Part shown: positions 1 through 19,461 of the stretch, piece by piece | How the letters are laid out: the number at the start of each line of letters is the position of its first letter | How positions within the stretch are numbered: position 1 is the stretch's first letter | IMG/VR virus record: IMGVR_UViG_2671180427_000015 | Span: 1 to 19,461 of that record | Origin: a virus | Lineage: Duplodnaviria > Heunggongvirae > Uroviricota > Caudoviricetes | DNA: 19,461 nt | Reading direction: 5' to 3' (one strand) | The notes under the pieces: generated by a model | Seen by the model: only the letters and a program-made list of their open reading frames with translations | What the model was told of the DNA's origin: nothing | The model's database searches: none | Program-made: the position numbers and the translations under genes

Positions 1-159
1 CACATCACCTTCTGCTGCAATCGCCTGCATCAGGGTATAAGGGGTTATGGCCACCGGACTACCAAACGGCTGCCAGCCCTCTTTCAGTTTGTGTGTCAGC
101 TTTTCCGCAAGATCTGACGGCGACGCCGCCCTGACAACATCATAATGTTTAATCGACAT
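1..159 (-). CDS. Hypothetical prophage late-region protein, 5' part only (53 codons; runs off the window start)
   Basis: Minus-strand ATG at 157..159 preceded by GGGAGAA Shine-Dalgarno; open to window edge; translation MSIKHYDVVRAASPSDLAEKLTHKLKEGWQPFGSPVAITPYTLMQAIAAEGDV. Not in the ORF track because it is incomplete. Confidence 0.5.
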   Translation of the reverse strand, partial: MSIKHYDVVRAASPSDLAEKLTHKLKEGWQPFGSPVAITPYTLMQAIAAEGDV

Positions 160-702
160 CGAATTTCTCCCGTGTACAGGAACAGAGTTAAAAAGCCGGA
201 ACCGGAATCAAATCACAGGATGACCATCTGCCAGTGGCAGGTCATAAAAAAAAGGCCGCGCCATGCGCAGCCAGAACTCACAAGGAAAATGATAGAAGGA
301 AATAACATTAGTGATGTACGCATGGCGCCTCCCGCTAAGTTCTGCAATGATCAAACAGAACTCGCTACGTGCCCTTAAAACTCGATCATTTAGCCCCTCC
401 AAGGAGGATTCACCATGCGGTTGGTTTTTTAATAAACAGTAAACAAAAAAGTCAAGAATTATTCATTCTGTTCTTTCATCATCGGCCACAGCAATACCAC
501 AATGCCGCAGACCAGAGCGCCATCAGTCAGTACCAACATTATCCTGCTGGTGAAATCCATCATCACCATCACTAAAAGCAGGATCACAACAGCAAGCAGA
601 CACAGTTTATAAAACAATGTTCAGAAAACGCATTCAGCATGCCTAAGGTTCTATTCCTACGAATAGCCAACTTGCAACTTAAAATATTATTTATGCAGCC
701 AA

Positions 703-1461
703 TTAAATTCTGGTCCTTACAATATCAACCTGAAGATTCTTATCTTGTGCTGATTGATAAATCACAAACCTTTTACTACCTGCATTGAAAGAAGTAGACA
801 AAACCAGACAATTATCATAACGAGCAAGAACATAATACCAACCATCATTATAATTAATCATTTCATATTCTTTCTTAAACTGTGGTTTGTAATATCCTGT
901 CAGAAATGAAAAAAGCCAGAAATATGCCACAAAAGCAATCATCACAATCTCAAAAAAATGTTTTTTTATAAATGGCTTATCATAGAAGCATGATACCGAT
1001 AAAAATCGCCCATAAGATCTTATCGAAATTGTAACCGCCAGCGCAATCGCTGCTGACAGTAGCAAAAGAGGTACCTGAATCTTCTGTCTCAATATAGAAA
1101 ACTCAATAATTGCCGGCACAAACAATAATTCCACAGCAAAATAAAGGCGAAATACATTTAGCTCTTGCATAGAATGTTTTCTTTTCACTGCGAAAAAGAA
1201 TACAACACCAATACCCCAACCGATAAGAAATATAGCAATGACGATAACTGCAAAAAATAAACTTCTGGCAACATCATCAACACCTGCACCTACAATCCAC
1301 CATGGGAAGCCGTAGTAAAAAGAAGTACCCCATCCATAGAAATAAGCACTCCCCCATCCAAGGCATCCCATGTAGGCAATAAAAAGTGAAGAACTCCTGA
1401 GCAGCGCACCATCCTTCATAACCACCCCAATACAAGATGATAACATTGGCTTACAACTCAT
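703..1461 (-). CDS. Polytopic inner-membrane protein of unknown function (about 5 hydrophobic helices plus a ~60-aa soluble C-terminal tail); moron in the late operon
   Basis: 252-aa ORF in markedly AT-rich DNA just downstream of Q/pR' on the same strand; several long hydrophobic stretches (e.g. LFFAVIVIAIFLIGWGIGVVFFFAV, FFEIVMIAFVAYFWLFSFL). No clear Shine-Dalgarno at the first ATG; true start may be an internal Met (e.g. MKDGALL). Confidence 0.55.
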   Translation of the reverse strand: MSCKPMLSSCIGVVMKDGALLRSSSLFIAYMGCLGWGSAYFYGWGTSFYYGFPWWIVGAGVDDVARSLFFAVIVIAIFLIGWGIGVVFFFAVKRKHSMQELNVFRLYFAVELLFVPAIIEFSILRQKIQVPLLLLSAAIALAVTISIRSYGRFLSVSCFYDKPFIKKHFFEIVMIAFVAYFWLFSFLTGYYKPQFKKEYEMINYNDGWYYVLARYDNCLVLSTSFNAGSKRFVIYQSAQDKNLQVDIVRTRI

Positions 1462-1627
1462 AACAAAAGCAATTCAATGCCGTCAAGAGGTTACAGGCTA
1501 AAAAAACTCTATTACATTGCAGTCAGCATGTTTACTACACAAATACAATTCAGAGCATAAAAACTACTCGGCGGCAGGTTATTGAGACTCATCAATGACA
1601 TGTAAAAAACGCCCATTATTGGTGTCA

Positions 1628-1656
1628 AGTTTCCCCAAAGTTATTCAAAAAGTCAA
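1628..1656 (-). promoter_or_regulatory. pR'-like late promoter with Q-utilisation region
   Basis: Minus strand reads TTGACT-17 nt-GAAACT then TTGACACCAATAATGGGCG, collinear with my recollection of lambda pR' (TTGACT...TAAATT TTGACTCAACGATGGG); lies 40 nt downstream of the Q stop. The -10 hexamer is degenerate. Confidence 0.45.
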
Positions 1657-1698
1657 TATTATGCCGTTAATATGTTGCCATCCGTGGCAATCATGGCG

Positions 1699-2322
1699 CT
1701 AACGTGTGATCGCATTCAAAATGTTGTCTGCGATTGACTCTTCCTTGTGGCATTGCACAACCAGAGCGTCATACAGCGGCTTAACAGTGCGTGACCAGGT
1801 GGGTTGGGTAAGGTTTGGGATTAGCATCGTCACAGCGCGATATGCGGCGCTTGCTGGCATTCTTGAATAACCGACGCCTTTACATCTTCCGCACTCTTTC
1901 TCAGCAACTATCCCCCACTGCTCTGTTTTGGCTATATCAACCGCACGGCCTGTACCGTGGCAATCTCTGCATCTTGCGCCCGGCGTAGCGGCACTACGGC
2001 AATAATCCGCATAAGCGAATGTTGCGAGCACTTGCAGTACCTTTGCCTTAGTATTTCCTTCAAGCTTTGCCACGCCACGGTATTTCCCCGATACCTTGTG
2101 TGCAAATTGCATCAGATAGTTGATAGCCTTTTGTTTGTCGTTCTGGCTGAGTTCGTGCTTACCACAGAATACAGCCATTCCGAATCCGGCTTGTGATTGC
2201 GCCATCCCCATAGCAGCCATCACATCAGTACCGGAAAGAGAGTCAGAAGCCGTGGCCCGTGGTGAGTCGCTCATCATCGGGCTTTTTGGCGAATGAAATT
2301 TAGCTACGCTTTCGAGTCTCAT
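1699..2322 (-). CDS. Q: Late-gene antiterminator Q
   Basis: 207-aa translation matches recalled lambda Q over its length; sits immediately upstream of the pR'-like promoter and overlaps the ninI stop by 4 nt. Confidence 0.9.
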
Positions 2323-2984
2323 GCGCCTTCTCCCTGTACCTGAATCAATGTGAGATTTCCGCAGAACACTGCCCCAGTATCGATATACATCTGGTTGGCA
2401 AATTTGAGTGGTTTCACTGCTGGCGTATGACCAAAGATAAACGTGTCCGCGCCTTTAATTTCTTTAACGATCCCGTCTTGTGAGTTGCTGATTCGTTCGC
2501 GGTTCCAGATTACCTGCTGATGATCAACTGGCTTTCCAAATTCGTATTCGTCACAAGGATAATCGGCGTGGCAGATGACATATTTTTTACCTTTGCTCAC
2601 CAGTTCGATGATTAACGGAAGTTCTTCTGCTTTATGGGCAAGAGCTTTAGCCAGAATTTCTTTGTCGTAATCGAGATTAAAGAACCAGCCACCGCCATTA
2701 AGCAGCCAGTGATTAACGTTTCCACGCTCTGATAAGCCATCAATCATCATTTGCTCATGGTTTCCACGTACAGCTCTGAACCAGGGGAATGTGATTAATT
2801 CCAGGCATTCAACGTTCTCTGCACCACGATCAACCAAATCGCCCACCGAGATAAGCAGGTCTTTTTTGTTGTCGAATCCAATCGTATCCAGTTTGTTCAT
2901 CAGGTTCGTGTAGCATCCGTGCAGATCGCCAACTACCCAAATATTTCGGTATTTGCTGCCATCAATTCTTTCGTAGATATTCAT
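2319..2984 (-). CDS. ninI: NinI (Nin221) Ser/Thr protein phosphatase
   Basis: 221 aa; PPP-family metallophosphatase motifs visible in translation (GDLHG, GDLVDRG, GNHE); matches recalled lambda NinI. Confidence 0.9.
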
Positions 2985-3595
2985 GCAGCCTCACTTCTGC
3001 TGTTTCGCAGTTTTTTAAGTTTCTGTTGATACTCCGCCTTGATGGTCCTGCACTCTTCGACAGTCCAGCGATGGCGGTTATGGTTTGATTCGATTTCGTC
3101 TACTGCTTCCTGCCCGATGCGGCTAATCAGTTCGACGCGATACGGAACGAGATTTCCGCTTTTGTGCTGGTTGCACACCACGCATTGCTTGTGAATATTG
3201 CGTTCATCAAATCGGAGTTGAGGTGCCGCAGCAGTTGTCCGGTAATGTCCGGCATCCCACTGAGCAGACGTGAGCGTTCCGCACGAGATACATGGTAAGT
3301 CGCGGTCTCTTTCTCTGATGAAGGCGTTTACGGCTTGTTGGGCTTGTTTAATCCAGTAACTGCGGGGCTTTAAGGCGAGTTTTCGAATCTTAAGTTTATC
3401 TTTCTGTTTCTGCTCCTCTCGTCGTCGTTTCTTCTCTGCTGCTTTTTCCGCTTTTTCGCGTTCTTTACTTCGTCGTTCGAGTGCTATCTTGGTTCCACAC
3501 TCTGGAGAGCACCACCACTGATTAGCGAATGCAGGGTGAAACCATTCCCGACATTCATCGTTTTTACATCGTCTTCGCGCTGGTTTAGCCATCAT
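2981..3595 (-). CDS. ninG: NinG (Rap) recombination-associated structure-specific endonuclease
   Basis: 204 aa, Cys-rich N-terminus and lysine/glutamate-rich linker; matches recalled lambda NinG. Directly abuts ninI, so lambda ninH is absent. Confidence 0.9.
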
Positions 3596-3755
3596 CTTCT
3601 TCCTCGTGCATCGAGCTATTCGAATCGCTCATCAGCTCTGCACAGCAGTGCTCACACACGTGAACTTCCAGCACATGCAGCTTCTGACCGCAATTAGCGC
3701 ACGTTAAAGCCCGCTCGACGCTTTCTTGTTCGTAACTTCGATTTGGGTCAATCAC
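3585..3755 (-). CDS. ninF: NinF-like small protein
   Basis: Translation ...[37 protein letters not shown]... matches recalled lambda NinF. Start placed at GTG 3753..3755 (GAGGA 8 nt upstream, GTGA overlap with ninE stop); the longer ORF to 3797 is the alternative. Confidence 0.65.
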
Positions 3756-3934
3756 CTTGTATTCCTCGCACGATGTCTTAGCCACCGGATATCCCACAGG
3801 TGAGCCGTGTAGTTGAAGGTTTTTACGTCAGATTCTTTTGGGATTGGCTTGCGTTTATTTCTGGAGCGTTTCGTTGGAAGGTATTTGCAGTTTTCGCAGA
3901 TTATGTCGGTGATGCTTCGTCGCTGTCGTCTCAT
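3752..3934 (-). CDS. ninE: NinE-like protein
   Basis: 60-aa translation [60 protein letters not shown] matches recalled lambda NinE; start chosen inside the 90-aa track ORF, overlapping the methyltransferase stop. Confidence 0.8.
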
Positions 3935-4458
3935 GCAGCCCTCCTGACGCCCTGCCCGATCGCCATCAATGCCGCTTTGGATACGGTAGTAAACATCCGT
4001 CGAGGACTGATGAACGGTCGCCAAATCAGCAGCATGGAGCCTTTGCTGTTTCCCTTCTTCTCCAGCCCTGTCGATGGTTCGATAAAATTAATCCGTCCAT
4101 CAGTGATAATACGAACTTCGTCAACACTCTCCAGAGCCTTGCTGAACCATCCGACAGACATATCCTCTGGCACAAGCATCACTACCGTCTGTCGCTGTTG
4201 TATACACTGCTCAGCGGCTTTTTCCACCCACGGCCTGATATTGCTGTACGGTGGGTTATTCCAGATTGCACCGTGGCTTACCCACTCAGAATTGAGCGCG
4301 TCGTCGTCCTCAGTTAGCCAGTGAGCGCACAGAGCGTTTTTGTCGCTCGCTGCCGAATCCAGCCAGAATCCAAACTCAATATCCAGTGCATCAAAAAGCC
4401 AAAGCGGCGTTTGCCAGCAGTCCTTGTCGTGTGCTGGCGTATTTGATTTGATAGTCAT
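3931..4458 (-). CDS. Orphan phage Dam-like DNA N6-adenine methyltransferase (occupies the lambda ninC/ninD position)
   Basis: Translation contains the N6-adenine MTase catalytic motif NPPY ([10 protein letters not shown]) and a WQTPxxLF-type N-terminal motif; start at ATG 4456..4458 in an ATGA overlap with the ninB stop. Confidence 0.7.
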
Positions 4459-4895
4459 GCAGCCCGATCTCCCCATCGCGCTTTCCATTCGAGAGCCAGT
4501 CGCGCTTCGTCTGACCACTTAACGCCACGCTCTGTACCGAATGCCTGTATAAGCTCTAATAGCTCCGCAAATTCGCTTACACGCATCCTGCTGGTTGACT
4601 GGCCTATTACCACAAAGCCATTCCCGGCAAGGTTAGGAACAACATCCTGCTGCTTTAATGCTGCGGTAAACACACACTTCCAGCTTTCTGCATCCAGCCA
4701 GCGACCATGCCATTCAACCTGACGAGAGACGTCACCTAAGCAGGCCCATAGCTTCCTGTTTTGGTCTAAGCTGCGGTTGCGTTCCTGAATGGTTACTACG
4801 ATTGGTTTGGTTGGGTCTGGAAGGATTTGCTGTACTGCGTGAATAGCGTTTTGCTGATGTGCCGGAGATCGAATTTCAAAGGTTAGTTTTTTCAT
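4455..4895 (-). CDS. ninB: NinB (Orf) recombination mediator
   Basis: 146 aa from MKKLTFEIRSPAHQQ..., matching recalled lambda NinB; GGAGAGGG Shine-Dalgarno upstream; the track ORF begins 6 codons earlier. Confidence 0.85.
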   Translation of the reverse strand: MKKLTFEIRSPAHQQNAIHAVQQILPDPTKPIVVTIQERNRSLDQNRKLWACLGDVSRQVEWHGRWLDAESWKCVFTAALKQQDVVPNLAGNGFVVIGQSTSRMRVSEFAELLELIQAFGTERGVKWSDEARLALEWKARWGDRAA

Positions 4896-4901
4896 GACTT
4901 C

Positions 4902-4932
4902 CCTCTCCCCCAAATAAAAAGGCCTGCGATTA
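4902..4932 (-). terminator. Intrinsic terminator, tR2-like, between ren and ninB
   Basis: On the minus strand a GC-rich 7-8 bp stem (GGCCTGC/GCAGGCC, loop GGTAATC) followed by TTTTTATTT. Confidence 0.6.
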
Positions 4933-4968
4933 CCTGCAGGCCTGTGATTAGCTCAGTGATGTAGATGG

Positions 4969-5259
4969 TCATCTTTTAACTCCATATACCGCCAATATCC
5001 GTTTCATCGTGGCACTCTGGCGACACTCCTTAAAAATCAGGTTCGTGCTCATCTTTCCTTCCCGTTCTTCCTTGGTAGCAAACCGGTAATACACCGTTCG
5101 CCAGACCTTACCTTCGATAACCAGAAGACCTGCCCGTGCCATTTTAGCCGCGGCCTGATTTATGCTGGTTACTGTTGCGCCTGTTAGCGCGGCAACGTCC
5201 GGCGCACAGAAGCTATTATGCGTCCCCAGGTAATGAATAATTGCCTCTTTGCCCGTCAT
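4969..5259 (-). CDS. ren: Ren
   Basis: 96-aa translation matches recalled lambda Ren; positioned between P and tR2/ninB. Confidence 0.85.
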   Translation of the reverse strand: MTGKEAIIHYLGTHNSFCAPDVAALTGATVTSINQAAAKMARAGLLVIEGKVWRTVYYRFATKEEREGKMSTNLIFKECRQSATMKRILAVYGVKR

Positions 5260-5957
5260 ACACTTGCTCCTTTCAGTCCGAACTTAGCTTTAATTTCTGC
5301 GATCTTCGCCAGCGCCTGAACACGATTTAGAGGTCTGCCGCCCATGACAGGAAGTTGTTTTATTGGTTCAGGTATCGTCTCACCACGGTTAATTCGCGCT
5401 GTCATACAGGTCAGTTCATCGGCAGCCTTGCGTCGTAATTCCGCGTCAGTCAGCGCATTGGCCCGCATGTTCTGGTACAGGTTGGTAACCAGCCAGTAGT
5501 GCGCGTTCGATTTCCACGGATAAGACTCTGCATCCGGATACAGGCCTCGCTTCCGGCAATACTCGTAAACCATATCAACCAGCTCGCTGACGTTTGGCAG
5601 TCCGGCGATAACGGATGCTTCTTCCCGGCACCATGCAACAAACTGCCCGGGTGATGGCAGAAATGGTCGATTCTGCCGACGGGCTACGCGCATTCCTGCG
5701 TTAACCTGTTCCATTGTGGTGATCCCGTTTTCCCGGAAAGCCAGAACCCACTGGCGGCGGATTTCGTTCAGTTCGTTCTGGTCACGGTTAGCCAGGCTCG
5801 CCGGGAAAGTTGCCAGTAACTGGCTGAACACACCGTTGATGATCTGCGCTACCTGCTGTACCTGAGGCTTTTCGTCGTACTGTTCCGGCATGTTGTTGGC
5901 GATCCGACGCATCTGCTCACGGTCAAAGTTAACCATCTGTGCGGCGATGTTTTTCAT
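5256..5957 (-). CDS. P: Replication protein P (DnaB helicase loader)
   Basis: 233-aa translation matches recalled lambda P; 4-nt overlap with O stop. Confidence 0.9.
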   Translation of the reverse strand: MKNIAAQMVNFDREQMRRIANNMPEQYDEKPQVQQVAQIINGVFSQLLATFPASLANRDQNELNEIRRQWVLAFRENGITTMEQVNAGMRVARRQNRPFLPSPGQFVAWCREEASVIAGLPNVSELVDMVYEYCRKRGLYPDAESYPWKSNAHYWLVTNLYQNMRANALTDAELRRKAADELTCMTARINRGETIPEPIKQLPVMGGRPLNRVQALAKIAEIKAKFGLKGASV

Positions 5958-6853
5958 AAATCCACCCCGTAAATCCAGTCAGTGTTTGTCAGGTCGAGTT
6001 TTGGTTTGCAGGCTGTCACGCCTGCCTGTTGCTTGTTACGGTTGATTTCGAGCTGGGTCCACTTGTCGCGGAGTTTGGCCGGGCTCAGCACGTTACCGGA
6101 CCAGAAGTTGTCCTGGCATGCCCAGCGGAACAGTACACACATGTCGCGATGGTTACGTCCGTCACGTTCACGCATCAGGCGGATATCGTTAGCCCACCCT
6201 GCAAAATTCGGTTTTCTGGCTGATGGCGCGATGGTCTTCACCATGTCAAACATCCACTCTGCGGCGGTCAGATCTTCTGCTGTCCCCCACCTGCTGCCGC
6301 TCTGAATTGCAGCATCTGGTTTCTCCACAGAAAGATCGTTTTCTGGCTGGTCAGAGGATTCGCCTGAATTCTCTGACGAATAATCTTTTCTTTTTTCTTT
6401 TGTAATAGTGTCTTTTGTGTCCCCCTGTTTTGAGGGATAGCAATCCCTCAATTTGAGGGATGTTTTATCCCTCGTTTTAGGGGATTTTCCCTCGTTTTGA
6501 GGGATACACCATTCTGAGATGTTTTTATTTGGTCCAAACATGCCGCCTTGCTGCTTGATAATATTCATTCTGACGAGTTCTAACTTGGCTTCATTGCACC
6601 GTTTGACGGGTAACTTTGTAATCTCGCTAAGTTGAGAATCGGTGATTCTGTCCATTGGTTTATTCCACCCATAGGTTTTACGCAGAATGGCAAGCAGCAC
6701 TTTAAACTGTCGCTTGGTCAGATCTGCGCCTGAATAAGCCTCAAGCAGCATATTTGATAGTCTGACGTAACCATCATCGAGATCTGCCACATTACGCTCC
6801 TGTTCGGCAAAGTTACCTCTGCCGAAGTTGAGTATTTTTGCTATATTTGTCAT
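5954..6853 (-). CDS. O: Replication initiator O
   Basis: 299-aa translation matches recalled lambda O; contains ori iterons internally. Confidence 0.9.
   Translation of the reverse strand: MTNIAKILNFGRGNFAEQERNVADLDDGYVRLSNMLLEAYSGADLTKRQFKVLLAILRKTYGWNKPMDRITDSQLSEITKLPVKRCNEAKLELVRMNIIKQQGGMFGPNKNISEWCIPQNEGKSPKTRDKTSLKLRDCYPSKQGDTKDTITKEKRKDYSSENSGESSDQPENDLSVEKPDAAIQSGSRWGTAEDLTAAEWMFDMVKTIAPSARKPNFAGWANDIRLMRERDGRNHRDMCVLFRWACQDNFWSGNVLSPAKLRDKWTQLEINRNKQQAGVTACKPKLDLTNTDWIYGVDL
6379..6506. repeat. Origin of replication (ori lambda type): four iterons plus adjacent AT-rich segment inside the O gene
   Basis: Four tandem ~20-bp units each containing an inverted TCCCTC...GAGGGA pair between about 6418 and 6506, flanked at 6379..6417 by a T-rich stretch (TCTTTTCTTTTTTCTTTTGTAATAG). 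Confidence 0.8.
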
Positions 6854-6885
6854 AATGACTCCTGTGGATTGATCCAGTAATTCCC

Positions 6886-7182
6886 TCAGAATTGCATATC
6901 AATTTGCTTAAAATCCTCGGTGGCAGCCGGGGATTTTTTCTTTGTGATTTCATCAAGCGCATACTTAAAAGCCCTGCTAATCGGACTGATGTCTGATGCC
7001 ATTCCGAAAGCACACAAGACCGAAGCAATAAATCTCCAGTCCGTTCTGCTTATCTTCGATTCATGACAGCCAATCATCTTTGCCAAACCGCGCTGTGTAA
7101 GCGTTGATAGGTTGATGAGTAAATCTGTTTCTGCGCGATCAACGTCACGCTGTGATAGTTTGCTGTAACTTGTTCGTTCCAT
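6886..7182 (-). CDS. CII-family lysogeny transcriptional activator (not the lambda allele)
   Basis: 98 aa; C-terminal ...KKKSPAATEDFKQIDMQF resembles lambda CII C-terminus (...KKRPAATERSEQIQMEF); located directly downstream of cro and nutR. Confidence 0.7.
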   Translation of the reverse strand: MERTSYSKLSQRDVDRAETDLLINLSTLTQRGLAKMIGCHESKISRTDWRFIASVLCAFGMASDISPISRAFKYALDEITKKKSPAATEDFKQIDMQF

Positions 7183-7268
7183 TTCTTAATATTTCCAATA
7201 GTGAATTGTTAGTTGACAGGTATGCGTGGAAACGCATATGGCCTTAGTTGGTCAGATATCTTGGGACT

Positions 7269-7313
7269 CGCTTTTCAGCGACGTAGGACGAATGTCCGTT
7301 GTTACAAAGAGCG
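7269..7313 (-). promoter_or_regulatory. nutR-like N-utilisation site (boxA plus boxB hairpin)
   Basis: Minus strand reads CGCTCTTTGTAACAA (boxA-like) then, 18 nt later, CGCTGAAAAGCG (short stem with GAAAA-containing loop), between cro and cII. Confidence 0.5.
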
Positions 7314-7323
7314 GCTCCGCTTA

Positions 7324-7539
7324 TTAAGCGGCTTTGTGTTCCGGCGGGAACACGTCATCAAGACTTACTTTTGCGCCTAACTTGTTTAGGCACGCAACAA
7401 GAGCACGGCATGTTTTAAGGTCTGGGAAGCGACGACCAGATTCCCAATGTCCGATAGCTCCCTGTGTGCATCCAACTGCTTTAGCAAGTTTCGTTTGAGA
7501 GATATTCAGTGACTCTCGATATTTTCGTAGGTTGCTCAT
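7324..7539 (-). CDS. cro: Cro-like HTH repressor (not the lambda allele)
   Basis: 71 aa from internal Met (MSNLRKYRESLNISQTKLAKAVGCTQGAIGHW...) with GGAGGA Shine-Dalgarno at 7543..7548; divergent from cI across an operator region. The 128-aa track ORF would overlap the operators and cI. Confidence 0.75.
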   Translation of the reverse strand: MSNLRKYRESLNISQTKLAKAVGCTQGAIGHWESGRRFPDLKTCRALVACLNKLGAKVSLDDVFPPEHKAA

Positions 7540-7570
7540 ATGTCCTCCGTAGTAACCACGAATAAAAAAA

Positions 7571-7639
7571 TACAATATGTACTCACCAAACACAAGTAAA
7601 AATACATATTGTGCATGGATGGTTCCAGTACAGAGCGTA
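7571..7639. promoter_or_regulatory. Right operator/promoter region (candidate OR sites with divergent pR and pRM)
   Basis: Three related 11-bp elements of form TAC-N5-GT(A/G): TACAATATGTA (7571..7581), TACATATTGTG (7603..7613), TACAGAGCGTA (7629..7639), lying between divergent cro and cI starts. Confidence 0.5.
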
Positions 7640-7656
7640 ATAATAAGGATATGAAA

Positions 7657-8310
7657 ATGAAATGGTATGAACTGGCTAGATCCAGAATGAAAGAGCTCGG
7701 CATAACTCAAGAGAAGTTAGCCGAAGAGCTAGGTATGACGCAGGGTGGAATTGGACACTGGTTGCGCGGATCTCGTCATCCATCTCTTAGTGATATTGGT
7801 GTGGTGTTTAAATACCTTGGTATTGATAACATATCATTCAACCACGACGGGACATTTTCACCTGTTGGCGAATACTCATCGGCCCCAGTTAAAAAACAAT
7901 ATGAGTACCCTGTTTTTTCTCATGTTCAGGCTGGGATGTTCTCTCCAGAACTCAGAACCTTTACCAAAGGCGATGCGGAGAGATTGGTAGGCACAACCAA
8001 AAAAGCCAGTGACTCTGCATTCTGGCTTGAGGTTGAAGGTAACTCAATGACCGCACCAACAGGTTCCAAACCTAGTTTTCCTGACGGGATGTTAATTCTG
8101 GTTGACCCTGAGCAAGCTGTTGAGCCCGGCGATTTCTGCATAGCCAGACTTGGTGGTGATGAATTTACCTTCAAGAAACTGATCAGGGATAGCGGTCAGG
8201 TGTTTCTACAGCCACTAAACCCACAATACCCAATGATCCCATGCAATGAGAGTTGTTCCGTTGTTGGGAAAGTTATCGCTAGTCAGTGGCCTGAAGAGAC
8301 GTTTGGGTGA
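7657..8310 (+). CDS. cI: CI prophage repressor, mosaic: non-lambda N-terminal HTH domain fused to lambda-type S24 (LexA-like) C-terminal domain
   Basis: C-terminal ~130 aa ([19 protein letters not shown]...EVEGNSM...FKKL...[12 protein letters not shown]) matches recalled lambda CI; N-terminal ~85 aa is unrelated to lambda CI. Start placed at ATG 7657 (AAGGA 7 nt upstream); the track ORF starts at 7609. Confidence 0.85.
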
Positions 8311-8380
8311 TGAAGGGCTAAATGTCTCCTAATAAAAACAGCAATCATTTGAAATTATTAATAATTATAGAGGTTTAGTC

Positions 8381-9379
8381 TTGGAAATCAGCACGGCGGT
8401 TATTCATTCCGAAGAAGATGCTTTGCGTTTTGTTGAGATGTACATCGCTGGGCAAGATCTTCCTGATGGAATATCATTTGAAGGGTGGCCTAACTTAACC
8501 TTCCGTCTTACTGGTGACAAATTTCATGGCAGTTTGACTCCTTCTGTCATGAAGGGTTTTGTTGAAATGCAGGCCCAAATAAACCGAGCTTATGCATTGT
8601 TAAAGTACGGAGTTCCTGACCCAAGAAAGCTTTCAAAAGAAGAGAAGGAAGCTATCGAAATTCAGGTGAATGTTGAGAATGGCTCGTCCTTGATAGAAGT
8701 TAATATGGATGGGTTCATGGGTGAGGTTATACAAACTGCGGTGAGTAAAGTGGGCCCTCAAGAGATCGTTATTACAGTTTTAGGGGTCGCTCTTATATGG
8801 GGCGGCGTCGTCCTATTCAAAAAATACCTAGAAGACCGCAAAGAGATTCGCATGGCAGAAGTAAAAAGCGAGTCTGAGCGTGAACACCTTGCGACCATGC
8901 GCTTCATGTCTGAGCAGGAAACAAAACGAAGTGAATTATTGACTCAGATTATTAGCGAAAAACCCAAGCTAGACAACATGGAAAGACTTGCTCATGACGC
9001 AAAAACCGACATAGTTAAATCATTTGTCAAGGCTGATACAGCTCAGATTGATGGCGTTGTATTGGATGCAGATCTATCCAAAACCCTCACTACAAATGCA
9101 AGGCGGAAATCAATGGAGATCCGCCTTGATGGAAATTATCGCATTGAAAAGGTTGACTCCACTGATCCAGAGAGCTTCAAAGTGCAAGTGAGAAATGTTG
9201 ATTCCGATCTAAGAATATCGTGCATAGTACAAGATGTTTTTCTCGACGCATCCGAGCATAAAAAAGCTCTTCAGCAAGCTGAGTGGGATAGAAAACCAGT
9301 TCATTTGTCAATCAACGCAAAAGAACTAGATGGTGAAATAAAGTCCGCGATAATACTTTATGTCAAAGAGATAACATAA
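8381..9379 (+). CDS. Immunity-region cargo protein of unknown function with one central hydrophobic helix (in the position lambda uses for rexA-rexB)
   Basis: 332-aa ORF with TTG start 7 nt after AGAGG; AT-rich; 70 nt downstream of cI on the same strand and followed by an intrinsic terminator; hydrophobic segment IVITVLGVALIWGGVVLF mid-protein; no similarity to RexA/RexB that I can recognise. Confidence 0.6.
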   Translation: MEISTAVIHSEEDALRFVEMYIAGQDLPDGISFEGWPNLTFRLTGDKFHGSLTPSVMKGFVEMQAQINRAYALLKYGVPDPRKLSKEEKEAIEIQVNVENGSSLIEVNMDGFMGEVIQTAVSKVGPQEIVITVLGVALIWGGVVLFKKYLEDRKEIRMAEVKSESEREHLATMRFMSEQETKRSELLTQIISEKPKLDNMERLAHDAKTDIVKSFVKADTAQIDGVVLDADLSKTLTTNARRKSMEIRLDGNYRIEKVDSTDPESFKVQVRNVDSDLRISCIVQDVFLDASEHKKALQQAEWDRKPVHLSINAKELDGEIKSAIILYVKEIT

Positions 9380-9386
9380 TCCTCAT

Positions 9387-9412
9387 CCCGGCCTCAGCGC
9401 CGGGTTTTCTTT
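9387..9412 (+). terminator. Intrinsic terminator ending the cI-cargo transcription unit
   Basis: CCCGGC-CTCAGC-GCCGGG hairpin followed by TTTTCTTT, 8 nt after the ORF stop. Confidence 0.6.
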
Positions 9413-9601
9413 GCCTCACGATCGCTTCACCTAAAAACACATAACCAATTGTATTTATTTGAAAATAAATAGATACAACTCACTAAACCACGCAATTCTG
9501 ATCTCTCCTTACATCGCCGAGGCAATACACCCATGCTAAAAAACAATACTATTAAATACAAAGCGTTGTAAAAAACCACCTCGTTTTAAGAACAAATTGT
9601 A

Positions 9602-9630
9602 TTGATAAAGCAAAATACATATCGTACTAT
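9602..9630 (+). promoter_or_regulatory. pL-like promoter with overlapping operator
   Basis: TTGATA -17 nt- TACTAT; the element TACATATCGTA (9616..9626) matches the OR-type TAC-N5-GTA sites and overlaps the spacer/-10. Confidence 0.45.
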
Positions 9631-9676
9631 TTAACCATCAGCAGGACGCTGGAAGCCAAACGGAACAAACTGGCAG

Positions 9677-9722
9677 GCTCTTTAAACAACGTCGAACTCT
9701 CGACTACGTGGCTGAAAAGCCA
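9677..9722 (+). promoter_or_regulatory. nutL-like site (boxA plus boxB hairpin)
   Basis: GCTCTTTAAACAA (boxA-like) followed 19 nt later by TGGCTGAAAAGCCA (4-bp stem, TGAAAA loop), upstream of N. Confidence 0.5.
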
Positions 9723-9819
9723 GATCACCCAACCACATGAGCTGTGGGATGCAATGCCGAAGCAACCGTCTAGGAGTAGCTTCGAGATTGCATCGCCAAA
9801 GTTTATTCGGGAGGAATCT

Positions 9820-10092
9820 ATGTCCAGAAAAACAGAATTTAAAGGCACCGCAGCTTCTCGCCGTAGAGCTCGTCGCGCAAATCTGCAAAGTCAGGAGGCG
9901 ATTAGCTCCGACAAACTACACAGGCCAACCCCCTCACGAGTGGTCTTGCAATGCAAACGCAAACCAGCAATGAGAGCAGAAGTAATAACACTGACAACGT
10001 TGACCAGAAAATATGAAGGCTCAACTTGTCTTCCAAATGTAGCTCTTTACGCGGCAGGCTACAGGAAATCAAAACAACTGACAGCAAGGTGA
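9820..10092 (+). CDS. N: N-like transcription antiterminator (arginine-rich motif; not lambda N)
   Basis: 90 aa from ATG 9820 (GGGAGG upstream); N-terminal arginine-rich motif GTAASRRRARRANLQ; first gene after pL/nutL. C-terminus resembles what I recall of the P22 gene 24 product, but that recollection is unverified. Confidence 0.7.
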   Translation: MSRKTEFKGTAASRRRARRANLQSQEAISSDKLHRPTPSRVVLQCKRKPAMRAEVITLTTLTRKYEGSTCLPNVALYAAGYRKSKQLTAR

Positions 10093-10150
10093 CTTGTGTT
10101 GATCGCCAGAAAATGAAATTAGGCATCAAACCACTTATTTGAGGTGATAT

Positions 10151-10237
10151 ATGGAAGAAGAATTTGAAGAGTTCGAAGAGCATCCTCAGGATGTGATGGA
10201 ACAATACCAGGACTATCCTTATGACTACGACTATTGA
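10151..10237 (+). CDS. Small acidic protein, lambda orf28-like
   Basis: 28 codons (MEEEFEEFEEHPQDVMEQYQDYPYDYDY) with GAGGTG Shine-Dalgarno; overlaps the ral start as lambda orf28 does. Confidence 0.5.
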   Translation: MEEEFEEFEEHPQDVMEQYQDYPYDYDY

Positions 10238-10445
10238 TAAAAATCAATGGTGTGGACAATTCAAGCGATGCAATGGATGCAAGCTGCAATCGGAATGCAT
10301 GGTTAAGCCTGAAGAAATGTTTCCTGTAATGGAAGATGGGAAATATGTCGATAAATGGGCAATACGAACGACGGCAATGATTGCCAGAGAACTTGGTAAA
10401 CAGAACAACAAGGCTGCCTGGTGGTGGCCTTTATTTTTGGCATAA
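10221..10445 (+). CDS. ral: Ral restriction-alleviation protein
   Basis: First 66 aa match recalled lambda Ral (MTTTIDKNQWCGQFKRCNGCKLQSECM...); this ORF reads on for 8 more codons (WWWPLFLA) before the stop. Confidence 0.8.
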   Translation: MTTTIDKNQWCGQFKRCNGCKLQSECMVKPEEMFPVMEDGKYVDKWAIRTTAMIARELGKQNNKAAWWWPLFLA

Positions 10446-10603
10446 ACAACAGAATAAACACTGCACTGTGTATTCATTCCAACAAGTGAATACACGGAGC
10501 AATGTCGCTCGTAACCAAACAGGAGCCGACTTGTTCTGATTATTGGAAATCTTCTTTGCCCTCCAATATGAGGGCGATTTTTTATCTGTGAGGATATGAA
10601 CAG

Positions 10604-10972
10604 ATGTCAAACATCAAAAAATACATCATTGATTACGACTGGAAAGCATCAATAGAAATTGAAATCGACCATGACGTAATGACAGAGGAAAAACTTCACC
10701 AGATTAATAATTTCTGGTCAGACTCTGAATACCGACTCAATAAACACGGCTCTGTATTAAATGCTGTATTAATCATGCTGGCGCAACATGCTCTGCTTAT
10801 AGCAATTTCAAGCGACTTAAATGCATATGGTGTTGTGTGTGAGTTCGACTGGAATGATGGAAATGGTCAGGAAGGATGGCCTCCAATGGATGGTAGTGAA
10901 GGAATAAGAATTACCGATATCGATACATCAGAAATATTTGATTCAGATGATATGACTATCAAGGCCGCCTGA
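10604..10972 (+). CDS. ea10: Ea10 (Ssb)-like early protein
   Basis: 122-aa translation matches recalled lambda Ea10 in size, position (between ral and cIII) and sequence. Confidence 0.7.
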   Translation: MSNIKKYIIDYDWKASIEIEIDHDVMTEEKLHQINNFWSDSEYRLNKHGSVLNAVLIMLAQHALLIAISSDLNAYGVVCEFDWNDGNGQEGWPPMDGSEGIRITDIDTSEIFDSDDMTIKAA

Positions 10973-11044
10973 GCGCGGCGTTACCGCATACCAATTACGC
11001 TTCACTCGAGGCGTTTTTCGTTATGTATAAATAAGGAGCACACC

Positions 11045-11209
11045 ATGCAATATGCCATTGCAGGGTGGCCTGTTGCTGGCTGCCCTTCCGAATCTTTACT
11101 TGAACGAATCACCCGTAAATTACGTGACGGATGGAAACGCCTTATCGACATACTTAATCAGCCAGGAGTCCCAAAAAATGGATCAAACAATTATGGCTAT
11201 CCAGACTAA
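11045..11209 (+). CDS. cIII: CIII (FtsH/HflB protease inhibitor)
   Basis: 54-aa translation [54 protein letters not shown] with AAGGAG Shine-Dalgarno; not in the ORF track (<60 aa). Confidence 0.85.
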   Translation: MQYAIAGWPVAGCPSESLLERITRKLRDGWKRLIDILNQPGVPKNGSNNYGYPD

Positions 11210-11321
11210 ATTCACTATCGCCACTTTTATTGGCGATGAAAAGATGTTTCGTGAGGCCGTCGACGCTTATAAAAAATGGATATTAATACTGAAACTGAGA
11301 TCAAGCAAAAGCATTCACTAA
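11178..11321 (+). CDS. kil: Kil (host cell-division inhibitor)
   Basis: 47-aa translation [47 protein letters not shown], the in-frame 3' part of the 89-aa track ORF; overlaps the cIII 3' end as in lambda. Confidence 0.8.
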
Positions 11322-11396
11322 CCCCCTTTCCTGTTTTCCTAATCAGCCTGGCATTTCGCGGGCGATATTTTCACAGCCATTTTCAGGAGTTCAGCC

Positions 11397-11693
11397 ATGA
11401 ACGCTTATTACATTCAGGATCGTCTTGAGGCTCAGAGCTGGGCGCGTCACTACCAGCAGATCGCCCGTGAAGAGAAAGAGGCAGAACTGGCAGACGACAT
11501 GGAAAAAGGCCTGCCCCAGCACCTGTTTGAATCGCTATGCATCGATCATTTACAACGCCACGGGGCCAGCAAAAAAGCCATTACCCGTGCGTTTGATGAC
11601 GATGTTGAGTTTCAGGAGCGCATGGCAGAACACATCCGGTACATAGTTGAAACCATTGCTCACCATCAGGCTGATATTGATTCAGAGGTATAA
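11397..11693 (+). CDS. gam: Gam (RecBCD inhibitor)
   Basis: 98-aa translation matches recalled lambda GamS; CAGGAG Shine-Dalgarno. Confidence 0.9.
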
Positions 11694-11698
11694 AACGG

Positions 11699-12484
11699 AT
11701 GAGTACAGCACTCGCAACGCTGGCAGGGAAGCTGGCTGAACGTGTCGGCATGGATTCTGTCGACCCACAGGAACTGATCACCACTCTTCGCCAGACGGCA
11801 TTTAAAGGTGATGCCAGCGATGCGCAGTTCATCGCATTGCTGATCGTCGCCAACCAGTACGGCCTTAATCCGTGGACGAAAGAAATTTACGCCTTCCCTG
11901 ATAAGCAGAACGGCATTGTTCCGGTGGTGGGCGTTGATGGCTGGTCCCGCATCATCAATGAAAACCAGCAGTTTGATGGCATGGACTTTGAGCAGGACAA
12001 TGAATCCTGTACATGCCGGATTTACCGCAAGGACCGCAATCATCCGATCTGCGTTACCGAGTGGATGGATGAATGCCGCCGCGAACCATTCAAAACCCGC
12101 GAAAGCAGAGAAATCACGGGGCCGTGGCAGTCGCATCCCAAACGGATGTTACGGCATAAAGCCATGATTCAGTGTGCCCGTCTCGCCTTCGGATTTGCTG
12201 GTATCTATGACAAGGATGAAGCCGAGCGCATTGTCGAAAATACCGCATACACTGCAGAACGTCAGCCGGAACGCGACATCACTCCGGTTAACGATGAAAC
12301 CATGCAGGAGATTAACACTCTGCTGATTGCCCTGGATAAAACATGGGATGACGACTTATTGCCGCTCTGTTCCCAGATATTTCGCCGCGACATTCGCGCA
12401 TCGTCAGAACTGACACAGGCCGAAGCAGTGAAAGCTCTTGGATTCCTGAAACAGAAAGCCACTGAGCAGAAGGTGGCTGCATGA
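11699..12484 (+). CDS. bet: Bet (Red-beta single-strand annealing protein)
   Basis: 261-aa translation matches recalled lambda Bet throughout. Confidence 0.95.
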
Positions 12485-13161
12485 CACCGGACATTATCCT
12501 GCAGCGTACCGGAATCGACGTGAGAGCTGTCGAACAGGGGGATGATGCGTGGCACAAATTACGGCTCGGCGTCATCACCGCTTCAGAAGTTCACAATGTG
12601 ATAGCAAAGCCCCGCTCAGGAAAGAAGTGGCCTGACATGAAAATGTCCTACTTCCACACCCTGCTGGCTGAGGTTTGCACCGGTGTGGCTCCGGAAGTTA
12701 ATGCTAAGGCGCTGGCCTGGGGAAAACAGTACGAGAACGACGCCAGAGCCCTGTTTGAGTTCACTTCCGGCGTGAATGTTACTGAATCCCCGATCATCTA
12801 TCGCGACGAAAGTATGCGCACCGCCTGCTCTCCCGATGGTTTATGCAGTGACGGCAACGGCCTTGAACTGAAATGCCCGTTTACCTCCCGGGATTTCATG
12901 AAATTCCGGCTCGGTGGTTTCGAGGCCATAAAGTCGGCTTACATGGCCCAGGTGCAGTACAGCATGTGGGTAACGCGAAAAGATGCCTGGTACTTTGCCA
13001 ACTATGACCCACGAATGAAGCGTGAAGGCCTGCATTATGTCGTGGTTGAGCGGGATGAAAATTACATGGCGAGTTTTGACGAGATGGTGCCGGAGTTCAT
13101 CGAAAAAATGGACGAGGCACTGGCTGAAATTGGTTTTGCATTTGGGGAGCAATGGCGATGA
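12481..13161 (+). CDS. exo: Exo (Red-alpha 5'-3' exonuclease)
   Basis: 226-aa translation matches recalled lambda Exo; 4-nt overlap with bet. Confidence 0.95.
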
Positions 13162-13340
13162 AGCATCCTCACGATAATATCCGGGTAGGCACGATCACTT
13201 TCGTCTACTCCGTTACAAAGCGAGGCTGGGTATTTCCCGGCCTTTCTGTTATCCGAAATCCCCTGAAAGCACAGCGGCTGGCTGAGGAGATAAATAATAA
13301 ACGAGGGGCTGTATGCACAAAGCATCTCCTGTTGAGTTAA
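13158..13340 (+). CDS. orf60a: orf60a-like protein
   Basis: 60 aa from the second in-frame ATG (ATGA overlap with exo stop); matches recalled lambda orf60a. Confidence 0.6.
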
Positions 13341-13504
13341 GAACGAGCATTGAGATGGCACATAGCCTTGCTCAAATTGGAGTCAGGTTTGTGCCAATAC
13401 CAGTAGAAACAGACGAAGAATTTCATACGTTAGCCACATCCCTTTCACAAAAGCTGGAAATGATGGTGGCGAAAGCAGAAGCAGATGAGAGAGACCAGGT
13501 ATGA
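13313..13504 (+). CDS. orf63: orf63-like protein
   Basis: 63-aa ORF in the lambda orf63 position; sequence consistent with recollection. Confidence 0.6.
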   Translation: MHKASPVELRTSIEMAHSLAQIGVRFVPIPVETDEEFHTLATSLSQKLEMMVAKAEADERDQV

Positions 13505-13580
13505 CAACCACGGAATGCATTTTTCTGGCAGCGGGCTTCATATTCTGTGTGCTTATGCTTGCCGACATGGGACTTGTTCA

Positions 13581-13796
13581 ATGACACCTCAGCAGGAAAA
13601 CGCCCTTCGCAGCATTGCCCGTCAGGCTAATTCTGAAATCAAAAAAGCCAGACAGCAGTTTCCGGATAAAAACGTCGATGACATTTGCCGTAGCGTACTG
13701 AAGAAGCACCGCGAAACGGTAACGCTGATGGGATTCACACCGACTCATTTAAGCCTGGCAATCGGCATGTTAAACGGCGTCTTTAAGGAACGATGA
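13581..13796 (+). CDS. orf61: orf61-like protein
   Basis: 71 aa from MTPQQENALRSIARQANSEIKKARQQF...; placed at the internal ATG, which overlaps (ATGA) the stop of a 27-codon upstream ORF. Confidence 0.55.
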   Translation: MTPQQENALRSIARQANSEIKKARQQFPDKNVDDICRSVLKKHRETVTLMGFTPTHLSLAIGMLNGVFKER

Positions 13797-13817
13797 ACAT
13801 GAAAAGCAAAATCATCA

Positions 13818-13842
13818 GGGAGCTACAGGCTCCTTTTTTATT
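13818..13842 (+). terminator. Intrinsic terminator (tL-type) after orf61-like
   Basis: GGGAGC-TACAG-GCTCC(U) hairpin followed by TTTTTTATT. Confidence 0.55.
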
Positions 13843-13894
13843 ATTCGCATTCACCCTCAAGCGTATTAACCAACAATTCAGGGATTAATGGAAG

Positions 13895-14116
13895 ATGGCA
13901 GACATCATTGATTCAGCATCAGAAATTGAAGAATTACAGCGCAACACAGCAATAAAAATGCGCCGCCTGAACCACCAGGCTATATCTGCCACTCATTGTT
14001 GTGAGTGTGGCGATCCGATAGATGAACGAAGACGCCTGGTCGTTCAGGGTTGTCGGACTTGTGCAAGTTGCCAGGAGGATCTGGAGCTTATCAGTAAACA
14101 GAGAGGTTCGAAGTGA
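13895..14116 (+). CDS. TraR/DksA-family C4 zinc-finger protein
   Basis: 73 aa with two CxxC pairs (CCECG...CRTCASC) in the spacing typical of the TraR/DksA zinc finger. Confidence 0.65.
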   Translation: MADIIDSASEIEELQRNTAIKMRRLNHQAISATHCCECGDPIDERRRLVVQGCRTCASCQEDLELISKQRGSK

Positions 14117-14520
14117 GCGAAATTAACTCTCAGGCACTGCGTGAAGCGGCAGAGAAAGCCGGTGAAGATAAGTGGCAGGCTAAAAAAATAAATGGTGATT
14201 TTTTCGTTATTCGTCACGGTAGTTATACAAGACAGCATGGCTACACATCGTATCAACCCATTGCGGAGATTGATTGTAAGCCAGTCCGGGATTTTGTTGC
14301 CAAGGCTAATCCGGCTACCGTGCTGGAATTACTGGATGAACTGGAAGCAGCAAAAAAGCGCATTGCAGAACTGGAAGCGCGGGAAATACTGCTCCCGGAA
14401 CGTAGCAGCATGCTTCATCGAACAGATTTTCACGATGATTACCAAACGGTAATGGCATACAAAGTTTCTGAAGTCATCGATGCAATCCGCGCTACTGGCA
14501 TTCGCATCAAAGGAGAGTGA
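14113..14520 (+). CDS. Ea22-like protein (shorter than lambda Ea22)
   Basis: GTG start in a GTGA overlap with the upstream stop, GAGAGG Shine-Dalgarno; N-terminus MSEINSQALREAAEKA... and C-terminus ...GIRIKGE agree with recalled lambda Ea22 termini; central coiled-coil-like LELLDELEAAKKRIAELEARE. Confidence 0.6.
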   Translation: MSEINSQALREAAEKAGEDKWQAKKINGDFFVIRHGSYTRQHGYTSYQPIAEIDCKPVRDFVAKANPATVLELLDELEAAKKRIAELEAREILLPERSSMLHRTDFHDDYQTVMAYKVSEVIDAIRATGIRIKGE

Positions 14521-14521
14521 G

Positions 14522-15277
14522 ATGATTCACTACCACGGTGGGCCTATTACTCCTGATACGTGCGCAATGAGAGCATGGAAAGGGCGACATGCGTTTATCA
14601 GTTTTGCGCATTCAGGCCAGATCAATCTCGCGGCTGAATACTGTCAGTCGTTCGCGCTGGACAACGGTGCATTCACCGCCTGGAAAGCAGCTGGCAAAAA
14701 CAAAATCGACTGGAGCGATTACTACGAGTTTGTTGCTCGCTGGAAGAATCACCCAGGATTCGATTTTGCCATTATCCCGGATATTATTGATGGCGGAGAG
14801 GAGGAAAATGATGCGCTTCTGAATGAGTGGCCTCACGGAAAACTAGCTGGCGTTCCAGTGTGGCACATGAATGAAAGTGACGCGCGATTTATTCATTTGT
14901 GCAATGAGTTTCCGCGAGTGGCTATCGGTAGTTGTGGCGACTATGACGTAAAGCGCCCAACTCTTGCGGTAGCCAGAATGAAAGACCTGATTCGTCACAT
15001 TGTTGATGGGCATGGTCAGCCGGTTACGAAACTACATGGATTGCGCATGTTAAATCCGCTGATATTCACAAAATTACCCTTAGCCAGCGCAGATAGTACG
15101 AACGTCGCTCGAAACATCGGTATTGATAAAGCCTGGTCTGGGGCTTATGCACCTGCAAGTAAAGAGACACGCGCAGCATTAATGGTAGAACGGATTGAGG
15201 CACACAATAGCCCTGGTTCTCTTGCGTATTGTGAACAACGCGACCGCTTTGAAATGCAATTGCAACTAGCAGTTTAA
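14522..15277 (+). CDS. Candidate queuine tRNA-ribosyltransferase-fold protein (DpdA-like 7-deazaguanine DNA transglycosylase candidate)
   Basis: 251 aa from ATG 14522 (AGGAG 6 nt upstream). Five collinear segments resemble recalled E. coli Tgt motifs: LDNGAF (TDSGGF), FAIIPD (MIFDEC), VAIGS (YAVGG), LHGLRML (YLMGVG), ADSTNVARN (FDCVMPTRNARN). No zinc-binding C-terminal subdomain. Functional call unverified. Confidence 0.5.
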   Translation: MIHYHGGPITPDTCAMRAWKGRHAFISFAHSGQINLAAEYCQSFALDNGAFTAWKAAGKNKIDWSDYYEFVARWKNHPGFDFAIIPDIIDGGEEENDALLNEWPHGKLAGVPVWHMNESDARFIHLCNEFPRVAIGSCGDYDVKRPTLAVARMKDLIRHIVDGHGQPVTKLHGLRMLNPLIFTKLPLASADSTNVARNIGIDKAWSGAYAPASKETRAALMVERIEAHNSPGSLAYCEQRDRFEMQLQLAV

Positions 15278-15287
15278 GGACTAACAA

Positions 15288-16085
15288 ATGACCACTATTA
15301 CCAAAGAACGTATTGAATTGTTCATTAAAAATCCGCTTGAAAACGGGCTTACTCGTGGCGAACAAATGGAACTGGCACGAATTGCACTGGCATCACTGGA
15401 ACGCGAACTGATTCGCCACGAGCATGCCAAATGGTCTGACTCCACATTTGGCTGCGTTGGCCCCATTGGTCCACTGAAACACCTCTCAAAAGAGGCTCTG
15501 GAAGCCGCAGCCGAACCAGACGATCTCAGCTAGTGGGCTGATATGCATTTCCTGTTGTGGGATGCACAGCGCCGTGCTGGCATCAGCGATGCTGAAATTA
15601 CCGCTGCTATGGAAGATAAATTGAAGATCAACATGGAGCGCCAGTGGCCTGAACCAAAAGATGGTGAGCCTCGCTTGCACATTAAAGAACCCGGCAACTC
15701 TCCGGTAATTCCGGATGGTTTATCCACGGTATGCGCTGAGGCTTATCAGGTTGTAGGAGTTATGGCAGATGCGCTTGGTGTATTCGGTGATGCAGCAGTA
15801 CAGAAAGTTCTGGATAACCTGTCACAGCAAAAACTTGTTCACAGAGATGTGCTGCCGTTCTCGCTTCCGGTGACTCCGGATGGTTGGATAAGCTGTAGTG
15901 AGCGAATGCCGAAAGAAACGGGTGACATTATTGTTGTTTCGGATGGCATTGTAATGTCCGGGATTTCTTATTCTCGTCGTGACGGGTTCTATATAGCCGC
16001 ATTGGAGTACGACGACGATGAGCCAATTGGCGGTGTAACCCACTGGATGCCTCTACCAGAACCGCCTCGATTAAAGGAGCTATAA
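15288..16085 (+). pseudogene. MazG-like NTP pyrophosphohydrolase / DUF551 reading frame interrupted by an in-frame amber codon (TAG 15531..15533)
   Basis: Track ORFs 15288..15533 and 15543..16085 are in the same frame, separated by TAG plus three sense codons; a MazG-like helix pattern (...EALEAAAEPDDLS * WADMHFLLWDAQRRAGISDAEITAAMEDKLKINMERQW) spans the stop; C-terminal ...HWMPLPEPP is DUF551-like. No convincing Shine-Dalgarno before the downstream ATG. Confidence 0.5.
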
Positions 16086-16199
16086 TAGTGAACTATTATA
16101 TCTATTTGTATTAAAAGAGTTTTTATAAAATAAATCTCCCAAAGCATGTAAAAACACTGTTAATCTTAACGTGTGTGAAACGTGAAGAGAGGTGTTGAA

Positions 16200-16481
16200 A
16201 TGAGCATTCATGATTTGTGTGAAGATCAAGAGCAATGGGCTATGCAGACCCTTATGGGATCAGGAGTTCTTGCAAGGTGCAGAATCCATAACGATGTAAT
16301 TTTAGACAGCGGAAATGATGCTTCTTCTGCTTATAAATTAGGAACTTACCTATATCAAAAAGATAATAGCTGCAACTTATTCAATACTCTTACTGAAGCC
16401 CGCGACGCAATAAAGGATGCATATGAATCGTATTGTGGGATCGATGATTGCCCACAATGCTCAAAATACATTGACGATTAA
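16200..16481 (+). CDS. Ea8.5-like protein
   Basis: 93 aa from ATG 16200 (AGAGAGG upstream), the same length as lambda Ea8.5 and the same position relative to xis; shares the Cys/His pattern and C-terminal ...CPxC.K.IDD with recalled Ea8.5; AT-rich. Confidence 0.6.
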   Translation: MSIHDLCEDQEQWAMQTLMGSGVLARCRIHNDVILDSGNDASSAYKLGTYLYQKDNSCNLFNTLTEARDAIKDAYESYCGIDDCPQCSKYIDD

Positions 16482-16501
16482 TAATATGAACAAGTAACTA
16501 T

Positions 16502-16557
16502 CCTCGCACTCGCGGGGATTTCTTTTATCTGAACTCGCTACGGCGAGTTTTGTTTTA
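16502..16557 (+). terminator. Two tandem intrinsic terminators after the Ea8.5-like gene
   Basis: CCTCGC-ACTC-GCGGGG followed by ATTTCTTTT (16502..16526), and AACTCGC-TACG-GCGAGTT followed by TTGTTTT (16532..16557). Confidence 0.5.
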
Positions 16558-16569
16558 TGGCGATGATAA

Positions 16570-16737
16570 ATGCACTTCCGAGTTACAGGTGAATGGAATG
16601 GAGAACCATTCAACAGAGTTATCGAAGCCGAGAACATCAGCGACTGCTATGACCACTGGATGCTGTGGGCGCAGATAGCACATGCAGACGTAACCAATAT
16701 TCGAATTGAAGAACTGAAAGAACACCAAGCCGCCTGA
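16570..16737 (+). CDS. Small hypothetical protein (55 aa) between two terminators upstream of xis
   Basis: ATG 16570 to TGA 16735..16737, translation MHFRVTGEWNGEPFNRVIEAENISDCYDHWMLWAQIAHADVTNIRIEELKEHQAA; weak ribosome-binding site; stop codon lies in the loop of the following terminator. Confidence 0.4.
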   Translation: MHFRVTGEWNGEPFNRVIEAENISDCYDHWMLWAQIAHADVTNIRIEELKEHQAA

Positions 16738-16752
16738 TGGCGGTTTTTTCTT
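16729..16752 (+). terminator. Intrinsic terminator immediately upstream of xis
   Basis: GCCGCC-TGAT-GGCGG(T) hairpin followed by TTTTTTCTT. Confidence 0.55.
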
Positions 16753-16776
16753 GCGTGTAATTGCGGAGACTTTGCG

Positions 16777-16995
16777 ATGTACTTGACACTTCAGGAGTGG
16801 AACGCTCGCCAGCGACGCCCAAGAAGCCTTGAAACAGTTCGTCGATGGGTGCGCGAATGCAGGATATTCCCTCCTCCGGTTAAGGATGGAAGAGAATATC
16901 TGTTCCACGAATCAGCGGTAAAGGTTGACTTAAATCGACCAGTAACAGGTAGCCTTTTGAAGAGGATCAGAAATGGGAAGAAGGCGAAGTCATGA
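16777..16995 (+). CDS. xis: Excisionase Xis
   Basis: 72-aa translation matches recalled lambda Xis; overlaps the int start. Confidence 0.95.
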   Translation: MYLTLQEWNARQRRPRSLETVRRWVRECRIFPPPVKDGREYLFHESAVKVDLNRPVTGSLLKRIRNGKKAKS

Positions 16996-18043
16996 GCGCC
17001 GGGATTTACCCCCTAACCTTTATATAAGAAACAATGGATATTACTGCTACAGGGACCCAAGGACGGGTAAAGAGTTTGGATTAGGCAGAGACAGGCGAAT
17101 CGCAATCACTGAAGCTATACAGGCCAACATTGAGTTATTTTCAGGACACAAACACAAGCCTCTGACAGCGAGAATCAACAGTGATAATTCCGTTACGTTA
17201 CATTCATGGCTTGATCGCTACGAAAAAATCCTGGCCAGCAGAGGAATCAAGCAGAAGACACTCATAAATTACATGAGCAAAATTAAAGCAATAAGGAGGG
17301 GTCTGCCTGATGCTCCACTTGAAGACATCACCACAAAAGAAATTGCGGCAATGCTCAATGGATACATAGACGAGGGCAAGGCGGCGTCAGCCAAGTTAAT
17401 CAGATCAACACTGAGCGATGCATTCCGAGAGGCAATAGCTGAAGGCCATATAACAACAAACCCTGTCGCTGCCACTCGCGCAGCAAAATCAGAGGTAAGG
17501 AGATCAAGACTTACGGCTGACGAATACCTGAAAATTTATCAAGCAGCAGAATCATCACCATGTTGGCTCAGACTTGCAATGGAACTGGCTGTTGTTACCG
17601 GGCAACGAGTTGGTGATTTATGCGAAATGAAGTGGTCTGATATCGTAGATGGATATCTTTATGTCGAGCAAAGCAAAACAGGCGTAAAAATTGCCATCCC
17701 AACAACATTGCATGTTGATGCTCTCGGGATATCAATGAAGGAAACACTTGATAAATGCAAAGAGATTCTTGGCGGAGAAACCATAATTGCATCTACTCGT
17801 CGTGAACCGCTTTCATCCGGCACAGTATCAAGGTATTTTATGCGCGCACGAAAAGCATCAGGTCTTTCCTTCGAAGGGGATCCGCCTACCTTTCACGAGT
17901 TGCGCAGTTTGTCTGCAAGACTCTATGAGAAGCAGATAAGCGATAAGTTTGCTCAACATCTTCTCGGGCATAAGTCGGACACCATGGCATCACAGTATCG
18001 TGATGACAGAGGCAGGGAGTGGGACAAAATTGAAATCAAATAA
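16973..18043 (+). CDS. int: Tyrosine integrase Int
   Basis: 356-aa translation matches recalled lambda Int, including the C-terminal catalytic region ...HELRSLSARLYEKQISDKFAQHLLGHKSDTMASQYRDDRG... Confidence 0.95.
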   Translation: MGRRRSHERRDLPPNLYIRNNGYYCYRDPRTGKEFGLGRDRRIAITEAIQANIELFSGHKHKPLTARINSDNSVTLHSWLDRYEKILASRGIKQKTLINYMSKIKAIRRGLPDAPLEDITTKEIAAMLNGYIDEGKAASAKLIRSTLSDAFREAIAEGHITTNPVAATRAAKSEVRRSRLTADEYLKIYQAAESSPCWLRLAMELAVVTGQRVGDLCEMKWSDIVDGYLYVEQSKTGVKIAIPTTLHVDALGISMKETLDKCKEILGGETIIASTRREPLSSGTVSRYFMRARKASGLSFEGDPPTFHELRSLSARLYEKQISDKFAQHLLGHKSDTMASQYRDDRGREWDKIEIK

Positions 18044-18131
18044 TGATTTTATTTTGACTGATAGTGACCTGTTCGTTGCAACAAATTGATAAGCAATGCT
18101 TTTTTATAATGCCAACTTAGTATAAAAAAGC
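18044..18131. other. attL: lambda P' arm plus 15-bp core (core TTAGTATAAAAAAGC at 18117..18131 as read on the + strand)
   Basis: Sequence 18051..18131 is the reverse complement of the recalled lambda attP P' arm and core (GCTTTTTTATACTAA), with an arm-type Int site ATAGTGACC; sequence immediately right of the core (AGGCTTCAA) matches the bacterial attB flank rather than the phage P arm. Confidence 0.85.
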
Positions 18132-18177
18132 AGGCTTCAACGGATTCATTTTTCTATTTCATAGCCCGGAGCAACCT

Positions 18178-19461
18178 GTGAACACATTTTCAGTTTCCCG
18201 TCTGGCGCTGGCATTGGCTTTTGGCGTGACGCTGACCGCCTGTAGCTCAACACCACCCGATCAACGTCCTTCTGATCAAACCGCGCCTGGTACCTCTTCT
18301 CGCCCGATTCTGTCGGCAAAAGAAGCGCAGAATTTCGATGCTCAACACTATTTTGCATCCCTGACACCAGGTGCTGCAGCGTGGAATCCTTCCCCGATTA
18401 CCCTGCCTGCGCAACCTGACTTTGTTGTCGGCCCGGCGGGTACTCAAGGTGTAACGCATACCACGATTCAGGCGGCGGTAGATGCGGCAATTATCAAGCG
18501 TACCAACAAGCGCCAGTATATTGCCGTGATGCCAGGTGAGTATCAGGGAACGGTATATGTTCCTGCCGCTCCGGGTGGAATTACTCTGTACGGTACAGGT
18601 GAAAAACCGATTGATGTGAAGATTGGGCTTTCCCTTGATGGGGGCATGAGCCCTGCCGACTGGCGTCACGACGTCAACCCGCGCGGCAAATATATGCCAG
18701 GTAAACCAGCGTGGTATATGTACGATAGCTGCCAGAGCAAACGCAGCAACAGTATCGGTGTTCTCTGTTCAGCGGTCTTCTGGTCACAAAACAATGGCCT
18801 GCAACTGCAAAACCTGACCATCGAAAACACGCTGGGCGATAGCGTAGATGCGGGTAACCATCCGGCGGTGGCACTGCGTACTGATGGTGACCAGGTACAG
18901 ATTAACAACGTGAACATTCTCGGTCGTCAGAACACCTTCTTTGTCACCAACAGCGGTGTGCAGAACCGTCTGGAAACGAATCGTCAGCCGCGTACGCTGG
19001 TGACCAACAGCTACATTGAAGGGGATGTGGATATCGTTTCTGGTCGCGGCGCAGTGGTGTTCGATAACACCGAATTCCGCGTGGTGAACTCACGTACTCA
19101 GCAAGAAGCGTATGTGTTTGCACCGGCAACGCTGTCCAACATTTACTACGGTTTCCTCGCTGTAAACAGCCGTTTCAATGCTTCCGGTGATGGCGTGGCG
19201 CAACTGGGCCGCTCGCTGGATGTTGATGCCAATACCAACGGTCAGGTGGTGATCCGTGATAGCGCCATCAACGAAGGTTTTAACACGGCTAAACCGTGGG
19301 CCGATGCGGTGATCTCTAATCGTCCGTTTGCGGGTAATACCGGCAGCGTAGATGATAACGACGAAATACAGCGCAATCTGAATGACACTAACTACAACCG
19401 CATGTGGGAATACAATAACCGCGGCGTGGGTAGTAAAGTGGTTGCAGAGGCGAAGAAGTAA
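18178..19461 (+). CDS. ybhC: Host lipoprotein YbhC (pectinesterase-family outer-membrane lipoprotein) flanking attB-lambda
   Basis: 427-aa ORF with GTG start, signal peptide and lipobox (LTAC); matches recalled E. coli YbhC, the gene adjacent to the lambda attachment site; higher GC than the prophage cargo. Confidence 0.85.
   Translation: MNTFSVSRLALALAFGVTLTACSSTPPDQRPSDQTAPGTSSRPILSAKEAQNFDAQHYFASLTPGAAAWNPSPITLPAQPDFVVGPAGTQGVTHTTIQAAVDAAIIKRTNKRQYIAVMPGEYQGTVYVPAAPGGITLYGTGEKPIDVKIGLSLDGGMSPADWRHDVNPRGKYMPGKPAWYMYDSCQSKRSNSIGVLCSAVFWSQNNGLQLQNLTIENTLGDSVDAGNHPAVALRTDGDQVQINNVNILGRQNTFFVTNSGVQNRLETNRQPRTLVTNSYIEGDVDIVSGRGAVVFDNTEFRVVNSRTQQEAYVFAPATLSNIYYGFLAVNSRFNASGDGVAQLGRSLDVDANTNGQVVIRDSAINEGFNTAKPWADAVISNRPFAGNTGSVDDNDEIQRNLNDTNYNRMWEYNNRGVGSKVVAEAKK

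Follow-up and report, generated by a model that had tools for sequence, protein, structure and literature searches.

Locus and cassette layout

The window analysed here is a stretch of 19,461 nucleotides from a Caudoviricetes virus (IMG/VR record IMGVR_UViG_2671180427_000015), on which all positions are numbered. Evaluating the interval from the antiterminator gene to the window edge, we found the following features, listed from upstream to downstream on the minus (late-gene) strand:

1699..2322, minus strand: lambda-type antiterminator Q (Pfam PF03589 Antiterm, 4e-58), the upstream neighbour of the cassette
1615..1656, minus strand: lambda-like late promoter pR' and qut region (alignment with lambda 44.4-44.8 kb)
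1556..1580, minus strand: decayed relic of a 434-type intrinsic terminator (fold comparison with phage 434)
1457..1486, minus strand: candidate sigma-70 promoter of the cassette (pattern search and conservation)
703..1419, minus strand: gene for a TfpB-family (PF27470), predicted inner-membrane protein, 238 aa from its most likely start (maximal ORF to 1461)
459..617, minus strand: gene for a DUF3927 or 'TciB-like' peptide, 52 aa (Pfam PF13064, phrog_1470; TTG start as in RefSeq)
246..272, minus strand: strong intrinsic terminator closing the cassette (terminator scan and fold)
1..159, minus strand: 5' end of a nanS-p-type esterase gene, cut by the window edge (Pfam DUF1737, 4e-17)

This layout supports a two-gene AT-rich cargo cassette, or moron, between a lambda-type pR' and nanS-p. 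The 3' end of Q aligns nearly base for base with lambda Q, and the region remains near-identical to lambda until about +10 of the pR' transcript and diverges thereafter, in agreement with the original prediction of a lambda-type pR' downstream of which the lambda sequence gives way. The nanS-p 5' end delimits the cargo site on its downstream side. Its 98.7% identity to the yjhS/nanS-p gene that follows stx1AB in Stx1a phages bears out the proposal that a moron occupies the Q-to-lysis interval here as stx does in Stx phages. The DNA is also as AT-rich as had been described, with 36% G+C in the TfpB ORF (GC3 30%) versus 48% in Q..NinG and 47% in the whole window. As expected of a moron, the cassette stands between sites that are adjacent in related phages, deviates in G+C and has a predicted terminator of its own. 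We rejected the small ORFs in 208-402 as genes because they contain the terminator hairpin, match no Pfam family and differ in frame between phage 434 and the window by a 1-nt indel. No RNA element emerged in 400-1700 from Rfam, tRNA or leader-fold analyses.

The TfpB-family gene and its DUF3927 neighbour

The ORF at 703..1461 on the late strand is uninterrupted, and stop codons are absent from all eight homologous copies compared. Because the ORF has more than 100 homologues and dN/dS values of 0.05-0.17 (about 0.1 at dS >1), we regard it as a real gene and not a chance reading frame, as originally predicted. Frameshifted or truncated copies of the family are common in databases, and the gene is therefore dispensable in many hosts. 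Its start had been placed at 1461 (252 aa), whereas comparison with homologues makes the ATG at 1419 (238 aa) the most likely one: nine divergent homologues align at an equivalent ATG or GTG with a Shine-Dalgarno-like GGG motif, the 14 codons upstream of 1419 lack conservation among homologues, and the ATG at 1461 falls within the -10 element of a conserved promoter-like sequence. Database records use an ATG further upstream, for a protein of 247 aa.

The interval 400..700, previously described as non-coding, contains a second gene at 459..617 whose product matches DUF3927 (PF13064, 3.4e-14, 53 bits against a cut-off of 25), with residues 7-50 spanning profile positions 7-49 of 53, as well as phrog_1470 'TciB-like' (2.5e-17). 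The 52-aa peptide has two hydrophobic stretches, and its gene is annotated in phages 434 and 2B8 and in E. coli RefSeq records. It lies downstream of the TfpB gene only in the closest relatives (the 434-type lineage), and most lineages lack it, so that we rejected it as an obligate partner of TfpB. The 41-aa ORF after the Salmonella TfpB-family gene bears no resemblance to DUF3927 on reading and gave no tblastn match to it. The phage P1 protein TciB belongs to the same Pfam and PHROG family as the window peptide; in P1, however, tciB sits with tciA and tciC, and a TfpB-family gene was found in no phage except 434 and 2B8 (2 of 50,697 phage records).

Promoters, terminators and expected transcription

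Read from the sequence, the pR' hexamers are a -35 of TTGACT (1656-1651) and a -10-like GAAACT (1633-1628), and by analogy with lambda the transcript would start near 1620. The pR'/qut region is about 91% identical to the annotated sites of HK97-type phages. Closer to the gene, a putative promoter combines a -35 of TTGACG (1486-1481), an 18-nt spacer, a TG at 1465-1464 and a -10 of TATGAG (1462-1457), and a scan placed a second candidate, TTGTTA-18-TATCAT (1466-1437), in overlap with it. Against an expected 0.03, the window contains a single TTGACG-N14-16-TGnTAT pattern, and each of 13 loci from three lineages (coding dS >1 between them) likewise has just one, placed 41-44 nt ahead of the start codon. 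Given this conservation, we interpret the TTGACG element, 41 nt 5' of the start codon, as a candidate sigma-70-like promoter belonging to the cassette itself.

Terminator scanning and folding found no intrinsic terminator between pR' and the TfpB ORF, consistent with what had been noticed before. Phage 434 carries a terminator upstream of the same gene (-13.3 kcal/mol, then U8, z -3.7), whereas the window sequence aligned to it has no such hairpin. The first strong site downstream of pR' in the scan is the terminator at 272-246, an 8-bp G+C-rich stem followed by U8 (predicted fold -15.2 kcal/mol, z -3.2), which is kept in 434 with a T-A pair where the window has a T.G wobble pair. The cassette would thus be transcribed from its own conserved sigma-70-like promoter, with read-through from pR' also expected because the 434-type upstream terminator has decayed here, and transcription would stop at 272-246. 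Own promoter and pR' read-through together lead us to expect expression of the cassette in the lysogen, rising to high levels once Q acts.

Identity, spread and comparison with known phage cargo

The cassette is shared with wild-type phage 434 and is already catalogued; we have not discovered a new element. Sequence searches gave 99.1% identity to phage 434 over 89% of the query, 98.5% to phage 2B8 and 99.9% to many STEC chromosomes, and at least 80% of the region is held by 682 of 5426 complete E. coli genomes (~13%). In phage 434 the same two genes (CPT_434_68 and CPT_434_69 of OL657226.1; RefSeq WP_001302581.1 and WP_000499454.1) have the same order, terminator and nanS-p neighbour, but there they follow a Q82-type antiterminator and an intact terminator, unlike the lambda-type Q/pR' and decayed terminator of the window. 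The phage 434 record assigns the region to the '434B nonhomology' (replaced in 434B), and we therefore infer that the phage manages without the cassette. Further downstream, 434, 2B8 and the E. coli relatives have a separate class II holin, an endolysin and Rz.

Compared with other phages at the same position, lambda has only the 6S/tR'/orf-64 stretch before S, whereas in Stx1a phages it is stx1AB that precedes the nanS-p adjoining our cassette. The cassette resembles stxAB and other Q-to-lysis cargo, as well as bor and lom, in having a base composition unlike that of the phage backbone, and it shares with Q-to-lysis cargo such as stxAB the same site logic, between Q/pR' on one side and nanS-p and the holin on the other. 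As for stxAB, bor and lom, expression would be expected from an own promoter plus late read-through. The products differ, as the cassette is predicted to encode an integral membrane protein, stxAB a secreted toxin, and bor and lom outer-membrane proteins, and the cassette has no sequence relation to any of these.

Family membership and predicted architecture

The protein had been reported to match nothing that could be named; it belongs to PF27470 'TfpB' and phrog_1521 (2e-154). A precomputed PF27470 assignment exists for a protein 100% identical to ours and for each of the 103 homologues from the first search round. When 1.84 billion representatives were searched with a profile, just 72 matches were returned, among which the named full-length members come from Neisseria, Pasteurellaceae and Klebsiella (5e-41 to 2e-29 for the Pasteurellaceae and Neisseria members); a genome scan added loci from Moraxella. 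A local Pfam-A scan, in a version without the PF27470 model, gave sub-threshold noise for the protein and all 52 aligned members, as did an NCBIfam scan of the protein, and PADLOC matched it to 0 families. Searching the literature for TfpB, TciB and DUF3927 found only name clashes or annotation labels.

PF27470 is presumably named after an ORF in the Moraxella pilin inversion segment. The Moraxella bovis TfpB matches the window protein over residues 9-236 (tblastn E 1e-19, 27% identity), and in the alignment both it and the M. lacunata protein share the length class, the helix/beta layout and the positions A15, A25-Y26, G37, P39, G175 and Y195 with the window protein. The settings differ, however: Moraxella tfpB is part of an invertible pilin segment, beside piv, and is probably expressed in step with one pilin phase, whereas no pilin gene lies near the window gene, which is prophage cargo. 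The Acinetobacter baylyi TfpB, a PilB-like extension ATPase and cytoplasmic motor (PMC8213720), has only the name in common with our five-helix membrane protein, and the two should not be confused.

Across the family, full-length alignments, an AlphaFold2 (AF2) model and conserved positions point to a common architecture of ~230-260 aa with an N-terminal aromatic/glycine motif, several transmembrane (TM) helices and a C-terminal beta domain. Modelling on 26 close homologues only was too poor (pLDDT 58), while adding distant members (52 sequences) gave a usable model (pLDDT 79.8, pTM 0.72) with five long helices and five strands. Together with hydropathy, this agrees with the five hydrophobic helices and short soluble C-terminal tail (~55-60 aa) that had been predicted earlier. 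Net charges averaged family-wide are +0.8 for the N-terminus, +1.9 for loop 2 and +2.5 for loop 4, against -1.3 for loop 1 and +0.2 for loop 3 on the opposite side. From these we predict an inner-membrane protein with a cytoplasmic N-terminus and five TM helices, and a five-stranded C-terminal beta domain of ~55 aa that would be periplasmic by charge bias. The strongly conserved aromatic/glycine motif, AYxGxLGWGSAYFYGWGxSxYYGFPWW, lies at the predicted periplasmic end of TM1. As tyrosine is the sole polar or charged residue type conserved family-wide, TfpB would be expected to bind or scaffold rather than to catalyse. Searching the PDB by sequence, with the single sequence and with the 52-sequence profile, gave no match below E = 2, and Foldseek against PDB and BFVD gave none at E <= 0.001; its weak matches at E ~1 (HIV integrase, the KorB C-terminal domain, both small beta domains, and MscS) are not significant.

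Genomic contexts of homologues

Most family members lie outside prophages. An ETEC plasmid homologue is the divergent neighbour of eltAB, with STb nearby; in Shigella, homologues are found on 106 plasmid records, including pWR100 (pINV); the Citrobacter rodentium chromosomal homologue adjoins lpxR; and another homologue sits with lpxR and pmrD in an interval between Q, two tRNA genes and nanS-p. Actinobacillus, Klebsiella electrica and Mangrovibacter members have ordinary chromosomal contexts, and one chromosomal member lies between a PTS gene and polysaccharide-synthesis genes. The M. bovis copy is flanked by two inverted pilin 3' segments, while M. lacunata was assembled in two orientations: in one, tfpB follows the expressed pilin gene in the same direction, and in the other the two genes converge; the M. 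lacunata copy is frameshifted. Of 51 loci examined, those of Moraxella alone have a pilin gene next to tfpB, a location typical of Pseudomonas pilin accessory proteins such as TfpX/Y/Z, and we rejected pilin adjacency as a family trait. That homologues lie near virulence genes could in part stem from the over-sequencing of pathogens and from the piling up of AT-rich cargo at the same sites.

The Salmonella homologue adjoins sseJ. From this position next to sseJ/STM1631 and from locus-tag numbering, not from sequence, we take it (P0075 in our set) to be STM1630, and on that identification STM1630 is a single AT-rich gene whose product is 46% identical to the window protein, though unlike the window cassette it lies in the chromosome and lacks a DUF3927 neighbour. 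Published work lists STM1630 among genes co-regulated with SPI-2 (PMC2639726) and describes a -10 box of its own and expression in strain 4/74 (10.1101/689075, 10.1101/450098); its deletion left macrophage replication unchanged (10.1101/689075). The hypermotility that a screen showed (PMC4219756) is absent from the confirmed phenotypes of the follow-up (PMC4534456).

Possible roles of the cassette

With moderate confidence, we interpret the locus as a moron cassette shared with phage 434 that serves neither lysis nor virion production, and whose TfpB protein is likely a lysogenic-conversion or host-adaptation factor. TfpB would exert its effect on the periplasmic side of the inner membrane, and it would belong to a horizontally acquired AT-rich pool of accessory genes whose members accompany those for toxins, effectors and lipid A remodelling. 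Among the roles first suggested, 'envelope modification or another lysogenic-conversion function' fits the contexts of homologues better than superinfection exclusion, and an envelope or host-adaptation role is our best guess. A bolder and unlikely extension is that the whole family represents an unrecognised, widely shared host-interaction factor of mucosal Proteobacteria, acting on a common target at the periplasmic face and affecting colonisation or the delivery of toxins and effectors; this target might be helices of the pilin or pseudopilin type, or else a pathway for envelope stress or lipid A remodelling.

Other prophage-encoded inner-membrane proteins act in superinfection exclusion or abortive infection, and the membrane protein, with or without the DUF3927 peptide, could likewise block DNA entry or abort infection. 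The cassette is prophage cargo that is probably expressed in lysogens, given the promoter-like element and the lack of a terminator after pR', and its product has a predicted inner-membrane location and periplasmic domain; the type IV pilus, in whose locus the Moraxella homologue sits, is a common phage receptor. Such a defence role is nevertheless improbable, as the protein matched no PADLOC model and no Pfam, PHROG or NCBIfam exclusion family, the gene is confined to two phage records, many members occupy plasmid or chromosomal sites unrelated to prophages (eltAB, sseJ, Shigella pINV, PTS/polysaccharide), and in Salmonella the homologue shares its regulation with virulence genes (PMC2639726). 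The pilin neighbourhood in Moraxella could instead suggest that TfpB binds the hydrophobic N-terminal helices of type IV pilin-like proteins within the inner membrane and thereby modulates a pilus or a type II secretion system. Placement of M. bovis tfpB between inverted pilin segments and the alternative orientations in M. lacunata agree with this, as does the ETEC homologue beside eltAB, whose toxin is exported by the type II secretion system. We consider this accessory role less probable still, because only Moraxella shows pilin adjacency, the M. lacunata copy is frameshifted, and no pilus or secretion genes lie within ~5 kb at the prophage, Salmonella, Citrobacter, Shigella and Pasteurellaceae loci examined.

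The very hydrophobic products, the many truncated or frameshifted database copies and the IS-rich or cargo regions in which the genes are invariably found would also suit a small membrane toxin module or a decaying passenger, kept by hitch-hiking or addiction with no benefit to the host. Strong purifying selection and the conserved promoter-like element speak against such a passenger, and the absence of the DUF3927 partner from most lineages means that there is no obligate pair, which together leave it very unlikely. Given its place on the late strand, after Q and ahead of the lysis genes, the membrane-protein gene might, finally, encode a holin, antiholin or lysis accessory protein of the late operon, and identification as one would have overturned the moron interpretation. 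This option fails on context and has next to no probability in our view: a 238-aa protein with five TM helices contrasts with the small holins of 1-4 TM segments, no holin family was matched in Pfam or PHROGs, 434 and related prophages carry their separate class II holin, endolysin and Rz downstream, members reside on plasmids and chromosomes without lysis genes, and the region is replaced in 434B and missing from lambda.

Significance

As the cassette is already represented in databases (phage 434, RefSeq, Pfam PF27470, PHROG 1521), the value of these observations lies in their pattern. A deeply conserved protein under purifying selection and with no structural relatives recurs at the stx position of EHEC-type prophages, the LT operon, the Shigella virulence plasmid, an SPI-2 effector gene and the Moraxella pilin inversion segment. 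If there is no common role behind this pattern, the cassette would be typical AT-rich prophage cargo. If a common envelope or host-adaptation role is true, TfpB would be a cheap and tractable target, being a single gene for which 434 lysogens offer a ready model.

Position and coding status of the cassette

Genes at the left end of the window are read on the minus strand, and these and the elements that follow them are arranged as listed.

3595-2981, minus strand: NinG, first in transcription order
2984-2319, minus strand: NinI-type phosphatase, second in transcription order
2322-1699, minus strand: lambda-type Q (Pfam Antiterm, 4e-58)
1461-703, minus strand: maximal membrane-protein ORF, inside the AT-rich stretch 3' of Q
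617-459, minus strand: gene for a DUF3927 protein (52 aa, very hydrophobic, two hydrophobic stretches; Pfam 3.4e-14; phrog_1470, "TciB-like")
272-246, minus strand: strong terminator (-15.2 kcal/mol plus U8), the first predicted after pR'
159 to the window edge, minus strand: 5' end of a nanS-p/DUF1737 esterase gene, cut at the edge; downstream border of the cassette

Alignment showed the end of Q and pR'/qut to match lambda nearly base for base, with similarity ending about 10 nt past the inferred pR' transcript start near 1620 and the place of the lambda 6S/tR' segment taken by DNA matching wild-type phage 434, which carries the identical two-gene cassette. The original prediction of an AT-rich ORF in the Q-to-lysis interval is borne out, the ORF having 36% G+C (GC3 30%) against 48% for Q to NinG, as is its comparison with the stx site of Stx phages, since the 5' end of nanS-p shares 98.7% identity with the gene following stx1AB in Stx1a phages (order Q ... 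stx1A-stx1B-yjhS-holin). Phage 434 matches the 1.3-kb region at 99.1% identity across 89% of that region, and phage 2B8 matches it at 98.5%; of 5426 complete E. coli genomes, 682, including many STEC, contain 80% or more of it.

Two details of the earlier annotation required revision. Proposed as a 252-aa protein starting at 1461, the product is most likely 238 aa long, because ATG 1419 coincides with the start codons of nine aligned homologues (39-100% identity; prophages, plasmids and chromosomes), all preceded by an SD-like GGG motif, while the 14 codons upstream are without conservation; RefSeq and the phage 434 record annotate a 247-aa form. Positions 400-700, previously called non-coding, hold the DUF3927 gene, which 434, 2B8 and E. 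coli records all annotate and which, among the family loci, is confined to the 434-type lineage; it has an apparent TTG start and no obvious SD sequence. The larger gene is protein-coding and under purifying selection, with dN/dS of 0.05-0.17 across close and distant copies, low values persisting where dS exceeds 1, and stop codons in none of eight compared copies.

Two overlapping small ORFs at 208-402 (minus strand; 64 aa, and 36 aa, the latter preceded by a GGGAGG motif and beginning like a signal peptide) both enclose the terminator hairpin. The 434 record has a 62-aa "membrane protein" in the matching region, where 434 and the window differ in frame through a 1-nt indel; given that indel and the hairpin inside, these ORFs are probably not genes.

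Predicted transcription

In phage 434 a terminator (-13.3 kcal/mol plus U8) lies between the late promoter and the TfpB-family gene (PF27470), and at the aligned positions of the window (1556-1580, minus strand, against 2982-3007 of the 434 locus) its stem has been lost by mutation, leaving no hairpin. As originally proposed, no terminator is predicted between pR' and the ORF, nor any other before 272-246, so by analogy with lambda the transcripts from pR' should run across the two small genes even when Q is absent. The terminator at 272-246 would then in effect serve as tR', with two membrane-protein genes in the "leader" transcript.

The pattern TTGACG-N15-TGnTAT occurs once in the window, at 1486-1460 (0.03 expected), and exactly once, 41-44 nt upstream of the start codon, in 13 loci representing three lineages (434-type, ETEC plasmid type and Q933-type prophage). 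Because its position is kept while the coding sequences are saturated at synonymous sites, the pattern bears the signature of a conserved candidate promoter. The Salmonella homologue is reported to possess a -10 box of its own, in which two SNPs silence the gene in ST313 (10.1101/689075).

A second promoter candidate, TTGTTA-18-TATCAT, overlaps a TTGTN6TTGT box, a possible CII site according to the 434 annotators; TTGTTATGAGTTGT at 1453-1466 (minus strand) fits their pattern TTGYN6TTGY. CII-dependent expression during lysogenisation is thus a possibility; the ETEC plasmid homologue does not share the box.

Family membership and protein architecture

PF27470, named "TfpB" in a genomic-context listing, is precomputed for all 103 first-round homologues, one of them identical to the window protein; our local Pfam-A scan of the membrane protein returned no match because the copy scanned predates this model. 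The protein also belongs to phrog_1521 (2e-154), annotated as of unknown function. Profile searching of 1.84 billion representative proteins gave only 72 matches, with named full-length members beyond Enterobacterales in Neisseria, Actinobacillus, Gallibacterium, Avibacterium and Pasteurella, and a genome scan added Aggregatibacter, Glaesserella, Rodentibacter, Conchiformibius and four Moraxella species. The Acinetobacter "TfpB" of recent papers shares the name only, being an unrelated PilB-like ATPase.

An AF2 model built with 26 close homologues was poor (pLDDT 58), whereas 52 sequences spanning the family gave pLDDT 79.8 and pTM 0.72, with helices at 4-36, 47-78, 89-111, 116-136 and 155-181, in accord with hydropathy, followed by five strands between 184 and 235. 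Over these 52 sequences net charge is positive for the N-terminus and loops 79-87 and 134-154, negative for loop 31-51 and about neutral for loop 111-115, a distribution that predicts an N-in topology with a periplasmic C-terminal beta domain. Conservation is highest in TM1 and the next loop (AYxGxLGWGSAYFYGWGxSxYYGFPWW), then at G175 and Y195; across the family there is no conserved acidic or basic residue, histidine or serine, which hints at a non-enzymatic role.

Genomic contexts of homologues

On porcine ETEC plasmids a 59%-identical lineage lies divergently beside eltAB, close to STb and IS elements, and its protein is indexed in more than 1200 blocks of the assembly collection; at four such plasmid loci (L038-L041, 2987-5714) the gene lies upstream of the heat-labile enterotoxin operon (Enterotoxin_a/b). 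Shigella plasmids carry a 57%-identical copy, present in 106 records with pWR100 among them; one record labels it "TfpB protein". The pWR100 member, on the Shigella invasion plasmid, is intact (L049, 6001-6717) in an IS-rich region; some 550 nt downstream of it a 134-aa cysteine-rich protein is encoded, whose N-terminus resembles a signal peptide and which matches no Pfam family.

Another prophage type has the order Q, methylase, two tRNA genes, a 68%-identical homologue, then lpxR, pmrD and nanS-p. The C. rodentium member is chromosomal and adjoins a frameshifted lpxR. This gene (lipid A 3'-O-deacylase family) stands beside the TfpB-family gene in the Q933-type prophage, where pmrD is present as well, and on the C. 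rodentium chromosome (L042-L045), and lies near Q in phage 434 too; the adjacency may be a recurring cargo pairing or a mere shared insertion hotspot. The Salmonella member occupies the same chromosomal neighbourhood as that of C. rodentium, adjoins sseJ and by gene order is STM1630, a hypothetical protein expressed in 4/74 (10.1101/450098, 10.1101/689075) and listed among genes co-regulated with SPI-2 (PMC2639726). Its deletion left macrophage replication unaffected (10.1101/689075), and hypermotility from a screen (PMC4219756) is absent from the confirmed phenotypes of the follow-up (PMC4534456). Elsewhere, orphan members occupy ordinary sites, as in Actinobacillus (between PTS and polysaccharide-synthesis genes) and on Rep3 plasmids.

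Two inverted pilin 3' segments flank the M. bovis homologue (261 aa), which, on gene order, we take to be the tfpB ORF classically assigned to the pilin inversion region (Fulks et al. 1990; Rozsa and Marrs 1991). That of M. lacunata, between piv and the expressed pilin gene, is frameshifted. In the NCTC10359 assembly the pilin/tfpB/piv region appears in both orientations on two contigs (L028 and L029), tfpB following the expressed pilin gene in the same direction in one and converging with it in the other.

Interpretation and alternatives

The TfpB-family gene is real and conserved and encodes an inner-membrane protein, and the two-gene cargo cassette is identical to that of phage 434 and is not a lysis or virion gene. 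We take it to be dispensable cargo and not a phage function: the region is replaced in 434B according to the 434 record and, among 50,697 phage records, only 434 and 2B8 encode the protein. We envisage that in the lysogen it would be expressed both from its own candidate promoter and by pR' transcripts that meet no terminator, strongly so once Q acts, and that, N-in and C-out, it would act non-catalytically at the periplasmic face. A role as a host-adaptation or envelope factor, from an AT-rich accessory pool that travels alongside genes for toxins, effectors and lipid A remodelling, is our tentative suggestion; the explanation as a whole we hold to be somewhat better than even, an estimate resting chiefly on its demonstrated parts.

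Superinfection exclusion, for a membrane protein carried by so few phages, appears unlikely, and a pilin or pseudopilin accessory function a little more so, pilin genes being adjacent in Moraxella only among the family loci examined. We give still less credence to a passenger or toxin-like module, set beside the purifying selection on the gene, and least of all, to the point of near dismissal, to a lysis accessory, related elements encoding a separate class II holin, endolysin and Rz downstream of the cassette.

Elsewhere in the window, Rfam Lambda_thermo (cIII thermoregulator) matches at 11032-11090 (plus strand; 88.5 bits), and the early-left operon is therefore lambda-like and read on the plus strand. 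The best-matching E. coli chromosomes have a tyrosine integrase and ybhC annotated across the match, probably the large plus-strand ORFs at 16973-18043 and 18178 to the edge (19461); if these correspond, the prophage would lie next to ybhC. At most 79% of the window occurs in one place in any genome, so the prophage is a mosaic.

The element is already catalogued in the 434 genome, RefSeq, Pfam and PHROGs. Its recurring tie to virulence loci and its Moraxella link, unsurprising to a lambdoid-prophage specialist, are worth recording and could justify a simple genetic study.

Follow-up and report, generated by a model that had tools for sequence, protein, structure and literature searches.

A probably functional pR'/qut late promoter of distinct allelic form, followed by a cargo insert in place of tR', in a lambdoid prophage with a lambda-type Q gene

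The window analyzed here, i.e., the whole stretch of 19,461 nucleotides (positions 1 to 19,461 of IMG/VR virus record IMGVR_UViG_2671180427_000015), contains a lambdoid prophage that occupies the lambda attachment site, where its int gene lies, and that has a complete early region; ybhC lies at 18178-19461(+) and the integrase gene adjoins it. The late direction is the minus strand, along which the genes for NinG, a Ser/Thr phosphatase, and the Q antiterminator follow one another. The Q gene, at 1699..2322(-), belongs to the lambda-Q family (Pfam PF03589, E = 4e-58) and encodes a protein of 207 aa, of which 202 (98%) are identical to lambda Q, the changes being A51V, L135Q, R138I, V140A, and V205I. 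On the same strand as Q, the -35 hexamer of a pR' promoter begins 43 nt past the Q stop codon, and because the two Q proteins are identical at 202 of 207 residues, the likeness of this promoter to lambda pR' is attributed to homology and not to chance. Beyond the promoter lie an AT-rich leader, two cargo genes, and a small RNA (sRNA) gene, all on the minus strand. The next late-strand gene, whose 5' part was recognized by sequence reading at 1..159(-) and which runs past the window edge, has an N-terminus that we take to resemble the DUF1737 domain; its counterpart in related loci is annotated as either a DUF6645 protein or a SASA-family esterase and is followed by holin and endolysin genes. 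The late genes past the window, as read in loci with an identical module, are on the same strand and encode holin, endolysin, spanin, and terminase. Window positions are converted to coordinates of the EDL933 genome (NZ_CP008957) by adding 3,573,726. The EDL933 region at 1.215-1.265 Mb is a different prophage with a Q of another family.

For sigma-dependent pausing and Q loading, the textbook case is lambda pR'/qut, and the corresponding site in the window is a 53-nt string, TTGACT-TTTTGAATAACTTTGGG-GAAACT-TGACACC-AATAAT-GGG-CG-TTTTTT, at 1656..1604(-), which is present as a single copy in the window and gave 0 matches in 200 shuffles. For comparison, lambda 43800-45600 was retrieved and an exact alignment was made to lambda 44429-44829, in which homology is unbroken from the Q gene through the GGG after the pause element; the proposal of the initial annotation that the minus strand carries a homologue of lambda pR', with TTGACT and a 17-nt spacer, is thus borne out. 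The lambda counterpart reads TTGACT-TATTGAATAAAATTGGG-TAAATT-TGACTC-AACGAT-GGG, and relative to it the window has one difference upstream of the -35, three in the spacer, two in the -10 (T-12G and T-8C), and, in the stretch that joins the -10 to the pause element, one substitution and one inserted nucleotide; the alignment reveals no similarity past about +9. No second, canonical lambda pR' occurs in the whole window at three or fewer mismatches. Briefly, the -35 hexamer TTGACT (1651-1656(-)) is identical to that of lambda and invariant across related loci, and the 17-bp spacer TTTTGAATAACTTTGGG (1634-1650(-)) contains a Q binding element (QBE) in which the blocks TTGAATAA and TGGG are intact. 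The -10 hexamer, placed by the alignment to lambda at 1628-1633(-), reads GAAACT where lambda has TAAATT, and the early transcribed region has AATAAT (1615-1620(-)) where lambda has AACGAT, both as initially described; AATAAT matches TATAAT at 5/6 positions and is the predicted sigma-dependent, -10-like pause element. Upstream of it, the -35-like element TTGACA (1623-1628(-); TTGACT in lambda) is the predicted docking site of sigma region 4 for Q loading, a role taken from PMC9388147. The GGG discriminator-like triplet (1612-1614(-)) is kept as in lambda, and a T6 run (1604-1609(-), about +12..+17) lies at the expected pause site, the pause position being assigned by analogy with +16/+17 of lambda. 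From spacing only, transcription is predicted to start at A1620 or C1621(-), which corresponds to 3,575,346/7(-) in EDL933.

The constraints on these elements were assessed in a family set of 119 IMG/VR loci with a conserved Q gene end, plus the window. Family-wide conservation covers the -35, the QBE blocks, both the -35-like and -10-like elements, and GG(G), and TTGAATAA and TGGG are essentially invariant across its approximately 120 members, whereas the three spacer differences between the window and lambda fall at positions 2, 11, and 12, all of which vary freely. The QBE was judged by family conservation. According to PMC9388147 (Yin et al., 2022), Q-lambda recognizes, as a monomer, a site of 13 bp, in which it contacts positions 1-4 and 11-13; its arm tip (residues 133-137) touches sigma region 4, which is relocated to a -35-like element just before the -10-like pause element. 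The direct repeats of the QBE were also considered as a site for two Q molecules, and this idea was rejected because Q-lambda is, according to the same study, a monomer on a non-repeat site. In lambda, AACGAT occupies +1..+6, the GGG discriminator-like triplet follows, and the pause is at +16 (Strobel and Roberts, 2014, PMC4005639). The window departs from this arrangement in that the -35-like and -10-like elements are separated by 2 bp instead of the 1 bp of lambda, a spacing also found in four TTGACATC-AACGAT loci; in that the -35-like element is the consensus TTGACA and not TTGACT; and in that AATAAT is closer to consensus than AACGAT. The known parts of a Q-loading site are all present in the sequence, i.e., the QBE, the -35-like element, the pause element, and GGG, and the pause is probably somewhat stronger than in lambda. 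The 2-bp spacing may influence Q loading, as may the T-12G change, which adjoins the QBE.

In the family comparison, the Q changes R138I, V140A, and V205I co-occur with the AATAAT module. Co-evolution of the arm-tip changes (R138I and V140A) with the 2-bp spacing was considered and rejected, since the AATAAT module and the changes form a single lineage, so that linkage suffices for R138I, V140A, and V205I to travel with the module. The four TTGACATC-AACGAT loci have the 2-bp spacing and ordinary Q arms, with R138I and V140A absent.

The -10 hexamer GAAACT matches TATAAT at 3/6 positions, as against 4/6 for the lambda hexamer TAAATT; with the 5/6 match of TTGACT, the window promoter reaches 8/12 versus consensus, below the 9-of-12 threshold of the promoter scan, whereas lambda pR' reaches 9/12. 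Two early promoters of lambda provide a measure for these changes: pL is TTGACA-17-GATACT and pR is TTGACT-17-GATAAT, so that G at -12 is found in both and C at -8 in pL, both promoters having a -35 of the TTGAC type. Given the GATACT of pL, GAAACT is therefore only one base off, at a position where pR' already has A. Across the 119 IMG/VR loci and 67 loci with the AATAAT module, the -10 alleles are TAAATT, TAAGTT, TAGATT, and GAAACT, and only the A at -11 and the T at -7 are constant; GAAACT is found in 64 of the 67 IMG/VR and genome loci that carry the AATAAT pause module. The hexamer had been called degenerate, a term that overstates its difference from that of lambda: it retains the A at -11 and the T at -7, which never vary in the family, and T-12G and T-8C have a precedent in pL. 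Initiation is probably somewhat weaker than at lambda pR'.

Downstream of the predicted pause site, an AT-rich leader at 1420..1603(-) takes the place of lambda 6S/tR', and GC, about 0.50-0.55 in Q, drops to 0.29-0.44. A hairpin-plus-T-run scan, which recovered lambda tR' at -24.3 kcal/mol as positive control, detected no terminator in the 240-nt leader, the best candidate being a 49-nt AU-rich structure of -7.3 kcal/mol before a T7 run at 1500-1506; the replacement of 6S/tR' by AT-rich DNA without an obvious intrinsic terminator, pointed out in the initial annotation, is therefore upheld. The leader fold is no better than that of shuffles (z = 0.76), and a structured RNA or riboswitch was rejected, as there is neither a fold signal nor an Rfam hit. 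In the same scan, the first strong terminator is at +187 in 46 lambda-type loci, at +53 in 41 HK97/HK022-type loci, and at +1355..+1367 in 22 window-type loci, with about +1366 in the window itself. Because tR' is missing, pR' transcripts made without Q should run approximately 1.4 kb versus 53-194 nt, and the Q-independent transcript is thus probably much longer than in lambda; Rho-dependent or weak termination may occur within the leader. The loss of tR' predates the -10 change, because the same cargo accompanies a -10 of TAAATT in sister locus L073 and of TAAGTT in sister locus L118.

The cargo insert starts with a promoter-like site at 1437..1466(-), comprising TTGTTA, 18 nt, and a TG-extended TATCAT, which was found by the promoter scan and is also present in Escherichia phage Lambda_2B8. 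Cargo gene 1 (703..1419(-)) encodes a multi-pass membrane protein of 238 aa from the ATG at 1419, in an ORF that extends to 1461; the product corresponds to phrog_1521, phrog_14371, and phrog_17164 (unknown function) and has no match in Pfam, PADLOC, or NCBIfam, and the GC of the gene is 0.29-0.42 versus about 0.5 in the flanks. Cargo gene 2 (459..617(-)) encodes a DUF3927/TciB-like small membrane protein (PF13064, E = 3e-14; phrog_1470, category 'moron'). Morons of lambdoid phages are promoter-gene-terminator inserts in the late region, as known from comparative work on HK97 and HK022, and the insert has the corresponding sequence features, i.e., a promoter-like site, genes absent from lambda, low GC, and a terminator. 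The sRNA gene, at 243..448(-), resembles PasD/STnc100 and is matched over the full length of Rfam RF02076 (37.5 bits, E = 9e-7), a match below the gathering score of 47 bits. Neither the promoter scan nor sequence reading revealed a clear promoter before it. Its terminator, with a stem at 254-272(-) followed by T8, is the first strong one that the terminator scan finds after pR'. The EPEC sRNA PasD resembles STnc100 at the structural level only, and pasD has been placed at this position in NC_049952 and linked to lambda-type Q genes (bioRxiv 10.64898/2026.05.13.724894). From the location of pasD at this spot in NC_049952, together with the RF02076 match at 243-448, the terminator at 254-272 is therefore considered PasD-like. 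The HnrS sRNA (PMC13502914) was also considered and rejected, as it is located in other prophages and is not evident in the window. The structural novelty of the locus, as read from these annotations, is that tR' is absent and that a cargo insert and a PasD/STnc100-like sRNA occupy the interval between the predicted pause site and the terminator at about +1366.

Information regarding the distribution of the allele was obtained from a cultured phage, from complete bacterial genomes, and from a scan of one genome per species. The plaque-purified Escherichia phage Lambda_2B8 (NC_049952) has a 241-bp segment, covering the Q end, the promoter, and the leader, that is 100% identical to the window, and its downstream genes are those of the window; we assume that its late expression depends on the GAAACT promoter. 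Of 5426 complete E. coli genomes, 570 (approximately 10%) contain the 71-bp core, 555 of them at 99% identity or more, a count that may be inflated by clonal sampling, largely of EHEC. The carriers include O157:H7, O26, O103, O111, and O145. In O157:H7, the copy lies in a truncated, IS-ridden prophage remnant that adjoins ssrA and has no early region, and many of the 555 copies are therefore not under lytic selection; in strain PV15-279, the membrane-protein gene beside the module is frameshifted. In a 95-nt region, 63 of 70 collected copies are identical. When one genome per species was scanned for the AATAAT pause module, a prophage of Tatumella punctata JCM 8885 (locus L172) was found, whose Q, a member of the lambda-Q family, is only 52% identical. 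Its TTTGGG-(TAGATT)-TTGACACCAATAATGGG and T-run are the same as in the window apart from the hexamer, with a T5 run where the window has T6, and form a conserved island amid diverged DNA. Downstream, a canonical terminator lies about 50-70 nt past the start and is followed by two more terminators and then by holin, endolysin, and spanin genes. As the pause module is identical beside a Q of only 52% identity, the allele is considered an old conserved alternative and not a decayed lambda site; in a limited literature search, no published description of it was found. The initial annotation had further suggested that late transcription and Q loading may be wired differently: this stands for the end point of Q-independent transcription, which differs from that of lambda, whereas Q loading is probably retuned and not rewired, since the Q-loading parts are present and the same module accompanies a 52%-identical Q in Tatumella.

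Homology, conservation, and distribution were observed directly, as were the lack of a terminator hairpin and the occurrence in a viable phage, and from these we infer the start, the pause, Q loading, promoter strength, and transcript length. It is likely that 1604-1656(-) functions as pR'/qut, i.e., as the late promoter and Q-utilisation site of a lambda-Q-type prophage, in an allelic form of its own. In the mechanism that we propose, sigma-70 RNA polymerase would initiate from TTGACT-17-GAAACT at about A1620, sigma region 2 would then re-bind the near-consensus AATAAT-GGG, and the complex would pause near +16, within the T-run. From its conserved element in the spacer, Q would shift sigma region 4 to the neighboring TTGACA consensus and load onto the polymerase, which, once modified, would transcribe past every terminator downstream and reach the lysis and structural genes.

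A different interpretation is that the site is a non-functional relic of cryptic prophages, in which the -10 mutations are neutral and late transcription starts elsewhere. The -10 with only 3/6 consensus positions in a promoter below the scan threshold, the truncated, IS-ridden setting in O157:H7, and the frameshifted membrane-protein gene of PV15-279 are consistent with such decay, but the identical sequence is found in a plaque-purified phage, the window prophage, which also carries it, retains the whole early region and has int at the lambda attachment site, Q and all Q-loading elements are intact with 63 of 70 copies of the 95-nt region identical, and the two critical -10 positions are spared; decay is accordingly held to be highly unlikely. 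Alternatively, an overlapping promoter might have replaced pR' and bypass the pause element, using either AATAAT as -10 or the TTGACA at 1623-1628 with TTACAT at 17 bp. Although TTGACA is a perfect -35 and AATAAT a 5/6 -10, and although the TTGACA of Tatumella pairs with TATATT at 16 bp in an 11/12 promoter-like match, no usable -35 lies 16-18 bp from AATAAT in the window, and the hexamers 17-18 bp past TTGACA, TTACAT and TACATG, lack the -11 A or the -7 T and were unreported by the scan. With no adequate -10 after TTGACA in the window, an alternative promoter is unlikely; furthermore, a start past the pause element could not load Q, yet Q-type readthrough is required for the phage to pass the terminators, at least two in number, that precede the holin gene. 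The chance that the promoter has been replaced is therefore regarded as very slim.

A third interpretation adds to that of a functional pR'/qut site and does not compete with it. The -10 changes fit a tuning of promoter strength, possibly with exposure of the cargo to an unrepressed promoter as its cause, and pR', with no tR' between it and the cargo genes, may be a constitutive lysogen promoter of the membrane-protein/TciB-like/PasD unit at which T-12G and T-8C were selected to cut expression. The sister loci L073 and L118, which share the pause module and the cargo at 2-3% divergence and yet read TAAATT and TAAGTT, are suggestive of this, as are the 2 of 36 differences between the window and L073 that fall inside the 6-bp hexamer while the flanking Q-loading elements are unchanged (P about 0.006, a post hoc value from one lineage split). 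GAAACT is by far the commoner allele, although allele frequency is confounded by clonal EHEC genomes. Moreover, no clear promoter is seen before the PasD-like sRNA, and the PR' of Stx phages is constitutively active in the lysogen and is the source of a regulatory sRNA (PMC7547250), whereas the cargo insert has a promoter-like site of its own, and, given a good -35 as in lambda pL, a promoter is not necessarily weaker for having G at -12 and C at -8. Adaptive down-tuning is put forward as a tentative addition, which we consider less likely than not to be correct. A more specific extension, which we consider rather doubtful, is that the late promoter doubles as a lysogenic-conversion promoter, whose Q-independent transcript would cover the membrane and TciB-like proteins and end at the PasD/STnc100-like terminator, with the abundant, Hfq-bound PasD being at least partly the processed 3' end of the pR' transcript and GAAACT the selected setting. 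If this were true, PasD would be a long-range analogue of StxS.

The reading of the site as a functional pR'/qut allele does not overturn the known mechanism and provides a modest, testable refinement. The allele amounts to a natural experiment, with a near-consensus pause element, a -35-like consensus moved by 1 bp, a T-run, and a changed -10, and it distinguishes the parts of the site that are free to vary, i.e., the -10 sequence and the central part of the QBE, from those that are fixed. Its conservation spans E. coli and Tatumella, and approximately 10% of complete E. coli genomes carry it, the main EHEC serogroups among them. The loss of tR' predicts that two membrane-protein cargo genes, and possibly PasD, are transcribed in the lysogen from an unrepressed late promoter, which would be relevant to pathogen biology.

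Among known systems, lambda pR'/qut is similar to the window in that the site directly follows Q and has the same -35, 17-bp spacing, QBE blocks, and element order, whereas it differs in TAAATT, in AACGAT, in the 1-bp element spacing, and in a tR'/6S unit with its terminator at +187; the T6 run at the expected pause site distinguishes the window from lambda. The pR' modules of the HK97/HK022/P22 type, annotated as 'Qut site with 1-2 bp mismatch', share the Q family and the conserved Q-pR'-pause unit, with similarity between modules ending at about +8/+9, although they keep TAAATT and AACGAT and have a terminator at about +53. The Tatumella locus has the same order of TTTGGG-(hexamer)-TTGACA-CC-AATAAT-GGG and T-run after a lambda-Q-family gene, whereas its Q is only 52% identical, the spacer departs from that of the window in its upstream half, the -10 is TAGATT, and the layout of terminator and holin is classic. 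StxS, the PR'-tR' transcript of Stx phages (PMC7547250), exemplifies a late promoter that is constitutive in the lysogen and whose Q-independent transcript becomes an Hfq-binding regulatory RNA. The window is comparable in that the first terminator past pR' belongs to a PasD/STnc100-like sRNA, the link between pR' and the sRNA being putative; by contrast, StxS ends 258 nt past PR' and accompanies a Q of another family, whereas the terminator in the window is 1.37 kb away with two protein genes between. Finally, the insert is similar to lambdoid morons in being AT-rich, in having its own promoter-like site, small membrane-protein genes, and an end terminator, and in being absent from lambda, but it lies directly after the pause site, where it replaces tR', and not among the late genes downstream of tR'.

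Extra DNA has been inserted directly after the pause site in more than one event, because a fourth downstream module (AAGAAT-GGCAGATTTA...), found in the IMG/VR loci L058, L023, and L077, also lacks a promoter-proximal terminator, and the lambda tR' hairpin is not encountered before +869 in L058. In the late operon of phage Lambda_2B8 (L122), a mobile-element gene (8659-9618) is located between the esterase and holin genes, and a further terminator-like hairpin lies directly 5' of the holin gene; therefore, late expression in this plaque-forming phage must read through several obstacles.

The window, EDL933, and strain 122 have an unbroken copy of the membrane-protein cargo gene that follows the pause site, but in O157:H7 PV15-279 (L002, 12315-13056) this gene is annotated as frameshifted; it is dispensable in some hosts at least. 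The STnc100/PasD-like sRNA (window 243-448, minus strand) is represented by a full-length, sub-threshold STnc100 match (37.5 bits, E = 9e-7), and pasD, an sRNA gene of EPEC, occupies the same position in phage NC_049952 according to a 2026 preprint (bioRxiv 10.64898/2026.05.13.724894). The window shows no convincing dedicated promoter directly 5' of the sRNA, and thus the sRNA could be a processing product of a longer transcript. A small ORF (MRTSLMLFPSIIFLVSSGC...; window 213-347, minus strand) with a lipoprotein-like signal contains the terminator hairpin of the sRNA and is probably not a real gene. The ORF is located entirely within the sRNA.

The pause module is also found under other host labels. 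A prophage of Tatumella punctata JCM 8885 (L172, 5556-5930) shares the window's pause module and has a gene of the lambda-Q family; its -35-like TTGACA and a TATATT at a spacing of 16 bp constitute an 11/12 promoter-like match, from which the predicted start would lie 3' of the pause element, and its holin gene is preceded by three tandem terminators. An E. coli-type pR' module, identical over 95 nt, is present in a 3-kb contig (JAIITD010000172.1; L173) of a metagenome-assembled genome labelled Veillonella sp.; the contig is most likely an enterobacterial prophage fragment, either mis-binned or contaminating.

In comparison with lambda, the arm-tip region of the window's Q (residues 135-140; window 1903-1917, minus strand) carries L135Q, R138I, and V140A, which adjoin residues 133-137, the contacts of sigma region 4. 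R138I and V140A are confined to the lineage with the AATAAT module, and most members of the Q family share L135Q, which makes lambda the outlier.

Follow-up and report, generated by a model that had tools for sequence, protein, structure and literature searches.

An orphan adenine methylase in the nin region of a lambda-family prophage, carried on the same DNA as ral and a TGT-like ORF, raises the question of what the methylase does for the phage and whether selection to evade host restriction-modification brought the three genes together. The window, which is the whole 19.5 kb stretch of DNA that was analyzed, corresponds to the early region of a lambda-family prophage of mosaic structure at attB-lambda. 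An ORF map combined with family scans showed that its orientation is reversed compared to the lambda map. The minus strand encodes Q, ninI, ninG, ninF, ninE, the methylase, ninB, ren, P, O, cII and a cro-like gene, and the plus strand encodes a cI-type repressor, N, ral, a DUF2528 gene, cIII/kil, gam, bet, exo, the exo-xis region, xis and int. Beyond int lies the host gene ybhC, which places the prophage at attB-lambda. When the window was compared to phage genomes by megablast, lambda, 434 and lambda-like phages matched 51-73% of its length at ~97% identity in several pieces, which is the usual lambdoid mosaic pattern. Features discussed below are listed in Table 1.

Table 1. Positions of the methylase locus, ral, the TGT-like ORF and associated features within the window.
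Feature	Position	Strand	Family match or remark
ninE	3752..3934	-	PF05322, E 2.1e-43
Orphan phage N6-adenine DNA methyltransferase (dam)	3931..4458	-	PF05869 / TIGR01712; M.EcoVT2Dam ortholog
11-nt boundary repeat, copy 1	3931..3941	.	dam/ninE junction; TCATGCAGCCC (GGGCTGCATGA on coding strand)
ninB (Orf recombination mediator)	4455..4895	-	PF05772, E 1.3e-54
11-nt boundary repeat, copy 2	4455..4465	.	ninB/dam junction; identical to the copy at 3931..3941
Terminator-like hairpin then T run	4920..4943	-	Between ren and ninB, the tR2 position
N	9754..10092	+	pL operon, before ral
ral (restriction alleviation)	10221..10445	+	PF11058, E 2.5e-48, residues 1-66 of the 66-position profile
Ead/Ea22-like gene	14113..14520	+	PF13935; immediately 5' of the TGT-like ORF
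TGT-like ORF	14522..15277	+	phrog_887, E 6e-102; DpdA homolog of the 'DpdA-only' gamma-proteobacterial group
dATP/dGTP pyrophosphohydrolase-DUF551 gene	15288..16085	+	PF04447; immediately 3' of the TGT-like ORF

The methylase ORF is free of stop codons from its ATG start and translates to 175 amino acids. It aligned end to end with the Pfam profile PF05869 'Dam' (E 3.7e-65; 219 bits, cutoff 28; 167 of the 169 profile positions) and scored 266 bits against the NCBIfam equivalog TIGR01712 'phage N-6-adenine-methyltransferase' (cutoff 97), while the best PADLOC matches were 'orphan methyltransferase' models. The catalytic (D/N)PP(Y/F) motif is intact, occurring as NPPY at residues 68-71 (nucleotides 4257..4246), and was invariant in 50 homologs. 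The protein has a SAM-dependent methyltransferase fold limited to the N6-adenine methyltransferase core, with no target-recognition domain, and sequence searches detected no solved structure for the PF05869 family. A longer, GTG-started form extending to 4518 was rejected because all of the added residues lie outside the profile, leaving the ATG at 4458 as the correct start. Opposite-strand ORFs over dam had no family match and were also set aside.

These results bear out the initial annotation, which had called this gene an orphan NPPY-motif N6-adenine methyltransferase occupying the lambda ninC/ninD slot, as the ORF is intact, both families match, and the flanking NinB and NinE genes have Pfam matches of their own. 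The accompanying claim that no restriction endonuclease lies adjacent was also correct, since the neighbors are NinB and NinE not only here but also in 434, VT2-Sakai and E. coli genomes. Searches of the tested window ORFs with PADLOC, Pfam and NCBIfam found no restriction or defence model and no cognate nuclease.

The junctions on either side of the methylase are compact, with the TGA stop of ninB overlapping the dam ATG as ATGA, and the dam TGA overlapping the ninE ATG in the same manner. Both junctions lie within copies of an 11-nt direct repeat (D2, spacing 524). In a prophage without dam, ninB and ninE are joined directly at a near-identical sequence, and equivalent boundary junctions are present in 434 and VT2-Sakai. 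The repeat at both ends of dam together with the dam-less ninB/ninE junction indicates that dam is a presence/absence module exchanged at a gene-boundary sequence. Such exchange at conserved gene-boundary sequences is how lambdoid nin regions vary, as part of lambdoid mosaicism. The terminator-like hairpin upstream of ninB has a counterpart in 434, which carries an annotated terminator at the equivalent place, and this hairpin along with the start/stop overlaps assigns dam to the delayed-early, N-dependent portion of the pR operon.

The window methylase shares 174 of 175 residues with M.EcoVT2Dam from the Stx2 phage VT2-Sakai (BAA94133; also 933W L0094 and phi24B dam), and the sole substitution is at residue 51, which is D in the window and A in M.EcoVT2Dam. 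VT2-Sakai also shares the 175 aa length, the NPPY motif, the ninB-dam-ninE position and the ATGA overlap at ninB/dam, but it is a Stx phage, whereas the window prophage is lambda-type at attB-lambda. Phage 434 has the same ninB-dam-ninE-ninF-ninG-ninI order (CPT_434_58 to CPT_434_63) and a Dam that is 98% identical to the window methylase, but unlike the window it has a Nun-like gene in place of ral after N and no TGT-like gene in the exo-xis region. The Pfam/TIGRFAM family of the window methylase also includes HP1 Dam and T1 Dam, a similarity that is noted in the VT2-Sakai record. We take these two to be the founding members of PF05869, distant in sequence and carried on unrelated phage backbones.

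The gene is also widespread. Phage records that contain it at ≥95% nucleotide identity number 244, and among 5426 complete E. coli genomes it occurs in 1566 (29%), including Nissle 1917 and the type strain. All of these E. coli copies are labelled 'phage N-6-adenine-methyltransferase' in RefSeq and lie between NinB and NinE. Among lambdoid accessory genes the methylase is one of the commonest; it has long been known, is routinely annotated and is not new.

Its likely target follows from its relatives. M.EcoVT2Dam is described as GATC-specific in a passage of PMC6602927 that cites Radlinska & Bujnicki 2001. The SMRT methylome of STEC 95NR1, a strain with two 99%-identical dam copies, contained the motifs GATC, CTGCAG and CRARCAG and none beyond these. 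The original assignment of M.EcoVT2Dam to GATC was reportedly made by over-expression and DpnI/MboI digestion, a design that is blind to relaxed specificity. Going by its near-identity to M.EcoVT2Dam, the window methylase probably targets the A of GATC. Since GATC is the host Dam site, the methylase would add little anti-restriction value in E. coli, and the shared specificity means that it would protect solely against GATC-cutting, methylation-sensitive enzymes.

We consider it very probable that this gene is a common GATC phage Dam that tops up methylation, and that ral and the DpdA homolog sit in separate modules, unlinked to it. From the anatomy of the operon, N antitermination of pR transcription would give delayed-early production of Dam during the lytic cycle. 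Host Dam leaves the virion DNA of lambda and P22 under-methylated as replication outruns the enzyme (PMC8022706), which suggests a top-up role for phage Dam. Fast phage replication would outpace host Dam, and the phage enzyme would then bring progeny to full GATC methylation. Full methylation would shield progeny in hosts with little or no Dam from methylation-sensitive nucleases that cut GATC, and, based on established Dam biology, would remove hemimethylated sites for MutH and SeqA. We infer the biological benefit of top-up methylation from these steps, and reviews have called the role of phage Dam enzymes still unclear (PMC7556043).

A different role, in which phage Dam is mainly a life-cycle regulator that affects lysogeny stability or induction, replication timing, or mismatch-repair suppression in Red/NinB recombination instead of nuclease protection, seems to us rather unlikely. 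Several observations do point in this direction, as over-production of Dam blunts MutH strand discrimination, dam is located among the recombination genes ninB and ninG, and P1 packaging requires Dam methylation. Furthermore, detection of phi24B dam in cultures of the lysogen (PMC3342100) indicates that phage dam expression may not be strictly lytic, and a passage in the same paper citing Murphy et al. 2008 reports that host Dam is needed for stable 933W lysogeny. However, no specific regulatory target is supported by sequence, and dam is dispensable in many close relatives. The 60 GATC sites in the prophage are also neither clustered nor unusually depleted, with an observed/expected ratio of 0.67 that is within the spread of other 4-nt palindromes.

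There is no novelty in the methylase or in Ral, and the DpdA-like gene, catalogued in 2019, is the only part of the locus with open biology. The TGT-like ORF had been put forward as a candidate DpdA, and profile comparisons agreed with this assignment. The best PHROG was phrog_887 for the TGT-like ORF, CAjan DpdA and 7-11 DpdA alike, and hhalign matched the TGT-like profile to CAjan DpdA with 99% probability (E 8.8e-18, 175 columns). The motifs LDNGAF/LDSGAF, DG, KLH and S(A/C)DS aligned between the two proteins. Residues D47, H172 and D191 were invariant in the family (54 diverse homologs), and these residues as well as D90 align to identical residues in CAjan DpdA. Judging from their order and strand positions, the aspartates are probably equivalent to D95/D130/D256 of 7UI4.

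S. Montevideo DpdA (PDB 7UI4) and CAjan DpdA, whose dPreQ0 DNA transglycosylase activity is validated, are TIM-barrel proteins. The TGT-like protein may share this fold but is shorter, at 251 aa compared to 413 and 306 aa, respectively. Unlike these two, the TGT-like ORF comes without a zinc motif, preQ0 genes, a DpdB partner or a Pfam TGT match. The structural zinc site CxCxxC...H is conserved in bacterial DpdA and TGTs (PMC10164549), and the five cysteines of the TGT-like protein (14, 41, 127, 138, 237) form no such motif. As a single sequence the protein had no Pfam, NCBIfam or PDB sequence match, PF01702 TGT matched neither it nor any of the 54 homologs at E <= 1, and a profile of the 54 diverse homologs retrieved nothing from PDB sequences. 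Taken on sequence, the TGT-like protein is a credible true homolog of phage DpdA with putative activity. The top structural match to its predicted model was Cap10, slightly ahead of DpdA; Cap10 is a CBASS protein that attaches 7-deazaguanine to a protein (cf. bioRxiv 10.1101/2025.04.06.647259).

The 19.5-kb window contains no que genes for the preQ0 pathway. The E. coli host makes preQ0, and the TGT-like protein, if active, would need this host preQ0 to exchange guanines in DNA. Distant homologs adjoin QueD in Caulobacter phage DMCA and a DUF165 gene in Rhizobium phage RHph_N3_2, and we take DUF165 to be the YhhQ preQ0-transporter family. Both neighbors link the TGT-like family to 7-deazaguanine metabolism. 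Among the 5426 E. coli genomes, 204 (3.8%) carry the gene, always labelled 'hypothetical protein'. A protein from the Salmonella phage SPN3UB is 92% identical to the TGT-like protein, and phage 7-11 DpdA is 35% identical.

In SPN3UB, SfI, HK106, BTP1 and 7-11, DpdA is the only 7-deazaguanine gene, as it is in the 19.5 kb examined here. The first four are listed as 'DpdA-only' phages by Hutinet et al. 2019 (PMC6884629), who caution that singleton DpdA clusters may have diverged in function. Salmonella phage 7-11, the sole gamma-proteobacterial DpdA-only phage measured in that study, had dADG at 0.02% of G (PMC6884629). In the literature consulted, there is no report on the modification status of lambdoid DpdA-only members, or of a 7-deazaguanine-type modification in any lambdoid or other temperate coliphage. 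If DpdA-only genes, which occur in ~4% of E. coli genomes, do modify DNA with host preQ0, then 7-deazaguanine modification would extend to temperate coliphages and prophages.

It is somewhat unlikely that the TGT-like protein is something other than a DNA modifier, whether by placing 7-deazaguanine onto a protein as Cap10 does, by acting on tRNA, or by having lost activity. The alignment to CAjan DpdA, a validated DNA enzyme, at 99% probability argues against this, as do the conserved LDxGAF, DG, KLH and (A/C)DS motifs and the shared best match to phrog_887. For a Cap10-like function, a Cap9/QueC-like or CD-NTase partner is absent from the window. We find it unlikely, too, that the singleton is an active module that uses host preQ0 to put 7-deazaguanine into induced lambdoid phage DNA or, in a Cap10-like manner, onto protein, and that in combination with Dam and Ral would give multi-layer protection.

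The genes around the TGT-like ORF are shared with other prophages. The same Ea22-like neighbor is found in the S1-CAM-01-C, O121:H19 and IAI39 prophages. On the other side, the pyrophosphohydrolase-DUF551 gene is split by an in-frame amber codon, and its PF04447 halves share one frame; the TAG at 15531..15533 is GAG in two related prophages with the intact gene. The order Ea22-like, TGT-like, pyrophosphohydrolase-or-DUF551 (14113..16085) is kept in three prophage backbones (L008, L009 and L010), and in IAI39 the set is located in a rightward operon just before the terminase genes. The IAI39 prophage (L010) has a TGT-like gene and no PF05869 Dam, and in this prophage an MT-A70 methyltransferase (5721..6371) adjoins int. 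This MT-A70 family is also that of the Stx-prophage 16S rRNA methylating enzyme.

Ral had likewise been recognized at its position, and the full-length PF11058 match and the location 3' of N in the pL operon, the same as for lambda Ral, support that identification. Unlike lambda Ral, the window gene has lost the usual double stop, as the TGA TAG of relatives reads TGG TGG, which adds eight C-terminal residues, WWWPLFLA (10419..10445). Ral is reported to be confined to type IA systems, where it accelerates the methylation of unmodified DNA (PMC12707154), and the window Ral would do the same as its lambda counterpart. The gene was found in 875 of the 5426 E. coli genomes (16%). Ral is standard, textbook lambda equipment and is not new.

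With the three genes identified, we judge it quite unlikely that selection for escape from host restriction-modification gathered Dam, Ral and the DpdA homolog into a layered anti-restriction set. All three families have documented or proposed anti-restriction roles, in that Ral alleviates type IA restriction (PMC12707154), DpdA-dependent 7-deazaguanines protect phage DNA (PMC6884629), and orphan methylases expressed on cell exit are a recognised strategy. The same trio also occurs in at least one other genome, S1-CAM-01-C. However, the GATC specificity of the methylase would duplicate that of host Dam, the three genes occupy separate modules at distances of 6-10 kb, and very little of the G in the DpdA-only phage 7-11 was modified. 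In addition, dam, ral and the TGT-like gene are each common alone, and with individual frequencies of 29%, 16% and 3.8% of 5426 genomes, occasional triple carriage is expected. The loss of the Ral stop and the amber codon beside the TGT-like ORF do not suggest strong purifying selection on the region.

The combinations found in five related phages and prophages also vary. Lambda has ral without dam or a TGT-like gene, and phage 434 has dam without ral or a TGT-like gene. The O121:H19 prophage has ral and a TGT-like gene, with ninB joined straight to ninE, and the IAI39 prophage has a TGT-like gene in its rightward operon and the MT-A70 methylase, with neither dam nor ral. S1-CAM-01-C has dam, ral and the TGT-like gene, as in the window. 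Judged on these five, the three genes assort independently, a pattern better explained by lambdoid mosaicism than by co-selection as a stack. The gene identities and orphan status given in the initial annotation therefore stand, whereas its proposal of selection for evading restriction-modification is weak in light of the probable GATC specificity, the commonness of the genes and their varied combinations.

A mis-annotated 'Dam' that methylates RNA or has relaxed specificity is highly improbable. A Stx-prophage 'DNA adenine methyltransferase' that really methylates 16S rRNA offers a parallel (PMC10810198), but that enzyme is of another family (MT-A70, DPPW motif, near int), and the rRNA methyltransferase lead was rejected as inapplicable to the window Dam. 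The favored reading remains that of a phage Dam topping up GATC methylation in a modular nin region. Nothing unusual has been shown for the locus, which is an ordinary lambda-type prophage with a known type of GATC methylase, lambda's Ral and a catalogued DpdA homolog. What benefit a second GATC methylase brings and what activity DpdA-only genes have are general questions, and neither is peculiar to the window.

Additional features were observed elsewhere in the window. The lambda cIII thermoregulator element (11032..11090, plus strand, 88.5 bits) was the sole Rfam match in the window at the gathering threshold. A 332-aa ORF (8381..9379, plus strand) immediately follows the cI-type repressor gene, where lambda has rexAB. 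Its sole match was phrog_6191, of unknown function, with none in Pfam, NCBIfam or PADLOC, and we regard it as a candidate exclusion or defence gene expressed in the lysogen. On the minus strand 3' of Q, a 252-aa ORF (703..1461) had phrog_1521, also of unknown function, as its only match; with a sequence resembling a multi-pass membrane protein and a local G+C of 33-39%, this ORF looks like a moron.

Follow-up and report, generated by a model that had tools for sequence, protein, structure and literature searches.

A probable N-dependent antitermination module of the VT2-Sakai type, with predicted GNRA-tetraloop boxB hairpins, in a lambda-like prophage

Introduction

Among lambdoid phages, the module presented here is best compared with the N/nut systems of lambda, phage 21, P22, H-19B/933W, and VT2-Sakai. 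The boxB hairpin of lambda carries a pentaloop (GAAGA or GAAAA) on a U-A-closed, GNRA-type fold, and the fourth base of the loop is extruded. This extruded base is said to be required for NusA recognition. Binding of lambda N depends on the GNRA-like fold and on the U-A pair (PMC12027372), and the stretch that separates boxA from boxB, in which there is no hairpin, was given as 9 nt at nutR and 8 nt at nutL (PMC2724277 Table 1). In P22 the boxB loop (PDB 1A4T) is the pentaloop GACAA, whose looped-out C contacts Arg11 and His7 of the N peptide, and the boxB of phage 21 is a hexaloop (PMC12550061). For H-19B two hairpins were reported at nutR, and residues R3, R15 and R18 of its N protein were found to be required for nut-dependent antitermination (PMC3526286); the L108F change in the same protein suppresses mutants of the RNA polymerase β′ subunit (PMC4499122). 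The boxA of H-19B reads GCUAUUUU at nutR and none is recognisable at nutL. BoxA, NusB and S10 are reported to be dispensable in this phage, and the H-19B-type spacer hairpin reportedly has the role of a “reducer.”

The window, i.e., the whole stretch of 19,461 nucleotides that was analysed (IMG/VR record IMGVR_UViG_2671180427_000015), shares ~97% identity with lambda across 56% of its length, with phage 2B8 as the best match, thus the immunity region and the N module considered below reside in a lambda-like genome. The elements at and around positions 7269–9722 very probably make up a module for N-dependent transcription antitermination, of the VT2-Sakai (Stx phage) type, in a lambdoid prophage. 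Judged by sequence identity, this N/nutL/nutR module is one already known and annotated in VT2-Sakai-type Shiga-toxin phages. What the comparison of relatives adds to the annotation is that the length of the boxB loop tracks the arginine-rich motif of N and not the remainder of the protein.

Organisation and Identity of the Module

The elements of the module are collected in Table 1. A first-pass annotation had proposed two nut sites, and both were found where it had placed them, on the transcribed strands, one after pL and the other after cro. The nutL and nutR regions share 97–98% identity over 166–241 nt with the parts of AP000422 where nutL and nutR are annotated, the pL promoter has its counterpart by alignment in the “putative major leftward promoter” of VT2-Sakai (AP000422), and the putative tR1 region aligns with a feature named “putative rho dependent terminator for pR transcript.” The boxA of nutR is the same as in VT2-Sakai, where the site bears the name “putative N-utilization rightward,” and cro takes the same position as in that phage.

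Table 1. Elements of the N/nut module and its surroundings in the window (arrows give the direction of minus-strand elements)
Feature	Position	Strand	Sequence, remarks and basis
putative rho-dependent tR1 region	7213..7238	-	alignment to AP000422 feature
nutR boxB	7281->7268	-	UCGCU-GAAA-AGCGA
nutR UACG	7285->7282	-	sequence
nutR spacer hairpin	7298->7287	-	GGAC-AUUC-GUCC; fold
nutR boxA	7313->7302	-	CGCUCUUUGUAA; sequence; starts 13 nt past cro stop codon
cro, first gene of pR transcript, upstream of nutR	7327..7542	-	Pfam HTH_3, 1.7e-12
pL promoter	9602..9630	+	TTGATA-17-TACTAT; promoter scan
nutL boxA	9676-9689	+	GGCUCUUUAAACAA; sequence; conserved in related IMG/VR loci
nutL spacer hairpin (“reducer”-type)	9691-9704	+	GUCGA-ACUC-UCGAC; folds, stem covariation
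nutL UACG	9705-9708	+	sequence
nutL boxB	9709-9722	+	UGGCU-GAAA-AGCCA; 5-bp stem, GNRA tetraloop
long N-leader hairpin, nutL to N ribosome-binding site	9737..9808 (approximate)	+	fold
N gene	9820..10092	+	90 aa; ORF list; GGGAGG few bases upstream of ATG
terminator-like hairpin and T-run downstream of N, pL transcript	10410..10431	+	terminator scan
second terminator-like hairpin and T-run, pL transcript	10556..10577	+	terminator scan

The likeness to VT2-Sakai (Sp5) and the Stx1-converting phage (AP000422, AP005153) is close: N is 100% identical, the VT2-Sakai nutR is identical to that of the window over boxA, spacer hairpin and boxB, its nutL is the same apart from a single additional A in the loop of the spacer hairpin, and the gene orders pL-nutL-N and cro-nutR-tR1-cII are common to both. 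The phage backbones differ, that of the window being lambda-like, and between cI and pL the window has a 332-aa ORF in the place of H0093 and H0092 of VT2-Sakai. An N 100% identical to that of the window, of the VT2-Sakai type, is present in 47 phage records, and the nutL-N module occurs in 824 out of 5426 complete E. coli genomes (~15%); a scan of genome contigs yielded no more than 10 loci, of which two or three are probably contamination. In the literature searched, no functional or structural study of a tetraloop boxB or of Sakai-type N was found, and an Rfam scan of positions 6800–10200 (E ≤ 10) returned weak matches only, far below gathering scores and none of them at a nut site.

The N gene lies ~190 nt downstream of pL. 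The leader between them folds at −68.5 kcal/mol (9640–9830, z −4.58). The lambda N leader holds an RNase III hairpin, and the long N-leader hairpin of the window may have, by analogy, a similar role. The two terminator-like sites on the pL transcript are candidate targets of antitermination.

The N Protein

The first-pass annotation described an SRRRARRANLQ motif and a C-terminal part unlike that of lambda N, and proposed that the protein might combine lambda-like RNA specificity with a different RNA polymerase/NusA-interaction region. Both described features are present (residues 13–23, within an arginine-rich motif of about residues 9–26, and the C-terminal CLPNVALYAAGYRKSKQLTAR, residues 70–90), yet the protein is not a new hybrid, since it equals VT2-Sakai N at 100% identity and matches Pfam PF25694 (N_peptide) over residues 1–90 (profile positions 5–100 of 100), i.e., it aligns end to end with one known type of N, an outcome that had been named beforehand as contradicting the proposal. 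This match scored 111.3 bits against a gathering cutoff of 27.9 (3.4e-32) and was the only one in the Pfam search at E ≤ 0.1; all of the database homologues of N (106/106) carry PF25694, and N also matches phrog_271, “anti-termination protein N-like.” The search of PDB sequences with N gave no match, even at E ≤ 10.

The protein is not lambda N, as had been claimed, and its N-terminal two thirds are distantly lambda-like: BLASTP aligns 63 columns with lambda N at 35% identity (E 4e-5). A different RNA polymerase-binding region had been suspected too, and the C-terminal part indeed belongs to a class other than that of lambda, whose C-terminus ..GRQKIKGKSIPLI is replaced. Just past the N stop codon there is an out-of-frame remnant of a lambda-type C-terminus (..GRQKIKGKSIPLI).

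The last 20 residues of N are identical to the C-terminus of H-19B N (residues 70–90 correspond to H-19B 107–127), and the RNA polymerase-binding motif CLPxVAxYAAGxRKSKQxTAR is conserved, so that the H-19B residue L108 corresponds to L71 of the window N. The required arginines R3, R15 and R18 are conserved with the same numbering. Both proteins, and that of 933W, belong to the same Pfam family, but H-19B N is 127 aa long and only 41% identical to the 90-aa protein of the window, in which the middle part is 37 residues shorter, and its motif reads RRRERLKAKAL against RRRARRANLQ. In the case of P22, N (gp24) has the C-terminal module LPxVALYAAGxRKSKQxTAR in common with the window N, whereas its middle part is unrelated.

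The nut Sites

Each nut site consists of a near-consensus boxA, a spacer hairpin, UACG and boxB. The boxA and short hairpin per site described earlier were thus confirmed, the hairpin being a boxB with a 5-bp stem. The boxA of nutL contains GCUCUUUA, which matches the rrn boxA, UGCUCUUUA (PMC2724277), and that of nutR reads GCUCUUUG; P22 also has a boxA of the consensus type, and H-19B differs from the window in this respect. The loop, read at first as GAAAA like in lambda, turned out to be a U-A-closed GAAA tetraloop, with four A's against lambda's five. ViennaRNA folds each boxB hairpin alone at −6.5 kcal/mol into a 5-bp stem and a 4-nt loop, and both nutL hairpins persist within the fold of the 191-nt pL leader; in a 51-nt context an alternative is predicted, in which the nutL boxA pairs with the loop and 3′ arm of boxB.

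The distance from boxA to boxB was rightly noted to be longer than in lambda, but it amounts to 24 nt (nutR) and 25 nt (nutL) when measured from an 8-nt boxA to the boxB stem, the earlier figure of 18–19 nt being consistent with a boxA defined as longer. What extends the spacer is a second hairpin, 12 nt (nutR) or 14 nt (nutL) long, absent from the earlier description and from lambda and P22. The hairpin of nutR, GGAC-AUUC-GUCC, is found also in H-19B nutR, and the layout of a spacer hairpin followed by UACG is common to H-19B and the window. The boxB of H-19B nutR, UCGCU-GACAA-AGCGA, differs from that of the window only by the loop C; the GACAA pentaloop of H-19B-type NUT is absent, with GAAA at both window sites and at all recovered loci that have this type of N.

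Could these hairpins be chance structures, terminators or protein-binding sites in DNA? One minus-strand site (9704-9691), complementary to the nutL spacer hairpin, does score as terminator-like in the terminator scan, but it is simply this palindromic hairpin with the boxA complement after it. The whole window was scanned for a composite motif (GCTCTTT followed within 40 nt by a 5-bp GNRA hairpin), and it occurs twice, at the two canonical places on the transcribed strands and nowhere else; the mean over 300 dinucleotide-preserving shuffles was 0.037, and none of the shuffles (0/300) held two or more occurrences. In addition, the motif is conserved with compensatory changes in relatives from E. 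coli, Cronobacter and metagenomes, and the loop type follows the type of N motif (see below), which leaves such a reading a negligible probability.

Conservation and Covariation

Conservation was examined at 80 IMG/VR loci whose N is 98% identical or more, and in every nutL and nutR recovered there both the GAAA boxB and the spacer hairpin are retained. Scanning IMG/VR with N alone gave only near-identical proteins, and the diversity described below comes from the protein database and contig look-ups. Across 20 distinct sites compensatory changes were seen at seven of the nine stem pairs, with four of the five boxB pairs changed on both sides and three of the four spacer-stem pairs covarying. 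The covariation score was 0.646 against 0.158 in shuffles (0/500), and slid controls all gave ≤0.089; loops of unequal length were padded with N to share columns. The figure of 100% paired is inflated and partly given by construction, because sites were preselected for paired stems. The spacer stem was met in four families (GUCGA, GGAC, GAUUC, and GGUGA), and among relatives the nutL spacer hairpin keeps its stem and varies in its loop.

The loop-adjacent U-A pair is invariant in the tetraloop class and has no covariation support there, so the covariation is compatible also with a 4-bp stem and the loop UGAAAA, by analogy with the hexaloop of phage 21. This alternative is very improbable, since ViennaRNA gives the 5-bp stem with the 4-nt loop, the closing pair is C-G instead of U-A at the homologous GACAA sites that one locus (L091) carries, the loop variants are GAAA and GCAA only, as a GNRA loop permits, and lambda N requires the U-A closing pair (PMC12027372).

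Loop Length and the Arginine-Rich Motif

With the tetraloop as the preferred reading of boxB, loops were compared between N types. The N sequences with the motif RRRxRRAxLQ (eight distinct, 15 sites) are accompanied by GAAA or GCAA tetraloops only, and those with RRRERLK motifs (H-19B, 933W and P0027) by GACAA at both nut sites. GACAA was also found at nutL of P22, E. albertii and Lonsdalea, and the Winslowiella protein, in which a lambda-type motif with Trp18 (AEKQAAW) is joined to the Sakai-type C-terminal class, has GAAAA pentaloops at both sites. Two natural chimeras separate the motif from the body of N: P0046 combines the RRRxRRAxLQ motif with an H-19B body, P0027 the H-19B motif with a Sakai body, and in both the loop follows the motif, thus it is the motif, not the N body, with which the loop goes. 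One locus (L095; protein P0060, with a chimeric P22/H-19B motif) was left out of this comparison, no recognisable nut site having been found within 330 nt upstream of N or in the cro-cII interval.

The positions of Arg11 and His7 of P22 N correspond to Ala20 and Arg16 in the window N, and within the clade the Lys or Arg by which the looped-out C is contacted in P22 may be replaced by Ala20. A rule of Ala20 against Lys/Arg is not universal, Rosenbergiella being the exception. There GAAA tetraloops occur with a different motif, and an uncertain alignment places what may be a Lys at this position.

The pairing bears on the earlier proposal of lambda-like RNA specificity, which would make N interchangeable with lambda N at boxB, its RNA polymerase-binding end being foreign. 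The two systems share genetic logic and positions, the N-terminal two thirds of N align with lambda N (E 4e-5), the core has RRRxRRA and two Gln in common with it (9/18 identical), and boxB keeps the U-A closing pair and the loop letters G, A, A ... A of the lambda fold. However, the core is similarly close to phage 21 (10/18), which has a hexaloop boxB, every site of the class has a loop of 4 nt against 5 nt in lambda, so that the extruded fourth base is missing, and Trp18 of lambda is Glu26 in the window N, while the Winslowiella protein with AEKQAAW and the same C-terminal class does have GAAAA at both sites. The window has none of the features that mark lambda N proper (the Trp18 motif, a GNRNA pentaloop and the C-terminus ..GRQKIKGKSIPLI), and specificity of the lambda kind, as it was put forward, is unlikely.

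Instead, RRRxRRAxLQ together with a plain GNRA-tetraloop boxB could form a separate, uncharacterised N-boxB specificity class, a proposal to which, with its corollaries on origin and cross-activation, we give an even chance. Such a class may stand beside those of lambda (GNR[N]A), P22/H-19B (GA[C]AA) and phage 21 (hexaloop), and it may represent a minimal interaction, having no looped-out base to offer to N or NusA. The tetraloop may have originated by deletion of one loop base from a GACAA-type site, accompanied by an exchange of the motif module.

Proposed Mechanism

In the mechanism proposed here binding, host-factor needs and read-through are modelled by homology on H-19B, P22 and lambda. 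The pL transcript would bear nutL, the pR transcript, past cro, would bear nutR, and in both RNAs boxA, spacer hairpin, UACG and boxB with its U-A-closed GAAA tetraloop would follow each other in this order. The 90-aa N would be made from the pL transcript. BoxA presumably recruits NusB/S10, and NusA is presumably engaged by the single-stranded part of the spacer together with the middle part of N (HRPTPSR..KRKP), which is weakly similar to the NusA-binding stretch of lambda N. With 12–14 nt folded away in the spacer hairpin, the effective distance between boxA and boxB would be 11–12 nt, like the effective single-stranded spacer of P22. RNA polymerase would be contacted by the C-terminal 20 residues of N, and the complex would then pass tR1 and the terminators downstream of N.

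Implications

For genome annotation the consequences are small: the module is common, already named, and present in the Stx2 phage of O157:H7 Sakai. A natural pair of N peptide and plain GNRA-tetraloop boxB, along with the domain-swap chimeras, would give a simple comparison with the pentaloop complexes of lambda and P22, N-peptide/boxB pairs being standard tools for RNA tethering and models of RNA recognition by arginine-rich motifs. N governs delayed-early transcription, so ultimately the expression of Q and Shiga toxin, and it matters which N acts on which co-resident prophage. If the proposed class is true, the window N and the N of H-19B/933W would not cross-activate each other, despite identical nutR stems and spacers. 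Because the pairing of motif and loop length is strict, two non-interchangeable groups are predicted among Stx phages with like nutR.

Genomic Setting of the Module

The window represents a lambdoid prophage early region, oriented in reverse relative to the lambda map. Its backbone is ~97% identical to lambda across 56% of the window, the top single match is phage 2B8 (73% coverage), and the stretch from nutL through N is of the Shiga-toxin phage type: positions 9560–10100 share 95.9% identity with VT2-Sakai, the Stx1-converting phage, phage 1717 and many more, and among 5426 complete E. coli genomes 824 contain the nutL–N stretch. The 332-aa ORF sits between cI and pL, the interval occupied by rexAB in lambda, and this position suggests a lysogen-expressed gene, perhaps an exclusion gene. 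Its product has one hydrophobic segment and matches phrog_6191 (1e-137, function unknown), with no significant match in Pfam, NCBIfam or PADLOC; a terminator of its own follows.

Features of the module and its surroundings (window positions unless stated)
Feature	Sequence	Position	Strand
O, P			-
cII		6886–7182	-
nutR boxB	UCGCU-GAAA-AGCGA	7281–7268	-
nutR spacer hairpin	GGAC-AUUC-GUCC, then UACG	7298–7287	-
nutR boxA	CGCUCUUUGUAA	7313–7302	-
Palindrome	CCGCTTATTAAGCGG	7317–7331	
cro		7327–7542	-
cI		7654–8310	+
332-aa ORF		8381–9379	+
Terminator		9387–9404	
nutL boxA	GGCUCUUUAAACAA	9676–9689	+
nutL spacer hairpin	GUCGA-ACUC-UCGAC, then UACG	9691–9704	+
nutL boxB	UGGCU-GAAA-AGCCA	9709–9722	+
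N-leader hairpin		9737–9808	+
N (90-aa ORF)		9820–10092	+
Reading after N (other frame)	TCVDRQKMKLGIKPLI, then stop	10092–10142	+
Rosenbergiella boxBs	GCGCU-GAAA-AGUGC, GCACU-GAAA-AGUGC	L105 ~4032–4045 (+) and cro-side site	

Architecture of the nut Sites

Both nut sites, each with a boxA and a hairpin, lie where the first-pass annotation had placed them, nutR starting 13 nt downstream of the cro stop codon. Across 19.5 kb there are exactly two places, nutL and nutR, where GCTCTTT is followed within 40 nt by a 5-bp GNRA hairpin, whereas 300 dinucleotide shuffles contained on average 0.037 such composites and never two (0/300). When folded with ViennaRNA, each isolated boxB gave a hairpin with 5 bp in the stem and 4 nt in the loop (-6.5 kcal/mol), and the minimum-energy structure of the 191-nt pL leader (9640–9830, the N-leader hairpin included; z -4.58) retains both nutL hairpins. 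When nutL (9676–9722) is folded alone as 51 nt, the preferred structure pairs boxA (GGCUCUUU) with the loop and 3′ arm of boxB (AAAAGCC); this alternative still retains the spacer hairpin and is absent from the 191-nt fold.

The loop had been read as GAAAA-like, but it holds four A's versus five in lambda, and closure by the U-A pair makes it a GAAA tetraloop. The spacing is indeed longer than in lambda, although not 18–19 nt as proposed: counted from an 8-nt boxA it is 24–25 nt, against 8–9 nt in lambda (PMC2724277), because a second hairpin lies inside the spacer. This hairpin always starts with G after ACAA(C/U) and ends with C before (U/C)ACG, and its stems form four unrelated families (GUCGA, GGAC, GAUUC, GGUGA). 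Without it, 11–12 single-stranded nt separate boxA from boxB, likewise the distance in P22, which fits the 'reducer' idea reportedly put forward by Neely and Friedman in 2000.

Stem covariation was scored over 20 distinct nut sites, with loops padded with N to align stems by column. All 180 stem cells were paired, a figure inflated because sites were selected by requiring pairing; compensatory changes are unaffected by that choice, and both-sided changes were found in 7 of 9 stem pairs. The covariation score was 0.646, compared with 0.158 in shuffles (0/500) and at most 0.089 in slid controls with the 3′ partners moved 1–3 columns.

The palindrome covers the stop codon of cro and lies just before the nutR boxA. 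Many relatives with identical nutR carry GCATAAGTAACC.. in its place, so it is part of the cro module and not of nutR. The leader between nutL and the ribosome-binding site of N contains a long, highly stable hairpin, whose CCAAAG...CUUUGG flanks are conserved at the same position in relatives; the predicted structure recalls the lambda N-leader hairpin, which is processed by RNase III.

N Is a Known, Mosaic Protein

The 90-aa N matches Pfam PF25694 (N_peptide) over its full length (111 bits), and phrog_271 ('anti-termination protein N-like') is a further match. Its sequence shows 100% identity to the N annotated in VT2-Sakai, the Stx1-converting phage, 1717, 2851, YYZ-2008 and the PA series, with at least 99% identity in 47 phage records. 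In the VT2-Sakai record (AP000422) N is annotated as 'similar to bacteriophage 933W L0080 and H-19B N', and the features 'putative N-utilization leftward' and 'rightward' both map to the window nut sites; nutR is the same over boxA, hairpin and boxB, and the difference in nutL is a single A in the loop of the spacer hairpin. N therefore corresponds over its whole length to one known N type, an outcome that the first-pass annotation had itself named as refuting its proposal. The module is real and already known and annotated, and in all likelihood functional. The first-pass annotation is partly right about a mosaic N, its novelty does not stand, and the proposed lambda-type RNA specificity is probably wrong.

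Lambda N aligns weakly with the N-terminal two thirds (35% over 63 columns, E 4e-5), a stretch that takes in the part of lambda N that binds NusA. Of 18 residues, the arginine-rich core (GTAASRRRARRANLQSQE) shares 10 with phage 21, 9 with lambda, 7 with P22 and 6 with H-19B, and Glu replaces lambda Trp18. As had been noticed, the C-terminal part is unlike that of lambda N: the final 20 residues, LPNVALYAAGYRKSKQLTAR, are the same in H-19B N and close to the ends of P22 gp24 and HK140 N, whereas lambda and phage 21 have other ends (..GRQKIK..PLI). This end serves H-19B N as its RNA polymerase-binding domain and contains L108F, a suppressor of beta-prime mutants (PMC4499122); L108 aligns with window L71. 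H-19B N is 41% identical overall, the window N being 37 residues shorter in the middle, and R3, R15 and R18, whose mutations abolish nut-dependent antitermination in H-19B (PMC3526286), are conserved under the same numbers.

Among relatives, N is a mosaic protein in which three modules can be exchanged (arginine-rich motif, middle and C-terminus): P0046 (loci L089/L090) joins a Sakai motif to an H-19B body, P0027 (L091) an H-19B motif to a Sakai body, P0060 (L095) has a hybrid P22/H-19B motif, HK140 (L005) combines a motif of its own with the middle of phage 21 and the end of P22, and in Winslowiella (L104) a lambda motif is joined to a P22 end. The reading that overlaps the N stop codon by one base is a remnant of a phage 21/lambda-type C-terminus (..TCVGRQKIKLGSKPLI). 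The same remnant follows N in H-19B and 933W and is absent from P22, HK140, L006, L092 and L093; it looks like a recombination scar from C-terminal module exchange. In the genome collection, some contigs with lambdoid N genes of the E. coli type are listed under unrelated organisms: L098, L101 ('Segatella copri' MAG) and L099 (Xanthomonas pisi, 394 bp), the N of L098 being 98% identical to the window's. Most likely this is binning or assembly contamination.

The Arginine-Rich Motif Goes with the boxB Loop

The hairpins are conserved in related phages. Eighty IMG/VR loci with N at least 98% identical yielded 83 nutL and 80 nutR copies (window, VT2-Sakai and L006 included, some contigs partial), and the window boxB recurred in 83/83 and 80/80, respectively; the cro-proximal flank and spacer-hairpin loop vary. 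H-19B nutR, in which two hairpins were described (PMC3526286), has the same spacer hairpin and boxB stem, but its loop is GACAA, that of P22, and its boxA is degenerate.

The motif RRRxRRAxLQ is found in eight distinct N sequences (window/Sakai type, phiSTEC1589, Cronobacter turicensis and metagenome contigs), with GNRA tetraloops at 15/15 nut sites, GCAA at two and otherwise GAAA. GACAA accompanies the RRRERLK motif of H-19B, 933W and P0027 at nutL and nutR, and P22-type motifs (P22, E. albertii, Lonsdalea) at nutL, the sole site examined. The chimeras separate the motif from the remainder of N: P0046, with RRRxRRAxLQ and an H-19B middle and end, has GAAA loops, and P0027, with the H-19B motif and a Sakai-type middle and end, has GACAA loops. 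Winslowiella N, a lambda-type motif with Trp18 fused to a P22-type end, comes with GAAAA pentaloops at both nut sites; it is the hybrid that the first-pass annotation imagined, yet a protein distinct from the window N. A GAAA tetraloop is also found in the boxB of each nut site in a second lineage, Rosenbergiella gaditana, whose sites lack the spacer hairpin and whose lambda-like motif (..TARTRRDEKRKAKQMAF..) differs, with Phe at the Trp18 position.

The boxB loops known so far are pentaloops, or one hexaloop, that mimic a fold of GNRA type. Lambda N favours GNRNA loops whose fourth base is extruded, and it depends on closure by a U-A pair (PMC12027372), and in P22 the looped-out C of GACAA contacts peptide Arg11 and His7 (PMC12550061). 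The GAAA boxB would need no looped-out base. In N alignment A3 the counterpart of P22 Arg11 (full-length R24) is K20 in H-19B and A20 in the window; this position is Ala in 8/8 tetraloop-type motifs of the window clade and in lambda (A12), and every GACAA type has Lys or Arg there. The contact at residue 20 may have been lost along with the looped-out base, as a correlation only, to which Rosenbergiella may be an exception.

The window boxA is nearer to the rrn consensus, UGCUCUUUA, than is the lambda boxA, CGCUCUUA (PMC2724277). This nearness makes NusB/S10 involvement at the window nut sites plausible. H-19B, in contrast, is not known to depend on NusB/S10. For the window module, N–boxB binding, factor requirements and read-through are what we infer; a literature search found no experiment on the Sakai-type N subtype, and a PDB sequence search no related solved structure for N. 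The interest that is left lies in a natural and apparently never characterised class of GNRA-tetraloop boxB with a motif type of its own.

Follow-up and report, generated by a model that had tools for sequence, protein, structure and literature searches.

The window, by which we mean the whole stretch of DNA analysed (19,461 nt; positions 1 to 19,461 of IMG/VR virus record IMGVR_UViG_2671180427_000015), carries a lambda-like E. coli prophage in the orientation opposite to the lambda map. By blastn against the lambda genome (NC_001416), lambda-like DNA was found at 1624-3927 (Q and part of nin, 96.7-97.5% identity), 4455-6947 (ninB, ren, P, O and the 3' end of cII, 96.4%), 10127-14154 (ral through exo, 97.8%) and 16435-18131 (xis and int, to the attP core at lambda 27724, 97.4%). 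Past 18131 the sequence continues into the ybhC flank of E. coli, so the window represents a prophage at the lambda attachment site. The same search identified 3928-4454, 14155-16434, N, the rex slot and most of cII as not lambda-like. The ORFs of cI, cro, cII, N, O, P, Q, int and xis are intact. A gene at 15288-16085 looks split. An earlier description of the rest of the early region as lambda-like holds for Q, part of nin, ninB-ren-P-O, cIII-to-exo and xis/int (96-98%) but has to be qualified, because cII, N, the rex slot, the Dam methylase segment and the ea region differ.

Between 6948 and 10126 blastn detected two lambda-matching patches only, 7900-8311 (93.4%) and 9387-9507 (90%), and found no lambda DNA homology at 6948-7899 or 9508-10126. 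Relative to lambda, the boundaries of the imported cassette lie at ~6947 (3' end of cII) and ~10127 (past N). From left to right, this region holds a non-lambda allele of cII that is part of the cassette (6886-7182, minus strand, 98 aa; Pfam Phage_CII, E 6e-32), cro on the minus strand, a 111-bp cro-cI spacer, cI on the plus strand, an ORF of 332 aa (8381-9379, plus strand) belonging to a conserved family and occupying the position of rexAB, a lambda-like patch (9387-9507, plus strand, 90% to lambda 35824-35708) and, as the right-hand part of the cassette, a non-lambda allele of the antiterminator gene N (9820-10092, plus strand; Pfam N_peptide, E 3e-32). The rexAB genes of lambda are absent. 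A strong hairpin terminator (9387-9404) followed by a T-run lies in the lambda-like patch and closes the cI operon.

cI (7651-8310, plus strand) encodes a repressor of 219 aa, or of 217 aa if translation starts at the second in-frame ATG (7657). Pfam searches identified an HTH_3 domain (PF01381, residues 11-58, E 1.8e-10) and a Peptidase_S24 domain (PF00717, residues 87-209, E 3.6e-28). The protein is laid out as an HTH_3 head (residues 1-83) and a lambda-type tail (residues 84-219) consisting of the linker and the S24 self-cleaving/oligomerisation domain. Homology to lambda sets in within the linker, at codon Y84 (nt 7900; equivalent to Y101 in mature lambda CI), and extends over 7900-8310 (93.4% to lambda 37637-37226 by blastn). 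Upstream of 7900 the two genes are unalignable, and the heads are ~18% identical. From codon 84 onward, 134 of the 136 amino acids are identical to lambda CI, and the ungapped alignment from 7900 to the stop codon contains 27 differences over 411 nt, of which 25 are synonymous. The sole amino acid changes are at lambda W129 (to L) and S131 (to G), which leaves no difference in the part that corresponds to lambda residues 132-236.

The junction codon Y84 is located ten residues ahead of the Ala-Gly cleavage site (lambda A111-G112). The cleavage site VQA/GMF, the GNSM motif (lambda Ser149) and the TFKKL motif (lambda Lys192) are all kept and identical to those of lambda. With its HTH head, S24 domain, Ser/Lys dyad and Ala-Gly site, CI belongs among the LexA/CI-type self-cleaving phage repressors. 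The identity of residues 132-236 to lambda CI suggests that RecA-stimulated self-cleavage would lead to induction. For the CI head, a search for a solved structure of a close relative found none, the best match having an E value of 2.4e-4.

cro (7324-7539, minus strand) encodes a protein of exactly 71 aa with an HTH_3 (XRE-type) domain (Pfam, E 1.7e-12), not of the lambda Cro type. Cro and the CI head are paralogues (37% identical residues in a 62-residue alignment, E 1e-13), and the recognition helices of the two proteins, TQGAIGHW in Cro and TQGGIGHW in CI, are nearly identical. The similarity of the helices argues that both proteins would read the same sites. In 434 and P22, Cro and the repressor head are likewise paralogous HTH_3 domains with near-identical recognition helices and share partially symmetric sites.

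The spacer between cro and cI (7540-7650) contains three putative operators of 17 bp. OR1 (AAATACAATATGTACTC, 7568-7584) and OR3 (CAGTACAGAGCGTAATA, 7626-7642) show the exact pattern TAC-N5-GTA, at 7571 and 7629 respectively, and OR2 (AAATACATATTGTGCAT, 7600-7616) shows TAC-N5-GTG at 7603. All three correspond to putative operators in AP005153, the record of an Stx1-converting phage, in which three putative 17-bp operators in OR, three in OL and promoters are annotated. Upstream of N, a matrix scan and one-mismatch pattern matching revealed OL1 (9613-9629), OL2 (9588-9604) and OL3 (9554-9570), the last with a weak right half-site. The twelve half-sites gave a putative consensus of nAnTACAw, that is, TACA-N3-TGTA, which equals the TAC-N5-GTA pattern of the first-pass annotation.

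One-mismatch matches to TAC-N5-GTA occur at 0.33 per 100 bp window-wide, whereas three are found in the 111-bp OR spacer; three further ones lie at 9557-9626, upstream of N. Exact matches number 5 in the window against 1.75 expected, a count reached by 3 of 200 shuffles. As this enrichment is marginal, the argument for the operators rests on clustering and conservation. We compared five switch regions from other contigs whose CI proteins are ~80% identical to that of the window. The three OR cores and the flanking GCATGGATG and GCGTAATAAT are invariant in the five diverged switches, and the site centres and spacers vary. In each of four diverged loci, a matrix built from the window sites recovered exactly three sites in the cro-cI spacer and another three ahead of N, with OR1 as the top-scoring site in the relatives. 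The centre-to-centre spacings are 32 and 26 bp in OR and 25 and 34 bp in OL, and this asymmetry is retained in the diverged relatives. Since OR1 and OR2 are 32 bp apart, compared to 24 bp in lambda and 25 bp between OL1 and OL2, lambda-style pairwise cooperativity at OR1-OR2 is not assured.

Taken together, the features that the first-pass annotation had proposed for the switch, namely a CI C-terminal domain matching lambda, a non-lambda N-terminal HTH domain, a 71-aa non-lambda Cro and three non-lambda OR elements of the TAC-N5-GTA type, were borne out; the breakpoint that it had placed inside cI near residue 85-90 does lie in the linker, and the cI-lambda alignment puts it at codon 84. With respect to the lambda immunity, the window has the C-terminal domain of lambda CI and lacks the lambda head, Cro and operators.

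Promoters of the two divergent genes can be proposed from the positions of these sites. PR probably consists of TTGTGT (7595-7590) and TATTTT (7572-7567) on the minus strand, separated by 17 bp, with OR1 overlapping the -10 element. PRM probably consists of TGGATG (7616-7621) and AATAAT (7639-7644), also separated by 17 bp; OR2 would abut its -35 element, and OR3 would cover its -10 element. Both fell below the threshold of a consensus promoter scan, and their positions were assigned by hand with the backing of conservation. Judging from the spacing of PRM, transcription of cI would start at ~7651, the A of the ATG, and the mRNA would therefore be leaderless, like that of lambda. The centre of OR2 would then lie at about -43 from the start. 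Toward N, the promoter scan identified a PL-like sequence, TTGATA-17-TACTAT (9602-9630), which is covered by OL1 and OL2.

In the accessible literature we came across no data on binding, footprinting or immunity for a repressor of the window type (CI2c, see below). The six 17-bp operators of VT2-Sakai have been used in EMSA with lambda CI, not with the cognate CI (PMC10742460), and the PA2/PA8 paper from the Koudelka laboratory contains no operator data for a CI2c-type repressor.

The cassette closely matches that of an immunity type known from Shiga-toxin phages. The cII-cro-OR-cI block (6846-8308) is 97.5% identical to AP005153, with the head part and the tail part of cI both at 97.6%, and the OL-N region (9377-10156) is 94.4% identical to the same phage. 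CI stops just short of full-length identity to a known repressor: 218 of its 219 residues are the same in the CI proteins of the Stx1-converting phage and Stx2 II, and the sole difference from AP005153 is at G114 (vs S). Cro is identical to that of AP005153 at 70 of 71 residues (K17 vs T). OR1 and OR2 each match their AP005153 counterparts at 16 of 17 positions and OR3 at all 17, the differences being outside the TACA/TGTA cores; three-site OL clusters were recovered in both the window and AP005153. Megablast with 7150-8400 matched 189 phage records, 57 of which cover at least 80% of the query at ~97.7% identity. Among these 57 are the Stx1-converting phage, Stx2 II, VT2-Sakai, Nil2, 2851, 1717, YYZ-2008 and the PA series, and also the lambda-like phages ev207, ev017 and PhiR57_1. 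Of 5426 complete E. coli genomes, 2061 had matches to parts of 6800-9800. Smith et al. (2012) defined the type as CI2c/Cro4 and explicitly described the mosaic with a shared carboxy-terminus (PMC3430580). Fagerlund et al. (2022) discussed CI diversity with no mention of the linker junction. The mosaic is already published; Shiga-toxin phages and E. coli genomes commonly carry it, and it is ordinary.

How old the linker junction is can be judged from the tail. The first-pass annotation called the region a natural immunity-swap hybrid and took recombination in the linker as the event that made the prophage one. Had this been so, the prophage would derive from an ancestor with lambda immunity, the tail of cI would be resident, and the head, cro and operators would be imported. 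Over 7900-8210, however, the window differs at 24 sites from lambda (92.3% identity) and at 18 from L005, a lambda-immunity prophage of E. coli O103 ML775, but at 3 from the Stx-type cI (99.0%), which indicates that the lambda-like tail came with the cassette and not from the resident backbone. The backbone on both sides of the cassette is indeed lambda-like, as a resident tail would require, but at 96-98% it is closer to lambda than is the tail (93.4%). The breakpoint of lambda homology at nt 7900 is sharp, yet dozens of phages whose backbones are unrelated have the identical junction. Between L005 and the window there is an unbroken match over 7900-9560 (97%), but the resemblance of this relative to the window is confined, within cI, to the last ~100 nt. 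A recent linker junction was rejected on the informative-site counts over 7900-8210, and we consider descent from a lambda-immunity ancestor by such a junction improbable. The complete cI is of the Stx-phage type, with a tail nearer to that type than to lambda; the repressor is a mosaic relative to lambda, but the junction did not build this prophage. Sequence comparison thus shows the linker junction to be old, shared and ancestral within the CI2c immunity type, and the cassette to have been received whole by the prophage.

To place the junction among related repressors, head and tail of CI were scored separately in 120 homologues. Lambda-type tails (78-98% identity) are paired with heads of 16-100% identity. 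The heads fall into classes at 16-33% (the lambda type and two Salmonella/E. coli types), ~42%, ~50% and 75-100%. In an alignment of representatives, the onset of similarity in every class is at the motif [YF]xYP[VL]F..V.AG; one homologue (P0107) has a second switch inside the tail. Could purifying selection have preserved the S24/oligomerisation tail while the heads diverged by mutation, without any recombination? The S24 domain is conserved in all homologues, with many invariant columns, and the differences from lambda are nearly all synonymous. However, the cI genes of lambda and the window pass from unalignable to 93% nucleotide identity within one codon, and the synonymous sites themselves are mostly common to lambda. 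Moreover, lambda CI shows 18% identity in the head and 98% in the tail, whereas the full-length orthologues P0002-P0007 show ~80% in the head and 79-85% in the tail. This discordance requires exchange and rules out simple conservation. Tail similarity as mere conservation was rejected on the head/tail discordance among the 120 homologues, and divergence free of recombination is hardly credible. By alignment, the CI linker is shown to act as a recurrent exchange point, because homology sets in at one and the same place in at least five classes of heads, and the lambda-type tail to be a module common to at least these five.

That the mosaic is an assembly chimera, or a dead switch in a decaying prophage, is just as hard to credit, and the artefact reading was rejected: the cI of VT2-Sakai has been reported to lose 60 N-terminal residues to a stop codon (PMC3430580) and the window has its split-looking gene, but the same arrangement is present in isolated plaque-forming phages and many independent complete genomes, the switch, replication, antitermination and integration genes listed above are intact, and the operators are conserved.

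A second, younger crossover was located near the 3' end of cI. Across ~8207-8222, the differences between the window and the Stx type rise from 3 over 311 nt to 7 over 100 nt, and those between the window and L005 fall from 18 to 1. The position is approximate, as it is defined by ~8 informative sites. The segment shared by L005 and the window contains the 332-aa ORF, which in L005 lies behind a lambda-type cI (237 aa). Of the 5426 complete E. coli genomes, 9 contain the ORF, with identities of 99.6-99.7%. Across these nine genomes and the window it is preceded by cI genes of the lambda type, the 933W type and the window type; where it follows a 933W-type cI (L006), a lambda-type cI survives beside it only as its final 27 nt. 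The younger crossover at ~8207-8222, as placed by these sites, links the 3' end of cI to a rare gene, the sole mildly new item in the region.

The 332-aa gene is probably co-transcribed with cI. Other members of the immunity type carry in the same slot genes for an NYN-domain protein, a DUF2335 protein, a DUF1828 protein, an SDH-family protease or a HipA-like pair. The 332-aa protein matched no Pfam family, aside from a sub-threshold match to aRib, and had no match in PADLOC. Its family is conserved across Gammaproteobacteria with few members beyond; elsewhere it occupies the Q-lysis moron slot in a Pectobacterium prophage and also lies next to a Type ISP restriction enzyme. In an AlphaFold model (pLDDT 86.8), an alpha/beta domain forms the N-terminal part and a barrel the C-terminal part, along with long helices, and the sequence contains a hydrophobic helix at approximately residues 128-146. 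In a Foldseek search of the PDB, the barrel gave weak OB-fold matches only (best E 8e-3). From position alone, a role in exclusion or defence is a reasonable guess.

We are highly confident that the lysis-lysogeny switch seen here belongs to an E. coli prophage with a lambda backbone in which a CI2c/Cro4 cassette, received whole, replaces that of lambda, that the prophage carries the crossover at ~8207-8222, and that the switch would work as follows. By analogy with lambda and 434, CI dimers would bind the three 17-bp OR operators and the three OL operators via the non-lambda HTH head. Binding would repress PR (cro, cII, O and P) and PL (N). At OR2, which abuts the weak -35 element of PRM, CI probably activates the leaderless cI transcript, and occupation of OR3 over the PRM -10 element would provide negative autoregulation. 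Cro, as a paralogue of the CI head, is expected to read the same operators. The tail should confer dimerisation of the lambda type, pairwise cooperativity, OL-OR looping by octamers and RecA-stimulated self-cleavage at the Ala-Gly site; lambda-type oligomerisation and cleavage are expected because the structured C-terminal domain (lambda 132-236) is identical.

A broader reading of the rex slot is possible but rather doubtful. The conserved lambda-type cI tail and the likewise conserved terminator segment at 9387-9507 may serve as homology arms around a hypervariable cargo slot, and the 332-aa protein, with its N-terminal alpha/beta domain, hydrophobic helix and C-terminal OB-like barrel, may be an undescribed exclusion or anti-phage protein expressed together with cI as rexAB are. 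If the arms do act in this manner, heteroimmune lambdoid phages would swap prophage-expressed genes through them. A corollary concerns the repressors themselves: since the oligomerisation domains of lambda CI and the window CI are identical, mixed dimers or tetramers could arise in double lysogens, and the stability of heteroimmune prophages would then be coupled.

As a whole, the region adds one example to an immunity type that is already catalogued and to the long-known modularity of lambdoid repressors, and in that respect it matters little. It cleanly illustrates the role of the CI linker as a recurrent exchange point, and it shows that a junction which appears sharp against a reference genome can far predate the element that carries it. 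The prophage is predicted to be homoimmune with many Stx phages, which would be relevant to superinfection and to acquisition of toxin phages by the host strain. The practical value is limited to this prediction and to flagging of the gene in the rex position.

Compared to lambda, the window CI has an identical C-terminal domain (from residue 132), cleavage site and Ser/Lys dyad, and the DNA-reading part of the switch differs. Cro is a 66-aa protein in lambda and a 71-aa HTH_3 protein here; the operator consensus is AAATACAAnTTGTATTT in the window and of the TATCACCGnCGGTGATA type in lambda; and the operator spacings are 24/23 bp (OR) and 24/20 bp (OL) in lambda versus 32/26 and 25/34 bp. The centre of OR2 lies at -42 in lambda and, given the proposed PRM start, would lie at about the same place in the window. 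The C2 protein of P22 and the 434 repressor gave weak matches to the window CI only (E 0.02-0.6) and are not closely related to it; the C-terminal domain is that of lambda, not that of 434 or P22. A head/tail exchange of the same kind has been described for CI1a (BP-4795) and CI1b (933W), whose carboxy halves are 100% identical and whose amino ends differ (PMC3430580), but that pair belongs to the 933W-type repressor family.

The Stx-type phages (AP005153, Stx2 II AP005154, VT2-Sakai, 1717, YYZ-2008, Nil2 and 2851) have the same linker junction to a lambda-type tail, and the figure of 97.5% identity for the cII-cro-OR-cI block, given above for AP005153, applies to Stx2 II, VT2-Sakai, Nil2, 2851 and 1717 as well, whose CI and Cro likewise differ from those of the window by one residue each. 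They carry the junction on a short-tailed Stx backbone, whereas the window has lambda-like O, P, nin, red and int at the lambda attachment site, shows no stx, has another gene after cI and belongs to another lineage in the last ~100 nt of cI. Phages that combine a lambda backbone with CI2c-type immunity, such as 2B8 and ev207, are already in GenBank. Escherichia phage 2B8 (LR595859/NC_049952) has a lambda-like backbone, the lambda integrase and the same immunity as the window, and ev207, ev017, 2G7b and PhiR57_1 are grouped with it on these features. 2B8 matches 73% of the window at 97.3%, and its CI head is 100% identical; it differs in that its rex slot is occupied by an NYN-domain gene instead of the 332-aa ORF, and about a quarter of the window is unshared.

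The rexAB position, 3' of cI, is occupied by an ORF of 332 amino acids (8381-9379, + strand) for which no family match was found in Pfam or PADLOC. This cargo ORF belongs to a conserved family, with 122 matches in Enterobacterales, Pasteurellaceae, Pseudomonas and others, and is rare in E. coli (9 of 5426 complete genomes). Its relatives outside this locus are found in prophage moron slots and adjoining a Type ISP R-M gene. The AF2 model (pLDDT 86.8) predicts an N-terminal alpha/beta domain, a hydrophobic helix (residues about 128-146) and long helices; at the C terminus it has a barrel with a weak resemblance to an OB fold. We consider the ORF a candidate exclusion or defence gene.

Copies of the cargo gene that are 99.6-99.7% identical are located after three types of cI: lambda-type, 933W-type and VT2-Sakai-type. 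In the window, a crossover at ~8207-8222, within the tail of cI, joined an Stx-type cI to the cargo lineage. At the locus with a 933W-type cI (L006), the lambda-type cI is reduced to its last 27 nt, which adjoin the cargo gene. On the other side, between the cargo gene and OL3, lies a lambda-like patch (9387-9507; 90% identity to lambda 35824-35708). The patch is conserved among heteroimmune phages, and recombination in the cargo slot may use it as the homology arm on the right. Within this patch there is a strong hairpin terminator (9387-9404), presumably that of the cI operon. Another hairpin, CCGCTTATTAAGCGG (7317-7331), is positioned directly after the stop codon of cro; although classed as terminator-like for the + strand, it may instead be part of the nutR/tR1 region on the - strand.

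Other non-lambda segments also carry genes. A Dam-type N6-adenine methyltransferase gene (3931-4518, - strand; PF05869, E 5.5e-65) is located in the segment 3928-4454, which substitutes for lambda ninC-ninE. Two adjacent + strand ORFs each encode part of a dATP/dGTP pyrophosphohydrolase domain (PF04447): profile positions 1-38 fall in 15288-15533 and positions 45-96 in 15543-16085, which additionally carries DUF551. This split points to a frameshift or a stop within the gene. Two further ORFs, of 252 aa (703-1461, - strand) and 265 aa (14480-15277, + strand), had no match in Pfam. The prophage/host junction at 18131/18132 corresponds to the lambda attP core (lambda 27724) and is flanked by ybhC (18178-19461); at least 80% of the integrase-ybhC junction segment (17600-19461) is covered in 1913 of the 5426 complete E. 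coli genomes.

In the matrix scan, an operator-like 17-mer inside the cargo ORF, TAGTACAAGATGTTTTT (9225-9241), scored as high as OR1; it is probably due to chance.

In the window (OR, 7568-7642; OL, 9554-9629) and four diverged relatives of its switch region (L007-L010), the predicted operators are spaced 32-34 bp (OR1-OR2), 26 bp (OR2-OR3), 25-26 bp (OL1-OL2) and 29-35 bp (OL2-OL3). The asymmetric spacing of the window is kept in all four relatives, whereas the corresponding spacing in lambda is 24/23/24/20, despite an identical cooperativity domain.

Follow-up and report, generated by a model that had tools for sequence, protein, structure and literature searches.

We analysed a window of 19,461 nucleotides (the whole stretch of DNA studied here) from a virus of the Caudoviricetes, in which an open reading frame (ORF) for a 332-aa protein lies between a cI repressor gene and the leftward operator and promoter region. 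The features around and within this ORF are listed below.

7324..7539, minus strand: cro-like helix-turn-helix (HTH) gene, divergent from cI (HTH/Cro-type NCBIfam matches)
7567..7614, no strand assigned: OR operator region with AATACA(A/T)AT.GT repeats, which recur downstream of the cargo
7615..8310, plus strand: cI repressor, 231 aa from the ATG at 7615 (HTH_3 and Peptidase_S24)
8312..9386, plus strand: swapped cassette consisting of a 70-nt AT-rich leader and the 332-aa ORF, in place of rexA-rexB (blastn against lambda)
8370..8374, plus strand: Shine-Dalgarno sequence GAGGT, 6 nt 5' of the TTG (read directly in the sequence)
8381..9379, plus strand: coding sequence of the 332-aa protein, a PHROG 6191 member (phrog_6191, E = 1e-137; homologues)
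8381..8755, plus strand: predicted N-terminal alpha/beta domain, aa 1-125 (AlphaFold secondary structure; conservation)
8765..8818, plus strand: hydrophobic helix IVITVLGVALIWGGVVLF, aa 129-146 (Kyte-Doolittle value 2.33 over 19 residues)
8819..9031, plus strand: predicted highly charged helical region, aa 147-217, 44% K/R/E/D (AlphaFold models; composition)
9113..9370, plus strand: predicted C-terminal OB-fold domain, aa 245-330
9387..9414, plus strand: intrinsic terminator with a 6-bp all-GC stem, a 6-nt loop and a T-rich tail
9443..9630, plus strand: OL-like operators and pL-like promoter (repeats shared with OR; scan)
9679..9704, plus strand: putative nutL-like site consisting of boxA-like GGCTCTTTAA and then a boxB-like hairpin (9691-9704, hairpin by scan)
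9820..10092, plus strand: N antiterminator, 90 aa with an arginine-rich N terminus (phrog_271, E = 4e-25)

Exchange of rexA-rexB for a single gene

In near-identical E. coli prophages the cro-like gene is annotated 'helix-turn-helix transcriptional regulator' and the gene at 9820..10092 is annotated N; phrog_271 carries the description 'anti-termination protein N-like'. A search with the operator pattern gave two matches (7601-7614 and 9614-9627), a number reached by none of 200 shuffled sequences, and repeats D4, I2 and I4 also support the OR operator region. The pL-like promoter reads TTGATA-17-TACTAT (9602-9630), and the boxA and boxB assignments at 9679-9704 are putative, based on likeness to the lambda nut sites. 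The cI gene is a chimera: its N-terminal, DNA-binding half belongs to the type present in O157 Sakai Sp5 (the Sp5-type cro-cI matches that of the window at 96% of nucleotides), and its C-terminal half is essentially lambda cI, with 93% DNA identity over window positions 7900-8311 and near identity in the C-terminal half of the protein. The mechanically called cI frame begins at an in-frame TTG at 7609.

The ORF at 8381-9379 on the plus strand comprises a 999-nt coding sequence with a TTG start, the position at which its homologues also start. The same 999-nt coding sequence was annotated by NCBI PGAP in E. coli JNE132847. In the window the ORF follows the cI stop codon (8308-8310) after a gap of 70 nt. 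Both the coordinates and the PGAP call agree with the original prediction of a same-strand ORF 70 nt after cI with a Shine-Dalgarno sequence and TTG start. A terminator scan found no terminator-like site within the 70-nt gap, and sigma-70 promoter scans 5' of the gene, performed for the window and three other loci, yielded nothing over shuffled expectation. The gene is most probably transcribed together with cI from pRM in the lysogen.

Comparison with lambda by blastn revealed that homology ends at window position 8311, a single nucleotide beyond the stop codon of cI, and restarts at 9387 (lambda 35824), likewise one nucleotide beyond that of rexB. Window positions 8312-9386 are thus an exact swap for lambda rexA-rexB, proven at the nucleotide level, and both junctions confirm that the ORF occupies the slot between cI and pL that lambda uses for rexAB. 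The terminator (hairpin at 9387-9404, then a T run) lies exactly where lambda homology resumes, and in lambda it directly follows rexB. Its sequence adjoins other cargo in at least 100 phage records and in about 800 E. coli genomes. Since the lambda-type flank has the same sequence with other cargo, we regard the predicted terminator as part of this conserved flank and not of the 332-aa gene, to which it had been ascribed. A second argument, that AT-richness betrays horizontal acquisition, also had to be given up: the gene counts as AT-rich beside the replication genes, though not beside its immediate neighbours (G+C: 0.42 for the gene, 0.455 for cI and 0.476 for N; GC3: 0.39, 0.42 and 0.385, respectively). 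Because low G+C and GC3 are common to cI and N, base composition was rejected as a sign of recent acquisition.

The 332-aa gene directly follows cI in nine E. coli genomes, in which cI is identical to lambda cI at 231 of 237 positions. Surveying the interval more widely, as had been proposed, we found unrelated cargos between the same cro-cI and N flanks: an NYN-domain gene, an SDH Clp-fold protease gene accompanied by a small ORF, ECs_1184 (Sakai Sp5) and, in the imm-lambda phages mEp234/HK106, hicAB. The cI-to-N slot is therefore a hotspot, and its characterised cargo consists of lysogen-expressed exclusion or abortive-infection genes, namely rexAB, the 933W Stk kinase, 434 Hex and BstA on the pRM/cI transcript (PMC3564112; Owen et al., 10.1101/2020.07.13.199331). 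With Rex, Stk, Hex and BstA, the interval ranks among the longest-known locations of prophage-encoded defence. No PADLOC match was obtained for the tested alternative cargos or the tested neighbours, so that guilt by association draws on a few classical cases; several further unannotated cargos in the slot deserve the same phage-defence test.

A large family of solitary genes

The 332-aa protein belongs to a large and uncharacterised family, PHROG 6191 ('unknown function'; E = 1.1e-137, residues 4-331 aligned with positions 6-334 of the 338-position profile). A sequence search returned 122 homologues and a profile search 1552 clusters at 50% identity, almost all of them covering the full length (320-360 aa). 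In a profile search of a 5.8-billion-protein collection no relative was named or domain-annotated; the cluster members are all called 'hypothetical', every annotation source examined says the same, and the literature searched contained no published study of the protein. Against Pfam the only hit was to aRib, at 17.9 bits and thus below the cut-off of 27, and no kinase domain was found. No Pfam family was shared across 52 members of the family, the Pfam searches gave no DUF6575 match, and eight atypically long or distant members matched no known Pfam family. NCBIfam gave no match, PADLOC-DB v2.0.0 (5027 HMMs) no family at E <= 1, a profile search against PDB sequences nothing, and Foldseek of the model against the PDB no whole-protein match at E <= 1e-3. 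The profile search that had been suggested as a check thus connects the protein to no characterised family in Pfam, NCBIfam, PADLOC or the PDB. Aligned by hhalign, the family profile displayed no likeness to RexA (probability 0.08%), RexB (0.19%), lambda SieB (0.23%) or BstA of BTP1 (st313-td; 0.53%); for the first three, values below 1% bear out the dissimilarity that had been claimed.

Family members are hosted by Gamma- and Betaproteobacteria, among them environmental Betaproteobacteria and marine Oceanospirillaceae. The cluster at least 90% identical to the 332-aa protein covers Salmonella (including Salmonella Typhi), Klebsiella, E. coli and Raoultella, and among 5426 complete E. coli genomes about 95 carry a member of the family; a single-protein scan of representative genomes gave only 3 loci. 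Among 98 family loci, 19 follow a cI, 52 lie antisense beside the Q antiterminator gene, on its lysis-gene side, and 27 are unclassified. Further sites are Mu-like prophages, the end of a P2-like prophage, a position next to an IS and a chromosomal singleton. In an integrative island one copy has a Type ISP restriction enzyme and a GmrSD fragment as neighbours, the only non-prophage context with known defence genes that was seen. The upstream neighbour of the Oceanospirillaceae copy was considered as a tandem paralogue and rejected as unrelated.

Copies of the gene stand after at least four distinct repressors. Family members have no conserved partner gene beside them, and the gene always travels alone. 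With unrelated cargo at the same exact junctions and several types of insertion site, the ORF is a true 'moron' of temperate phages, an accessory cassette of one gene that moves horizontally. Horizontal acquisition as such, which had been proposed at the outset, is hence supported by a solitary gene at several prophage accessory sites.

Predicted build and membrane association

AlphaFold models computed from two different alignments were confident (pLDDT 86.3 and 94.0; pTM 0.82 and 0.81, respectively) and, as the structure prediction called for earlier, point with confidence to a fixed four-part build, in which an alpha/beta domain and an uncharged hydrophobic helix precede a charged helical region and an OB-fold. 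The predicted arrangement is apparently new. The N-terminal domain is the most conserved part, with the motifs GWPxLTxRLxGxKF..S[IL]TPxVMKGFVE[LM]Q and GSS; no signal peptide, lipobox or surface-protein feature was found in the protein. A charged C-terminal region had also been described; the charged helices at aa 147-217 are there, but the models add a predicted OB-fold, so that this part is not just a charged tail. In the model the OB domain forms a barrel of five beta-strands, has its helix between strands 3 and 4 and can be superposed on known OB-folds; it carries conserved basic and aromatic residues (R241, Y253, W302, R304, N312). Its best structural neighbours are periplasmic or secreted sugar or metal binders as much as nucleic-acid binders; the likeness to SilF/CusF, AB5-toxin B subunits and the OB-folds of SSB, PriB, RecO and RPA concerns one domain only, at 4-18% identity.

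Foldseek against BFVD aligned about 320 columns (E about 1e-5, TM-scores 0.23-0.30, identity 9-12%) with a DUF6575 protein of Siphoviridae sp. ctoic9, Leptospira phage LE1 Q6NE06 and a protein of Myoviridae sp. ctLIM9. These alignments suggest the same domain order in three uncharacterised viral proteins.

The one central hydrophobic helix of the original prediction was recovered at residues 129-146 (Kyte-Doolittle 2.33), and it is the single hydrophobic segment, the next-best 19-residue window reaching 0.65. It contains conserved small residues (G135, A137, G141, G142), and the aligned segment 128-146 holds 0 or 1 charged residues in 245 of 254 members, mostly at position 128. Across the family the median Kyte-Doolittle value of the segment is 1.73, with 68% at or above 1.6. 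The approximate insertion free energy is -2.2 for the 332-aa protein against a family median of +0.66, and negative for about one third of the family (32%). Membrane anchoring is thus predicted strongly for the 332-aa protein and marginally across the family. Flanking K+R values (4.04 versus 1.89) favour a cytoplasmic C-terminal side, which would leave the 125-aa N domain outside despite the lack of a signal peptide, and pTM values above 0.8 imply a compact model in which the N and C domains keep a fixed position to each other. A constitutive transmembrane reading is hard to fit with these flanking charges and the compact AlphaFold model. Mean-field direct-coupling analysis (254 sequences, Meff 199), in which we asked for helix-domain and domain-domain contacts, found strand and helix contacts within domains; pairs between domains made up 17 of the top 60, no commoner than random (about 44% expected), and the analysis was therefore set aside as evidence.

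Defence and other possible roles

The most likely role of the 332-aa protein would be that of a lysogen-expressed single-protein defence against other phages, to which we assign a probability of about one half. Occurrence at several prophage accessory sites and at one defence-island-like site fits a lysogen-expressed accessory or defence gene. The extent of the cassette, which ends at the cI and rexB stops, and the uninterrupted passage from cI into the gene speak for defence, as do the known cargo of the slot, the mobility of the lone gene, the confident models and the conserved hydrophobic helix and OB-domain residues; the missing PADLOC match, the single defence-gene context outside prophages, the mixed structural neighbours of the OB-fold, the difficulties of a constitutive transmembrane reading, the uniformly 'hypothetical' annotation and promoter scans at chance level count against it. 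Regarded as a lysogenic-conversion gene, the ORF keeps the rexAB slot and its nature as mobile single-gene cargo as arguments, and loses base composition and a terminator of its own.

A specific sense-and-kill mechanism can be put forward tentatively. The cassette has taken the place of rexA-rexB, and cI and the 332-aa gene would share the pRM transcript in the lysogen. The OB-fold and/or the N-domain may then recognise a feature of infection, for example a nucleic-acid intermediate or a phage protein, and the hydrophobic helix, whether resident in the inner membrane beforehand or inserted there upon activation, could assemble via its small-residue face and compromise the membrane. Infection would be aborted, one chain doing the work of RexA and RexB. 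A more particular form of this mechanism, which we think rather unlikely, is a latent soluble abortive device: the uncharged helix would be buried at rest, as in pore-forming colicins or Bcl-2-type proteins, and, once the OB-fold or N-domain binds a nucleic-acid intermediate or protein of a phage, be freed, insert into the inner membrane, oligomerise via its small-residue face and depolarise the cell. If so, RexA-like sensing and RexB-like killing would be fused in one new fold and the device spread across lambdoid, Mu-like and P2-like prophages.

Lambda Rex depolarises the membrane and in this way excludes T4 rII and other phages; RexB has four transmembrane segments. The 332-aa cassette, starting 1 nt after the cI stop and ending at the post-rexB terminator, shares the place of RexA/RexB and presumably their expression logic, a pRM transcript in lysogens. 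Both combine a hydrophobic membrane-type element with soluble domains, but Rex comprises two proteins, whereas here a defence function is predicted for one with a single hydrophobic helix. BstA of Salmonella phage BTP1 is encoded by a single gene right after the repressor and before N, with a terminator (Owen et al., 10.1101/2020.07.13.199331). It resembles the 332-aa gene as a single gene directly following a prophage repressor and in size (about 300 aa), and its family, too, lies downstream of repressors in diverse Gram-negative prophages. It differs in that most PHROG 6191 copies lie away from the repressor locus, and no aba-like self-immunity element is known for the PHROG 6191 family. 933W Stk and 434 Hex are likewise encoded by accessory genes on the cI/pRM transcript and exclude heterologous phages (PMC3564112). 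Stk, a eukaryotic-like kinase, is set apart by description and by the Pfam result, and the small protein Hex, which in addition prevents cleavage mediated by RecA, by description. The 332-aa gene is a good candidate for a new single-gene phage-defence family; if lysogens are protected, it would provide a compact system testable in E. coli K-12 with lambda genetics and a natural comparison for the still poorly understood Rex mechanism.

Protection might instead be exerted at the envelope, as superinfection exclusion by a protein with a single inner-membrane span whose periplasmic domain, plausibly the OB-fold, blocks DNA injection or binds a tail, tape-measure or glycan component, so that infected cells survive. 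We consider this unlikely, as the positive-inside bias puts the C-terminal side in the cytoplasm, the N domain has no signal peptide for export, and models with pTM 0.81-0.82 hold the N and C domains in fixed position rather than on opposite sides of a bilayer. Family members from Gamma- and Betaproteobacteria, and from lambdoid, Mu-like and P2-like phages, are conserved from end to end, which would also be unusual for proteins targeting particular receptors or injection machines. A modulator of lysogeny or induction, which like 434 Hex would be made from the pRM transcript and adjust RecA-dependent cleavage of the repressor or stabilise the prophage in another way, perhaps via a ssDNA-binding OB-fold, is improbable: most family members are not beside a repressor (52 of 98 are antisense beside Q), at least four different repressors precede the same gene, and tuning of a cognate repressor makes little sense for chromosomal singletons or copies near restriction genes. 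It also leaves the hydrophobic helix without explanation.

Lysogenic conversion for a host fitness unrelated to phages, such as envelope stress, colonisation or virulence, is given a similarly low probability. The genes bor and lom are thought to provide host-fitness functions, and the accessory position, the wide occurrence in clinical Enterobacteriaceae including Salmonella Typhi and Klebsiella, and the possible membrane association would suit such a role. The protein nevertheless lacks a signal peptide, lipobox or surface-protein feature, and its family extends to environmental Betaproteobacteria, marine Oceanospirillaceae and Mu-like and P2-like phages. A precedent also argues against it: st313-td (bstA) was first linked to virulence and later turned out to be a defence gene (Owen et al., 10.1101/2020.07.13.199331). 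The TTG start and the absence of annotation could finally be taken for signs of a chance ORF or a decaying, functionless remnant. The probability of this is negligible, and the conservation of the family already refutes it, with 1552 clusters at 50% identity that are almost all full-length, motifs conserved along the whole length and a highly confident predicted fold.

Replacement of rexA-rexB in the cI-N interval

The window covers the early region of a lambdoid prophage, oriented here with cI and N on the + strand, and is 97% identical to phages 2B8, 434 and lambda across 56-73% of its length. The features around the ORF are, in order:

cII, before cro
7324-7539 (-), cro
between cro and cI, OR
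7615-8310 (+), cI, with HTH_3 and Peptidase_S24 domains
70-nt spacer between cI and the ORF
8381-9379 (+), the ORF, TTG start, 332 aa
9387-9404 plus a T run, intrinsic terminator 3' of the ORF
9443-9630, operator-like repeats shared with OR, and a pL-like promoter
between the pL-like promoter and N, nutL-like site
9820-10092 (+), N, phrog_271 match

The ORF had been delimited and described correctly from the sequence: GAGGT lies 6 nt upstream of the TTG, PGAP calls an identical 999-nt CDS in E. coli, and homologues share the start position. Its reported AT-richness holds relative to the replication genes but not relative to its neighbours. G+C and GC3 are 0.42 and 0.39 for the ORF, 0.455 and 0.42 for cI, and 0.476 and 0.385 for N, so that composition adds little.

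The window was aligned to lambda, reverse-complemented to bring cI onto the + strand. Homology covers the C-terminal half of cI and ends at 8311, 1 nt past the cI stop; it restarts at window 9387 (lambda 35824), 1 nt past the rexB stop. Window 8312-9386 (1075 bp) thus stands in place of the 1401-bp rexA-rexB cassette, and the original prediction that the gene occupies the lambda rexAB slot is borne out to 1 nt at both junctions. Because homology restarts exactly at 9387, the terminator found there is lambda's conserved post-rexB terminator. Unrelated cargo genes have an identical terminator beside them in at least 100 phage records and in some 800 E. coli genomes; it belongs to a lambda-type flank common to these cargos and is not, as had been proposed, the ORF's own.

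The window cI is itself a natural hybrid: the N-terminal half, which binds DNA, is of the repressor type found in O157 Sakai Sp5, and the sequence from about 7900 up to the stop codon is that of lambda cI, with 93% identical DNA and an almost identical protein. Cargo cassettes are probably exchanged with this conserved 3' half of cI as the left-hand region of homology. The window's pairing of cI and cargo was found in no complete E. coli genome. The ORF was present at 99.5-99.7% identity in 9 of 5426 complete E. coli genomes. One of these, JNE132847, was examined, and there the ORF comes immediately after a cI identical to lambda cI at 231 of 237 positions; this prophage is imm-lambda with rexAB exchanged for the cargo gene. 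Beside its N region lies an IS3-family insertion (10841-12177 of the retrieved locus L001), with a 69-nt remnant left that carries the annotation 'regulator'; the prophage, probably defective, has kept its cI and cargo gene intact.

A survey of cro-cI and N flanks revealed other occupants of the slot: Sakai Sp5 ECs_1184 (173-aa hypothetical) in one E. coli prophage, an NYN-domain gene with a truncated ORF and an SDH-family Clp-fold serine protease plus a 56-aa ORF, both in E. coli prophages, and hicAB in the imm-lambda phages mEp234 and HK106. The alternative E. coli cargo lies at 1783-2304 of locus L099, 1408-2265 of L100 and 1353-2426 of L101. None of the three alternative cargos tested matched in PADLOC, and they represent further candidate genes from one hotspot. 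The cI-N slot is thus a cargo hotspot, and the interval has been described as a mosaic one (PMC3564112; Owen et al., 10.1101/2020.07.13.199331).

A large protein family in varied genomic settings

The 332-aa protein matched PHROG 6191, annotated as unknown function (E = 1e-137), and no family in Pfam, NCBIfam or PADLOC. Sequence search yielded 122 full-length homologues; exhaustive profile searching gave 1552 clusters at 50% identity, of which 598 scored below E = 1e-30, and nearly all had lengths of 320-360 aa. Named members come from Enterobacterales, Pasteurellaceae, Moraxella, Pseudomonas, Oceanospirillaceae, Comamonas, Acidovorax, Chromobacterium and Caballeronia, and are labelled 'hypothetical' in every source. 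Proteins at least 90% identical to the 332-aa protein form a cluster with members in Salmonella, Klebsiella, E. coli and Raoultella, a distribution that shows recent horizontal spread of the gene; a variant at 63% identity occurs in 86 more E. coli genomes. In agreement with the original prediction of no resemblance to RexA, RexB or SieB, hhalign gave each of these, and BstA, a probability below 1% against the family.

Clustering of 98 family loci by neighbouring genes placed a cI-type repressor directly upstream on the same strand in 19 and an adjacent Q antiterminator on the opposite strand in 52, with 27 assigned to neither class. In the single PGAP-annotated E. coli example of the Q type, the order is Q, the antisense gene, a small ORF, a methyltransferase, essD and rrrD. 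In the Q-adjacent copies examined (features at L012 2102-2157, L014 3730-3752, L108 4022-5041), the gene sits in antisense orientation between Q and the lysis genes, with strong late-strand terminator-like hairpins just past it. Such copies appear to lie in the late leader region or next to it, and late transcription would there oppose them.

Contig lookups and the annotation of phage records placed the gene in the repressor-side operon of Mu-like prophages, including those of Pseudomonas. It further occurs at the end of a P2-like myovirus, beside an IS1595 transposase, as a chromosomal singleton in Caballeronia, 3' of the repressors of two Yersinia prophages (243 aa and 226 aa) and, in Moraxella phage Mcat17, after an unannotated repressor-position gene that is divergent from a small cro-like ORF. 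In an Oceanospirillaceae integrative island its immediate downstream neighbour is a Type ISP restriction-modification enzyme, and a GmrSD fragment is close by; a same-sized ORF upstream of this copy proved unrelated on comparison. No neighbour was kept across all these settings, and the gene thus behaves as an autonomous one-gene accessory cassette.

Predicted fold and possible role

Two AlphaFold runs with different alignments (pLDDT 86.3, pTM 0.82; pLDDT 94.0, pTM 0.81) agreed on the following fold:

about residues 1-120 to 1-125, alpha/beta N domain
126-160, long helix, its first part being the hydrophobic segment 129-146
up to 217, more charged helices
between these and the OB-fold, beta hairpin and short helix
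245-330, OB-fold

The domain combination is confidently predicted and apparently new. In a viral structure library, three uncharacterised proteins aligned over about 320 columns (E about 1e-5) with low TM-scores. Conserved polar residues fall into two groups, E11, T53, Q64, E88 and G101-S102-S103 in the N domain and R241, Y253, E301, W302, R304 and N312 in the OB domain.

The predicted membrane anchor stands for the window's member more than for the family. Segment 129-146 has a KD of 2.33 and an approximate insertion energy of -2.2 kcal/mol (a simple sum of Hessa scale values), a strong prediction. Among 254 relatives, the aligned segment 128-146 carries no charged residue or a single one in 245, most of these residues being at position 128, and positions 135, 137, 141 and 142 keep small residues; only 68% reach a KD of 1.6, and the approximate energy is negative in about a third. 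K+R in the 15-residue flanks is 4.04 after the helix vs 1.89 before, which by the positive-inside rule would make the C-terminal part cytoplasmic and require export of the N domain; this 125-residue domain has no signal peptide. The pTM above 0.8 implies a defined, compact arrangement of the two modelled domains, and coevolution analysis gave no usable signal for interdomain contacts. The helix may be a constitutive anchor, a buried helix or one that inserts on activation.

Together, these data show that the ORF is a genuine gene, that its family is large and uncharacterised, and that it is a solitary mobile temperate-phage cargo precisely replacing rexAB. With no terminator between them, and by the precedent of lambda, 434 and 933W, it is probably co-transcribed with cI in the lysogen. 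Accessory genes co-transcribed with the repressor include rexAB, the 933W tyrosine kinase Stk, 434 Hex and BstA; most exclude other phages, and Hex additionally dampens RecA-mediated induction (PMC3564112; 10.1101/2020.07.13.199331). The slot, the alternative sites and the one restriction-enzyme neighbour suggest a role against superinfecting phages, to which we assign a probability of about 0.5; modulation of induction in the manner of Hex seems improbable, and so, to the same degree, does a host-fitness function unrelated to phages.

The mechanism we think likeliest, and propose tentatively, is a one-protein sense-and-kill device, in which an infection signal would be sensed by the OB-fold and/or N domain, after which the hydrophobic helix would damage the membrane. 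Exclusion at the envelope, with the OB domain periplasmic, is an alternative; with the flanking charges placing the C-terminal part in the cytoplasm, we regard it as rather unlikely. As an accessory and probably defensive gene of the cI-N hotspot, the ORF is of a well-known kind; its protein family is not well known. The 332-aa protein lacks detectable homology to known defence proteins, and no membership test assigned the family to a named system. The ORF is a clean candidate, directly testable with lambda genetics, and not yet a discovery.

Other features of the window

An unannotated 252-aa ORF at 703-1461 (-), matching PHROG 1521 (unknown function) and nothing in Pfam, closely follows the Q antiterminator (1699-2322, -) in the late transcription direction and occupies this prophage's own Q-to-lysis accessory position. 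The nin region encodes a phage Dam-type N6-adenine methyltransferase (3931-4518, -). At 14480-15277 (+), a 265-aa ORF without a Pfam match aligns with the first half only of PHROG 887 (positions 7-267 of 509), annotated as queuine tRNA-ribosyltransferase; it may represent an accessory gene, truncated or diverged, on the b-region side. In the left arm, an ORF (15543-16085, +) looks like a fusion of a dATP/dGTP pyrophosphohydrolase fragment with DUF551. The 356-aa ORF at 16973-18043 is probably the integrase, by the position of the annotated integrase in homologous phages. Next comes a pectinesterase-family gene (18178-19461) that runs past the window end and looks like host ybhC beside the lambda attachment site; the window therefore probably spans the prophage-host junction.

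Follow-up and report, generated by a model that had tools for sequence, protein, structure and literature searches.

A 27-codon mini-ORF at 13501..13584 (plus strand), lying between orf63 and orf61 of a lambdoid prophage, is probably (we put this at about 70%, on comparative sequence data) a real, translationally coupled gene for a hydrophobic peptide, one that standard annotations of lambda and Stx phages have wrongly treated as the N-terminus of orf61. Across related loci the frame of the mini-ORF is kept and carries a synonymous-site signature of purifying selection. The long frame annotated as the Orf61 N-terminus does not behave as coding in the same alignments. The gene would belong to the early leftward (pL) operon of lambda-type phages, where it sits in the exo-xis region with orf63 before it and the true Orf61 gene after it.

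Reading frames between orf63 and orf61

The window, by which we mean the whole 19,461-nt stretch of viral DNA that was analysed, is a lambdoid prophage arm with about 98% identity to phage lambda around the mini-ORF. Its genes are ordered bet, exo, orf60a, orf63, a gap, orf61, orf73/TraR, ea22-like genes, xis and int. Positions 13100-14000 align with lambda 30508-31409 on the reverse strand at 98.3% identity, 902 nt in lambda corresponding to 901 nt in the window. The features and annotated starts at issue are as follows.

13313..13504, plus strand: orf63, encoding a DUF1382 protein of 63 aa (Pfam PF07131, E = 7.7e-31); lambda orf63, 31005..31196c
13485..13487, plus strand: start of 'orf61' in the lambda reference (lambda orf61, 30839..31024c), in the long frame; an unsupported start
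13501..13584, plus strand: mini-ORF, 27 codons and TGA, with the product MTTTECIFLAAGFIFCVLMLADMGLVQ; lambda complement(30925..31008)
13515..13517, plus strand: start of the 93-aa 'Orf61' in 933W, Stx2-86, Phi24B-type and many other records, in the long frame; the substitution pattern speaks against it
13581..13796, plus strand: Orf61 core gene, 71 aa (MTPQQENALRS...), with the PGAP start (WP_000188870.1) and a phrog_303 match

The 3' end of orf63 reads CAG GTA TGA, its stop TGA occupying 13502-13504. A preliminary description of this DNA had proposed that the mini-ORF is coupled tightly on both sides, and the sequence bears this out: its ATG at 13501-13503 overlaps the orf63 stop (ATGA, with TG common to both), and its TGA at 13582-13584 overlaps the ATG at 13581-13583, again as ATGA. 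The translation in the ORF list, MTTTECIFLAAGFIFCVLMLADMGLVQ, likewise matches the peptide given there. Two-sided coupling is thus real at the level of sequence, and the upstream ATGA persists whichever of four different sequences precedes it.

Stop-start overlaps of the ATGA type, with termination-reinitiation, are common in phage operons. The mini-ORF resembles such pairs in that both of its junctions are ATGA and the downstream Orf61 core has no ribosome-binding site of its own, but it differs from them in that a whole tiny gene is wedged between two junctions, which would make it a putative relay. The ATG of the Orf61 core overlaps the mini-ORF stop without a usable Shine-Dalgarno sequence, the nearest candidate being a weak GGGA 10 nt before 13581. 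In 14 loci the core starts with GTG instead, and the TGA overlap is still present (GTGA). The ATGA motif recurs between the stop of the Orf61 core and the next small ORF (13793). A 26-codon frame would be open by chance with a probability of about 0.25, and the chance of such a frame joining two genes with ATGA at both ends is about 0.006. A second frame is also open over the same stretch, either as 13485..13796 (103 aa) or as 93 aa from the ATG at 13515, and so the mini-ORF by itself cannot decide which frame is used; the comparative data decide.

Public gene models treat this DNA in several ways. In the lambda reference, orf61 (with a start matching 13485) overlaps orf63 by 20 nt and is read in a frame different from that of the mini-ORF, and the Phi24B literature uses the 93-aa version of Orf61 (PMC8614690). 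The first 32 codons of annotated orf61 in lambda, or 22 codons in Stx phages, are therefore the mini-ORF in a different frame. This extension corresponds to phrog_26061 and to the first 22 positions of phrog_303, and its peptide stretch, MHFSGSGLHILCAYACR, contrasts with MTPQQENALR, the N-terminus of the Orf61 core. Both PGAP and the CPT annotation of phage 434 place the Orf61 start at 13581 (71 aa), leaving 13505-13580 as a 76-nt unannotated gap. A mini-ORF feature was absent from every phage and RefSeq record examined, and from all 90 spread-sampled RefSeq rows. An exact-sequence look-up of GenBank WGS and UniProt annotations found the 27-aa peptide as a 'hypothetical protein' on 981 contigs (among the records BE964_26140, ETI79567.1 and UniRef A0A0A2SGE8_ECOLX), and the 93-aa long-frame product on 997 contigs. 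That some pipelines arrived at the 27-aa product independently also speaks for the mini-ORF.

Frame conservation and mosaic contexts

To compare the frames, 233 related loci were drawn from viral contigs, genomes and E. coli records, and their sequences were projected on the window so that each variant allele could be classified. Substitutions were counted over 13504-13580 for alleles seen in at least 3 loci or at least 2 loci, with an expected synonymous fraction of 0.23. Conservation of the frame was the test by which the preliminary description proposed to be refuted, and the mini-ORF passed it: an ATG...TGA frame of 27 codons is kept in 213 of 216 covering copies, the exceptions among those fetched being one ATA start and two error-ridden assemblies. 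The counts by frame, with neighbouring genes as controls, were as follows.

Mini-ORF frame, alleles in at least 3 loci: codon positions 1/2/3 = 1/0/7; synonymous to non-synonymous 7:1; P = 2e-4
Mini-ORF frame, alleles in at least 2 loci: codon positions 1/2/3 = 2/2/10; synonymous to non-synonymous 10:4; P = 1.6e-4
Long (annotated Orf61) frame, alleles in at least 3 loci: codon positions 1/2/3 = 7/1/0; synonymous to non-synonymous 0:8
Third plus-strand frame, alleles in at least 3 loci: synonymous to non-synonymous 1:7
Orf61 core (control), alleles in at least 3 loci: codon positions 1/2/3 = 0/2/15; synonymous to non-synonymous 14:3
orf63 (control), alleles in at least 3 loci: codon positions 1/2/3 = 5/6/6; synonymous to non-synonymous 6:11
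orf60a (control), alleles in at least 3 loci: codon positions 1/2/3 = 7/8/16; synonymous to non-synonymous 17:14

The mini-ORF frame scored best of the six, followed by the antisense frame that shares its wobble positions (5:3), and its synonymous excess is comparable to that of the Orf61 core and stronger than that of orf63; some 8-15 polymorphic sites underlie the signal, in 233 loci that are related, partly redundant and non-independent. The most divergent E. coli allele (CRE444) differs at 7 of 84 positions, five of them third positions and all five synonymous, and the part of the frame retained in Escherichia sp. E1V33 has three synonymous changes and one conservative A-to-V replacement. 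The kept frame and the 7:1 excess support the earlier suggestion that the mini-ORF is translated rather than accidental.

As an alternative, the same description had allowed that orf61 might start further upstream, as in the lambda/933W model. This is contradicted by the 0:8 ratio of the long frame and by the fate of its starts. Of 91 loci, 34 have ACG in place of the lambda orf61 ATG at 13485. The substitution 13512 G>T, which phage 434 shares with other loci (78 of 233 in all), leaves the mini-ORF peptide unchanged but puts a TGA (13512-13514) into the long frame. The annotated N-terminal extension of Orf61 shows neither a conserved start and frame nor the mark of purifying selection.

Further evidence comes from the mosaic structure of the region. 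Four upstream sequences join at the ATG of the mini-ORF with the ATGA kept, namely the orf63 3' end in two variants and two genes for Dam-type methyltransferases; both the diverged orf63 3' end (CTTGCATGA) and the upstream gene of E1V33 (GGAGGCGGCATGA) retain the motif at this junction. A gene for a Dam-type N6-adenine methyltransferase replaces orf63 in 27 viral loci and in about 10% of sampled E. coli copies. In this context homology begins exactly at 13501, the methyltransferase stop overlaps the mini-ORF ATG (ATGA), and a strong GGGAGG lies 4 nt upstream of that ATG. From these junctions the mini-ORF can be seen to move as a unit, with its ATG as the exact left border.

A gene order without the mini-ORF also exists: exo, DUF1317, a 250-aa gene and Orf61. 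Its Orf61 (MTIEHNNALRS...) starts at the Met equivalent to 13581 and has its own GAGG 5 nt upstream, which fixes the true Orf61 N-terminus at 13581, argues again against a start further upstream and marks the mini-ORF as a module that can be separated, not an obligatory leader. In E1V33, one species representative, a 14-nt deletion destroys the mini-ORF and fuses its ATG to the long frame, so that the mini-ORF is dispensable in that genome. A deletion of this type occurs in 0 of 5,426 complete E. coli genomes, and we rejected the fusion, as a deletion product absent from all of them, as evidence for the long frame.

The 84-nt mini-ORF sequence was found at 4255 places in 3142 of the 5426 complete E. 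coli genomes, and in 176 phage records, always with at least 91.7% DNA identity. A tblastn search with the peptide against 50,697 phage records gave no match outside the lambda/Stx group, and a scan of species-representative genomes found the mini-ORF in Escherichia only, besides lambda DNA contaminating unrelated assemblies. In these searches the family is narrow, confined to Escherichia phages of the lambda/Stx-phage group, and together with the high DNA identity this limits the selection signal to the 8-15 within-group polymorphic sites given above. A protein search with the 71-aa Orf61 core returned apparent relatives at 51-80% identity. Inspection showed these to be artefacts, namely two assemblies full of errors (L106, L107), a copy cut short by an IS element (L108), the truncated remnant of a prophage (L109) and a locus with an IS66 insertion (L238).

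Properties of the peptide and alternative explanations

The peptide consists of a polar MTTTE head, an uninterrupted hydrophobic core of 16 residues and the tail DMGLVQ.

13516..13563, plus strand: hydrophobic core C6-A21 (CIFLAAGFIFCVLMLA), a predicted membrane-helix segment flanked by E5 and D22

At 1.62, its GRAVY ranks within the top 0.9% of stop-free windows of 27 residues taken from all six frames of the window, and among the window's 182 ORFs that encode 20-40 aa only 2 are equally hydrophobic. Summed on the Hessa scale, the 16-residue core gives -3.4 and windows of 19-20 residues give about 0 kcal/mol, the latter because of D22. The peptide contains no Lys or Arg, E5 and D22 being its only charges, and thus has no flank of the positive-inside kind. 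With so short an uninterrupted run and no basic flank, a membrane-spanning position of the peptide is plausible but uncertain. No significant family match for the peptide was obtained in Pfam, PADLOC, PHROGs or NCBIfam, the best sub-threshold profile matches being phrog_21538 (E = 0.68) and TIGR02507 (E = 0.034, below its cut-off).

Two groups of small hydrophobic proteins offer themselves for comparison. Type I toxin peptides such as Hok, TisB, ShoB, Ibs and DinQ are stand-alone genes under antisense-RNA repression, usually with basic residues. The mini-ORF peptide is likewise small, hydrophobic and of similar length, but its gene is embedded in the pL operon between coupled genes, and there is no antisense RNA family (Rfam) or promoter-like minus-strand site within about 270 nt. 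The second group, the class of small single-helix E. coli membrane proteins described by Hemm, Storz and colleagues, includes KdpF (29 aa), AcrZ (49 aa) and MgtS (31 aa). KdpF has no basic residues and is encoded inside an operon, immediately before the gene it precedes. The mini-ORF peptide is similar to this class in its length of 27 aa, its single hydrophobic stretch and polar ends, and in being missed by annotation pipelines because it is short; like KdpF, it is free of basic residues and lies in an operon directly before the next gene. It differs in being phage-borne and without sequence similarity to any of these proteins, and in that its uninterrupted hydrophobic run is of 16 residues only, with membrane insertion predicted. 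This class of small membrane proteins is cited in the lambda exo-xis work itself (PMC4195576, refs 46-47).

At the RNA level, the segment 13470-13630 folds worse than 199 of 200 shuffles (z = +2.0), the stretch has no Rfam match at E <= 1, and 13480-13600 contains no terminator-like site of the kind an attenuator would have. An RNA-level explanation, or a leader-attenuator uORF, was rejected for want of a stable fold, an Rfam match or a terminator.

Among the remaining explanations, the published annotation would have a longer Orf61 (103 aa from 13485, or 93 aa from 13515) as the product of this DNA and the mini-ORF as an accident. Its frame is open, and lambda, 933W, Stx2-86 and many other phages are annotated accordingly; the frame is included in phrog_303 and phrog_26061, its 93-aa product is present on the 997 contigs noted above, and the mini-ORF ATG of E1V33 is fused to it. 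We nevertheless regard this reading as very unlikely. Polymorphism in the long frame is concentrated at first codon positions and is wholly non-synonymous, the ATG at 13485 is often lost and the frame is often interrupted at 13512-13514, and no Shine-Dalgarno site precedes 13515. PGAP and the CPT annotation of phage 434 begin at 13581, the mini-ORF-less arrangement has no N-terminal extension, and published modelling puts residues 1-23 outside the fold (PMC8614690). The E1V33 fusion itself arose through the 14-nt deletion, around which substitutions still keep to the mini-ORF frame. It is also highly improbable that the stretch is a non-coding spacer whose open frame and substitution pattern arose by chance, aided by few, related haplotypes. 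Such a view gains from the small number of independent polymorphic sites, from the relatedness and partial redundancy of the loci and from the one-in-four chance that a 26-codon frame is open, but it has to accommodate a joint probability of about 0.006 for bridging by two ATGA motifs, a synonymous excess at P of about 2e-4, a hydrophobicity in the top 0.9% and mosaic junctions that fall exactly at the ATG in independent contexts.

If the mini-ORF is translated, its product might still be functionless and degraded, the frame serving merely to pass ribosomes from orf63 to the Orf61 core. The ATGA motifs at both ends and the lack of a usable Shine-Dalgarno sequence before 13581 would suit such a bridge, as would the presence of GAGG before the Orf61 core wherever the mini-ORF is absent and the lack of a recognisable family for the peptide. 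A bridge requires just an open frame, yet amino-acid-changing variants are depleted (7:1, 10:4), the peptide is unusually hydrophobic, and lambda has an intact mini-ORF next to a frameshifted Orf61 core; we therefore consider this explanation unlikely. The selection signal could in principle come from a 61-aa antisense gene on the minus strand (13383..13568), which has its wobble positions in common with the mini-ORF. This ORF exists in the ORF list and its frame is the second best, with 5 synonymous to 3 non-synonymous alleles, but its ATG at 13566-13568 is lost through 13566 C>T in 9 loci, and in the methyltransferase context it is 44 aa instead of 61 aa with a different sequence as its C-terminal half. 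The third-position polymorphisms at 13572 and 13581 fall outside it, the nearest minus-strand promoter-like site is about 270 nt away, and it would overlap orf63 antisense and out of wobble register. These observations leave the antisense gene with almost no probability.

For a translated hydrophobic-peptide gene, the reading we prefer, the following mechanism can be proposed. Ribosomes ending orf63, or the Dam-type methyltransferase gene, would reinitiate at the overlapping ATGA to produce the 27-residue peptide, and termination at the second ATGA would lead to reinitiation on the 71-codon Orf61 core. In the orf63 context the mini-ORF has no good Shine-Dalgarno sequence (AGG lies 1 nt from the ATG), so its translation there would depend on reinitiation. 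Since the Orf61 core has no usable Shine-Dalgarno sequence and would be fed by reinitiation, the mini-ORF would also set the output of Orf61. The peptide would most likely be a single short inner-membrane helix, predicted to behave in the manner of KdpF or AcrZ, and may act on a host or phage membrane component during early lytic growth.

Published orf61 alleles and the meaning of the mini-ORF

The mini-ORF is unmentioned in the exo-xis literature up to 2024, which lists five exo-xis proteins, and the peptide string had no match in the literature text searched or in the Sakai small-gene supplements. As recounted in PMC8614690, the only ORFs of this region that lambda ribosome profiling (Liu et al. 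2013) added were one of 7 aa and one of 31 aa. The annotated Orf61 of lambda and Stx phages (vb_24B_7c, L0070; PMC6213356, PMC8614690) occupies the same DNA as the arrangement described here, but in the latter the evidence puts the true start at 13581, and the upstream stretch would encode a separate 27-aa product in another frame. Lambda Orf61 appears truncated and unfolded, and in modelling of Phi24B Orf61 residues 24-93 alone form a predicted fold, with residues 1-23 outside it (PMC8614690). The segment from residue 24 to 93 is the 71-aa core. Two further positions bear on the published genetics.

13552, plus strand: C deleted in the lambda 'orf61' frameshift allele pGAWorf61_mut; first base of mini-ORF codon 18
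13641..13646, plus strand: A6 run in the Orf61 core; A7 in lambda by alignment

With A7, the Orf61 core of lambda is frameshifted to 29 aa, and the mini-ORF is intact. The primer used for pGAWorf61_mut, CTTCATATTCTGTGTG*TTATGCTTGCCGACAT with [C] deleted (PMC4195576 Table 1), maps onto the window such that 13552 lies upstream of the Orf61 core start, inside the mini-ORF. Phage development after induction was reported to be delayed with this allele (PMC4195576). In the published lambda and Phi24B delta-orf61 phages the whole annotated ORF was replaced, and so the peptide is missing from them as well. In phenotypes credited to Orf61, and above all in those of lambda, loss of the peptide would be a confounding factor. 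A more tentative idea, which we think doubtful, is that the 27-residue peptide and not Orf61 is the effector of the pro-lytic 'orf61' phenotype, at least as far as lambda is concerned; it draws on the shortening of the lambda Orf61 core to 29 aa, on the position of the frameshift allele in codon 18 and on the removal of the mini-ORF by the deletions. Were this so, a previously unrecognised phage membrane factor would influence the outcome of lysis versus lysogeny, and over half of complete E. coli genomes would carry such a factor, Shiga-toxin prophages being among its carriers. A clean genetic handle on the mini-ORF is provided by 13503 G>A, which abolishes its start and retains the orf63 stop.

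Lambda is a reference phage, and its exo-xis region is actively studied for an effect on the induction of Shiga-toxin prophages. If the mini-ORF is real, the textbook limits of orf61 are wrong for lambda (30839..31024) as well as for the 93-aa version of Stx phages, and the true Orf61 product is the 71-aa core, matching the sole part that folds in published models (PMC8614690). Every published 'orf61' mutant would then disrupt the peptide too, and the phenotypes would need to be re-assigned. The finding would reveal no new mechanism; it would correct the map of a model phage and re-open the published genetics of orf61. It would also mean that 3142 of 5426 complete E. coli genomes carry an unannotated gene, and would give the class of very small membrane peptides a member from a phage.

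Homopolymer length in the Orf61 core

The window carries a run of six adenines (A6) at 13641-13646, within the Orf61 core, and A6 is also found in phage 434 and the Stx phages. At the matching site (lambda 30867 region), all lambda laboratory derivatives have seven adenines (A7). When read from the equivalent of the start at 13581, the lambda Orf61 core is cut to 29 aa by the A7 run (MTPQQENALRSIARQANSEIKKSQTAVSG), and because of this truncation lambda's own orf61 looks like a pseudogene. The mini-ORF lies upstream of the A7 run and is intact in lambda.

Among the related loci compared with the window, L008-L021 are lambda contigs that match the laboratory strain exactly and carry its A7 allele. 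They occur in the assembled genomes of unrelated organisms such as Shewanella, Bradyrhizobium, Paenibacillus, Kitasatospora and Oceanobacillus. Several of these contigs are approximately 48 kb in length, and they most likely represent contamination from a sequencing control or ligation marker.

The labels given to the Orf61 core protein (encoded at 13581-13796) are mutually at odds. Residues 42-65 of 71 (GFTPTHLSLAIGMLNG) gave weak ankyrin repeat matches in the PDB, the best of which was an ankyrin chain with E = 3e-4. The name that PGAP frequently assigns to it is 'cell division protein ZapA', yet the Pfam ZapA model scored E = 0.014 and 16 bits, under the 23.8-bit cut-off. In the literature, the Orf61 protein has been modelled as homeodomain-like.

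A deletion in the mini-ORF and another hydrophobic ORF

One related locus carries a deletion within the mini-ORF:

L007 1935-2010: 14-nt deletion within the mini-ORF, Escherichia sp. E1V33 (NZ_RHJI01000010.1)

This deletion joins the mini-ORF ATG, which is preceded by a GGAGG site, to the long frame used for the orf61 N-terminus in public annotation, reading on into Orf61 with the predicted product MTISSGGLHILCAYACRHGACSMTHQPENAL... The deletion junction was found in no complete E. coli genome.

The only other window ORF of 20-40 aa that matches the mini-ORF in hydrophobicity is MMVGIMFLLVMIIVWFCLLLSMQVVKGL (762-848, minus strand; GRAVY 2.32), nested in the coordinates of a 252-aa ORF on the same strand (703..1461). 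Separately, the 90%-identity protein cluster of the 27-aa peptide also includes two unrelated 428-aa proteins (P0082, P0083), whose membership looks like a clustering artefact.

Frames and genes flanking Orf61

A further ATGA overlap lies at the stop of the Orf61 core:

13793-13888: 31-codon ORF (MNMKSKIIRELQAPFLLFAFTLKRINQQFRD), its ATG overlapping the Orf61 core stop

A terminator-like hairpin lies inside this ORF at 13817-13835, and orf73 begins 7 nt past its end. Its polymorphism (4 synonymous and 6 non-synonymous changes; 1, 5 and 4 at codon positions 1, 2 and 3) is not coding-like in pattern. Judged by length, the ORF may be the 31-aa 'orf2313', credited to lambda ribosome profiling in a review.

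Four loci (L122, L159, L179 and L239) are without the mini-ORF and have a 250-aa gene directly before the Orf61 core. The C-terminus of this gene is similar to a 265-aa ORF (14480-15277; ...STNVARNIGIDK.W.G.YAPASKETR...), located downstream of the ea22-like genes in the window. One gene is therefore placed on either side of orf61, depending on the phage.

Follow-up and report, generated by a model that had tools for sequence, protein, structure and literature searches.

A lambdoid prophage sequence carries, in its early-left operon and just upstream of an Ea22-like gene, an open reading frame for a 73-residue C4 zinc-finger protein. A sequence-only reading assigned this protein to the TraR/DksA type, held that lambda itself has no such gene at this place, and suggested that the phage may use it to bind the secondary channel of RNA polymerase (RNAP) and to reprogram host transcription, for example at rRNA promoters, during early development. 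The locus raises the question of whether the gene is an addition to the lambda plan or part of it, and of what its product does to the host. Both were addressed in the whole 19,461-nt stretch of DNA that was analysed, here called the window, whose features are collected in Table 1.

Table 1. Features of the window, by position, with the strand on which each lies and the evidence or remarks recorded for it
Feature	Position	Strand	Remarks
cII-like gene and cro-like repressor gene		-	
cI-like repressor gene	7609..8310		
ORF, 332 aa, function not assigned	8381-9379	+	phrog_6191, E 1e-137; between the cI-like and N-like genes
Promoter-like site, candidate pL	9602-9630		Consensus match; such matches are no commoner than in shuffled sequence
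N-like antitermination gene	9754..10092	+	PHROG 271, E 8e-26; first gene of the early-left operon
exo	12481..13161	+	
orf61-type gene	13485..13796	+	103 aa; upstream neighbour of orf73
ORF, 31 aa, MNMKSKIIRELQAPFLLFAFTLKRINQQFRD	13793..13888	+	Occupies the spacer between orf61 and orf73; includes the hairpin
Terminator-like hairpin	13817..13845	+	AGGGAGC-UAC-GCUCCUU with T-rich tail; consensus scan
Probable Shine-Dalgarno element, CAGGGA	13879..13884	+	10 nt upstream of the orf73 ATG; inferred from sequence
orf73 CDS	13895..14116	+	ATG to TGA, 73 aa plus TGA; TraR-family zinc-finger protein
Ea22-like gene	14113..14520	+	135 aa, GTG start; PHROG 1667/250 matches
TGT/DpdA-like ORF, 265 aa	14480-15277	+	PHROG 887 'queuine tRNA-ribosyltransferase', E 6e-102
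Adjacent ORFs, 81 and 180 aa	15288-15533, 15543-16085	+	Consecutive parts of the same PHROG profiles
ORFs in block collinear with lambda xis and int	16777..16995, 16973..18043	+	
lambda att core, reverse complement of GCTTTTTTATACTAA	18117-18131		Prophage-host junction

Identity with Lambda Orf73

The ORF list and the translation (MADIIDSASEIEELQRNTAIKMRRLNHQAISATHCCECGDPIDERRRLVVQGCRTCASCQEDLELISKQRGSK), together with the alignment of its cysteines to those of F-plasmid TraR, confirm the zinc-finger frame itself. A tblastn search with this protein against 50,697 phage records found a match in 430 of them, lambda included: lambda J02459.1 encodes at 30395-30613, on its minus strand, a protein with 100% identity across all 73 residues. 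Over window positions 13780-14130 the DNA is 99% identical to that of lambda, and the two differences that fall within the coding sequence are both synonymous. The lambda gene sits between ea22 (29847-30395) and orf61 (30839-31024), in an apparent annotation gap; we looked for an orf73 annotation in J02459 and in RefSeq NC_001416, and it is absent from both. The lambda sequence itself, which encodes an identical protein at the same position, therefore contradicts the earlier statement that the gene is lacking there, a statement that probably arose because these two records leave orf73 unannotated. The apparent novelty with respect to lambda is an artefact of annotation. In the exo-xis literature the gene bears the name orf73 and belongs to the conserved block orf60a-orf63-orf61-orf73-ea22 (PMC8614690); Orf2310 is the ribosome-profiling name of the lambda protein, and RefSeq calls the identical gene in Escherichia coli a 'TraR/DksA family transcriptional regulator'.

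The likeness to lambda extends to the surroundings of the gene. Window positions 10395-14154 are collinear with lambda at 97.8%, and matches to the orf60a, orf63, orf61 and Ea22 families flank orf73; the overlap of its stop with the start of the next gene, the upstream spacer with its hairpin, the operon, and the position between orf61 and ea22 are all the same as in lambda. The window differs from lambda in departing from it 38 nt past the orf73 stop, in having a shorter variant of the Ea22-like gene followed by a TGT/DpdA-like gene, and in carrying orf61 in a long form.

Could the frame nevertheless be a chance ORF, or a decaying pseudogene without function, as its absence from the annotation of both reference lambda records might suggest? 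Pairwise comparisons with homologs of 99%, 95%, 86% and 70% protein identity gave dN/dS values of 0.14, 0.18, 0.17 and 0.20, respectively, and the hallmark residues of the family are all conserved. Because the protein also scores above the cutoff for Pfam PF01258, matches PHROG 54 and recurs in those 430 phage records, the sequence comparisons point to a real gene under purifying selection rather than a chance ORF. Of the 5,426 complete E. coli genomes, 3,316 contain its nucleotide sequence, a single genome having as many as six copies, and the literature adds ribosome-profiling support and mutant phenotypes. The probability that the gene is functionless is negligible.

Membership in the TraR Subfamily

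A profile search, which had been proposed as the first check on the family assignment, placed the protein in the TraR/DksA family. Residues 33-64 match positions 4-35 of the 36 in Pfam PF01258 (zf-dskA_traR) with 34.8 bits (E 1.6e-8), above the gathering cutoff of 24.9 bits, and PHROG 54 ('DksA-like zinc-finger protein') is matched at E 8e-25. NCBIfam TIGR02419 ('phage/conjugal plasmid C-4 type zinc finger protein, TraR family') is covered over its full length (1-64 of 64; E 1.1e-14), with a score of 54.7 bits that lies 5 bits under the curated 59.7 cutoff, a threshold of the model rather than a biological feature. The equivalog model NF008243 (DksA/TraR family C4-type zinc finger protein) gives 37 bits against a cutoff of 96, and therefore Orf73 is not that ortholog.

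The structural databases point in the same direction. In a search of the PDB with the single sequence, the top matches are F-plasmid TraR in its RNAP complexes (5W1S and 6N57), followed by E. coli YbiI (2KGO; E 1e-4), which shares the zf-dskA_traR domain; BLASTP against F TraR gives 34% identity over 62 residues. A profile built from the diverged phage homologs matches YbiI at 4.7e-12 and residues 112-150 of DksA at 0.0057. The TraR match in that profile search is circular, because F TraR was in the alignment, so that only the YbiI and DksA matches are independent and the noncircular evidence for TraR is the single-sequence search. The length of 73 aa fits the TraR subfamily (about 70-80 aa), and the alignment of the protein with TraR, itself of 73 aa, runs over the whole of both, whereas its alignment to the 151-aa DksA is confined to the C-terminal segment already named and leaves out the coiled-coil N-terminal half. 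DksA proper, of about 150 aa, is ruled out on this count. Within the DksA/TraR superfamily the protein thus belongs to the TraR subfamily, and its gene is lambda orf73.

The residues that define this subfamily are all present. The zinc finger has the form C35-x2-C38-x17-C56-x2-C59 (CxxC-x17-CxxC), and its cysteines align residue for residue with the TraR zinc ligands C37, C40, C58 and C61; they are invariant in eight of the eight aligned sequences, which comprise seven phage homologs, with identity down to 49%, and F TraR. The N-terminal DxxDxA motif lies at residues 3-8 (D3-I-I-D6-S-A8), and R46/R47 are equivalent to TraR R48/R49. Besides the zinc cysteines, D6, A8, E44, R46 and R47 are invariant throughout the alignment, and the only substitution of D3 is a glutamate in one Klebsiella phage. 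A C-terminal helix is predicted as well, so that Orf73 resembles F TraR (5W1S, 6N57/6N58, 6PSQ-6PSV) in length, acidic motif, zinc-finger spacing, arginine pair and, by prediction, C-terminal helix.

The main departure from TraR, apart from the modest overall identity, lies in the cysteines. Six are found in the 73-aa protein, and F TraR lacks the two beyond the four zinc ligands, C36 and C53. All seven aligned phage homologs keep C53, and the diverged ones have R or S in place of C36; this pattern suggests that C53 is functionally constrained and that C36 is not. A single-sequence AlphaFold2 model places helices at residues 5-33 and 56-70 and leaves 34-55 nonhelical, a layout that fits the helix, zinc domain and helix expected of the subfamily; its mean pLDDT is 56, too low for a fold search to give matches with any meaning. 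For lambda Orf73, a published AlphaFold model has a pLDDT of 93 (PMC8614690). A six-frame scan of the window for a second TraR-like ORF of the CxxC...CxxC type led to no further one being accepted; the lone other match, at 10753-10833, works out as out of frame with ea10 and is taken to be due to chance.

Operon and Prophage Context

The plus strand of the window corresponds to the lambda leftward strand, and the genes of the operon follow one another on it in the order N-like, ral, ea10, kil, gam, bet, exo, orf60a/63/61, orf73, Ea22-like, xis and int. Since orf73 points the same way as the upstream genes from N-like through exo and as the downstream genes xis and int, it lies in the early-left operon, as had been proposed, about 3.8 kb downstream of the N-like gene. 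Beyond the att core, a flanking ORF (18178-19461) reaches the end of the window at a place where the best-matching E. coli chromosomes annotate ybhC. The att core with ybhC beyond it therefore shows that the window comes from a mosaic lambdoid prophage that sits at att-lambda, beside ybhC, and that it spans the early-left arm of this prophage. Two minus-strand ORFs, at 13885..13992 (35 aa) and 14044..14256 (70 aa, TTG start), were set aside as short and antisense to conserved genes.

The probable Shine-Dalgarno element is conserved in lambda and Stx-phage homologs. Farther upstream, about 50-60 nt from the ATG, lies the terminator-like hairpin, with a predicted RNA folding energy of -10.2 kcal/mol (z -2.9); it too is conserved in lambda and Stx phages, and phage phiSTEC1589, whose Orf73 homolog is 70% identical, has an equivalent GGAGC-loop-GCUCC-T6 hairpin upstream that differs in loop and flanks. 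In the literature covered, a search for a named lambda terminator of the exo-xis region (tL3) found none to which the hairpin could be tied. If the hairpin does terminate, orf73 would be reached mainly by N-antiterminated transcripts from pL. A scan of the plus strand near orf73 returned no promoter-like site and therefore lends no support to an orf73-specific promoter. At the other end, orf73 lies directly upstream of the Ea22-like gene, and its TGA overlaps the GTG of that gene by 4 nt (GTGA), which suggests translational coupling from one to the other.

The spacer between orf61 and orf73 holds a 31-aa ORF whose start overlaps the stop of the orf61-type gene (ATGA). Ribosome profiling in lambda is described in a review (PMC8614690) as having reported a 31-aa peptide, 'orf2313', along with orf2311; since the length is the same and the region is conserved (the spacer DNA is 99% identical to lambda), the ORF in the window is probably the equivalent of orf2313.

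Activity of the Lambda Protein

Because the proteins are identical, the published experiments on lambda Orf73 (Gopalkrishnan et al., mBio 2022, PMC9239242) apply directly to the protein of the window. Both functional checks that had been suggested from the sequence, complementation of a dksA mutant and interaction with RNAP, are already among them, with positive results. Induced Orf73 complements a dksA null on minimal medium, and the purified protein competes with labelled DksA for E. coli RNAP, with half-maximal competition at about 0.65-1 µM (PMC9239242); the competition implies that Orf73 binds the secondary-channel site of DksA. In the absence of ppGpp its IC50 at rrnB P1 is about 50 nM, equal to that of TraR; rpsT P2 is inhibited as well, and the D3N and D6N variants lose most of this inhibitory activity (PMC9239242). 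The phage homologs P2 Orf82, VP882 Orf61, VHML Orf8 and Xenorhabdus Gp34 likewise bind RNAP and inhibit rrnB P1, with IC50 values of 250-800 nM, above that of Orf73. The proposed binding to the secondary channel and reprogramming of rRNA promoters is accordingly published for the identical protein, and the gene is already known, its mechanism, its phenotypes and the proposed tests having been published in 2022.

These experiments also bear on the idea that Orf73 is a conventional DNA-binding zinc-finger transcription factor acting at specific phage or host operators. The C4 zinc finger is the sole point for such a reading. The DksA/TraR family is described in PMC9239242 as acting by binding RNAP without binding DNA; moreover, lambda Orf73 competes with DksA and works on unrelated promoters in a purified system of promoter plus RNAP (PMC9239242). 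The idea is almost certainly wrong.

Orf73 and E. coli DksA (1TJL and RNAP complexes) share the C4 zinc-finger and C-terminal region and the same site in the RNAP secondary channel. DksA, however, carries its acidic tip on a coiled coil and requires ppGpp for full activity, whereas Orf73 comprises the C-terminal half only, bears the DxxDxA motif on a single N-terminal helix and is independent of ppGpp. On the promoters that it inhibits, Orf73 works like DksA plus ppGpp. TraR, for its part, activates amino-acid, stress and F tra promoters, whereas thrABC, argI and rpoH P3 are activated weakly if at all by Orf73 (PMC9239242). Since inhibition of rRNA and ribosomal-protein promoters is strong yet activation of amino-acid and stress promoters is weak if present, Orf73 reproduces the functions of TraR, or of DksA plus ppGpp, only in part. 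The authors tentatively tie the weak activation to the two extra cysteines (PMC9239242).

A more specific form of this idea is that the Orf73 clade is a distinct, inhibition-only variant of TraR, in which Cys53 serves as an alternative zinc ligand or as a redox-sensitive switch. With C53 the finger takes the arrangement C35xxC38...C53xxC56xxC59. If this were true, Cys53 would remodel the globular domain and its contact with β' Si3, such that rRNA promoters would be repressed as well as by TraR, with barely any activation. We consider this improbable; it concerns a known protein family and is not specific to the window.

Proposed Mechanism and Physiological Role

Based on the sequence and the published biochemistry, we propose that, after infection or when the prophage is induced, orf73 is transcribed early from pL as one gene of the leftward operon under N antitermination. 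By analogy with the TraR-RNAP cryo-EM structures, from which the residue-level contacts are taken by homology, the N-terminal helix would enter the secondary channel of the host RNAP and place D3 and D6 near the active site, while the zinc-ribbon globular domain (C35/C38/C56/C59 and R46/R47) would rest on the rim helices and β' Si3, and the C-terminal helix would touch β Si1. Like F-plasmid TraR and unlike DksA, Orf73 would act without ppGpp, and it would act without binding DNA. RNAP bound in this way would form unstable open complexes at kinetically sensitive promoters, rRNA and ribosomal-protein promoters would shut down, host growth would slow, and the freed transcription capacity would go to the phage, raising the burst size several-fold. 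Both the dependence on N antitermination and the coupling to the Ea22-like gene are suggested by the arrangement of the DNA. As a whole, the reading of the gene as lambda-identical orf73, expressed from pL and encoding an RNAP secondary-channel binder that lowers rRNA and ribosomal-protein transcription and raises the burst, appears to us highly probable, and nothing that we found contradicts the molecular mechanism. Orf73 in this capacity is a small phage protein that imitates the stringent response without ppGpp and diverts host transcription from ribosome synthesis. TraR, its best match of known structure, is encoded in a conjugative transfer operon, whereas Orf73 is encoded in a phage pL operon.

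Several published phenotypes agree with this sequence of events. Orf73 is expressed from pL 5-20 min after induction, and its expression from pL slows host growth (PMC9239242). After induction with mitomycin C, lysogens with wild-type orf73 yield 3- to 4-fold more phage than those with D3A/D6A mutations or an in-frame deletion, designs that avoid polarity on ea22 (PMC9239242).

The physiological direction of Orf73 is nevertheless disputed. With the same molecule and the same RNAP target, its main role could lie in the lysis-lysogeny decision, where it would dampen host, and perhaps phage, transcription and so favor lysogeny and survival of the host. Work from the Wegrzyn laboratory, as summarized in a review (PMC8614690), found lower survival and less efficient lysogenization when orf73 was deleted from lambda and Stx phages, and the review classes orf73 and ea22 as prolysogenic; this earlier work reported a lower phage yield on infection with orf73, as PMC9239242 acknowledges. 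The lower yield of the mutant lysogens after induction speaks against this as the main role, as does the finding that the lambda lytic promoters tested are unaffected by Orf73 (PMC9239242). We think the prolysogenic role unlikely to be the chief one, with some residual weight. Both roles may hold under different routes of entry, infection on the one hand and induction on the other, and therefore this alternative concerns physiology and not mechanism.

Orf73 might also act chiefly as a 'bin' (block of initiation) factor that stops the initiation of host replication, either directly or through dnaA. Earlier work, cited in PMC9239242, implicated orf73 together with ea22, ea8.5 and orf55 in the inhibition of host replication initiation. 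However, dnaA mRNA is little affected by Orf73, and any effect on replication has been proposed to be indirect, through inhibition of rRNA transcription or changes in supercoiling (PMC9239242). The protein itself has no feature of a replication-protein binder, and each of its conserved residues falls in an element with which TraR contacts RNAP. Such a function is very improbable, and the secondary-channel mechanism is the one that we retain.

The main value of this analysis lies in correction: readers who rely on the reference lambda annotations (J02459, NC_001416), which omit this textbook-phage gene, will take orf73 for a novelty in lambdoid prophages. Most E. coli genomes have the gene, and its carriers include Shiga-toxin prophages, in which exo-xis genes influence induction.

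Neighboring Genes

The neighbor of orf73 on the upstream side, the orf61-type gene, encodes 103 aa here and 61 aa in lambda, and the sole cause is one nucleotide in a run of adenines near 13641-13646, with six in the window (A6) and seven in lambda (A7). The 103-aa form matches the 101-aa PHROG profile phrog_303, and its Stx-phage counterpart is annotated 'cell division protein ZapA'. Given this difference and these matches, the lambda orf61 appears to be an allele shortened by a frameshift; another possibility is that the long frame is reached through slippage on the A-run.

On the downstream side, homology to lambda is lost at 14154, within the 5' part of the Ea22-like gene, and a further homologous stretch runs from 16435, on the upstream side of xis, to 18131. 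The Ea22-like gene thus has about 14 initial codons in common with lambda ea22 and differs from it in the remainder, so that recombination appears to have taken place within this gene. The TGT/DpdA-like gene that follows belongs to the variable part of the exo-xis region and has no counterpart in lambda, and phage Eeyore has a gene of the same annotation directly downstream of its orf73 homolog. Genes of the TGT/DpdA type are linked to 7-deazaguanine modification of DNA. Outside the operon, the 332-aa ORF between the cI-like and N-like genes occupies the position of rexA/rexB in lambda and is a candidate moron or defence gene expressed in the lysogen. The two adjacent ORFs beyond the TGT/DpdA-like gene share phrog_28084, with profile positions 281-324 in the first and 329-380 in the second; they have the look of a single gene interrupted by a stop or frameshift, or of a recombinant junction.

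Follow-up and report, generated by a model that had tools for sequence, protein, structure and literature searches.

A stand-alone DpdA-like gene of the TGT superfamily in the exo-xis block of an Escherichia coli prophage, encoding a candidate DNA guanine transglycosylase

The DNA analyzed here (the window, 19,461 nucleotides, positions 1 to 19,461 of the IMG/VR record IMGVR_UViG_2671180427_000015) belongs to a lambdoid E. coli prophage with a ybhC-side attachment site. At positions 14522 to 15277 of the plus strand, within the exo-xis block, it carries a gene for a stand-alone DpdA-like protein of 251 amino acids, assigned below to the TGT superfamily of (beta/alpha)8 barrels and surrounded by genes for Ea22-like, DksA-like, and MazG-like proteins, ea8.5, xis, and int. 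The open reading frame recognized in the preliminary description is a real gene with the translation given there, and its placement in cargo absent from lambda is borne out by a megablast search of 50,697 phage records with the gene, which gave no match to lambda and a single match, to a Stx1a-converting phage. Direct reading of the sequence places a ribosome-binding site, AGGAG, at 14511-14515 ahead of the ATG at 14522-14524 (14511 to 14524 as a unit, plus strand); this ATG, not the upstream one at 14480, is the true start, because the homologues begin at the same MIHYHGGP. The preceding gene (14113 to 14520, plus strand) encodes an Ead/Ea22-like protein (PF13935, E value of 2.6e-17), and its stop codon at 14518-14520 adjoins the ATG of the DpdA-like gene (tGAgATG), which implies translational coupling. 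Both genes belong to one early-left transcription unit, and no sigma-70-like promoter was found upstream of the DpdA-like gene in a scan of the plus strand from 9630 to 18003. The Ea22-like gene serves here as context and is no obligate partner, since it was seen in just 17 of the 80 close loci.

The gene on the other side (15288 to 16085, plus strand), likewise context only, combines a MazG-like dATP/dGTP pyrophosphohydrolase (PF04447) with a DUF551 segment, both halves being recognized by Pfam. It is split by an in-frame TAG at 15531-15533, which takes the place of GAG in E. coli RM14721, with both halves in the same frame. The MazG-like neighbor pointed out earlier thus does exist as a PF04447 frame downstream, but it is a nonsense mutant and an unconserved partner, adjoining the DpdA-like gene in 24 of the 80 close loci. 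A functional DpdA-MazG pair was considered and rejected on these two grounds.

The family assignment draws on several kinds of search. The window protein matches PHROG_887, "queuine tRNA-ribosyltransferase," with an E value of 2.6e-101, and it is 35% identical to the DpdA of Salmonella phage 7-11 (BLASTP E value of 8e-32). An hhalign comparison of the profile of its family with the sequence of DpdA from Escherichia phage CAjan gave a probability of 98.9% and an E value of 1.7e-17 over 175 columns, and the comparison with the family profile of CAjan DpdA1 gave an E value of 1.6e-17 over 185 columns. Among protein structures predicted for viruses (BFVD), there were 26 hits at E values of 1e-3 or below, and every named one is a phage "queuine tRNA-ribosyltransferase." By these alignments, the protein is a homologue of phage DpdA, so that the proposal of a DpdA-like TGT-fold protein holds, and its predicted fold is a TGT-type (beta/alpha)8 barrel. 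The AlphaFold model was built on a 57-sequence alignment reaching 33% identity; a shallow alignment (23 sequences, at least 65% identity) yielded an unusable model with a pLDDT of 59.

Scans of the window protein against Pfam, NCBIfam, and PADLOC produced no match, and none of 57 family members was matched by Pfam. PDB sequence searches gave no match with the single window sequence or with CAjan DpdA and only spurious GCN4 matches with the family profile. In a Foldseek search of the PDB, the window model retrieved generic TIM barrels only, with E values above 4e-3, and hhalign of the family profile against the single sequence of E. coli Tgt found no match (0.8% probability). These results are what would be expected of a generic TIM barrel, or a decayed and inactive remnant, whose resemblance to TGT is fortuitous. 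That explanation is, however, effectively refuted by the hhalign match to DpdA1 (E value of 1.6e-17), by the existence of more than 7,700 homologues with catalytic residues essentially invariant in 208 viral sequences down to ~33% identity, and by the linkage to YhhQ and QueE genes described below, which would be unexpected for an unrelated barrel. Moreover, the experimentally validated DpdA1 of CAjan likewise escapes detection by Pfam. The profile check suggested earlier gave a match to CAjan DpdA in hhalign and none in Pfam; taking the lack of a TGT hit in Pfam as a refutation would lead to a false rejection, because even a validated phage DpdA is missed by every Pfam model.

The five collinear TGT-like motifs noted earlier are all present in the stated order, and they are not chance matches, since their key residues (D47, P86-D87, G136, H172, L174, R175, S189, D191, and S192) are kept in 206 to 208 of 208 unique viral homologues with identity down to ~33%. 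The first, LDNGAF (residues 46-51, 14657 to 14674, plus strand), aligns in hhalign with LDSGAFS of CAjan DpdA1 and contains D47 (207/208) and F51 (199/208). It is followed by IIPDIIDG (residues 84-91, with IIPD at 84-87; 14771 to 14794, plus strand), in which D87 is found in 207 homologues and D90 in only 141, and by a further conserved segment, PVWHMNE (residues 112-118, 14855 to 14875, plus strand), whose H115 is present in all 208. AIGS (residues 134-137) has a conserved G136, with S137 in 198 of 208, and HGLRML (residues 172-177, 15035 to 15052, plus strand) has an H172 common to all 208. The last motif, ADSTNVARN (residues 190-198, 15089 to 15115, plus strand), aligns with CDSSS of DpdA1, and both D191 and S192 are found in every homologue. 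No CxCxxC motif was found in the 251-aa protein, in agreement with the earlier statement that the zinc-binding subdomain is lacking; this is no departure from the family, as CAjan DpdA1 is also devoid of CxCxxC.

Three aspartates could thus be matched to the expected acid/base, base-recognition, and nucleophile positions, namely, D47, D87, and D191. In the hhalign comparison, D47 pairs with D62/63 of DpdA1, D191 with D205/206, and H115 with H131/H132. The register of the second Asp relative to D104 of DpdA1 is uncertain, as hhalign pairs D90-G91 with D104-G105, and either D87 or D90 may be its counterpart; phage 7-11 DpdA keeps D87 and has a Gly at position 90. By reference to the residue roles described for the bacterial DpdA, bDpdA (Gedara 2023, PMC10164549), D47 is predicted to be the general acid/base (equivalent to Asp95), F51 the base-stacking gate (Phe99), D87 the base-recognition Asp (Asp130), and D191 the covalent nucleophile (Asp256, or Asp280 in TGT), with H115 as a candidate counterpart of His181. 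H172 precedes D191 by 19 residues, a spacing identical to that of H187 and D206 in CAjan DpdA1, and the two residues are analogous to the H226/D248 catalytic pair of Cap10 (bioRxiv preprint 10.1101/2025.04.06.647259).

Among the closest characterized relatives are the phage DpdA1 proteins of Escherichia phages CAjan and 9g, which are experimentally validated DNA transglycosylases for dPreQ0 and dG+. The window protein shares with them the LDxGAF, PxxH, H-19-D, and xDSS motifs, as well as the lack of both the CxCxxC zinc motif and a Pfam match. It differs in being only ~22% identical and shorter (251 versus 306 aa), with 60 residues after the nucleophile Asp versus ~100 in DpdA1. In addition, DpdA1, which modifies ~30% of G, is encoded within a folE-queD-queC-queE-yhhQ cluster, whereas the window gene is without such genes. 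The isoelectric points of the window protein and CAjan DpdA are 6.45 and 6.26, respectively, a non-discriminating proxy for DNA binding. With the DpdA that belongs to the bacterial Dpd restriction-modification system (S. Montevideo, PDB entry 7UI4), identity is 14%, and the features defined in that protein, the helical DNA-binding insertion Ins8 and the CXCX2CX22H zinc site (Gedara 2023, PMC10164549), are not found in the window protein; its gene neighbors include neither the DpdB partner (a ParB-like ATPase) nor a dpdC-K cluster. Proteins of the Tgt/ArcTGT type (PF01702, which gave no Pfam match here) possess a zinc subdomain and tRNA-binding insertions that are not found in the window protein, which is ~120 residues shorter than Tgt. 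Cap10, the TGT-like protein of type IV CBASS (PDB entry 9NTN), which handles protein-linked deazaguanine (bioRxiv 10.1101/2025.04.06.647259), is 10% identical and has no sequence-profile link to the window protein. Its operon type, with a CD-NTase and the QueC-like Cap9, gave no PADLOC match, and the window encodes no QueC homologue.

Membership in the phage DpdA family is not new. A "DpdA only" group of gamma-proteobacterial phages has been described by Hutinet et al. (2019, Nat Commun, PMC6884629), with Salmonella phages SPN3UB (YP_007011024), BTP1, SEN1, and 7-11 and Enterobacteria phages SfI and HK106 as members; SPN3UB, SfI, HK106, BTP1, and 7-11 are named as DpdA in the supplementary table of that work. 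The window protein is 92.4% identical to that of SPN3UB, 67% to that of SfI, and 35% to that of 7-11, so its SPN3UB orthologue was already listed as DpdA in 2019. Like the window phage, these phages carry a single gene and none for preQ0 synthesis, and the majority are temperate and lambdoid or P22-like; the SPN3UB copy, however, lies in the nin region and the window copy in the exo-xis block. Beyond Hutinet 2019, no literature on lambdoid or exo-xis DpdA was found. That study showed that deletion of dpdA in CAjan abolishes dPreQ0 in its DNA, and it suggested the host precursor pool as the source for the "DpdA only" group (PMC6884629). Phage 7-11, the sole enterobacterial phage of this group assayed there, contained 50 dADG per 10^6 nucleotides, or ~0.02% of G, a level that may be too low for DNA protection. 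Phage Orion, from the stand-alone group of mycobacteriophages, contained none; preQ0 production is lacking in both Orion and its host (PMC6884629). The stand-alone DpdAs also form separate clusters in the similarity network, and the same authors warned of functional divergence (Hutinet 2019, PMC6884629).

These observations bear on the possibility that the gene encodes a diverged TGT-fold enzyme that binds a 7-deazaguanine and acts on a target other than DNA, such as tRNA or, as with Cap10, a deazaguanine linked to protein. The separate network cluster of the stand-alone DpdAs and the doubts raised about their function (Hutinet 2019), the very low modification of 7-11 DNA, the resemblance of the H172/D191 pair to H226/D248 of Cap10, and the missing C-terminal and Ins8 nucleic acid-binding elements of bDpdA and TGT would all fit such an enzyme. 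The profile homology, in contrast, links the protein to DpdA1 (98.9%) and to neither Cap10 nor TGT, the protein has no tRNA-binding zinc subdomain, PADLOC found no match, and there is no Cap9 or CD-NTase partner. The recurrent DNA methyltransferase neighbors of related genes (see below) point to a DNA target. The YhhQ and QueE linkage is compatible with either hypothesis and so does not favor this one, which we consider unlikely. Such an enzyme might, for instance, perturb Q-tRNA metabolism or the deazaguanine-dependent immunity of the host.

In accord with the earlier statement that the window holds no preQ0 genes, its six-frame translation contains no homologues of FolE, QueD, QueE, QueC, or YhhQ, and no precursor genes were found within 10 kb in the 80 closest loci. 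At somewhat greater distance, the picture is different, and the association of close relatives with genes for precursor transport, precursor synthesis, and DNA methylation is new here. Among relatives 39 to 56% identical to the window protein, the DpdA-like gene overlaps a gene for the YhhQ/Vut_1 preQ0 transporter in 21 loci, and relatives with 47 to 51% identity adjoin QueE genes in 7 loci. Two relatives adjoin a QueD-like gene, and in Caulobacter phage DMCA such a gene lies directly upstream of the DpdA-like gene. DNA methyltransferase genes adjoin the DpdA-like gene in 18 of 239 loci. Two apparent domain fusions were set aside: P0234, a Dam segment joined to a DpdA-like one, is truncated on both sides and thus counts only as evidence of adjacency, and P0268, in which a DpdA-like segment is joined to a baseplate hub protein, looks chimeric. 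As for supply from the host, E. coli makes both preQ0 and preQ1. In E. coli that expresses DpdA of phage 9g or DpdA2 of nt-1 on its own, preQ0 of host origin is inserted into DNA; DpdA2 of VH7D inserts host preQ1.

Taken together, the protein is most likely a DNA guanine transglycosylase of the phage DpdA family that uses the host 7-deazaguanine pool, a predicted activity to which we assign a probability of about 0.6; its substrate, DNA as its target, and an anti-restriction benefit are what we infer from the family and its gene context. Since the gene belongs to the early-left (pL) operon of its lambdoid prophage, the enzyme would be expected after induction or infection and not in the lysogen. 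It would flip a guanine out of double-stranded DNA, and D191 would then displace the base, with D47 as the acid/base, giving a covalent enzyme-deoxyribose intermediate. A free 7-deazaguanine base, held by D87, H115, and F51, would resolve that intermediate. As the phage is without synthesis genes, this base would have to come from the E. coli queuosine pathway; the candidates are preQ0, perhaps preQ1, and a derivative finally present as dADG. The product would be sparse and probably sequence-specific 7-deazaguanine marks on progeny DNA, blunting restriction in the next host.

The same chemistry could instead be directed, during induction, at the chromosome of the host or at co-resident DNA, without protecting phage DNA. 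Such a DpdA-type enzyme might mark or damage DNA by guanine exchange or as a glycosylase, or it might be a superinfection or competition factor. The genes of the exo-xis block, in which the window gene sits, are generally regarded as acting on the host and not on phage DNA metabolism. The behavior of the gene as a mobile single-gene cassette, found in different blocks here and in SPN3UB, and the low level to which 7-11 DNA is modified would also fit. On the other hand, the gene lacks a lysogen-type promoter and is tied into the early pL operon, and a transglycosylase made alongside replicating phage DNA would modify phage DNA too. No DpdA is known to act as a toxin, which also weighs against a host-directed enzyme, and adjacency to orphan methyltransferases is typical of self-protective phage modification. 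A host-directed enzyme appears quite improbable.

A further reading, of low probability, is that the stand-alone enzyme has a distinct activity and is not a weak copy of DpdA1, placing rare, motif-specific marks on phage and perhaps host DNA or using a non-DNA acceptor in the manner of Cap10. This reading would cover the temperate enterobacterial stand-alone clade, Stx-converting phages included. The marks, made from the host Q-precursor pool, might act as an epigenetic or anti-defense signal, and the non-DNA acceptor variant might interfere with host deazaguanine-dependent immunity.

The family is large and widespread. A word-index search limited to 8,000 candidates returned at least 7,710 cluster representatives at E values of 0.001 or below, the exact window protein occurs on at least 1,000 contigs, and close DNA copies are found in 204 of 5,426 complete E. 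coli genomes. Bacterial genome annotation nevertheless always labels the window protein "hypothetical protein," for want of any Pfam or NCBIfam model able to recognize phage DpdA; the practical gain of this analysis is a confident annotation of the DpdA-like gene. The linkage to YhhQ, QueE, and DNA methyltransferases ties the stand-alone clade to 7-deazaguanine supply and DNA modification. If these enzymes do place host-derived 7-deazaguanines into the DNA of temperate phages, the sequencing signal and restriction digestion of the modified DNA might be altered, and the phages could become targets of modification-dependent defenses, such as GrwAB and the Dag glycosylases. Effects on restriction evasion could in turn alter the host range of the phages and the dissemination of toxin-converting ones.

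The 251-aa protein encoded at positions 14522-15277 (+), a reading frame confirmed by translation, contains, in the order claimed in the preliminary description, all five motifs that resemble those of bacterial queuine tRNA-ribosyltransferase (LDNGAF, IIPD, AIGS, HGLRML, and ADSTNVARN). The TGT-fold, DpdA-like assignment made there was upheld by sequence and structural comparisons, and the protein almost certainly belongs to the phage DpdA family. It matches PHROG_887 ("queuine tRNA-ribosyltransferase") with an E value of 2.6e-101 and the DpdA of Salmonella phage 7-11 in BLASTP searches (35% identity, E of 8e-32). Profile-profile comparison of a 57-member family alignment with the CAjan DpdA sequence gave 98.9% probability and an E value of 1.7e-17 over 175 columns (1.6e-17 over 185 columns with the CAjan DpdA family profile), pairing the family motifs LDNGAF, PVWH, KLHGLR, and SADST with LDSGAFS, PCFH, KVHGFG, and SCDSS of DpdA1, the type found in CAjan and 9g. 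The AlphaFold2 model built from a diverse alignment (pLDDT 92.7) is an eight-stranded beta/alpha barrel; Foldseek found 26 matches in BFVD at E ≤ 1e-3, all the named ones being phage "queuine tRNA-ribosyltransferase," with the nt-1 and phiST proteins near E 3e-3. The Foldseek search of PDB was uninformative, and the protein has no match in Pfam, NCBIfam, PADLOC, or PDB sequences, nor does the 57-member profile match Pfam or PDB. The silence of Pfam does not refute the DpdA assignment, as the DpdAs of CAjan (gene at 28848-29768 of the CAjan locus) and phage 7-11 likewise lack any Pfam-A match; neither Pfam-A nor NCBIfam contains a model able to recognize phage DpdA.

Residues D47, D87, H115, H172, D191, and S192 are retained in 207 or 208 of the 208 unique viral homologues, and F51 is retained in 199. 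Such conservation, combined with the homology, effectively excludes a fortuitous or decayed TIM barrel, an explanation that merits very little credence. In the DpdA from S. Montevideo, Asp95 serves as the acid/base, Asp130 and His181 recognize the base, Asp256 is the nucleophile, and Phe99 is the gate (PMC10164549). Alignment to DpdA1 and analogy with this bacterial enzyme make D47 the predicted acid/base, D191 the predicted nucleophile, and F51 the predicted gate, and suggest that H115 and D87 recognize the base. The 19-residue spacing between H172 and D191 is the same as between H187 and D206 of CAjan DpdA, and the pair also recalls H226/D248 of Cap10. In hhalign, D90-G91 was aligned to D104-G105 of DpdA1, although D90 is kept in just 141 of the 208 homologues while D87 is invariant. 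The zinc-binding subdomain of TGT and of bacterial DpdA is indeed missing (there is no CxCxxC motif), as it is in phage DpdA1.

This assignment corresponds to a published bioinformatic class. Hutinet et al. 2019 (PMC6884629) catalogued the family, and their third group comprises 76 phages with DpdA but without preQ0 or G+ genes, including SPN3UB (YP_007011024), SfI, HK106, BTP1, SEN1, and 7-11; the protein studied here shares 92.4% identity with its SPN3UB counterpart and 67% with that of SfI. The same study placed the stand-alone DpdAs of gamma-proteobacterial phages in a separate similarity-network cluster with possibly diverged function, suggested that stand-alone DpdA phages could draw on host preQ0, and reported only 50 dADG per 10^6 nucleotides (about 0.02% of G) in phage 7-11 DNA and no dADG in the DNA of mycobacteriophage Orion (PMC6884629). 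Since that work lists the group and proposes host preQ0, the preliminary interpretation is essentially the published hypothesis; the literature searched holds no later paper on the lambdoid DpdA clade.

A six-frame search of the window bore out the absence of preQ0 genes, revealing no homologue of FolE, QueD, QueE, QueC, or YhhQ. No precursor gene lies within 10 kb in any of the 80 close IMG/VR loci (≥67% identity to the window protein), where the neighbours are variously MazG-like (24/80), DksA-like (21/80), and Ea22-like (17/80), none of them constant. Among the distant group of about 160 viral loci, 21 carry a YhhQ/Vut_1 (PF02592) gene directly overlapping a DpdA-like gene whose product is 39 to 56% identical to the window protein (L175 10001-11214, L155 1598-2877, L173 452-1635, L161 2438-3705, and 17 further IMG/VR loci). 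The overlap is often ATGA, and PF02592 is a queuosine-precursor transporter family; the pair makes up a putative two-gene "import and insert" module. A QueE gene adjoins the DpdA-like gene (47 to 51% identity) in 7 distant loci, among them L115 8912-10296, L103 507-1894, L105, L121, L151, and L209 342-1683, and one such neighbour scores 322.9 bits on TIGR04508, over the 240-bit cut-off. No QueC, QueD, or FolE gene was found around the lone QueE genes within flanks of ≤10 kb, several contigs being only 4 to 6 kb, which hints that some of these relatives may use CDG (7-carboxy-7-deazaguanine, which QueE synthesizes) rather than preQ0. In Caulobacter phage DMCA (L085 7705-8726) and one metagenomic locus (L095 9711-10699), a short, truncated-looking QueD/PTPS-like gene (94 to 98 aa, with weak Pfam/NCBIfam support) immediately precedes and overlaps the DpdA homologue.

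In 18 of 239 loci, 8 of them from the close group, the DpdA-like gene directly adjoins a same-strand DNA methyltransferase gene of the Dam-like D12, N6, or C5 class, mostly with a 4-nt ATGA overlap (L052, L059, L072, L075, L079, L081, L202, L205, L212, and others; also L086 6740-8830). A C5 methylase gene is the next one after the DpdA-like homologue in Pseudomonas phage Epa33, and P0234 is a truncated Dam::DpdA-like chimera. Together, the YhhQ, QueE, QueD-like, and methyltransferase linkages connect the clade with the supply of 7-deazaguanine and with DNA modification modules. An acceptor that has diverged, to tRNA or, like that of Cap10, to a protein-linked base, is unlikely: a marginal top match to Cap10 and the 2019 caveat speak for such a shift, but the profile homology is to DpdA1, methyltransferase genes adjoin the relatives, and CBASS partners are absent.

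The window is a lambdoid early region (Q, nin, replication, immunity, N, gam-bet-exo, accessory block, xis-int, and host ybhC). Positions 10444-19461 share 98.7% identity with a prophage of E. coli RM14721, which is 96 to 99% identical to the window outside 6948-10443; that segment, the immunity region between the replication genes and N, has no BLASTN match there, as is usual for lambdoid phages, in which the immunity module is swapped as part of their mosaicism. Every homologue starts with MIHYHGGP, so the true start is 14522 and not the upstream ATG at 14480. With AGGAG 6 nt upstream, an Ea22-like gene whose stop codon abuts the start (tGAgATG), and no sigma-70-like promoter on the + strand of 9630-18003, the gene is evidently read within the pL delayed-early transcript. 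At 13817-13835 (+), inside the pL operon and just upstream of a DksA/TraR-like gene (13895-14116), a terminator-like hairpin precedes a T-run, so antitermination would be needed for transcripts to reach the accessory block and the DpdA-like gene within it. The adjacent MazG-like frame was recognized correctly: the downstream gene (15288-16085) encodes a dATP/dGTP pyrophosphohydrolase (PF04447) plus DUF551 and is interrupted by an in-frame amber TAG at 15531-15533. RM14721 has GAG there, the sole difference in 800 nt, which marks the window gene as a recent nonsense mutant.

Modification of DNA with a host-derived deazaguanine, which we put at a probability of roughly 0.6, would begin with synthesis of the protein from pL after induction. 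A guanine would be flipped out of double-stranded DNA; with D47 serving as the acid/base, D191 would form a covalent deoxyribosyl-enzyme intermediate, and a host-made 7-deazaguanine (preQ0, possibly preQ1) would resolve it, leaving sparse marks on the DNA that might shield it from restriction. Use of the host pool is feasible, because 9g DpdA and nt-1 DpdA2, each alone in E. coli, yield 84 to 1,607 dPreQ0 per 10^6 nucleotides, lost in a queD deletion mutant, and VH7D DpdA2 inserts host preQ1 in E. coli. Action mainly on host DNA is improbable.

The DpdA-like family is large and poorly annotated, with at least 7,710 proteins at E ≤ 0.001 among 90%-identity cluster representatives and 784 representatives at E ≤ 1e-3 in the 50%-identity library. 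The gene's placement is that of a single-gene cassette, in the exo-xis block in the window but after the replication genes in SPN3UB. Close DNA copies occur in 204 of 5,426 complete E. coli genomes, and an Stx1a-converting phage carries one as well. The exact window protein is encoded on at least 1,000 contigs and named "hypothetical protein" every time; the value of this analysis is a confident annotation for that very common protein.

Follow-up and report, generated by a model that had tools for sequence, protein, structure and literature searches.

A split gene in the exo-xis region

The window (here the whole 19,461-nt stretch of viral DNA that was analysed, IMG/VR record IMGVR_UViG_2671180427_000015) carries two neighbouring ORFs of the plus strand, 15288..15533 and 15543..16085, in the exo-xis region of a lambda-like prophage located beside the host gene ybhC. 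The gene order, in the window as in its relatives, is nin region, P, O, cII, cro, cI, sieB, ral, cIII, kil, gam, bet, exo, a TraR-like gene, an ea22-like gene, a 251-aa gene, the split gene, ea8.5, xis, int and finally the host ybhC. Judging from the ORF list of the window, the other early genes appear undamaged, which points to a single lesion and not to general decay.

The first-pass annotation had placed both ORFs in one frame, with only an amber codon and three sense codons between them, and the sequence, the ORF list and the translation all bear this out. The first ORF runs from the ATG at 15288 to the TAG at 15531-15533 and the second from the ATG at 15543 to the TAA at 16083-16085. Around the stop, the read-through translation is ...EPDDLS(stop)WADMHFLLWDAQRR..., and over a longer stretch ...KEALEAAAEPDDLS(stop)WADMHFLLWDAQRR... 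(Table 1 for the features). The sharing of a frame is by itself a weak argument for common ancestry, since it is expected by chance in one case out of three; it is the continuation of the PF04447 domain over the TAG that indicates one ancestral domain cut by the stop.

Table 1. Features of the interrupted gene (window coordinates; residue numbers are those of the repaired protein)
Feature	Position	Strand	Remarks
Shine-Dalgarno-like AAGGA	15276..15280	+	Serves the true start, ATG 15288; predicted duplex with the 16S 3' end, -5.8 kcal/mol
N-terminal fragment, 81 codons and amber stop	15288..15533	+	From the ORF list; mosaic N-terminal leader (residues 1-40) and predicted helices 1-2 of the MazG-like domain
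ExxE codons E69-A-L-E72, putative first acidic metal-binding motif, intact	15492..15503	+	E69 and E72 invariant in alignments
Amber codon TAG for GAG (Glu82)	15531..15533	+	Single G>T transversion at 15531
Orphan codons TGG GCT GAT (W83 A84 D85), remainder of the ExxD motif	15534..15542	+	In neither fragment
C-terminal fragment, 180 codons from internal Met86 of the ancestral protein	15543..16085	+	Most of predicted helix 3, helix 4, variable linker, DUF551
PF04447 (dATP/dGTP pyrophosphohydrolase, formerly DUF550), residues 42-137	15411..15698	+	E 1.2e-40
DUF551 (PF04448), residues 199-260, predicted small beta domain	15882..16067	+	Pfam match; strands 213-255

Both fragments belong to the same Pfam family, as does the joined sequence, and all three lie above the gathering score of PF04447 (23 bits). 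The 81-aa fragment matches profile positions 1-38 (E 9.5e-13, 48.7 bits), the 180-aa fragment positions 45-96 (E 3.1e-19, 69.4 bits) and the joined protein positions 1-96 of 97 (138.1 bits). A profile search assigning the halves to unrelated families had been named as an outcome that would speak against a single gene; these searches gave the opposite. The DUF551 match also exceeds its gathering score (22 bits) and is about equally strong in the joined protein (E 7.6e-14) and in the 180-aa fragment (E 3.9e-14, 53.7 bits, profile positions 1-67 of 68). PF04447 owes its name to an enzyme of the Acinetobacter phage SH-Ab 15497 (PMC12884076), and DUF551 is a portable domain, found also in an Ea22 variant and in YfdS (PMC10834534).

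Immediately upstream of the split gene, the 251-aa gene (14522..15277, plus strand) matches PHROG 887, 'queuine tRNA-ribosyltransferase' (E 2.6e-101), and has no match in searches of Pfam and of the PDB sequences. As the PHROG 887 match indicates, its predicted product is a TGT/DpdA-like protein. The ORF list starts this gene at the ATG 14480, whose Shine-Dalgarno pairing is only -0.5 kcal/mol; the ATG at 14522, which is the annotated start in relatives and lies just past the stop of the ea22-like gene at 14520, reaches -9.1 kcal/mol. Phages that carry dpdA only are known and include a gamma-proteobacterial cluster (PMC6884629), and a literature search combining DpdA and lambdoid prophages returned nothing specific.

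The codon replaced by the stop

The 798 bases of the split gene were compared by megablast with 5,426 complete E. coli genomes, of which 57 have a single match covering at least 80% of the query; the 40 of these that were listed show full-length coverage and 99.7-99.9% identity. Two of them (L001 and L002) are identical to the window at 797 of 798 nt, the sole difference being position 15531 (T in the window, G in the relatives), and a third (L003) differs at 15531 and 15996. In all three, codon 82 is GAG (Glu) and the ORF is uninterrupted over 265 codons. The same GAG and single ORF are found in four sequenced phages, namely the Stx1a-converting phage EH2115 (Stx1a_EH2115), phiv142-3, ev017 and Salmonella phage VSe13, and the three of these phage records that are annotated name the ORF variously 'Eaa prophage protein', 'DUF550 domain-containing protein' or 'Phage EaA protein'.

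As the nearest complete E. coli genomes differ from the window only by G instead of T at 15531, the ancestral codon 82 was GAG (Glu). The sequence comparison thus shows that one G>T change at 15531 turned codon 82 from GAG into TAG. It likewise shows an ancestral gene for a 265-aa protein, predicted to begin with a MazG-like all-alpha nucleotide pyrophosphohydrolase domain (PF04447/DUF550), which a linker of variable sequence connects to DUF551 at the C-terminus. Intact orthologues (L001 and L002) that differ at the stop codon alone are what a recent nonsense mutation should leave. The first-pass annotation had proposed precisely such an ancestral MazG-like plus DUF551 gene broken by a nonsense mutation, and its proposal holds: when homologues are aligned at codon 82, the position is a sense codon (GAG/Glu) elsewhere, and no homologues consistently having a stop there were found.

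The intact relatives are the Eaa or DUF550-DUF551 proteins of lambdoid and P22-like phages. They correspond to the same gene, with the same PF04447 plus PF04448 architecture and the same position between the ea22-like gene and ea8.5/xis/int, and their annotation names include 'dATP/dGTP pyrophosphohydrolase domain-containing protein'. They differ from the window in being intact (265 aa), whereas the window encodes 81-aa and 180-aa fragments owing to TAG instead of GAG at codon 82.

Two side observations concern these relatives. The linker (15690..15880, about residues 135-197 of the repaired protein) is modelled with very low confidence (pLDDT 30-44) with two short predicted helices, and is absent from the Eaa proteins of phiv142-3 and VSe13; it looks like an optional mosaic insert. 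Furthermore, RefSeq/PGAP annotates the intact GAG allele as a 40-codon 'partial, missing C-terminus' pseudogene followed by a CDS of 234 or 206 aa in the same frame (positions 3001-3798 of L001, L002 and L003 and 13123-13920 of L016). The starts of these CDSs are codon 32 or codon 60, both ATT, and this division of an intact 265-codon ORF seems to be an artefact of annotation by which the complete frame is obscured.

The conservation of residue 82 was assessed on representatives of 50%-identity clusters, the 150 best ones in a library of 1.8 billion proteins. Glu82 is found in all 140 representatives that cover the position ungapped, with W83, A84 and D85 in nearly all, but these representatives are at least about 70% identical within the domain, so that this is invariance within a clade and not deep conservation. 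A 50-sequence alignment (A1) likewise has E69, E72, E82, W83, A84 and D85 invariant. Because the family representatives are all fairly close to one another, the case for MazG chemistry is made from a structure-based comparison.

A profile search of the PDB had a single match, MazZ of cyanophage S-2L (7ODY), at marginal sequence similarity (E 0.048, 28% identity), and it aligns E82-W-A-D85 over E50-V-A-D53. MazZ was reached with the profile; a single-sequence search of the PDB gave chance matches only (E above 0.8). In the MazZ crystal structure, E50 binds two of the three catalytic metal ions, ion B together with D53 and ion C together with E38 (PMC8342488). Enzymes of the MazZ-2/DUF550 type retain four acidic residues matching E35, E38, E50 and position 53 of MazZ (PMC8342488). 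The claim that a MazG-type signature runs across the stop is therefore upheld and can be made more specific, the TAG replacing the Glu of E82-W-A-D85 that is aligned to the E50/D53 pair of MazZ.

An AlphaFold2 model was made on P0046, an intact homologue that is nearly identical to the repaired window protein and deviates from it at residue 75. It predicts helices at residues 23-54, 60-75, 80-96 and 101-117, with pLDDT 83-93 over residues 41-120, and a small beta domain for DUF551 (strands 213-255, pLDDT 72-84). The best Foldseek match of this model in the PDB is again 7ODY (target TM-score 0.71, prob 1.00, 28% identity, rmsd 3.0 over 87 columns), at an E-value of only 0.08, and the superposition of the P0046 model on 7ODY supports a predicted MazG-HisE four-helix bundle. 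The Foldseek matches of the DUF551 part to Tudor- or chromo-like barrels were dismissed, as they are not significant (E 0.4-1.4). From the Glu in all 140 covering representatives, the 7ODY alignment and the AlphaFold2 model, the amber codon is placed at the start of predicted helix 3, where it replaces the putative metal-binding glutamate of the ExxD motif.

Pyrophosphohydrolase activity (dNTP to dNMP and PPi) has been demonstrated for two enzymes only, that of SH-Ab 15497 and MazZ of S-2L (PMC12884076; PMC8342488). The former, a DUF550 (MazZ-2) enzyme, converts dGTP and dATP to the monophosphates (PMC12884076), the latter converts dGTP to the monophosphate, and both feed 2-aminoadenine synthesis (PMC8342488, PMC12884076). 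The family of the window shares with MazZ the predicted all-alpha MazG-HisE fold and the acidic ligands (E82/D85 for E50/D53). It differs from the MazZ and MazZ-2 systems in being fused to DUF551 and not to DUF5664, and, in the allele of the window, by the destruction of the catalytic motif. As to Z-genome phages, neither PurZ nor DatZ was noticed in the gene lists and annotations of the window and its relatives, which were read without a dedicated search.

Products of the interrupted gene

Translation from the ATG 15288 would stop after 81 residues and yield half of a four-helix bundle, bearing the ExxE motif alone. The first-pass annotation had predicted an 81-aa product deprived of the final catalytic helix; helix 4 would indeed be missing from it, but so would helix 3 of the predicted bundle, and the prediction was correct only in part. 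The codons of W83, A84 and D85, which occupy the 9 nt after the stop, would remain untranslated, leaving the ExxD motif in neither product. The four acidic ligands (ExxE ... ExxD) are thus found within one polypeptide in the intact relatives and not in the TAG allele. Since the first fragment ends at S81 and the second starts at M86, with the ExxD motif in neither, we infer from conservation and from the MazZ structure that the hydrolase of the TAG allele is dead and that the two fragments together could not rebuild the active site.

The downstream ATG (15543) had been described as lacking a convincing ribosome-binding site, and its pairing energy agrees with this description: its Shine-Dalgarno is weak (-3.3 kcal/mol), 37% of random window positions scoring -3.0 kcal/mol or better, and most of the other starts tested in the window range from -4.9 to -9.2 kcal/mol. 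In E. coli, reinitiation without a Shine-Dalgarno operates at short distance and decays with distance; with a spacing of 20 nt, a second cistron lacking this sequence is translated ten times less than one that contains it (PMC3592434). Ribosomes terminating at the TAG may therefore reinitiate at the ATG 9 nt further on despite its weak Shine-Dalgarno. This would yield some 180-aa product with an intact DUF551 and would also limit polarity on ea8.5, xis and int. Considering the position of this ATG and the short distances at which such reinitiation operates, it is plausible that some 180-aa DUF551 protein is made, though only if ribosomes reinitiate or, weakly, start de novo.

Common amber suppressors insert Gln, Tyr, Ser or Leu. 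The suggestion that the gene would be conditionally expressed in an amber-suppressor host can thus be retained for the length of the polypeptide. It probably does not extend to the enzyme: a full-length chain would be made in such a host, but enzyme activity would probably not return, because the inserted residue would replace Glu, the invariant metal ligand.

Spread and persistence of the amber allele

The exact 81-aa product is encoded by 78 contigs and the 180-aa product by 37 contigs (e.g. CTS34844.1 and CTS34880.1). Ten contigs, comprising isolate assemblies, a 5.09-Mb chromosome and gut metagenome scaffolds, were fetched; all ten carry the TAG, with 0-1 other differences in 798 nt and two singleton SNPs across the ten loci, and the downstream ORF is intact in every one. 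The stop is thus confined to a small group of almost identical sequences. The allele is in the minority, since at least 1000 contigs encode the intact 265-aa protein. An 88-mer containing the TAG was found in none of the 5,426 complete E. coli genomes, a TAG 32-mer in no IMG/VR contig as compared with 41 for the GAG 32-mer, and no match to the TAG allele exists among the GTDB species representatives. The JGI/ENA metagenome set contains one TAG contig, from human gut.

Five of the ten contigs diverge from the window by about 1.2% in ybhC, with divergence also in bet/exo, and are essentially identical to it (0-1 differences) between about 13.5 and 18 kb. In one of the ten loci (L012), a 2.4-kb module made of the 3' part of the ea22-like gene, the DpdA-like gene, the split eaa and ea8.5 lies within a P22-like backbone (1-3050 and 5470-7058) that carries Rad52-like, SSB and anti-RecBCD genes and, on the opposite strand, an integrase of another kind. 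The DpdA-like gene and the split eaa have thus travelled as one module into this backbone, and L012 clearly illustrates how temperate phages of different types exchange modules, with the pseudogene carried along. The diverged ybhC flanks and the L012 backbone establish the TAG allele as a heritable one that has reached two or more host backgrounds as well as a second phage backbone. The presence of the TAG in several backgrounds without secondary lesion fits a very recent neutral mutation, and some benefit would also be compatible with it.

Other members of the family carry lesions at other positions. In one relative (P0012) the product is 82 aa long and has E82 as its last residue, implying that the next codon, 83, is a stop; another (P0003) has a 139-aa product that diverges after about residue 125, as by a frameshift; P0226, P0217 and P0221 are also among the relatives with lesions. 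Several chimeras were found as well, in which the MazG-like domain breaks off inside the RRAG motif or directly behind it (about residue 95-100) and continues into unrelated sequence, in one type a lysozyme-like tail. A further protein (P0173, 178 aa, starting at W83 and with a different DUF551 tail) was considered as a second TAG-type allele and rejected as a partial call at contig ends. Independent lesions at different positions in the family argue for relaxed selection on a dispensable prophage gene.

These data make it very probable that the split gene is a natural amber allele of an accessory gene of the 'eaa' type, carried in the exo-xis region by a lambda-like prophage of E. coli that lies beside ybhC. 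The exo-xis genes are described as not essential for laboratory propagation (PMC6213356). The following history can be proposed: the lesion would have been tolerated because the region is dispensable for phage growth, and it would then have been passed on and transferred from one background to another, while staying in the minority. As in the decay of E. coli prophages by point mutation, a point lesion affects an accessory gene and other truncations and frameshifts occur in the family; the window differs in having a single lesion in an early region that is otherwise apparently intact.

Selection could instead have favoured the split itself, if the loss of the hydrolase combined with a separately translated, DUF551-containing 180-aa protein were beneficial. 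Such a benefit might be, for example, the removal of a toxic or defence-triggering enzyme, the behaviour of the prophage would be altered (e.g. its lysis-lysogeny balance or its interaction with host defences), and the occurrence of the allele in several host and phage backbones would be accounted for. The occurrence of the TAG in two or more host backgrounds and also in a second phage backbone, the downstream ORF kept intact in all ten loci, an ATG just 9 nt past the stop and the portability of DUF551, which is found in other proteins (PMC10834534), are in keeping with this possibility. It is nevertheless unlikely, as the allele is a minority one (78 contigs against at least 1000, none of 5,426 genomes, and 0 against 41 in IMG/VR), its copies are so nearly identical that it must be young and may owe its spread to hitch-hiking, initiation at 15543 is weak, and disruptive alleles elsewhere in the gene are what relaxed selection predicts.

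It is very unlikely that a functional full-length enzyme arises through decoding of the amber codon at a useful rate, whether by a suppressor tRNA or owing to a leaky context. The stop does have an open frame before and after it, and amber suppression is real in E. coli laboratory strains, but the stop is conserved in no diverged homologue, codon 82 encoding Glu in 140 of 140 representatives and being GAG in the four sequenced phages, and the 19.5-kb window contains no tRNA gene. Neither is the RNA after the stop unusually structured: the region 15515-15634 has z = -0.5, and 54 of 200 shuffled sequences fold at least as well. The base following the stop is U (UAG-U), which should favour efficient termination in E. 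coli, and the common suppressors would place one of their four amino acids at the putative metal-binding Glu. Laboratory amber mutants of phages (e.g. lambda Sam7, Oam and Pam) affect essential genes and were selected on suppressor hosts. Like them, the allele consists of a single UAG codon in a phage gene, readable in a suppressor host; unlike them, it is natural, affects a dispensable accessory gene, occurs in wild isolates and gut metagenomes and has its stop at a residue where the inserted amino acid matters.

A sequencing or assembly error in the window, the true base being G, might be suspected from a one-base difference from many intact copies, but is highly improbable, given that the TAG is present in ten of ten independently assembled contigs and in one further metagenome contig and that the products are deposited under several GenBank accessions. 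Two separate genes of unrelated families, adjacent and in the same frame by chance, are what gene callers annotate as two CDSs, but this reading is already refuted by the consecutive PF04447 matches of the two pieces (1-38 and 45-96; 138 bits when joined) and by the single ORF of the relatives. Pyrrolysine or a reassigned code was dropped, the locus being a near-identical copy of ordinary E. coli prophage DNA; a reassigned code is also disfavoured by the fact that no other interrupted frame was noticed in the window's ORF list.

The amber allele of eaa is therefore a case of ordinary prophage gene decay and not of a new mechanism, and GenBank already contains it in the form of two distinct CDSs. 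What is usefully added here is that the stop would take the place of a metal ligand of the catalytic site and that both products lack the ExxD motif in its entirety. The correct annotation is one pseudogene, or amber allele, of the eaa/DUF550-DUF551 gene instead of two 'DUF550 domain-containing proteins', and any read-through product would bear a substitution at a metal-binding residue. The TAG allele could serve as a natural knock-out to probe the Eaa-type MazG-like enzyme in lambdoid prophages.

Follow-up and report, generated by a model that had tools for sequence, protein, structure and literature searches.

Three hairpin/T-run elements around orf55 upstream of xis: a very probable tL4-orf55-t'I segment of a lambda-type prophage

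Known elements upstream of xis in lambda and its relatives

N-dependent read-through to xis and int is textbook lambda biology, and the pL operon of lambda has further terminators that N suppresses, namely tL1, the tL2 cluster and tL3. Names have also been given to hairpins at the far end of the operon. A 't-L4' feature in the record of phage 434 (M60848) and a 'tL4 terminator' feature in that of HK022 (X51962) each cover exactly the element that we call hairpin 1 together with its T-run. M60848 also annotates "t'-I" directly before TTGCGTGTAATTGC of pI, and the element that we call hairpin 3 sits in that same place, directly before TTGCGTGTAATTGC of pI. When lambda was aligned with the DNA analyzed here, the hairpin at the t'I position was in both cases the one that ends orf55. 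Benedik, Mascarenhas and Campbell reportedly described the integrase promoter and the T'I terminator of lambda and 434 in 1983; from its position, and from the title of that paper, we take hairpin 3 to be the t'I of lambda. The re-annotated genome of 434 (OL657226) carries the label 'terminator PMID:6305007' for the terminator that precedes pI. All three hairpins were predicted in lambda with ARNold, as t3, t4 and t5, by Bloch et al. (2014; PMC4195576, Table 4). Hairpin 2, the 't4-lambda' of those authors, is unnamed in GenBank records.

The 434 sequence shows a further arrangement of these elements. The hairpin at the end of ORF55 (M60848; L001, 530-545) has GGAGG and not GGCGG in its 3' arm, so that one pair is broken, and the annotated t'-I is a second, related hairpin, which lies past ORF114 and 430 nt further downstream. 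In 434, the insertion of ORF114 seems to have either duplicated or split the terminator.

The gene between the hairpins is also known. In the literature on the exo-xis region, orf55 is one of seven ORFs, and together with orf73, ea22 and ea8.5 it has been implicated in blocking the initiation of host replication. All parts of the segment, terminators and ORF alike, have thus already been described, at least as annotation and prediction. As a discovery the segment carries small weight, being a near-copy of a part of lambda that was named decades ago and predicted again in 2014.

The window, by which we mean the whole stretch of 19,461 nt that was analyzed, matches these phages closely over a short interval. 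By megablast and alignment, positions 16495-16800 are ~96% identical to phage lambda J02459 29055-29360 (minus strand), and phages 434, HK022 and DE3 and many prophages are similarly close. A 901-bp stretch, 16100-17000, is present at 100% identity in E. coli chromosomes, where the NCBI annotation gives two hypothetical proteins, an excisionase and an integrase. DNA similarity to lambda begins only at ~16495, that is, 3' of the gene at 16200..16481 (+ strand, 93 aa). The preliminary description of this DNA had called that gene Ea8.5-like, which Pfam bears out (PF20735, E = 9.2e-16; PHROG 6325); its product is 41% identical to lambda Ea8.5 and represents a different allele from that of lambda.

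Downstream of orf55, the pI promoter could be placed at 16751..16782 (+ strand) by transfer from the 434 record OL657226, the sequence being identical here. The CII-binding repeats TTGC-N6-TTGC are visible within it at 16751-16764 (+ strand). The promoter overlaps both the end of the T-run of hairpin 3 and the start of xis, and the first TTGC of the CII site is overlapped by the t'I T-run. The excisionase gene xis (16777..16995, + strand, 72 aa; Pfam PF07825, E = 3.9e-41) is followed by int (16973..18043, + strand), a lambda-type tyrosine integrase of 356 aa according to the annotation of the matching lambda and 434 records. After int come the prophage end and then the host gene ybhC, and this order places the prophage end at the lambda attachment site. 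We consider it very likely that 16495-16800 corresponds to the tL4 - orf55 - t'I - pI/xis part of a lambda-type prophage integrated next to ybhC in E. coli.

Three hairpin/T-run sites at the distal end of the early-left operon

Two tandem hairpin/T-runs had been noted after the Ea8.5-like gene in the preliminary description, and both were recovered. The stem of hairpin 1 (16500-16519) has eight pairs, five of them G-C, with a loop of 4 nt, and is followed by TTCTTTTA, the element as a whole occupying 16500..16528 on the + strand; it begins 19 nt past the stop codon of the Ea8.5-type gene. Its MFE is -12.1 kcal/mol, with z = -4.9 against dinucleotide shuffles. Hairpin 2 (16531..16558 with its T-run, + strand; stem 16531-16550) likewise has eight pairs and a 4-nt loop, here with the tail TTTTGTTTTAT (MFE -11.9 kcal/mol, z = -4.1 on the same comparison), and the ribosome-binding site of orf55 directly abuts its T-run. 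Hairpin 3 (16727..16752 with its T-run, + strand) consists of a stem at 16727-16746 with eight pairs, five of them G-C, the loop TGAT and the tail TTTTTTCTT; its MFE is -13.0 kcal/mol (z = -2.7 against dinucleotide shuffles). The 55-codon ORF at 16570..16737, which had been described as ending within a third hairpin, does so: its TGA (16735-16737) lies in the TGAT loop. The xis start at 16777 is 24 nt past the last T of the hairpin 3 T-run and 30 nt past the stem.

A re-implemented terminator scan returned exactly three + strand sites in 16482-16786, which have 8-pair stems with 4-5 G-C pairs, 4-nt loops and at least five T in the next 8 nt. Dinucleotide-preserving shuffles of the interval (n = 2000) gave no site in 1979 cases, one site in 21 and two or more in none. 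Three sense-strand hairpin/T-run elements are therefore present far beyond chance. Each of the three has the stem and T-run, the orientation and the position of an intrinsic terminator, and all lie on the + strand, as does every gene from N to int. A scan of the minus strand in this region returned no T-runs and no promoter-like sites. The hairpins are modest in energy (-12 to -13 kcal/mol), and the T-runs of hairpins 1 and 2 are interrupted. Among 38 distinct contexts, hairpin 2 is nearly invariant and the G-C cores of the hairpins never vary; covariation is uninformative for the stems in this set, the variants being one-sided (G-U to A-U) or single mismatches. A search of 15000-19461 against Rfam with E up to 1 gave only a chance miRNA match outside the region.

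The wider setting was read from the order of genes on the + strand, which is N, gam, bet, exo, orf73 (TraR-like), ea22-like, ea8.5-like, orf55, xis and int, with a cI-type repressor upstream on the same strand. The N gene lies at 9754-10092 (+ strand; Pfam N_peptide, E = 2e-32), and a pL-like promoter with nutL-like boxA/boxB can be seen in the sequence at ~9602-9723 (+ strand; boxA/boxB at ~9677-9723). The gene order, N, the pL-like promoter and the nutL-like site together identify the segment as the distal end of an early-left (pL) operon. Downstream of N there are eight terminator-like sites on the + strand, at 10410, 10556, 10997, 13222, 13817, 16500, 16531 and 16727, and at least five of them lie between N and the Ea8.5-like gene. 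Two of the eight, at 13222 and 13817, have the same sequence as t1 and t2, respectively, in the lambda set of Bloch et al. (PMC4195576). On the minus strand, the terminator scan found no terminator-like sites between 10410 and 16746. Lambda t1, the counterpart of the site at 13222, is presumably the classical tL3.

Two other features of this part of the window were recorded. At 15288-16085 (+ strand), a single frame fuses a dATP/dGTP pyrophosphohydrolase domain (PF04447) to DUF551 and is broken by an in-frame TAG at 15531-15533 ('DDLS*WADMHF'), with Pfam profile positions 1-38 before the TAG and 45-96 after it; the TAG is probably a nonsense mutation that makes this gene a pseudogene. Further upstream, a 332-codon ORF (8381-9379, + strand) occupies the place that rexA/rexB have in lambda, with the cI-type repressor on one side and the pL-like promoter on the other; a strong terminator-like site comes after it, at 9387-9404. 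A Pfam search assigned no family to this ORF, which may be a prophage-expressed exclusion or defence gene.

Termination, translation of orf55 and cassette exchange

From lambda biology, the hairpins would act as intrinsic terminators on RNA polymerase lacking the modification by N at nutL, and N-modified polymerase coming from pL would read through them, allowing orf55, xis and int to be expressed. Hairpins 1 and 2, as the double terminator tL4, would end the Ea8.5-type cassette in an untranslated spacer. At the other end of orf55, t'I abuts the CII-binding site of pI and would keep unmodified transcription from upstream out of xis. The xis start codon lies upstream of the predicted pI start site, so pI transcripts would begin inside xis and encode Int only, and Xis would be made only from antiterminated pL transcripts.

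The preliminary description had gone further in proposing that insulation by these terminators makes excision-gene expression strongly dependent on N. One part of this proposal stands: the terminator anatomy, the sense-strand orientation and the presence of an N gene and a nutL-like site upstream on the same strand all lead one to expect N-dependent read-through to xis and int. The part that assigns this dependence to the insulating hairpins does not, since at least five upstream terminator-like sites already impose it, and the N-dependence of xis and int thus does not rest on these three. Their added regulatory effect may be small. Their specific role is likely to be in stopping transcription that arises or escapes within the accessory region, with t'I insulating pI and xis.

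The ribosome-binding site of orf55 was also considered. The Shine-Dalgarno sequence at 16559..16562 (+ strand) is GGCG, with C at 16561, where lambda and most relatives have GGAG. The calculated anti-SD duplex is worth -1.9 kcal/mol for the GGCG of the window versus -6.4 for the GGAG of lambda and most relatives, and ranges from -6.4 to -7.3 kcal/mol for GGAG across lambda and the Klebsiella homologues, so that the earlier characterization of this site as weak is correct for the present sequence. The GGCG form occurs in ~12 of 88 loci, in several upstream contexts and always with the ORF intact; loci with unrelated upstream DNA still carry GGAG at a similar spacing. The weak site is, on this comparison of loci, a lineage polymorphism (GGAG to GGCG).

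An addition to the explanation by intrinsic termination, rather than an alternative that would exclude it, is that t'I is gated by the translation of orf55. A ribosome finishing orf55 would cover the 5' arm of t'I and prevent the hairpin from forming, so that t'I would stop only polymerases whose transcript is untranslated, and the leak into xis and int would depend on how strong the ribosome-binding site of orf55 is (GGAG versus GGCG). The stop codon within the t'I loop and the existence of the SD polymorphism are both consistent with this, and there is a precedent in the in vivo work on tR2, in which a terminator a few bases after a stop codon was almost completely repressed by ribosomes (PMC4824070). 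By analogy, t'I may be largely silenced whenever orf55 is translated. The stop-in-loop layout is kept in the Klebsiella-type homologues L005, L098 and L100 despite a different C-terminal peptide, in the form GCC GCC NNN TGA GGCGG T-run, with synonymous sites saturated in these comparisons, and in the AlphaFold2 model the last six residues of Orf55 lie outside the fold. Since the layout persists with different C-terminal peptides and the tail forms no part of the fold, the constraint looks to be on the RNA hairpin. However, overlap of a stop codon with a terminator is common in compact phage genomes and perhaps reflects economy only, the hairpin has decayed in L006 and L007 while orf55 persists, and N makes t'I irrelevant in lytic growth. 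We therefore regard gating of t'I by translation as possible, if unlikely. A broader proposal, that orf55 translation gates t'I with GGAG/GGCG tuning the leak into xis and int and, separately, that Orf55 is a Gp2-like RNA polymerase binder, we consider doubtful. If it were true, the gating would bear on how tightly prophages keep Xis silent.

The edges of the conserved segment were examined with orf55 as the anchor in 56 distinct contexts. Up to 16499, identity to the window is 0.36-0.51; at 16500 it steps from 0.51 to 0.75, and over both tandem hairpins and the SD it is 0.74-0.94. It stays at ~0.92-1.00 through orf55 and hairpin 3, and then falls from 0.99 to 0.73 at 16750 and on to ~0.6. The conserved mosaic module has hairpin 1 as its exact left edge and the hairpin 3 T-run as its exact right edge. 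At its 5' edge, hairpin 1 was found in four states: the lambda form; the 434 form, with G-U replaced by A-U and a wider loop; a hairpin/T-run that is not homologous, AACCCGCCGAGTGCGGGTT, and that has a relative ahead of the Klebsiella-type gene in L100; and absent altogether. At its 3' edge, the T-run of hairpin 3 has at least six different continuations. The tandem hairpins also stand alone between unrelated genes in P22-like Salmonella and Stx phages, and Salmonella phage ST64T retains only the last 14 orf55 codons with the hairpin and T-run (L089 1501-1564, between eag and eac). Because the conserved unit extends from hairpin 1 to the t'I T-run, the hairpins are boundaries of mosaic cassettes as well, and they mark the places where cassettes of accessory genes are swapped among lambdoid phages. 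Such a role agrees with what is generally known of mosaicism in lambdoid phages, and the edges of the module illustrate cassette swapping at linkers made of a terminator and a ribosome-binding site.

Several individual joints were observed. After the remnant in ST64T comes GGAGACAAGAAATG, a linker that also stands ahead of ORF114 in 434. A recurrent junction consisting of a T-run and ATTGGAGACAA(GA/TC)A ATG connects different cassettes in phages of E. coli, Salmonella and Klebsiella, at L001 540-566, at L091 1560-1582 and upstream of orf55 in L099 and L100; this junction of terminator tail and ribosome-binding site may be a preferred recombination linker. In one IMG/VR contig (L047), TCCGGTAATTCCGGATGGTTTATC, which in the window lies inside the DUF551 gene (15701-15723), is joined directly to hairpin 2; the Ea8.5-type gene and hairpin 1 have been deleted there, at a TTTATC microhomology.

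With joints falling exactly at hairpins and T-runs, it could be argued that the hairpins serve mainly as protectors of RNA 3' ends or as recombination linkers at cassette boundaries and terminate little in vivo. The recurrent linker of T-run and GGAGACAA that is common to different cassettes is in keeping with such a function, as are the modest stem energies. Against this, all of the hairpins are oriented with the operon and have T-runs on that strand only, and the curated 434 and HK022 records name these sites as terminators. Moreover, hairpin 1 has been replaced in some loci by a non-homologous hairpin/T-run, and this speaks for selection on the structure rather than on sequence homology alone. 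We judge a main role in protection or linkage to be improbable and retain intrinsic termination as the preferred reading.

orf55 and the comparison with known systems

The gene between tL4 and t'I, orf55 (lambdap35), has its ATG at 16570 on the + strand. Its product matches lambda Orf55 at 53 of 55 residues (96% identity) and PHROG 676 over residues 1-55 of 55 (E = 5.5e-40); a Pfam search found no family. Klebsiella prophages, which are represented among the 98 homologues found, carry Orf55 proteins of 55 residues with 73-75% identity. In these prophages the gene is the last or next-to-last before xis/int, and this position is kept even where the excisionase and the integrase belong to other families. 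Nei-Gojobori values of dN/dS, for which synonymous sites approach saturation, are 0.10 in the comparison with lambda and 0.11-0.13 in those with the Klebsiella genes; among close Klebsiella homologues dN/dS reaches 0.41. Variable columns number 18, 6 and 41 at codon positions 1, 2 and 3.

Conservation of the 55-residue frame had been proposed in the preliminary description as a check, and the frame was intact, with no disruption, in 33 distinct CDS. HK022 has a 1-nt deletion in codon 2, and upstream in-frame ATGs in the former SD region rescue the frame; the HK022 genome record contains a 59-codon CDS with the note 'undocumented homolog present in lambda' (L004 330-345 / L101 875-1054). Some phages carry truncated or fused remnants of orf55, so the gene is dispensable and sometimes lost. 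The pattern of substitution shows orf55 to be a genuine gene for a small protein, with purifying selection acting on it, and conservation settles that its evolution is that of a protein gene and not of a leader RNA. That the ORF might instead be untranslated and 16482-16776 a structured leader or small RNA, as had been suggested from the weak SD of the window and for which stable local structure is also predicted, is very nearly out of the question and was rejected in view of the dN/dS of ~0.1 and strong third-position bias, the conservation of ORF length and position at 73% amino-acid identity, GGAG at proper spacing in most relatives, a confident fold prediction (pLDDT 90), and searches that returned no Rfam family for the region and no promoter-like site ahead of the ORF. 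A 117-codon antisense ORF at 16555-16908 was dismissed as a shadow of orf55 and xis, the minus strand being free of T-runs and promoter-like sites.

The AlphaFold2 model of Orf55 has a beta-beta-alpha-beta topology with a mean pLDDT of 90.1 and low confidence only in the last six residues. The best PDB match to this fold by Foldseek was T7 Gp2 in its bound state on E. coli RNAP (E = 0.04, TM 0.57-0.69). The matches to Gp2 and YkzG were 4lk0_M (E = 0.04), 4llg (TM 0.63-0.69) and 4njc (E = 0.18), all with E > 0.001. A modelling paper from 2021 had described Orf55 as a small alpha/beta protein resembling T7 Gp2, with the same fold matches, and the docking of Orf55 on RNA polymerase in the literature is a speculative model. 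A profile search of PDB sequences with E up to 10 did not return Gp2, and the sequence-profile matches that it did give were chance ones, involving a GEWN motif in nitrite reductases. With hhalign, the probability for Orf55 against a manually entered T7 Gp2 sequence was 1.8%, which is not significant. With weak E-values and no support at the level of sequence, the model does not establish membership of Orf55 in the Gp2 family.

Several known systems resemble parts of this locus. T7 Gp2, an inhibitor of the host RNA polymerase, and YkzG, the epsilon subunit of Gram-positive RNAP, are the best, if weak, structural matches of the Orf55 model but share no significant sequence similarity with it, and the fold is a small one of a common type. 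Morons, lambdoid accessory cassettes in which a promoter and a terminator of its own flank the gene, are similar in that a small non-essential gene is bounded by terminators, with edges at mosaic joints. Unlike morons, orf55 is not preceded by a promoter-like site and is apparently expressed within the pL operon. A crude consensus scan, which weak promoters could escape, found no sigma-70-like site between 16482 and 16570, and for this reason the moron model, in which orf55 would have its own promoter, was rejected. The lambda terminators tL1, the tL2 cluster and tL3 are alike in that they lie on the sense strand within a single long operon and N-modified polymerase reads through them. The three sites described here differ from them in lying at the far end of the operon, with two in tandem and one overlapping both a stop codon and a CII-activated promoter.

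The closest counterpart is the region itself in lambda, 434 and HK022, which has the same succession of an Ea8.5-type gene, two hairpins, orf55, a hairpin with the stop codon in its loop, the CII site and pI, xis and int, and in which the annotated or predicted positions of the hairpins are those found here. The locus differs from lambda in the Ea8.5-type allele, at 41% identity, in the orf55 SD, which is GGCG and not GGAG, in an A-U pair of hairpin 2 where lambda has G-U, and in two conservative amino-acid changes in Orf55.
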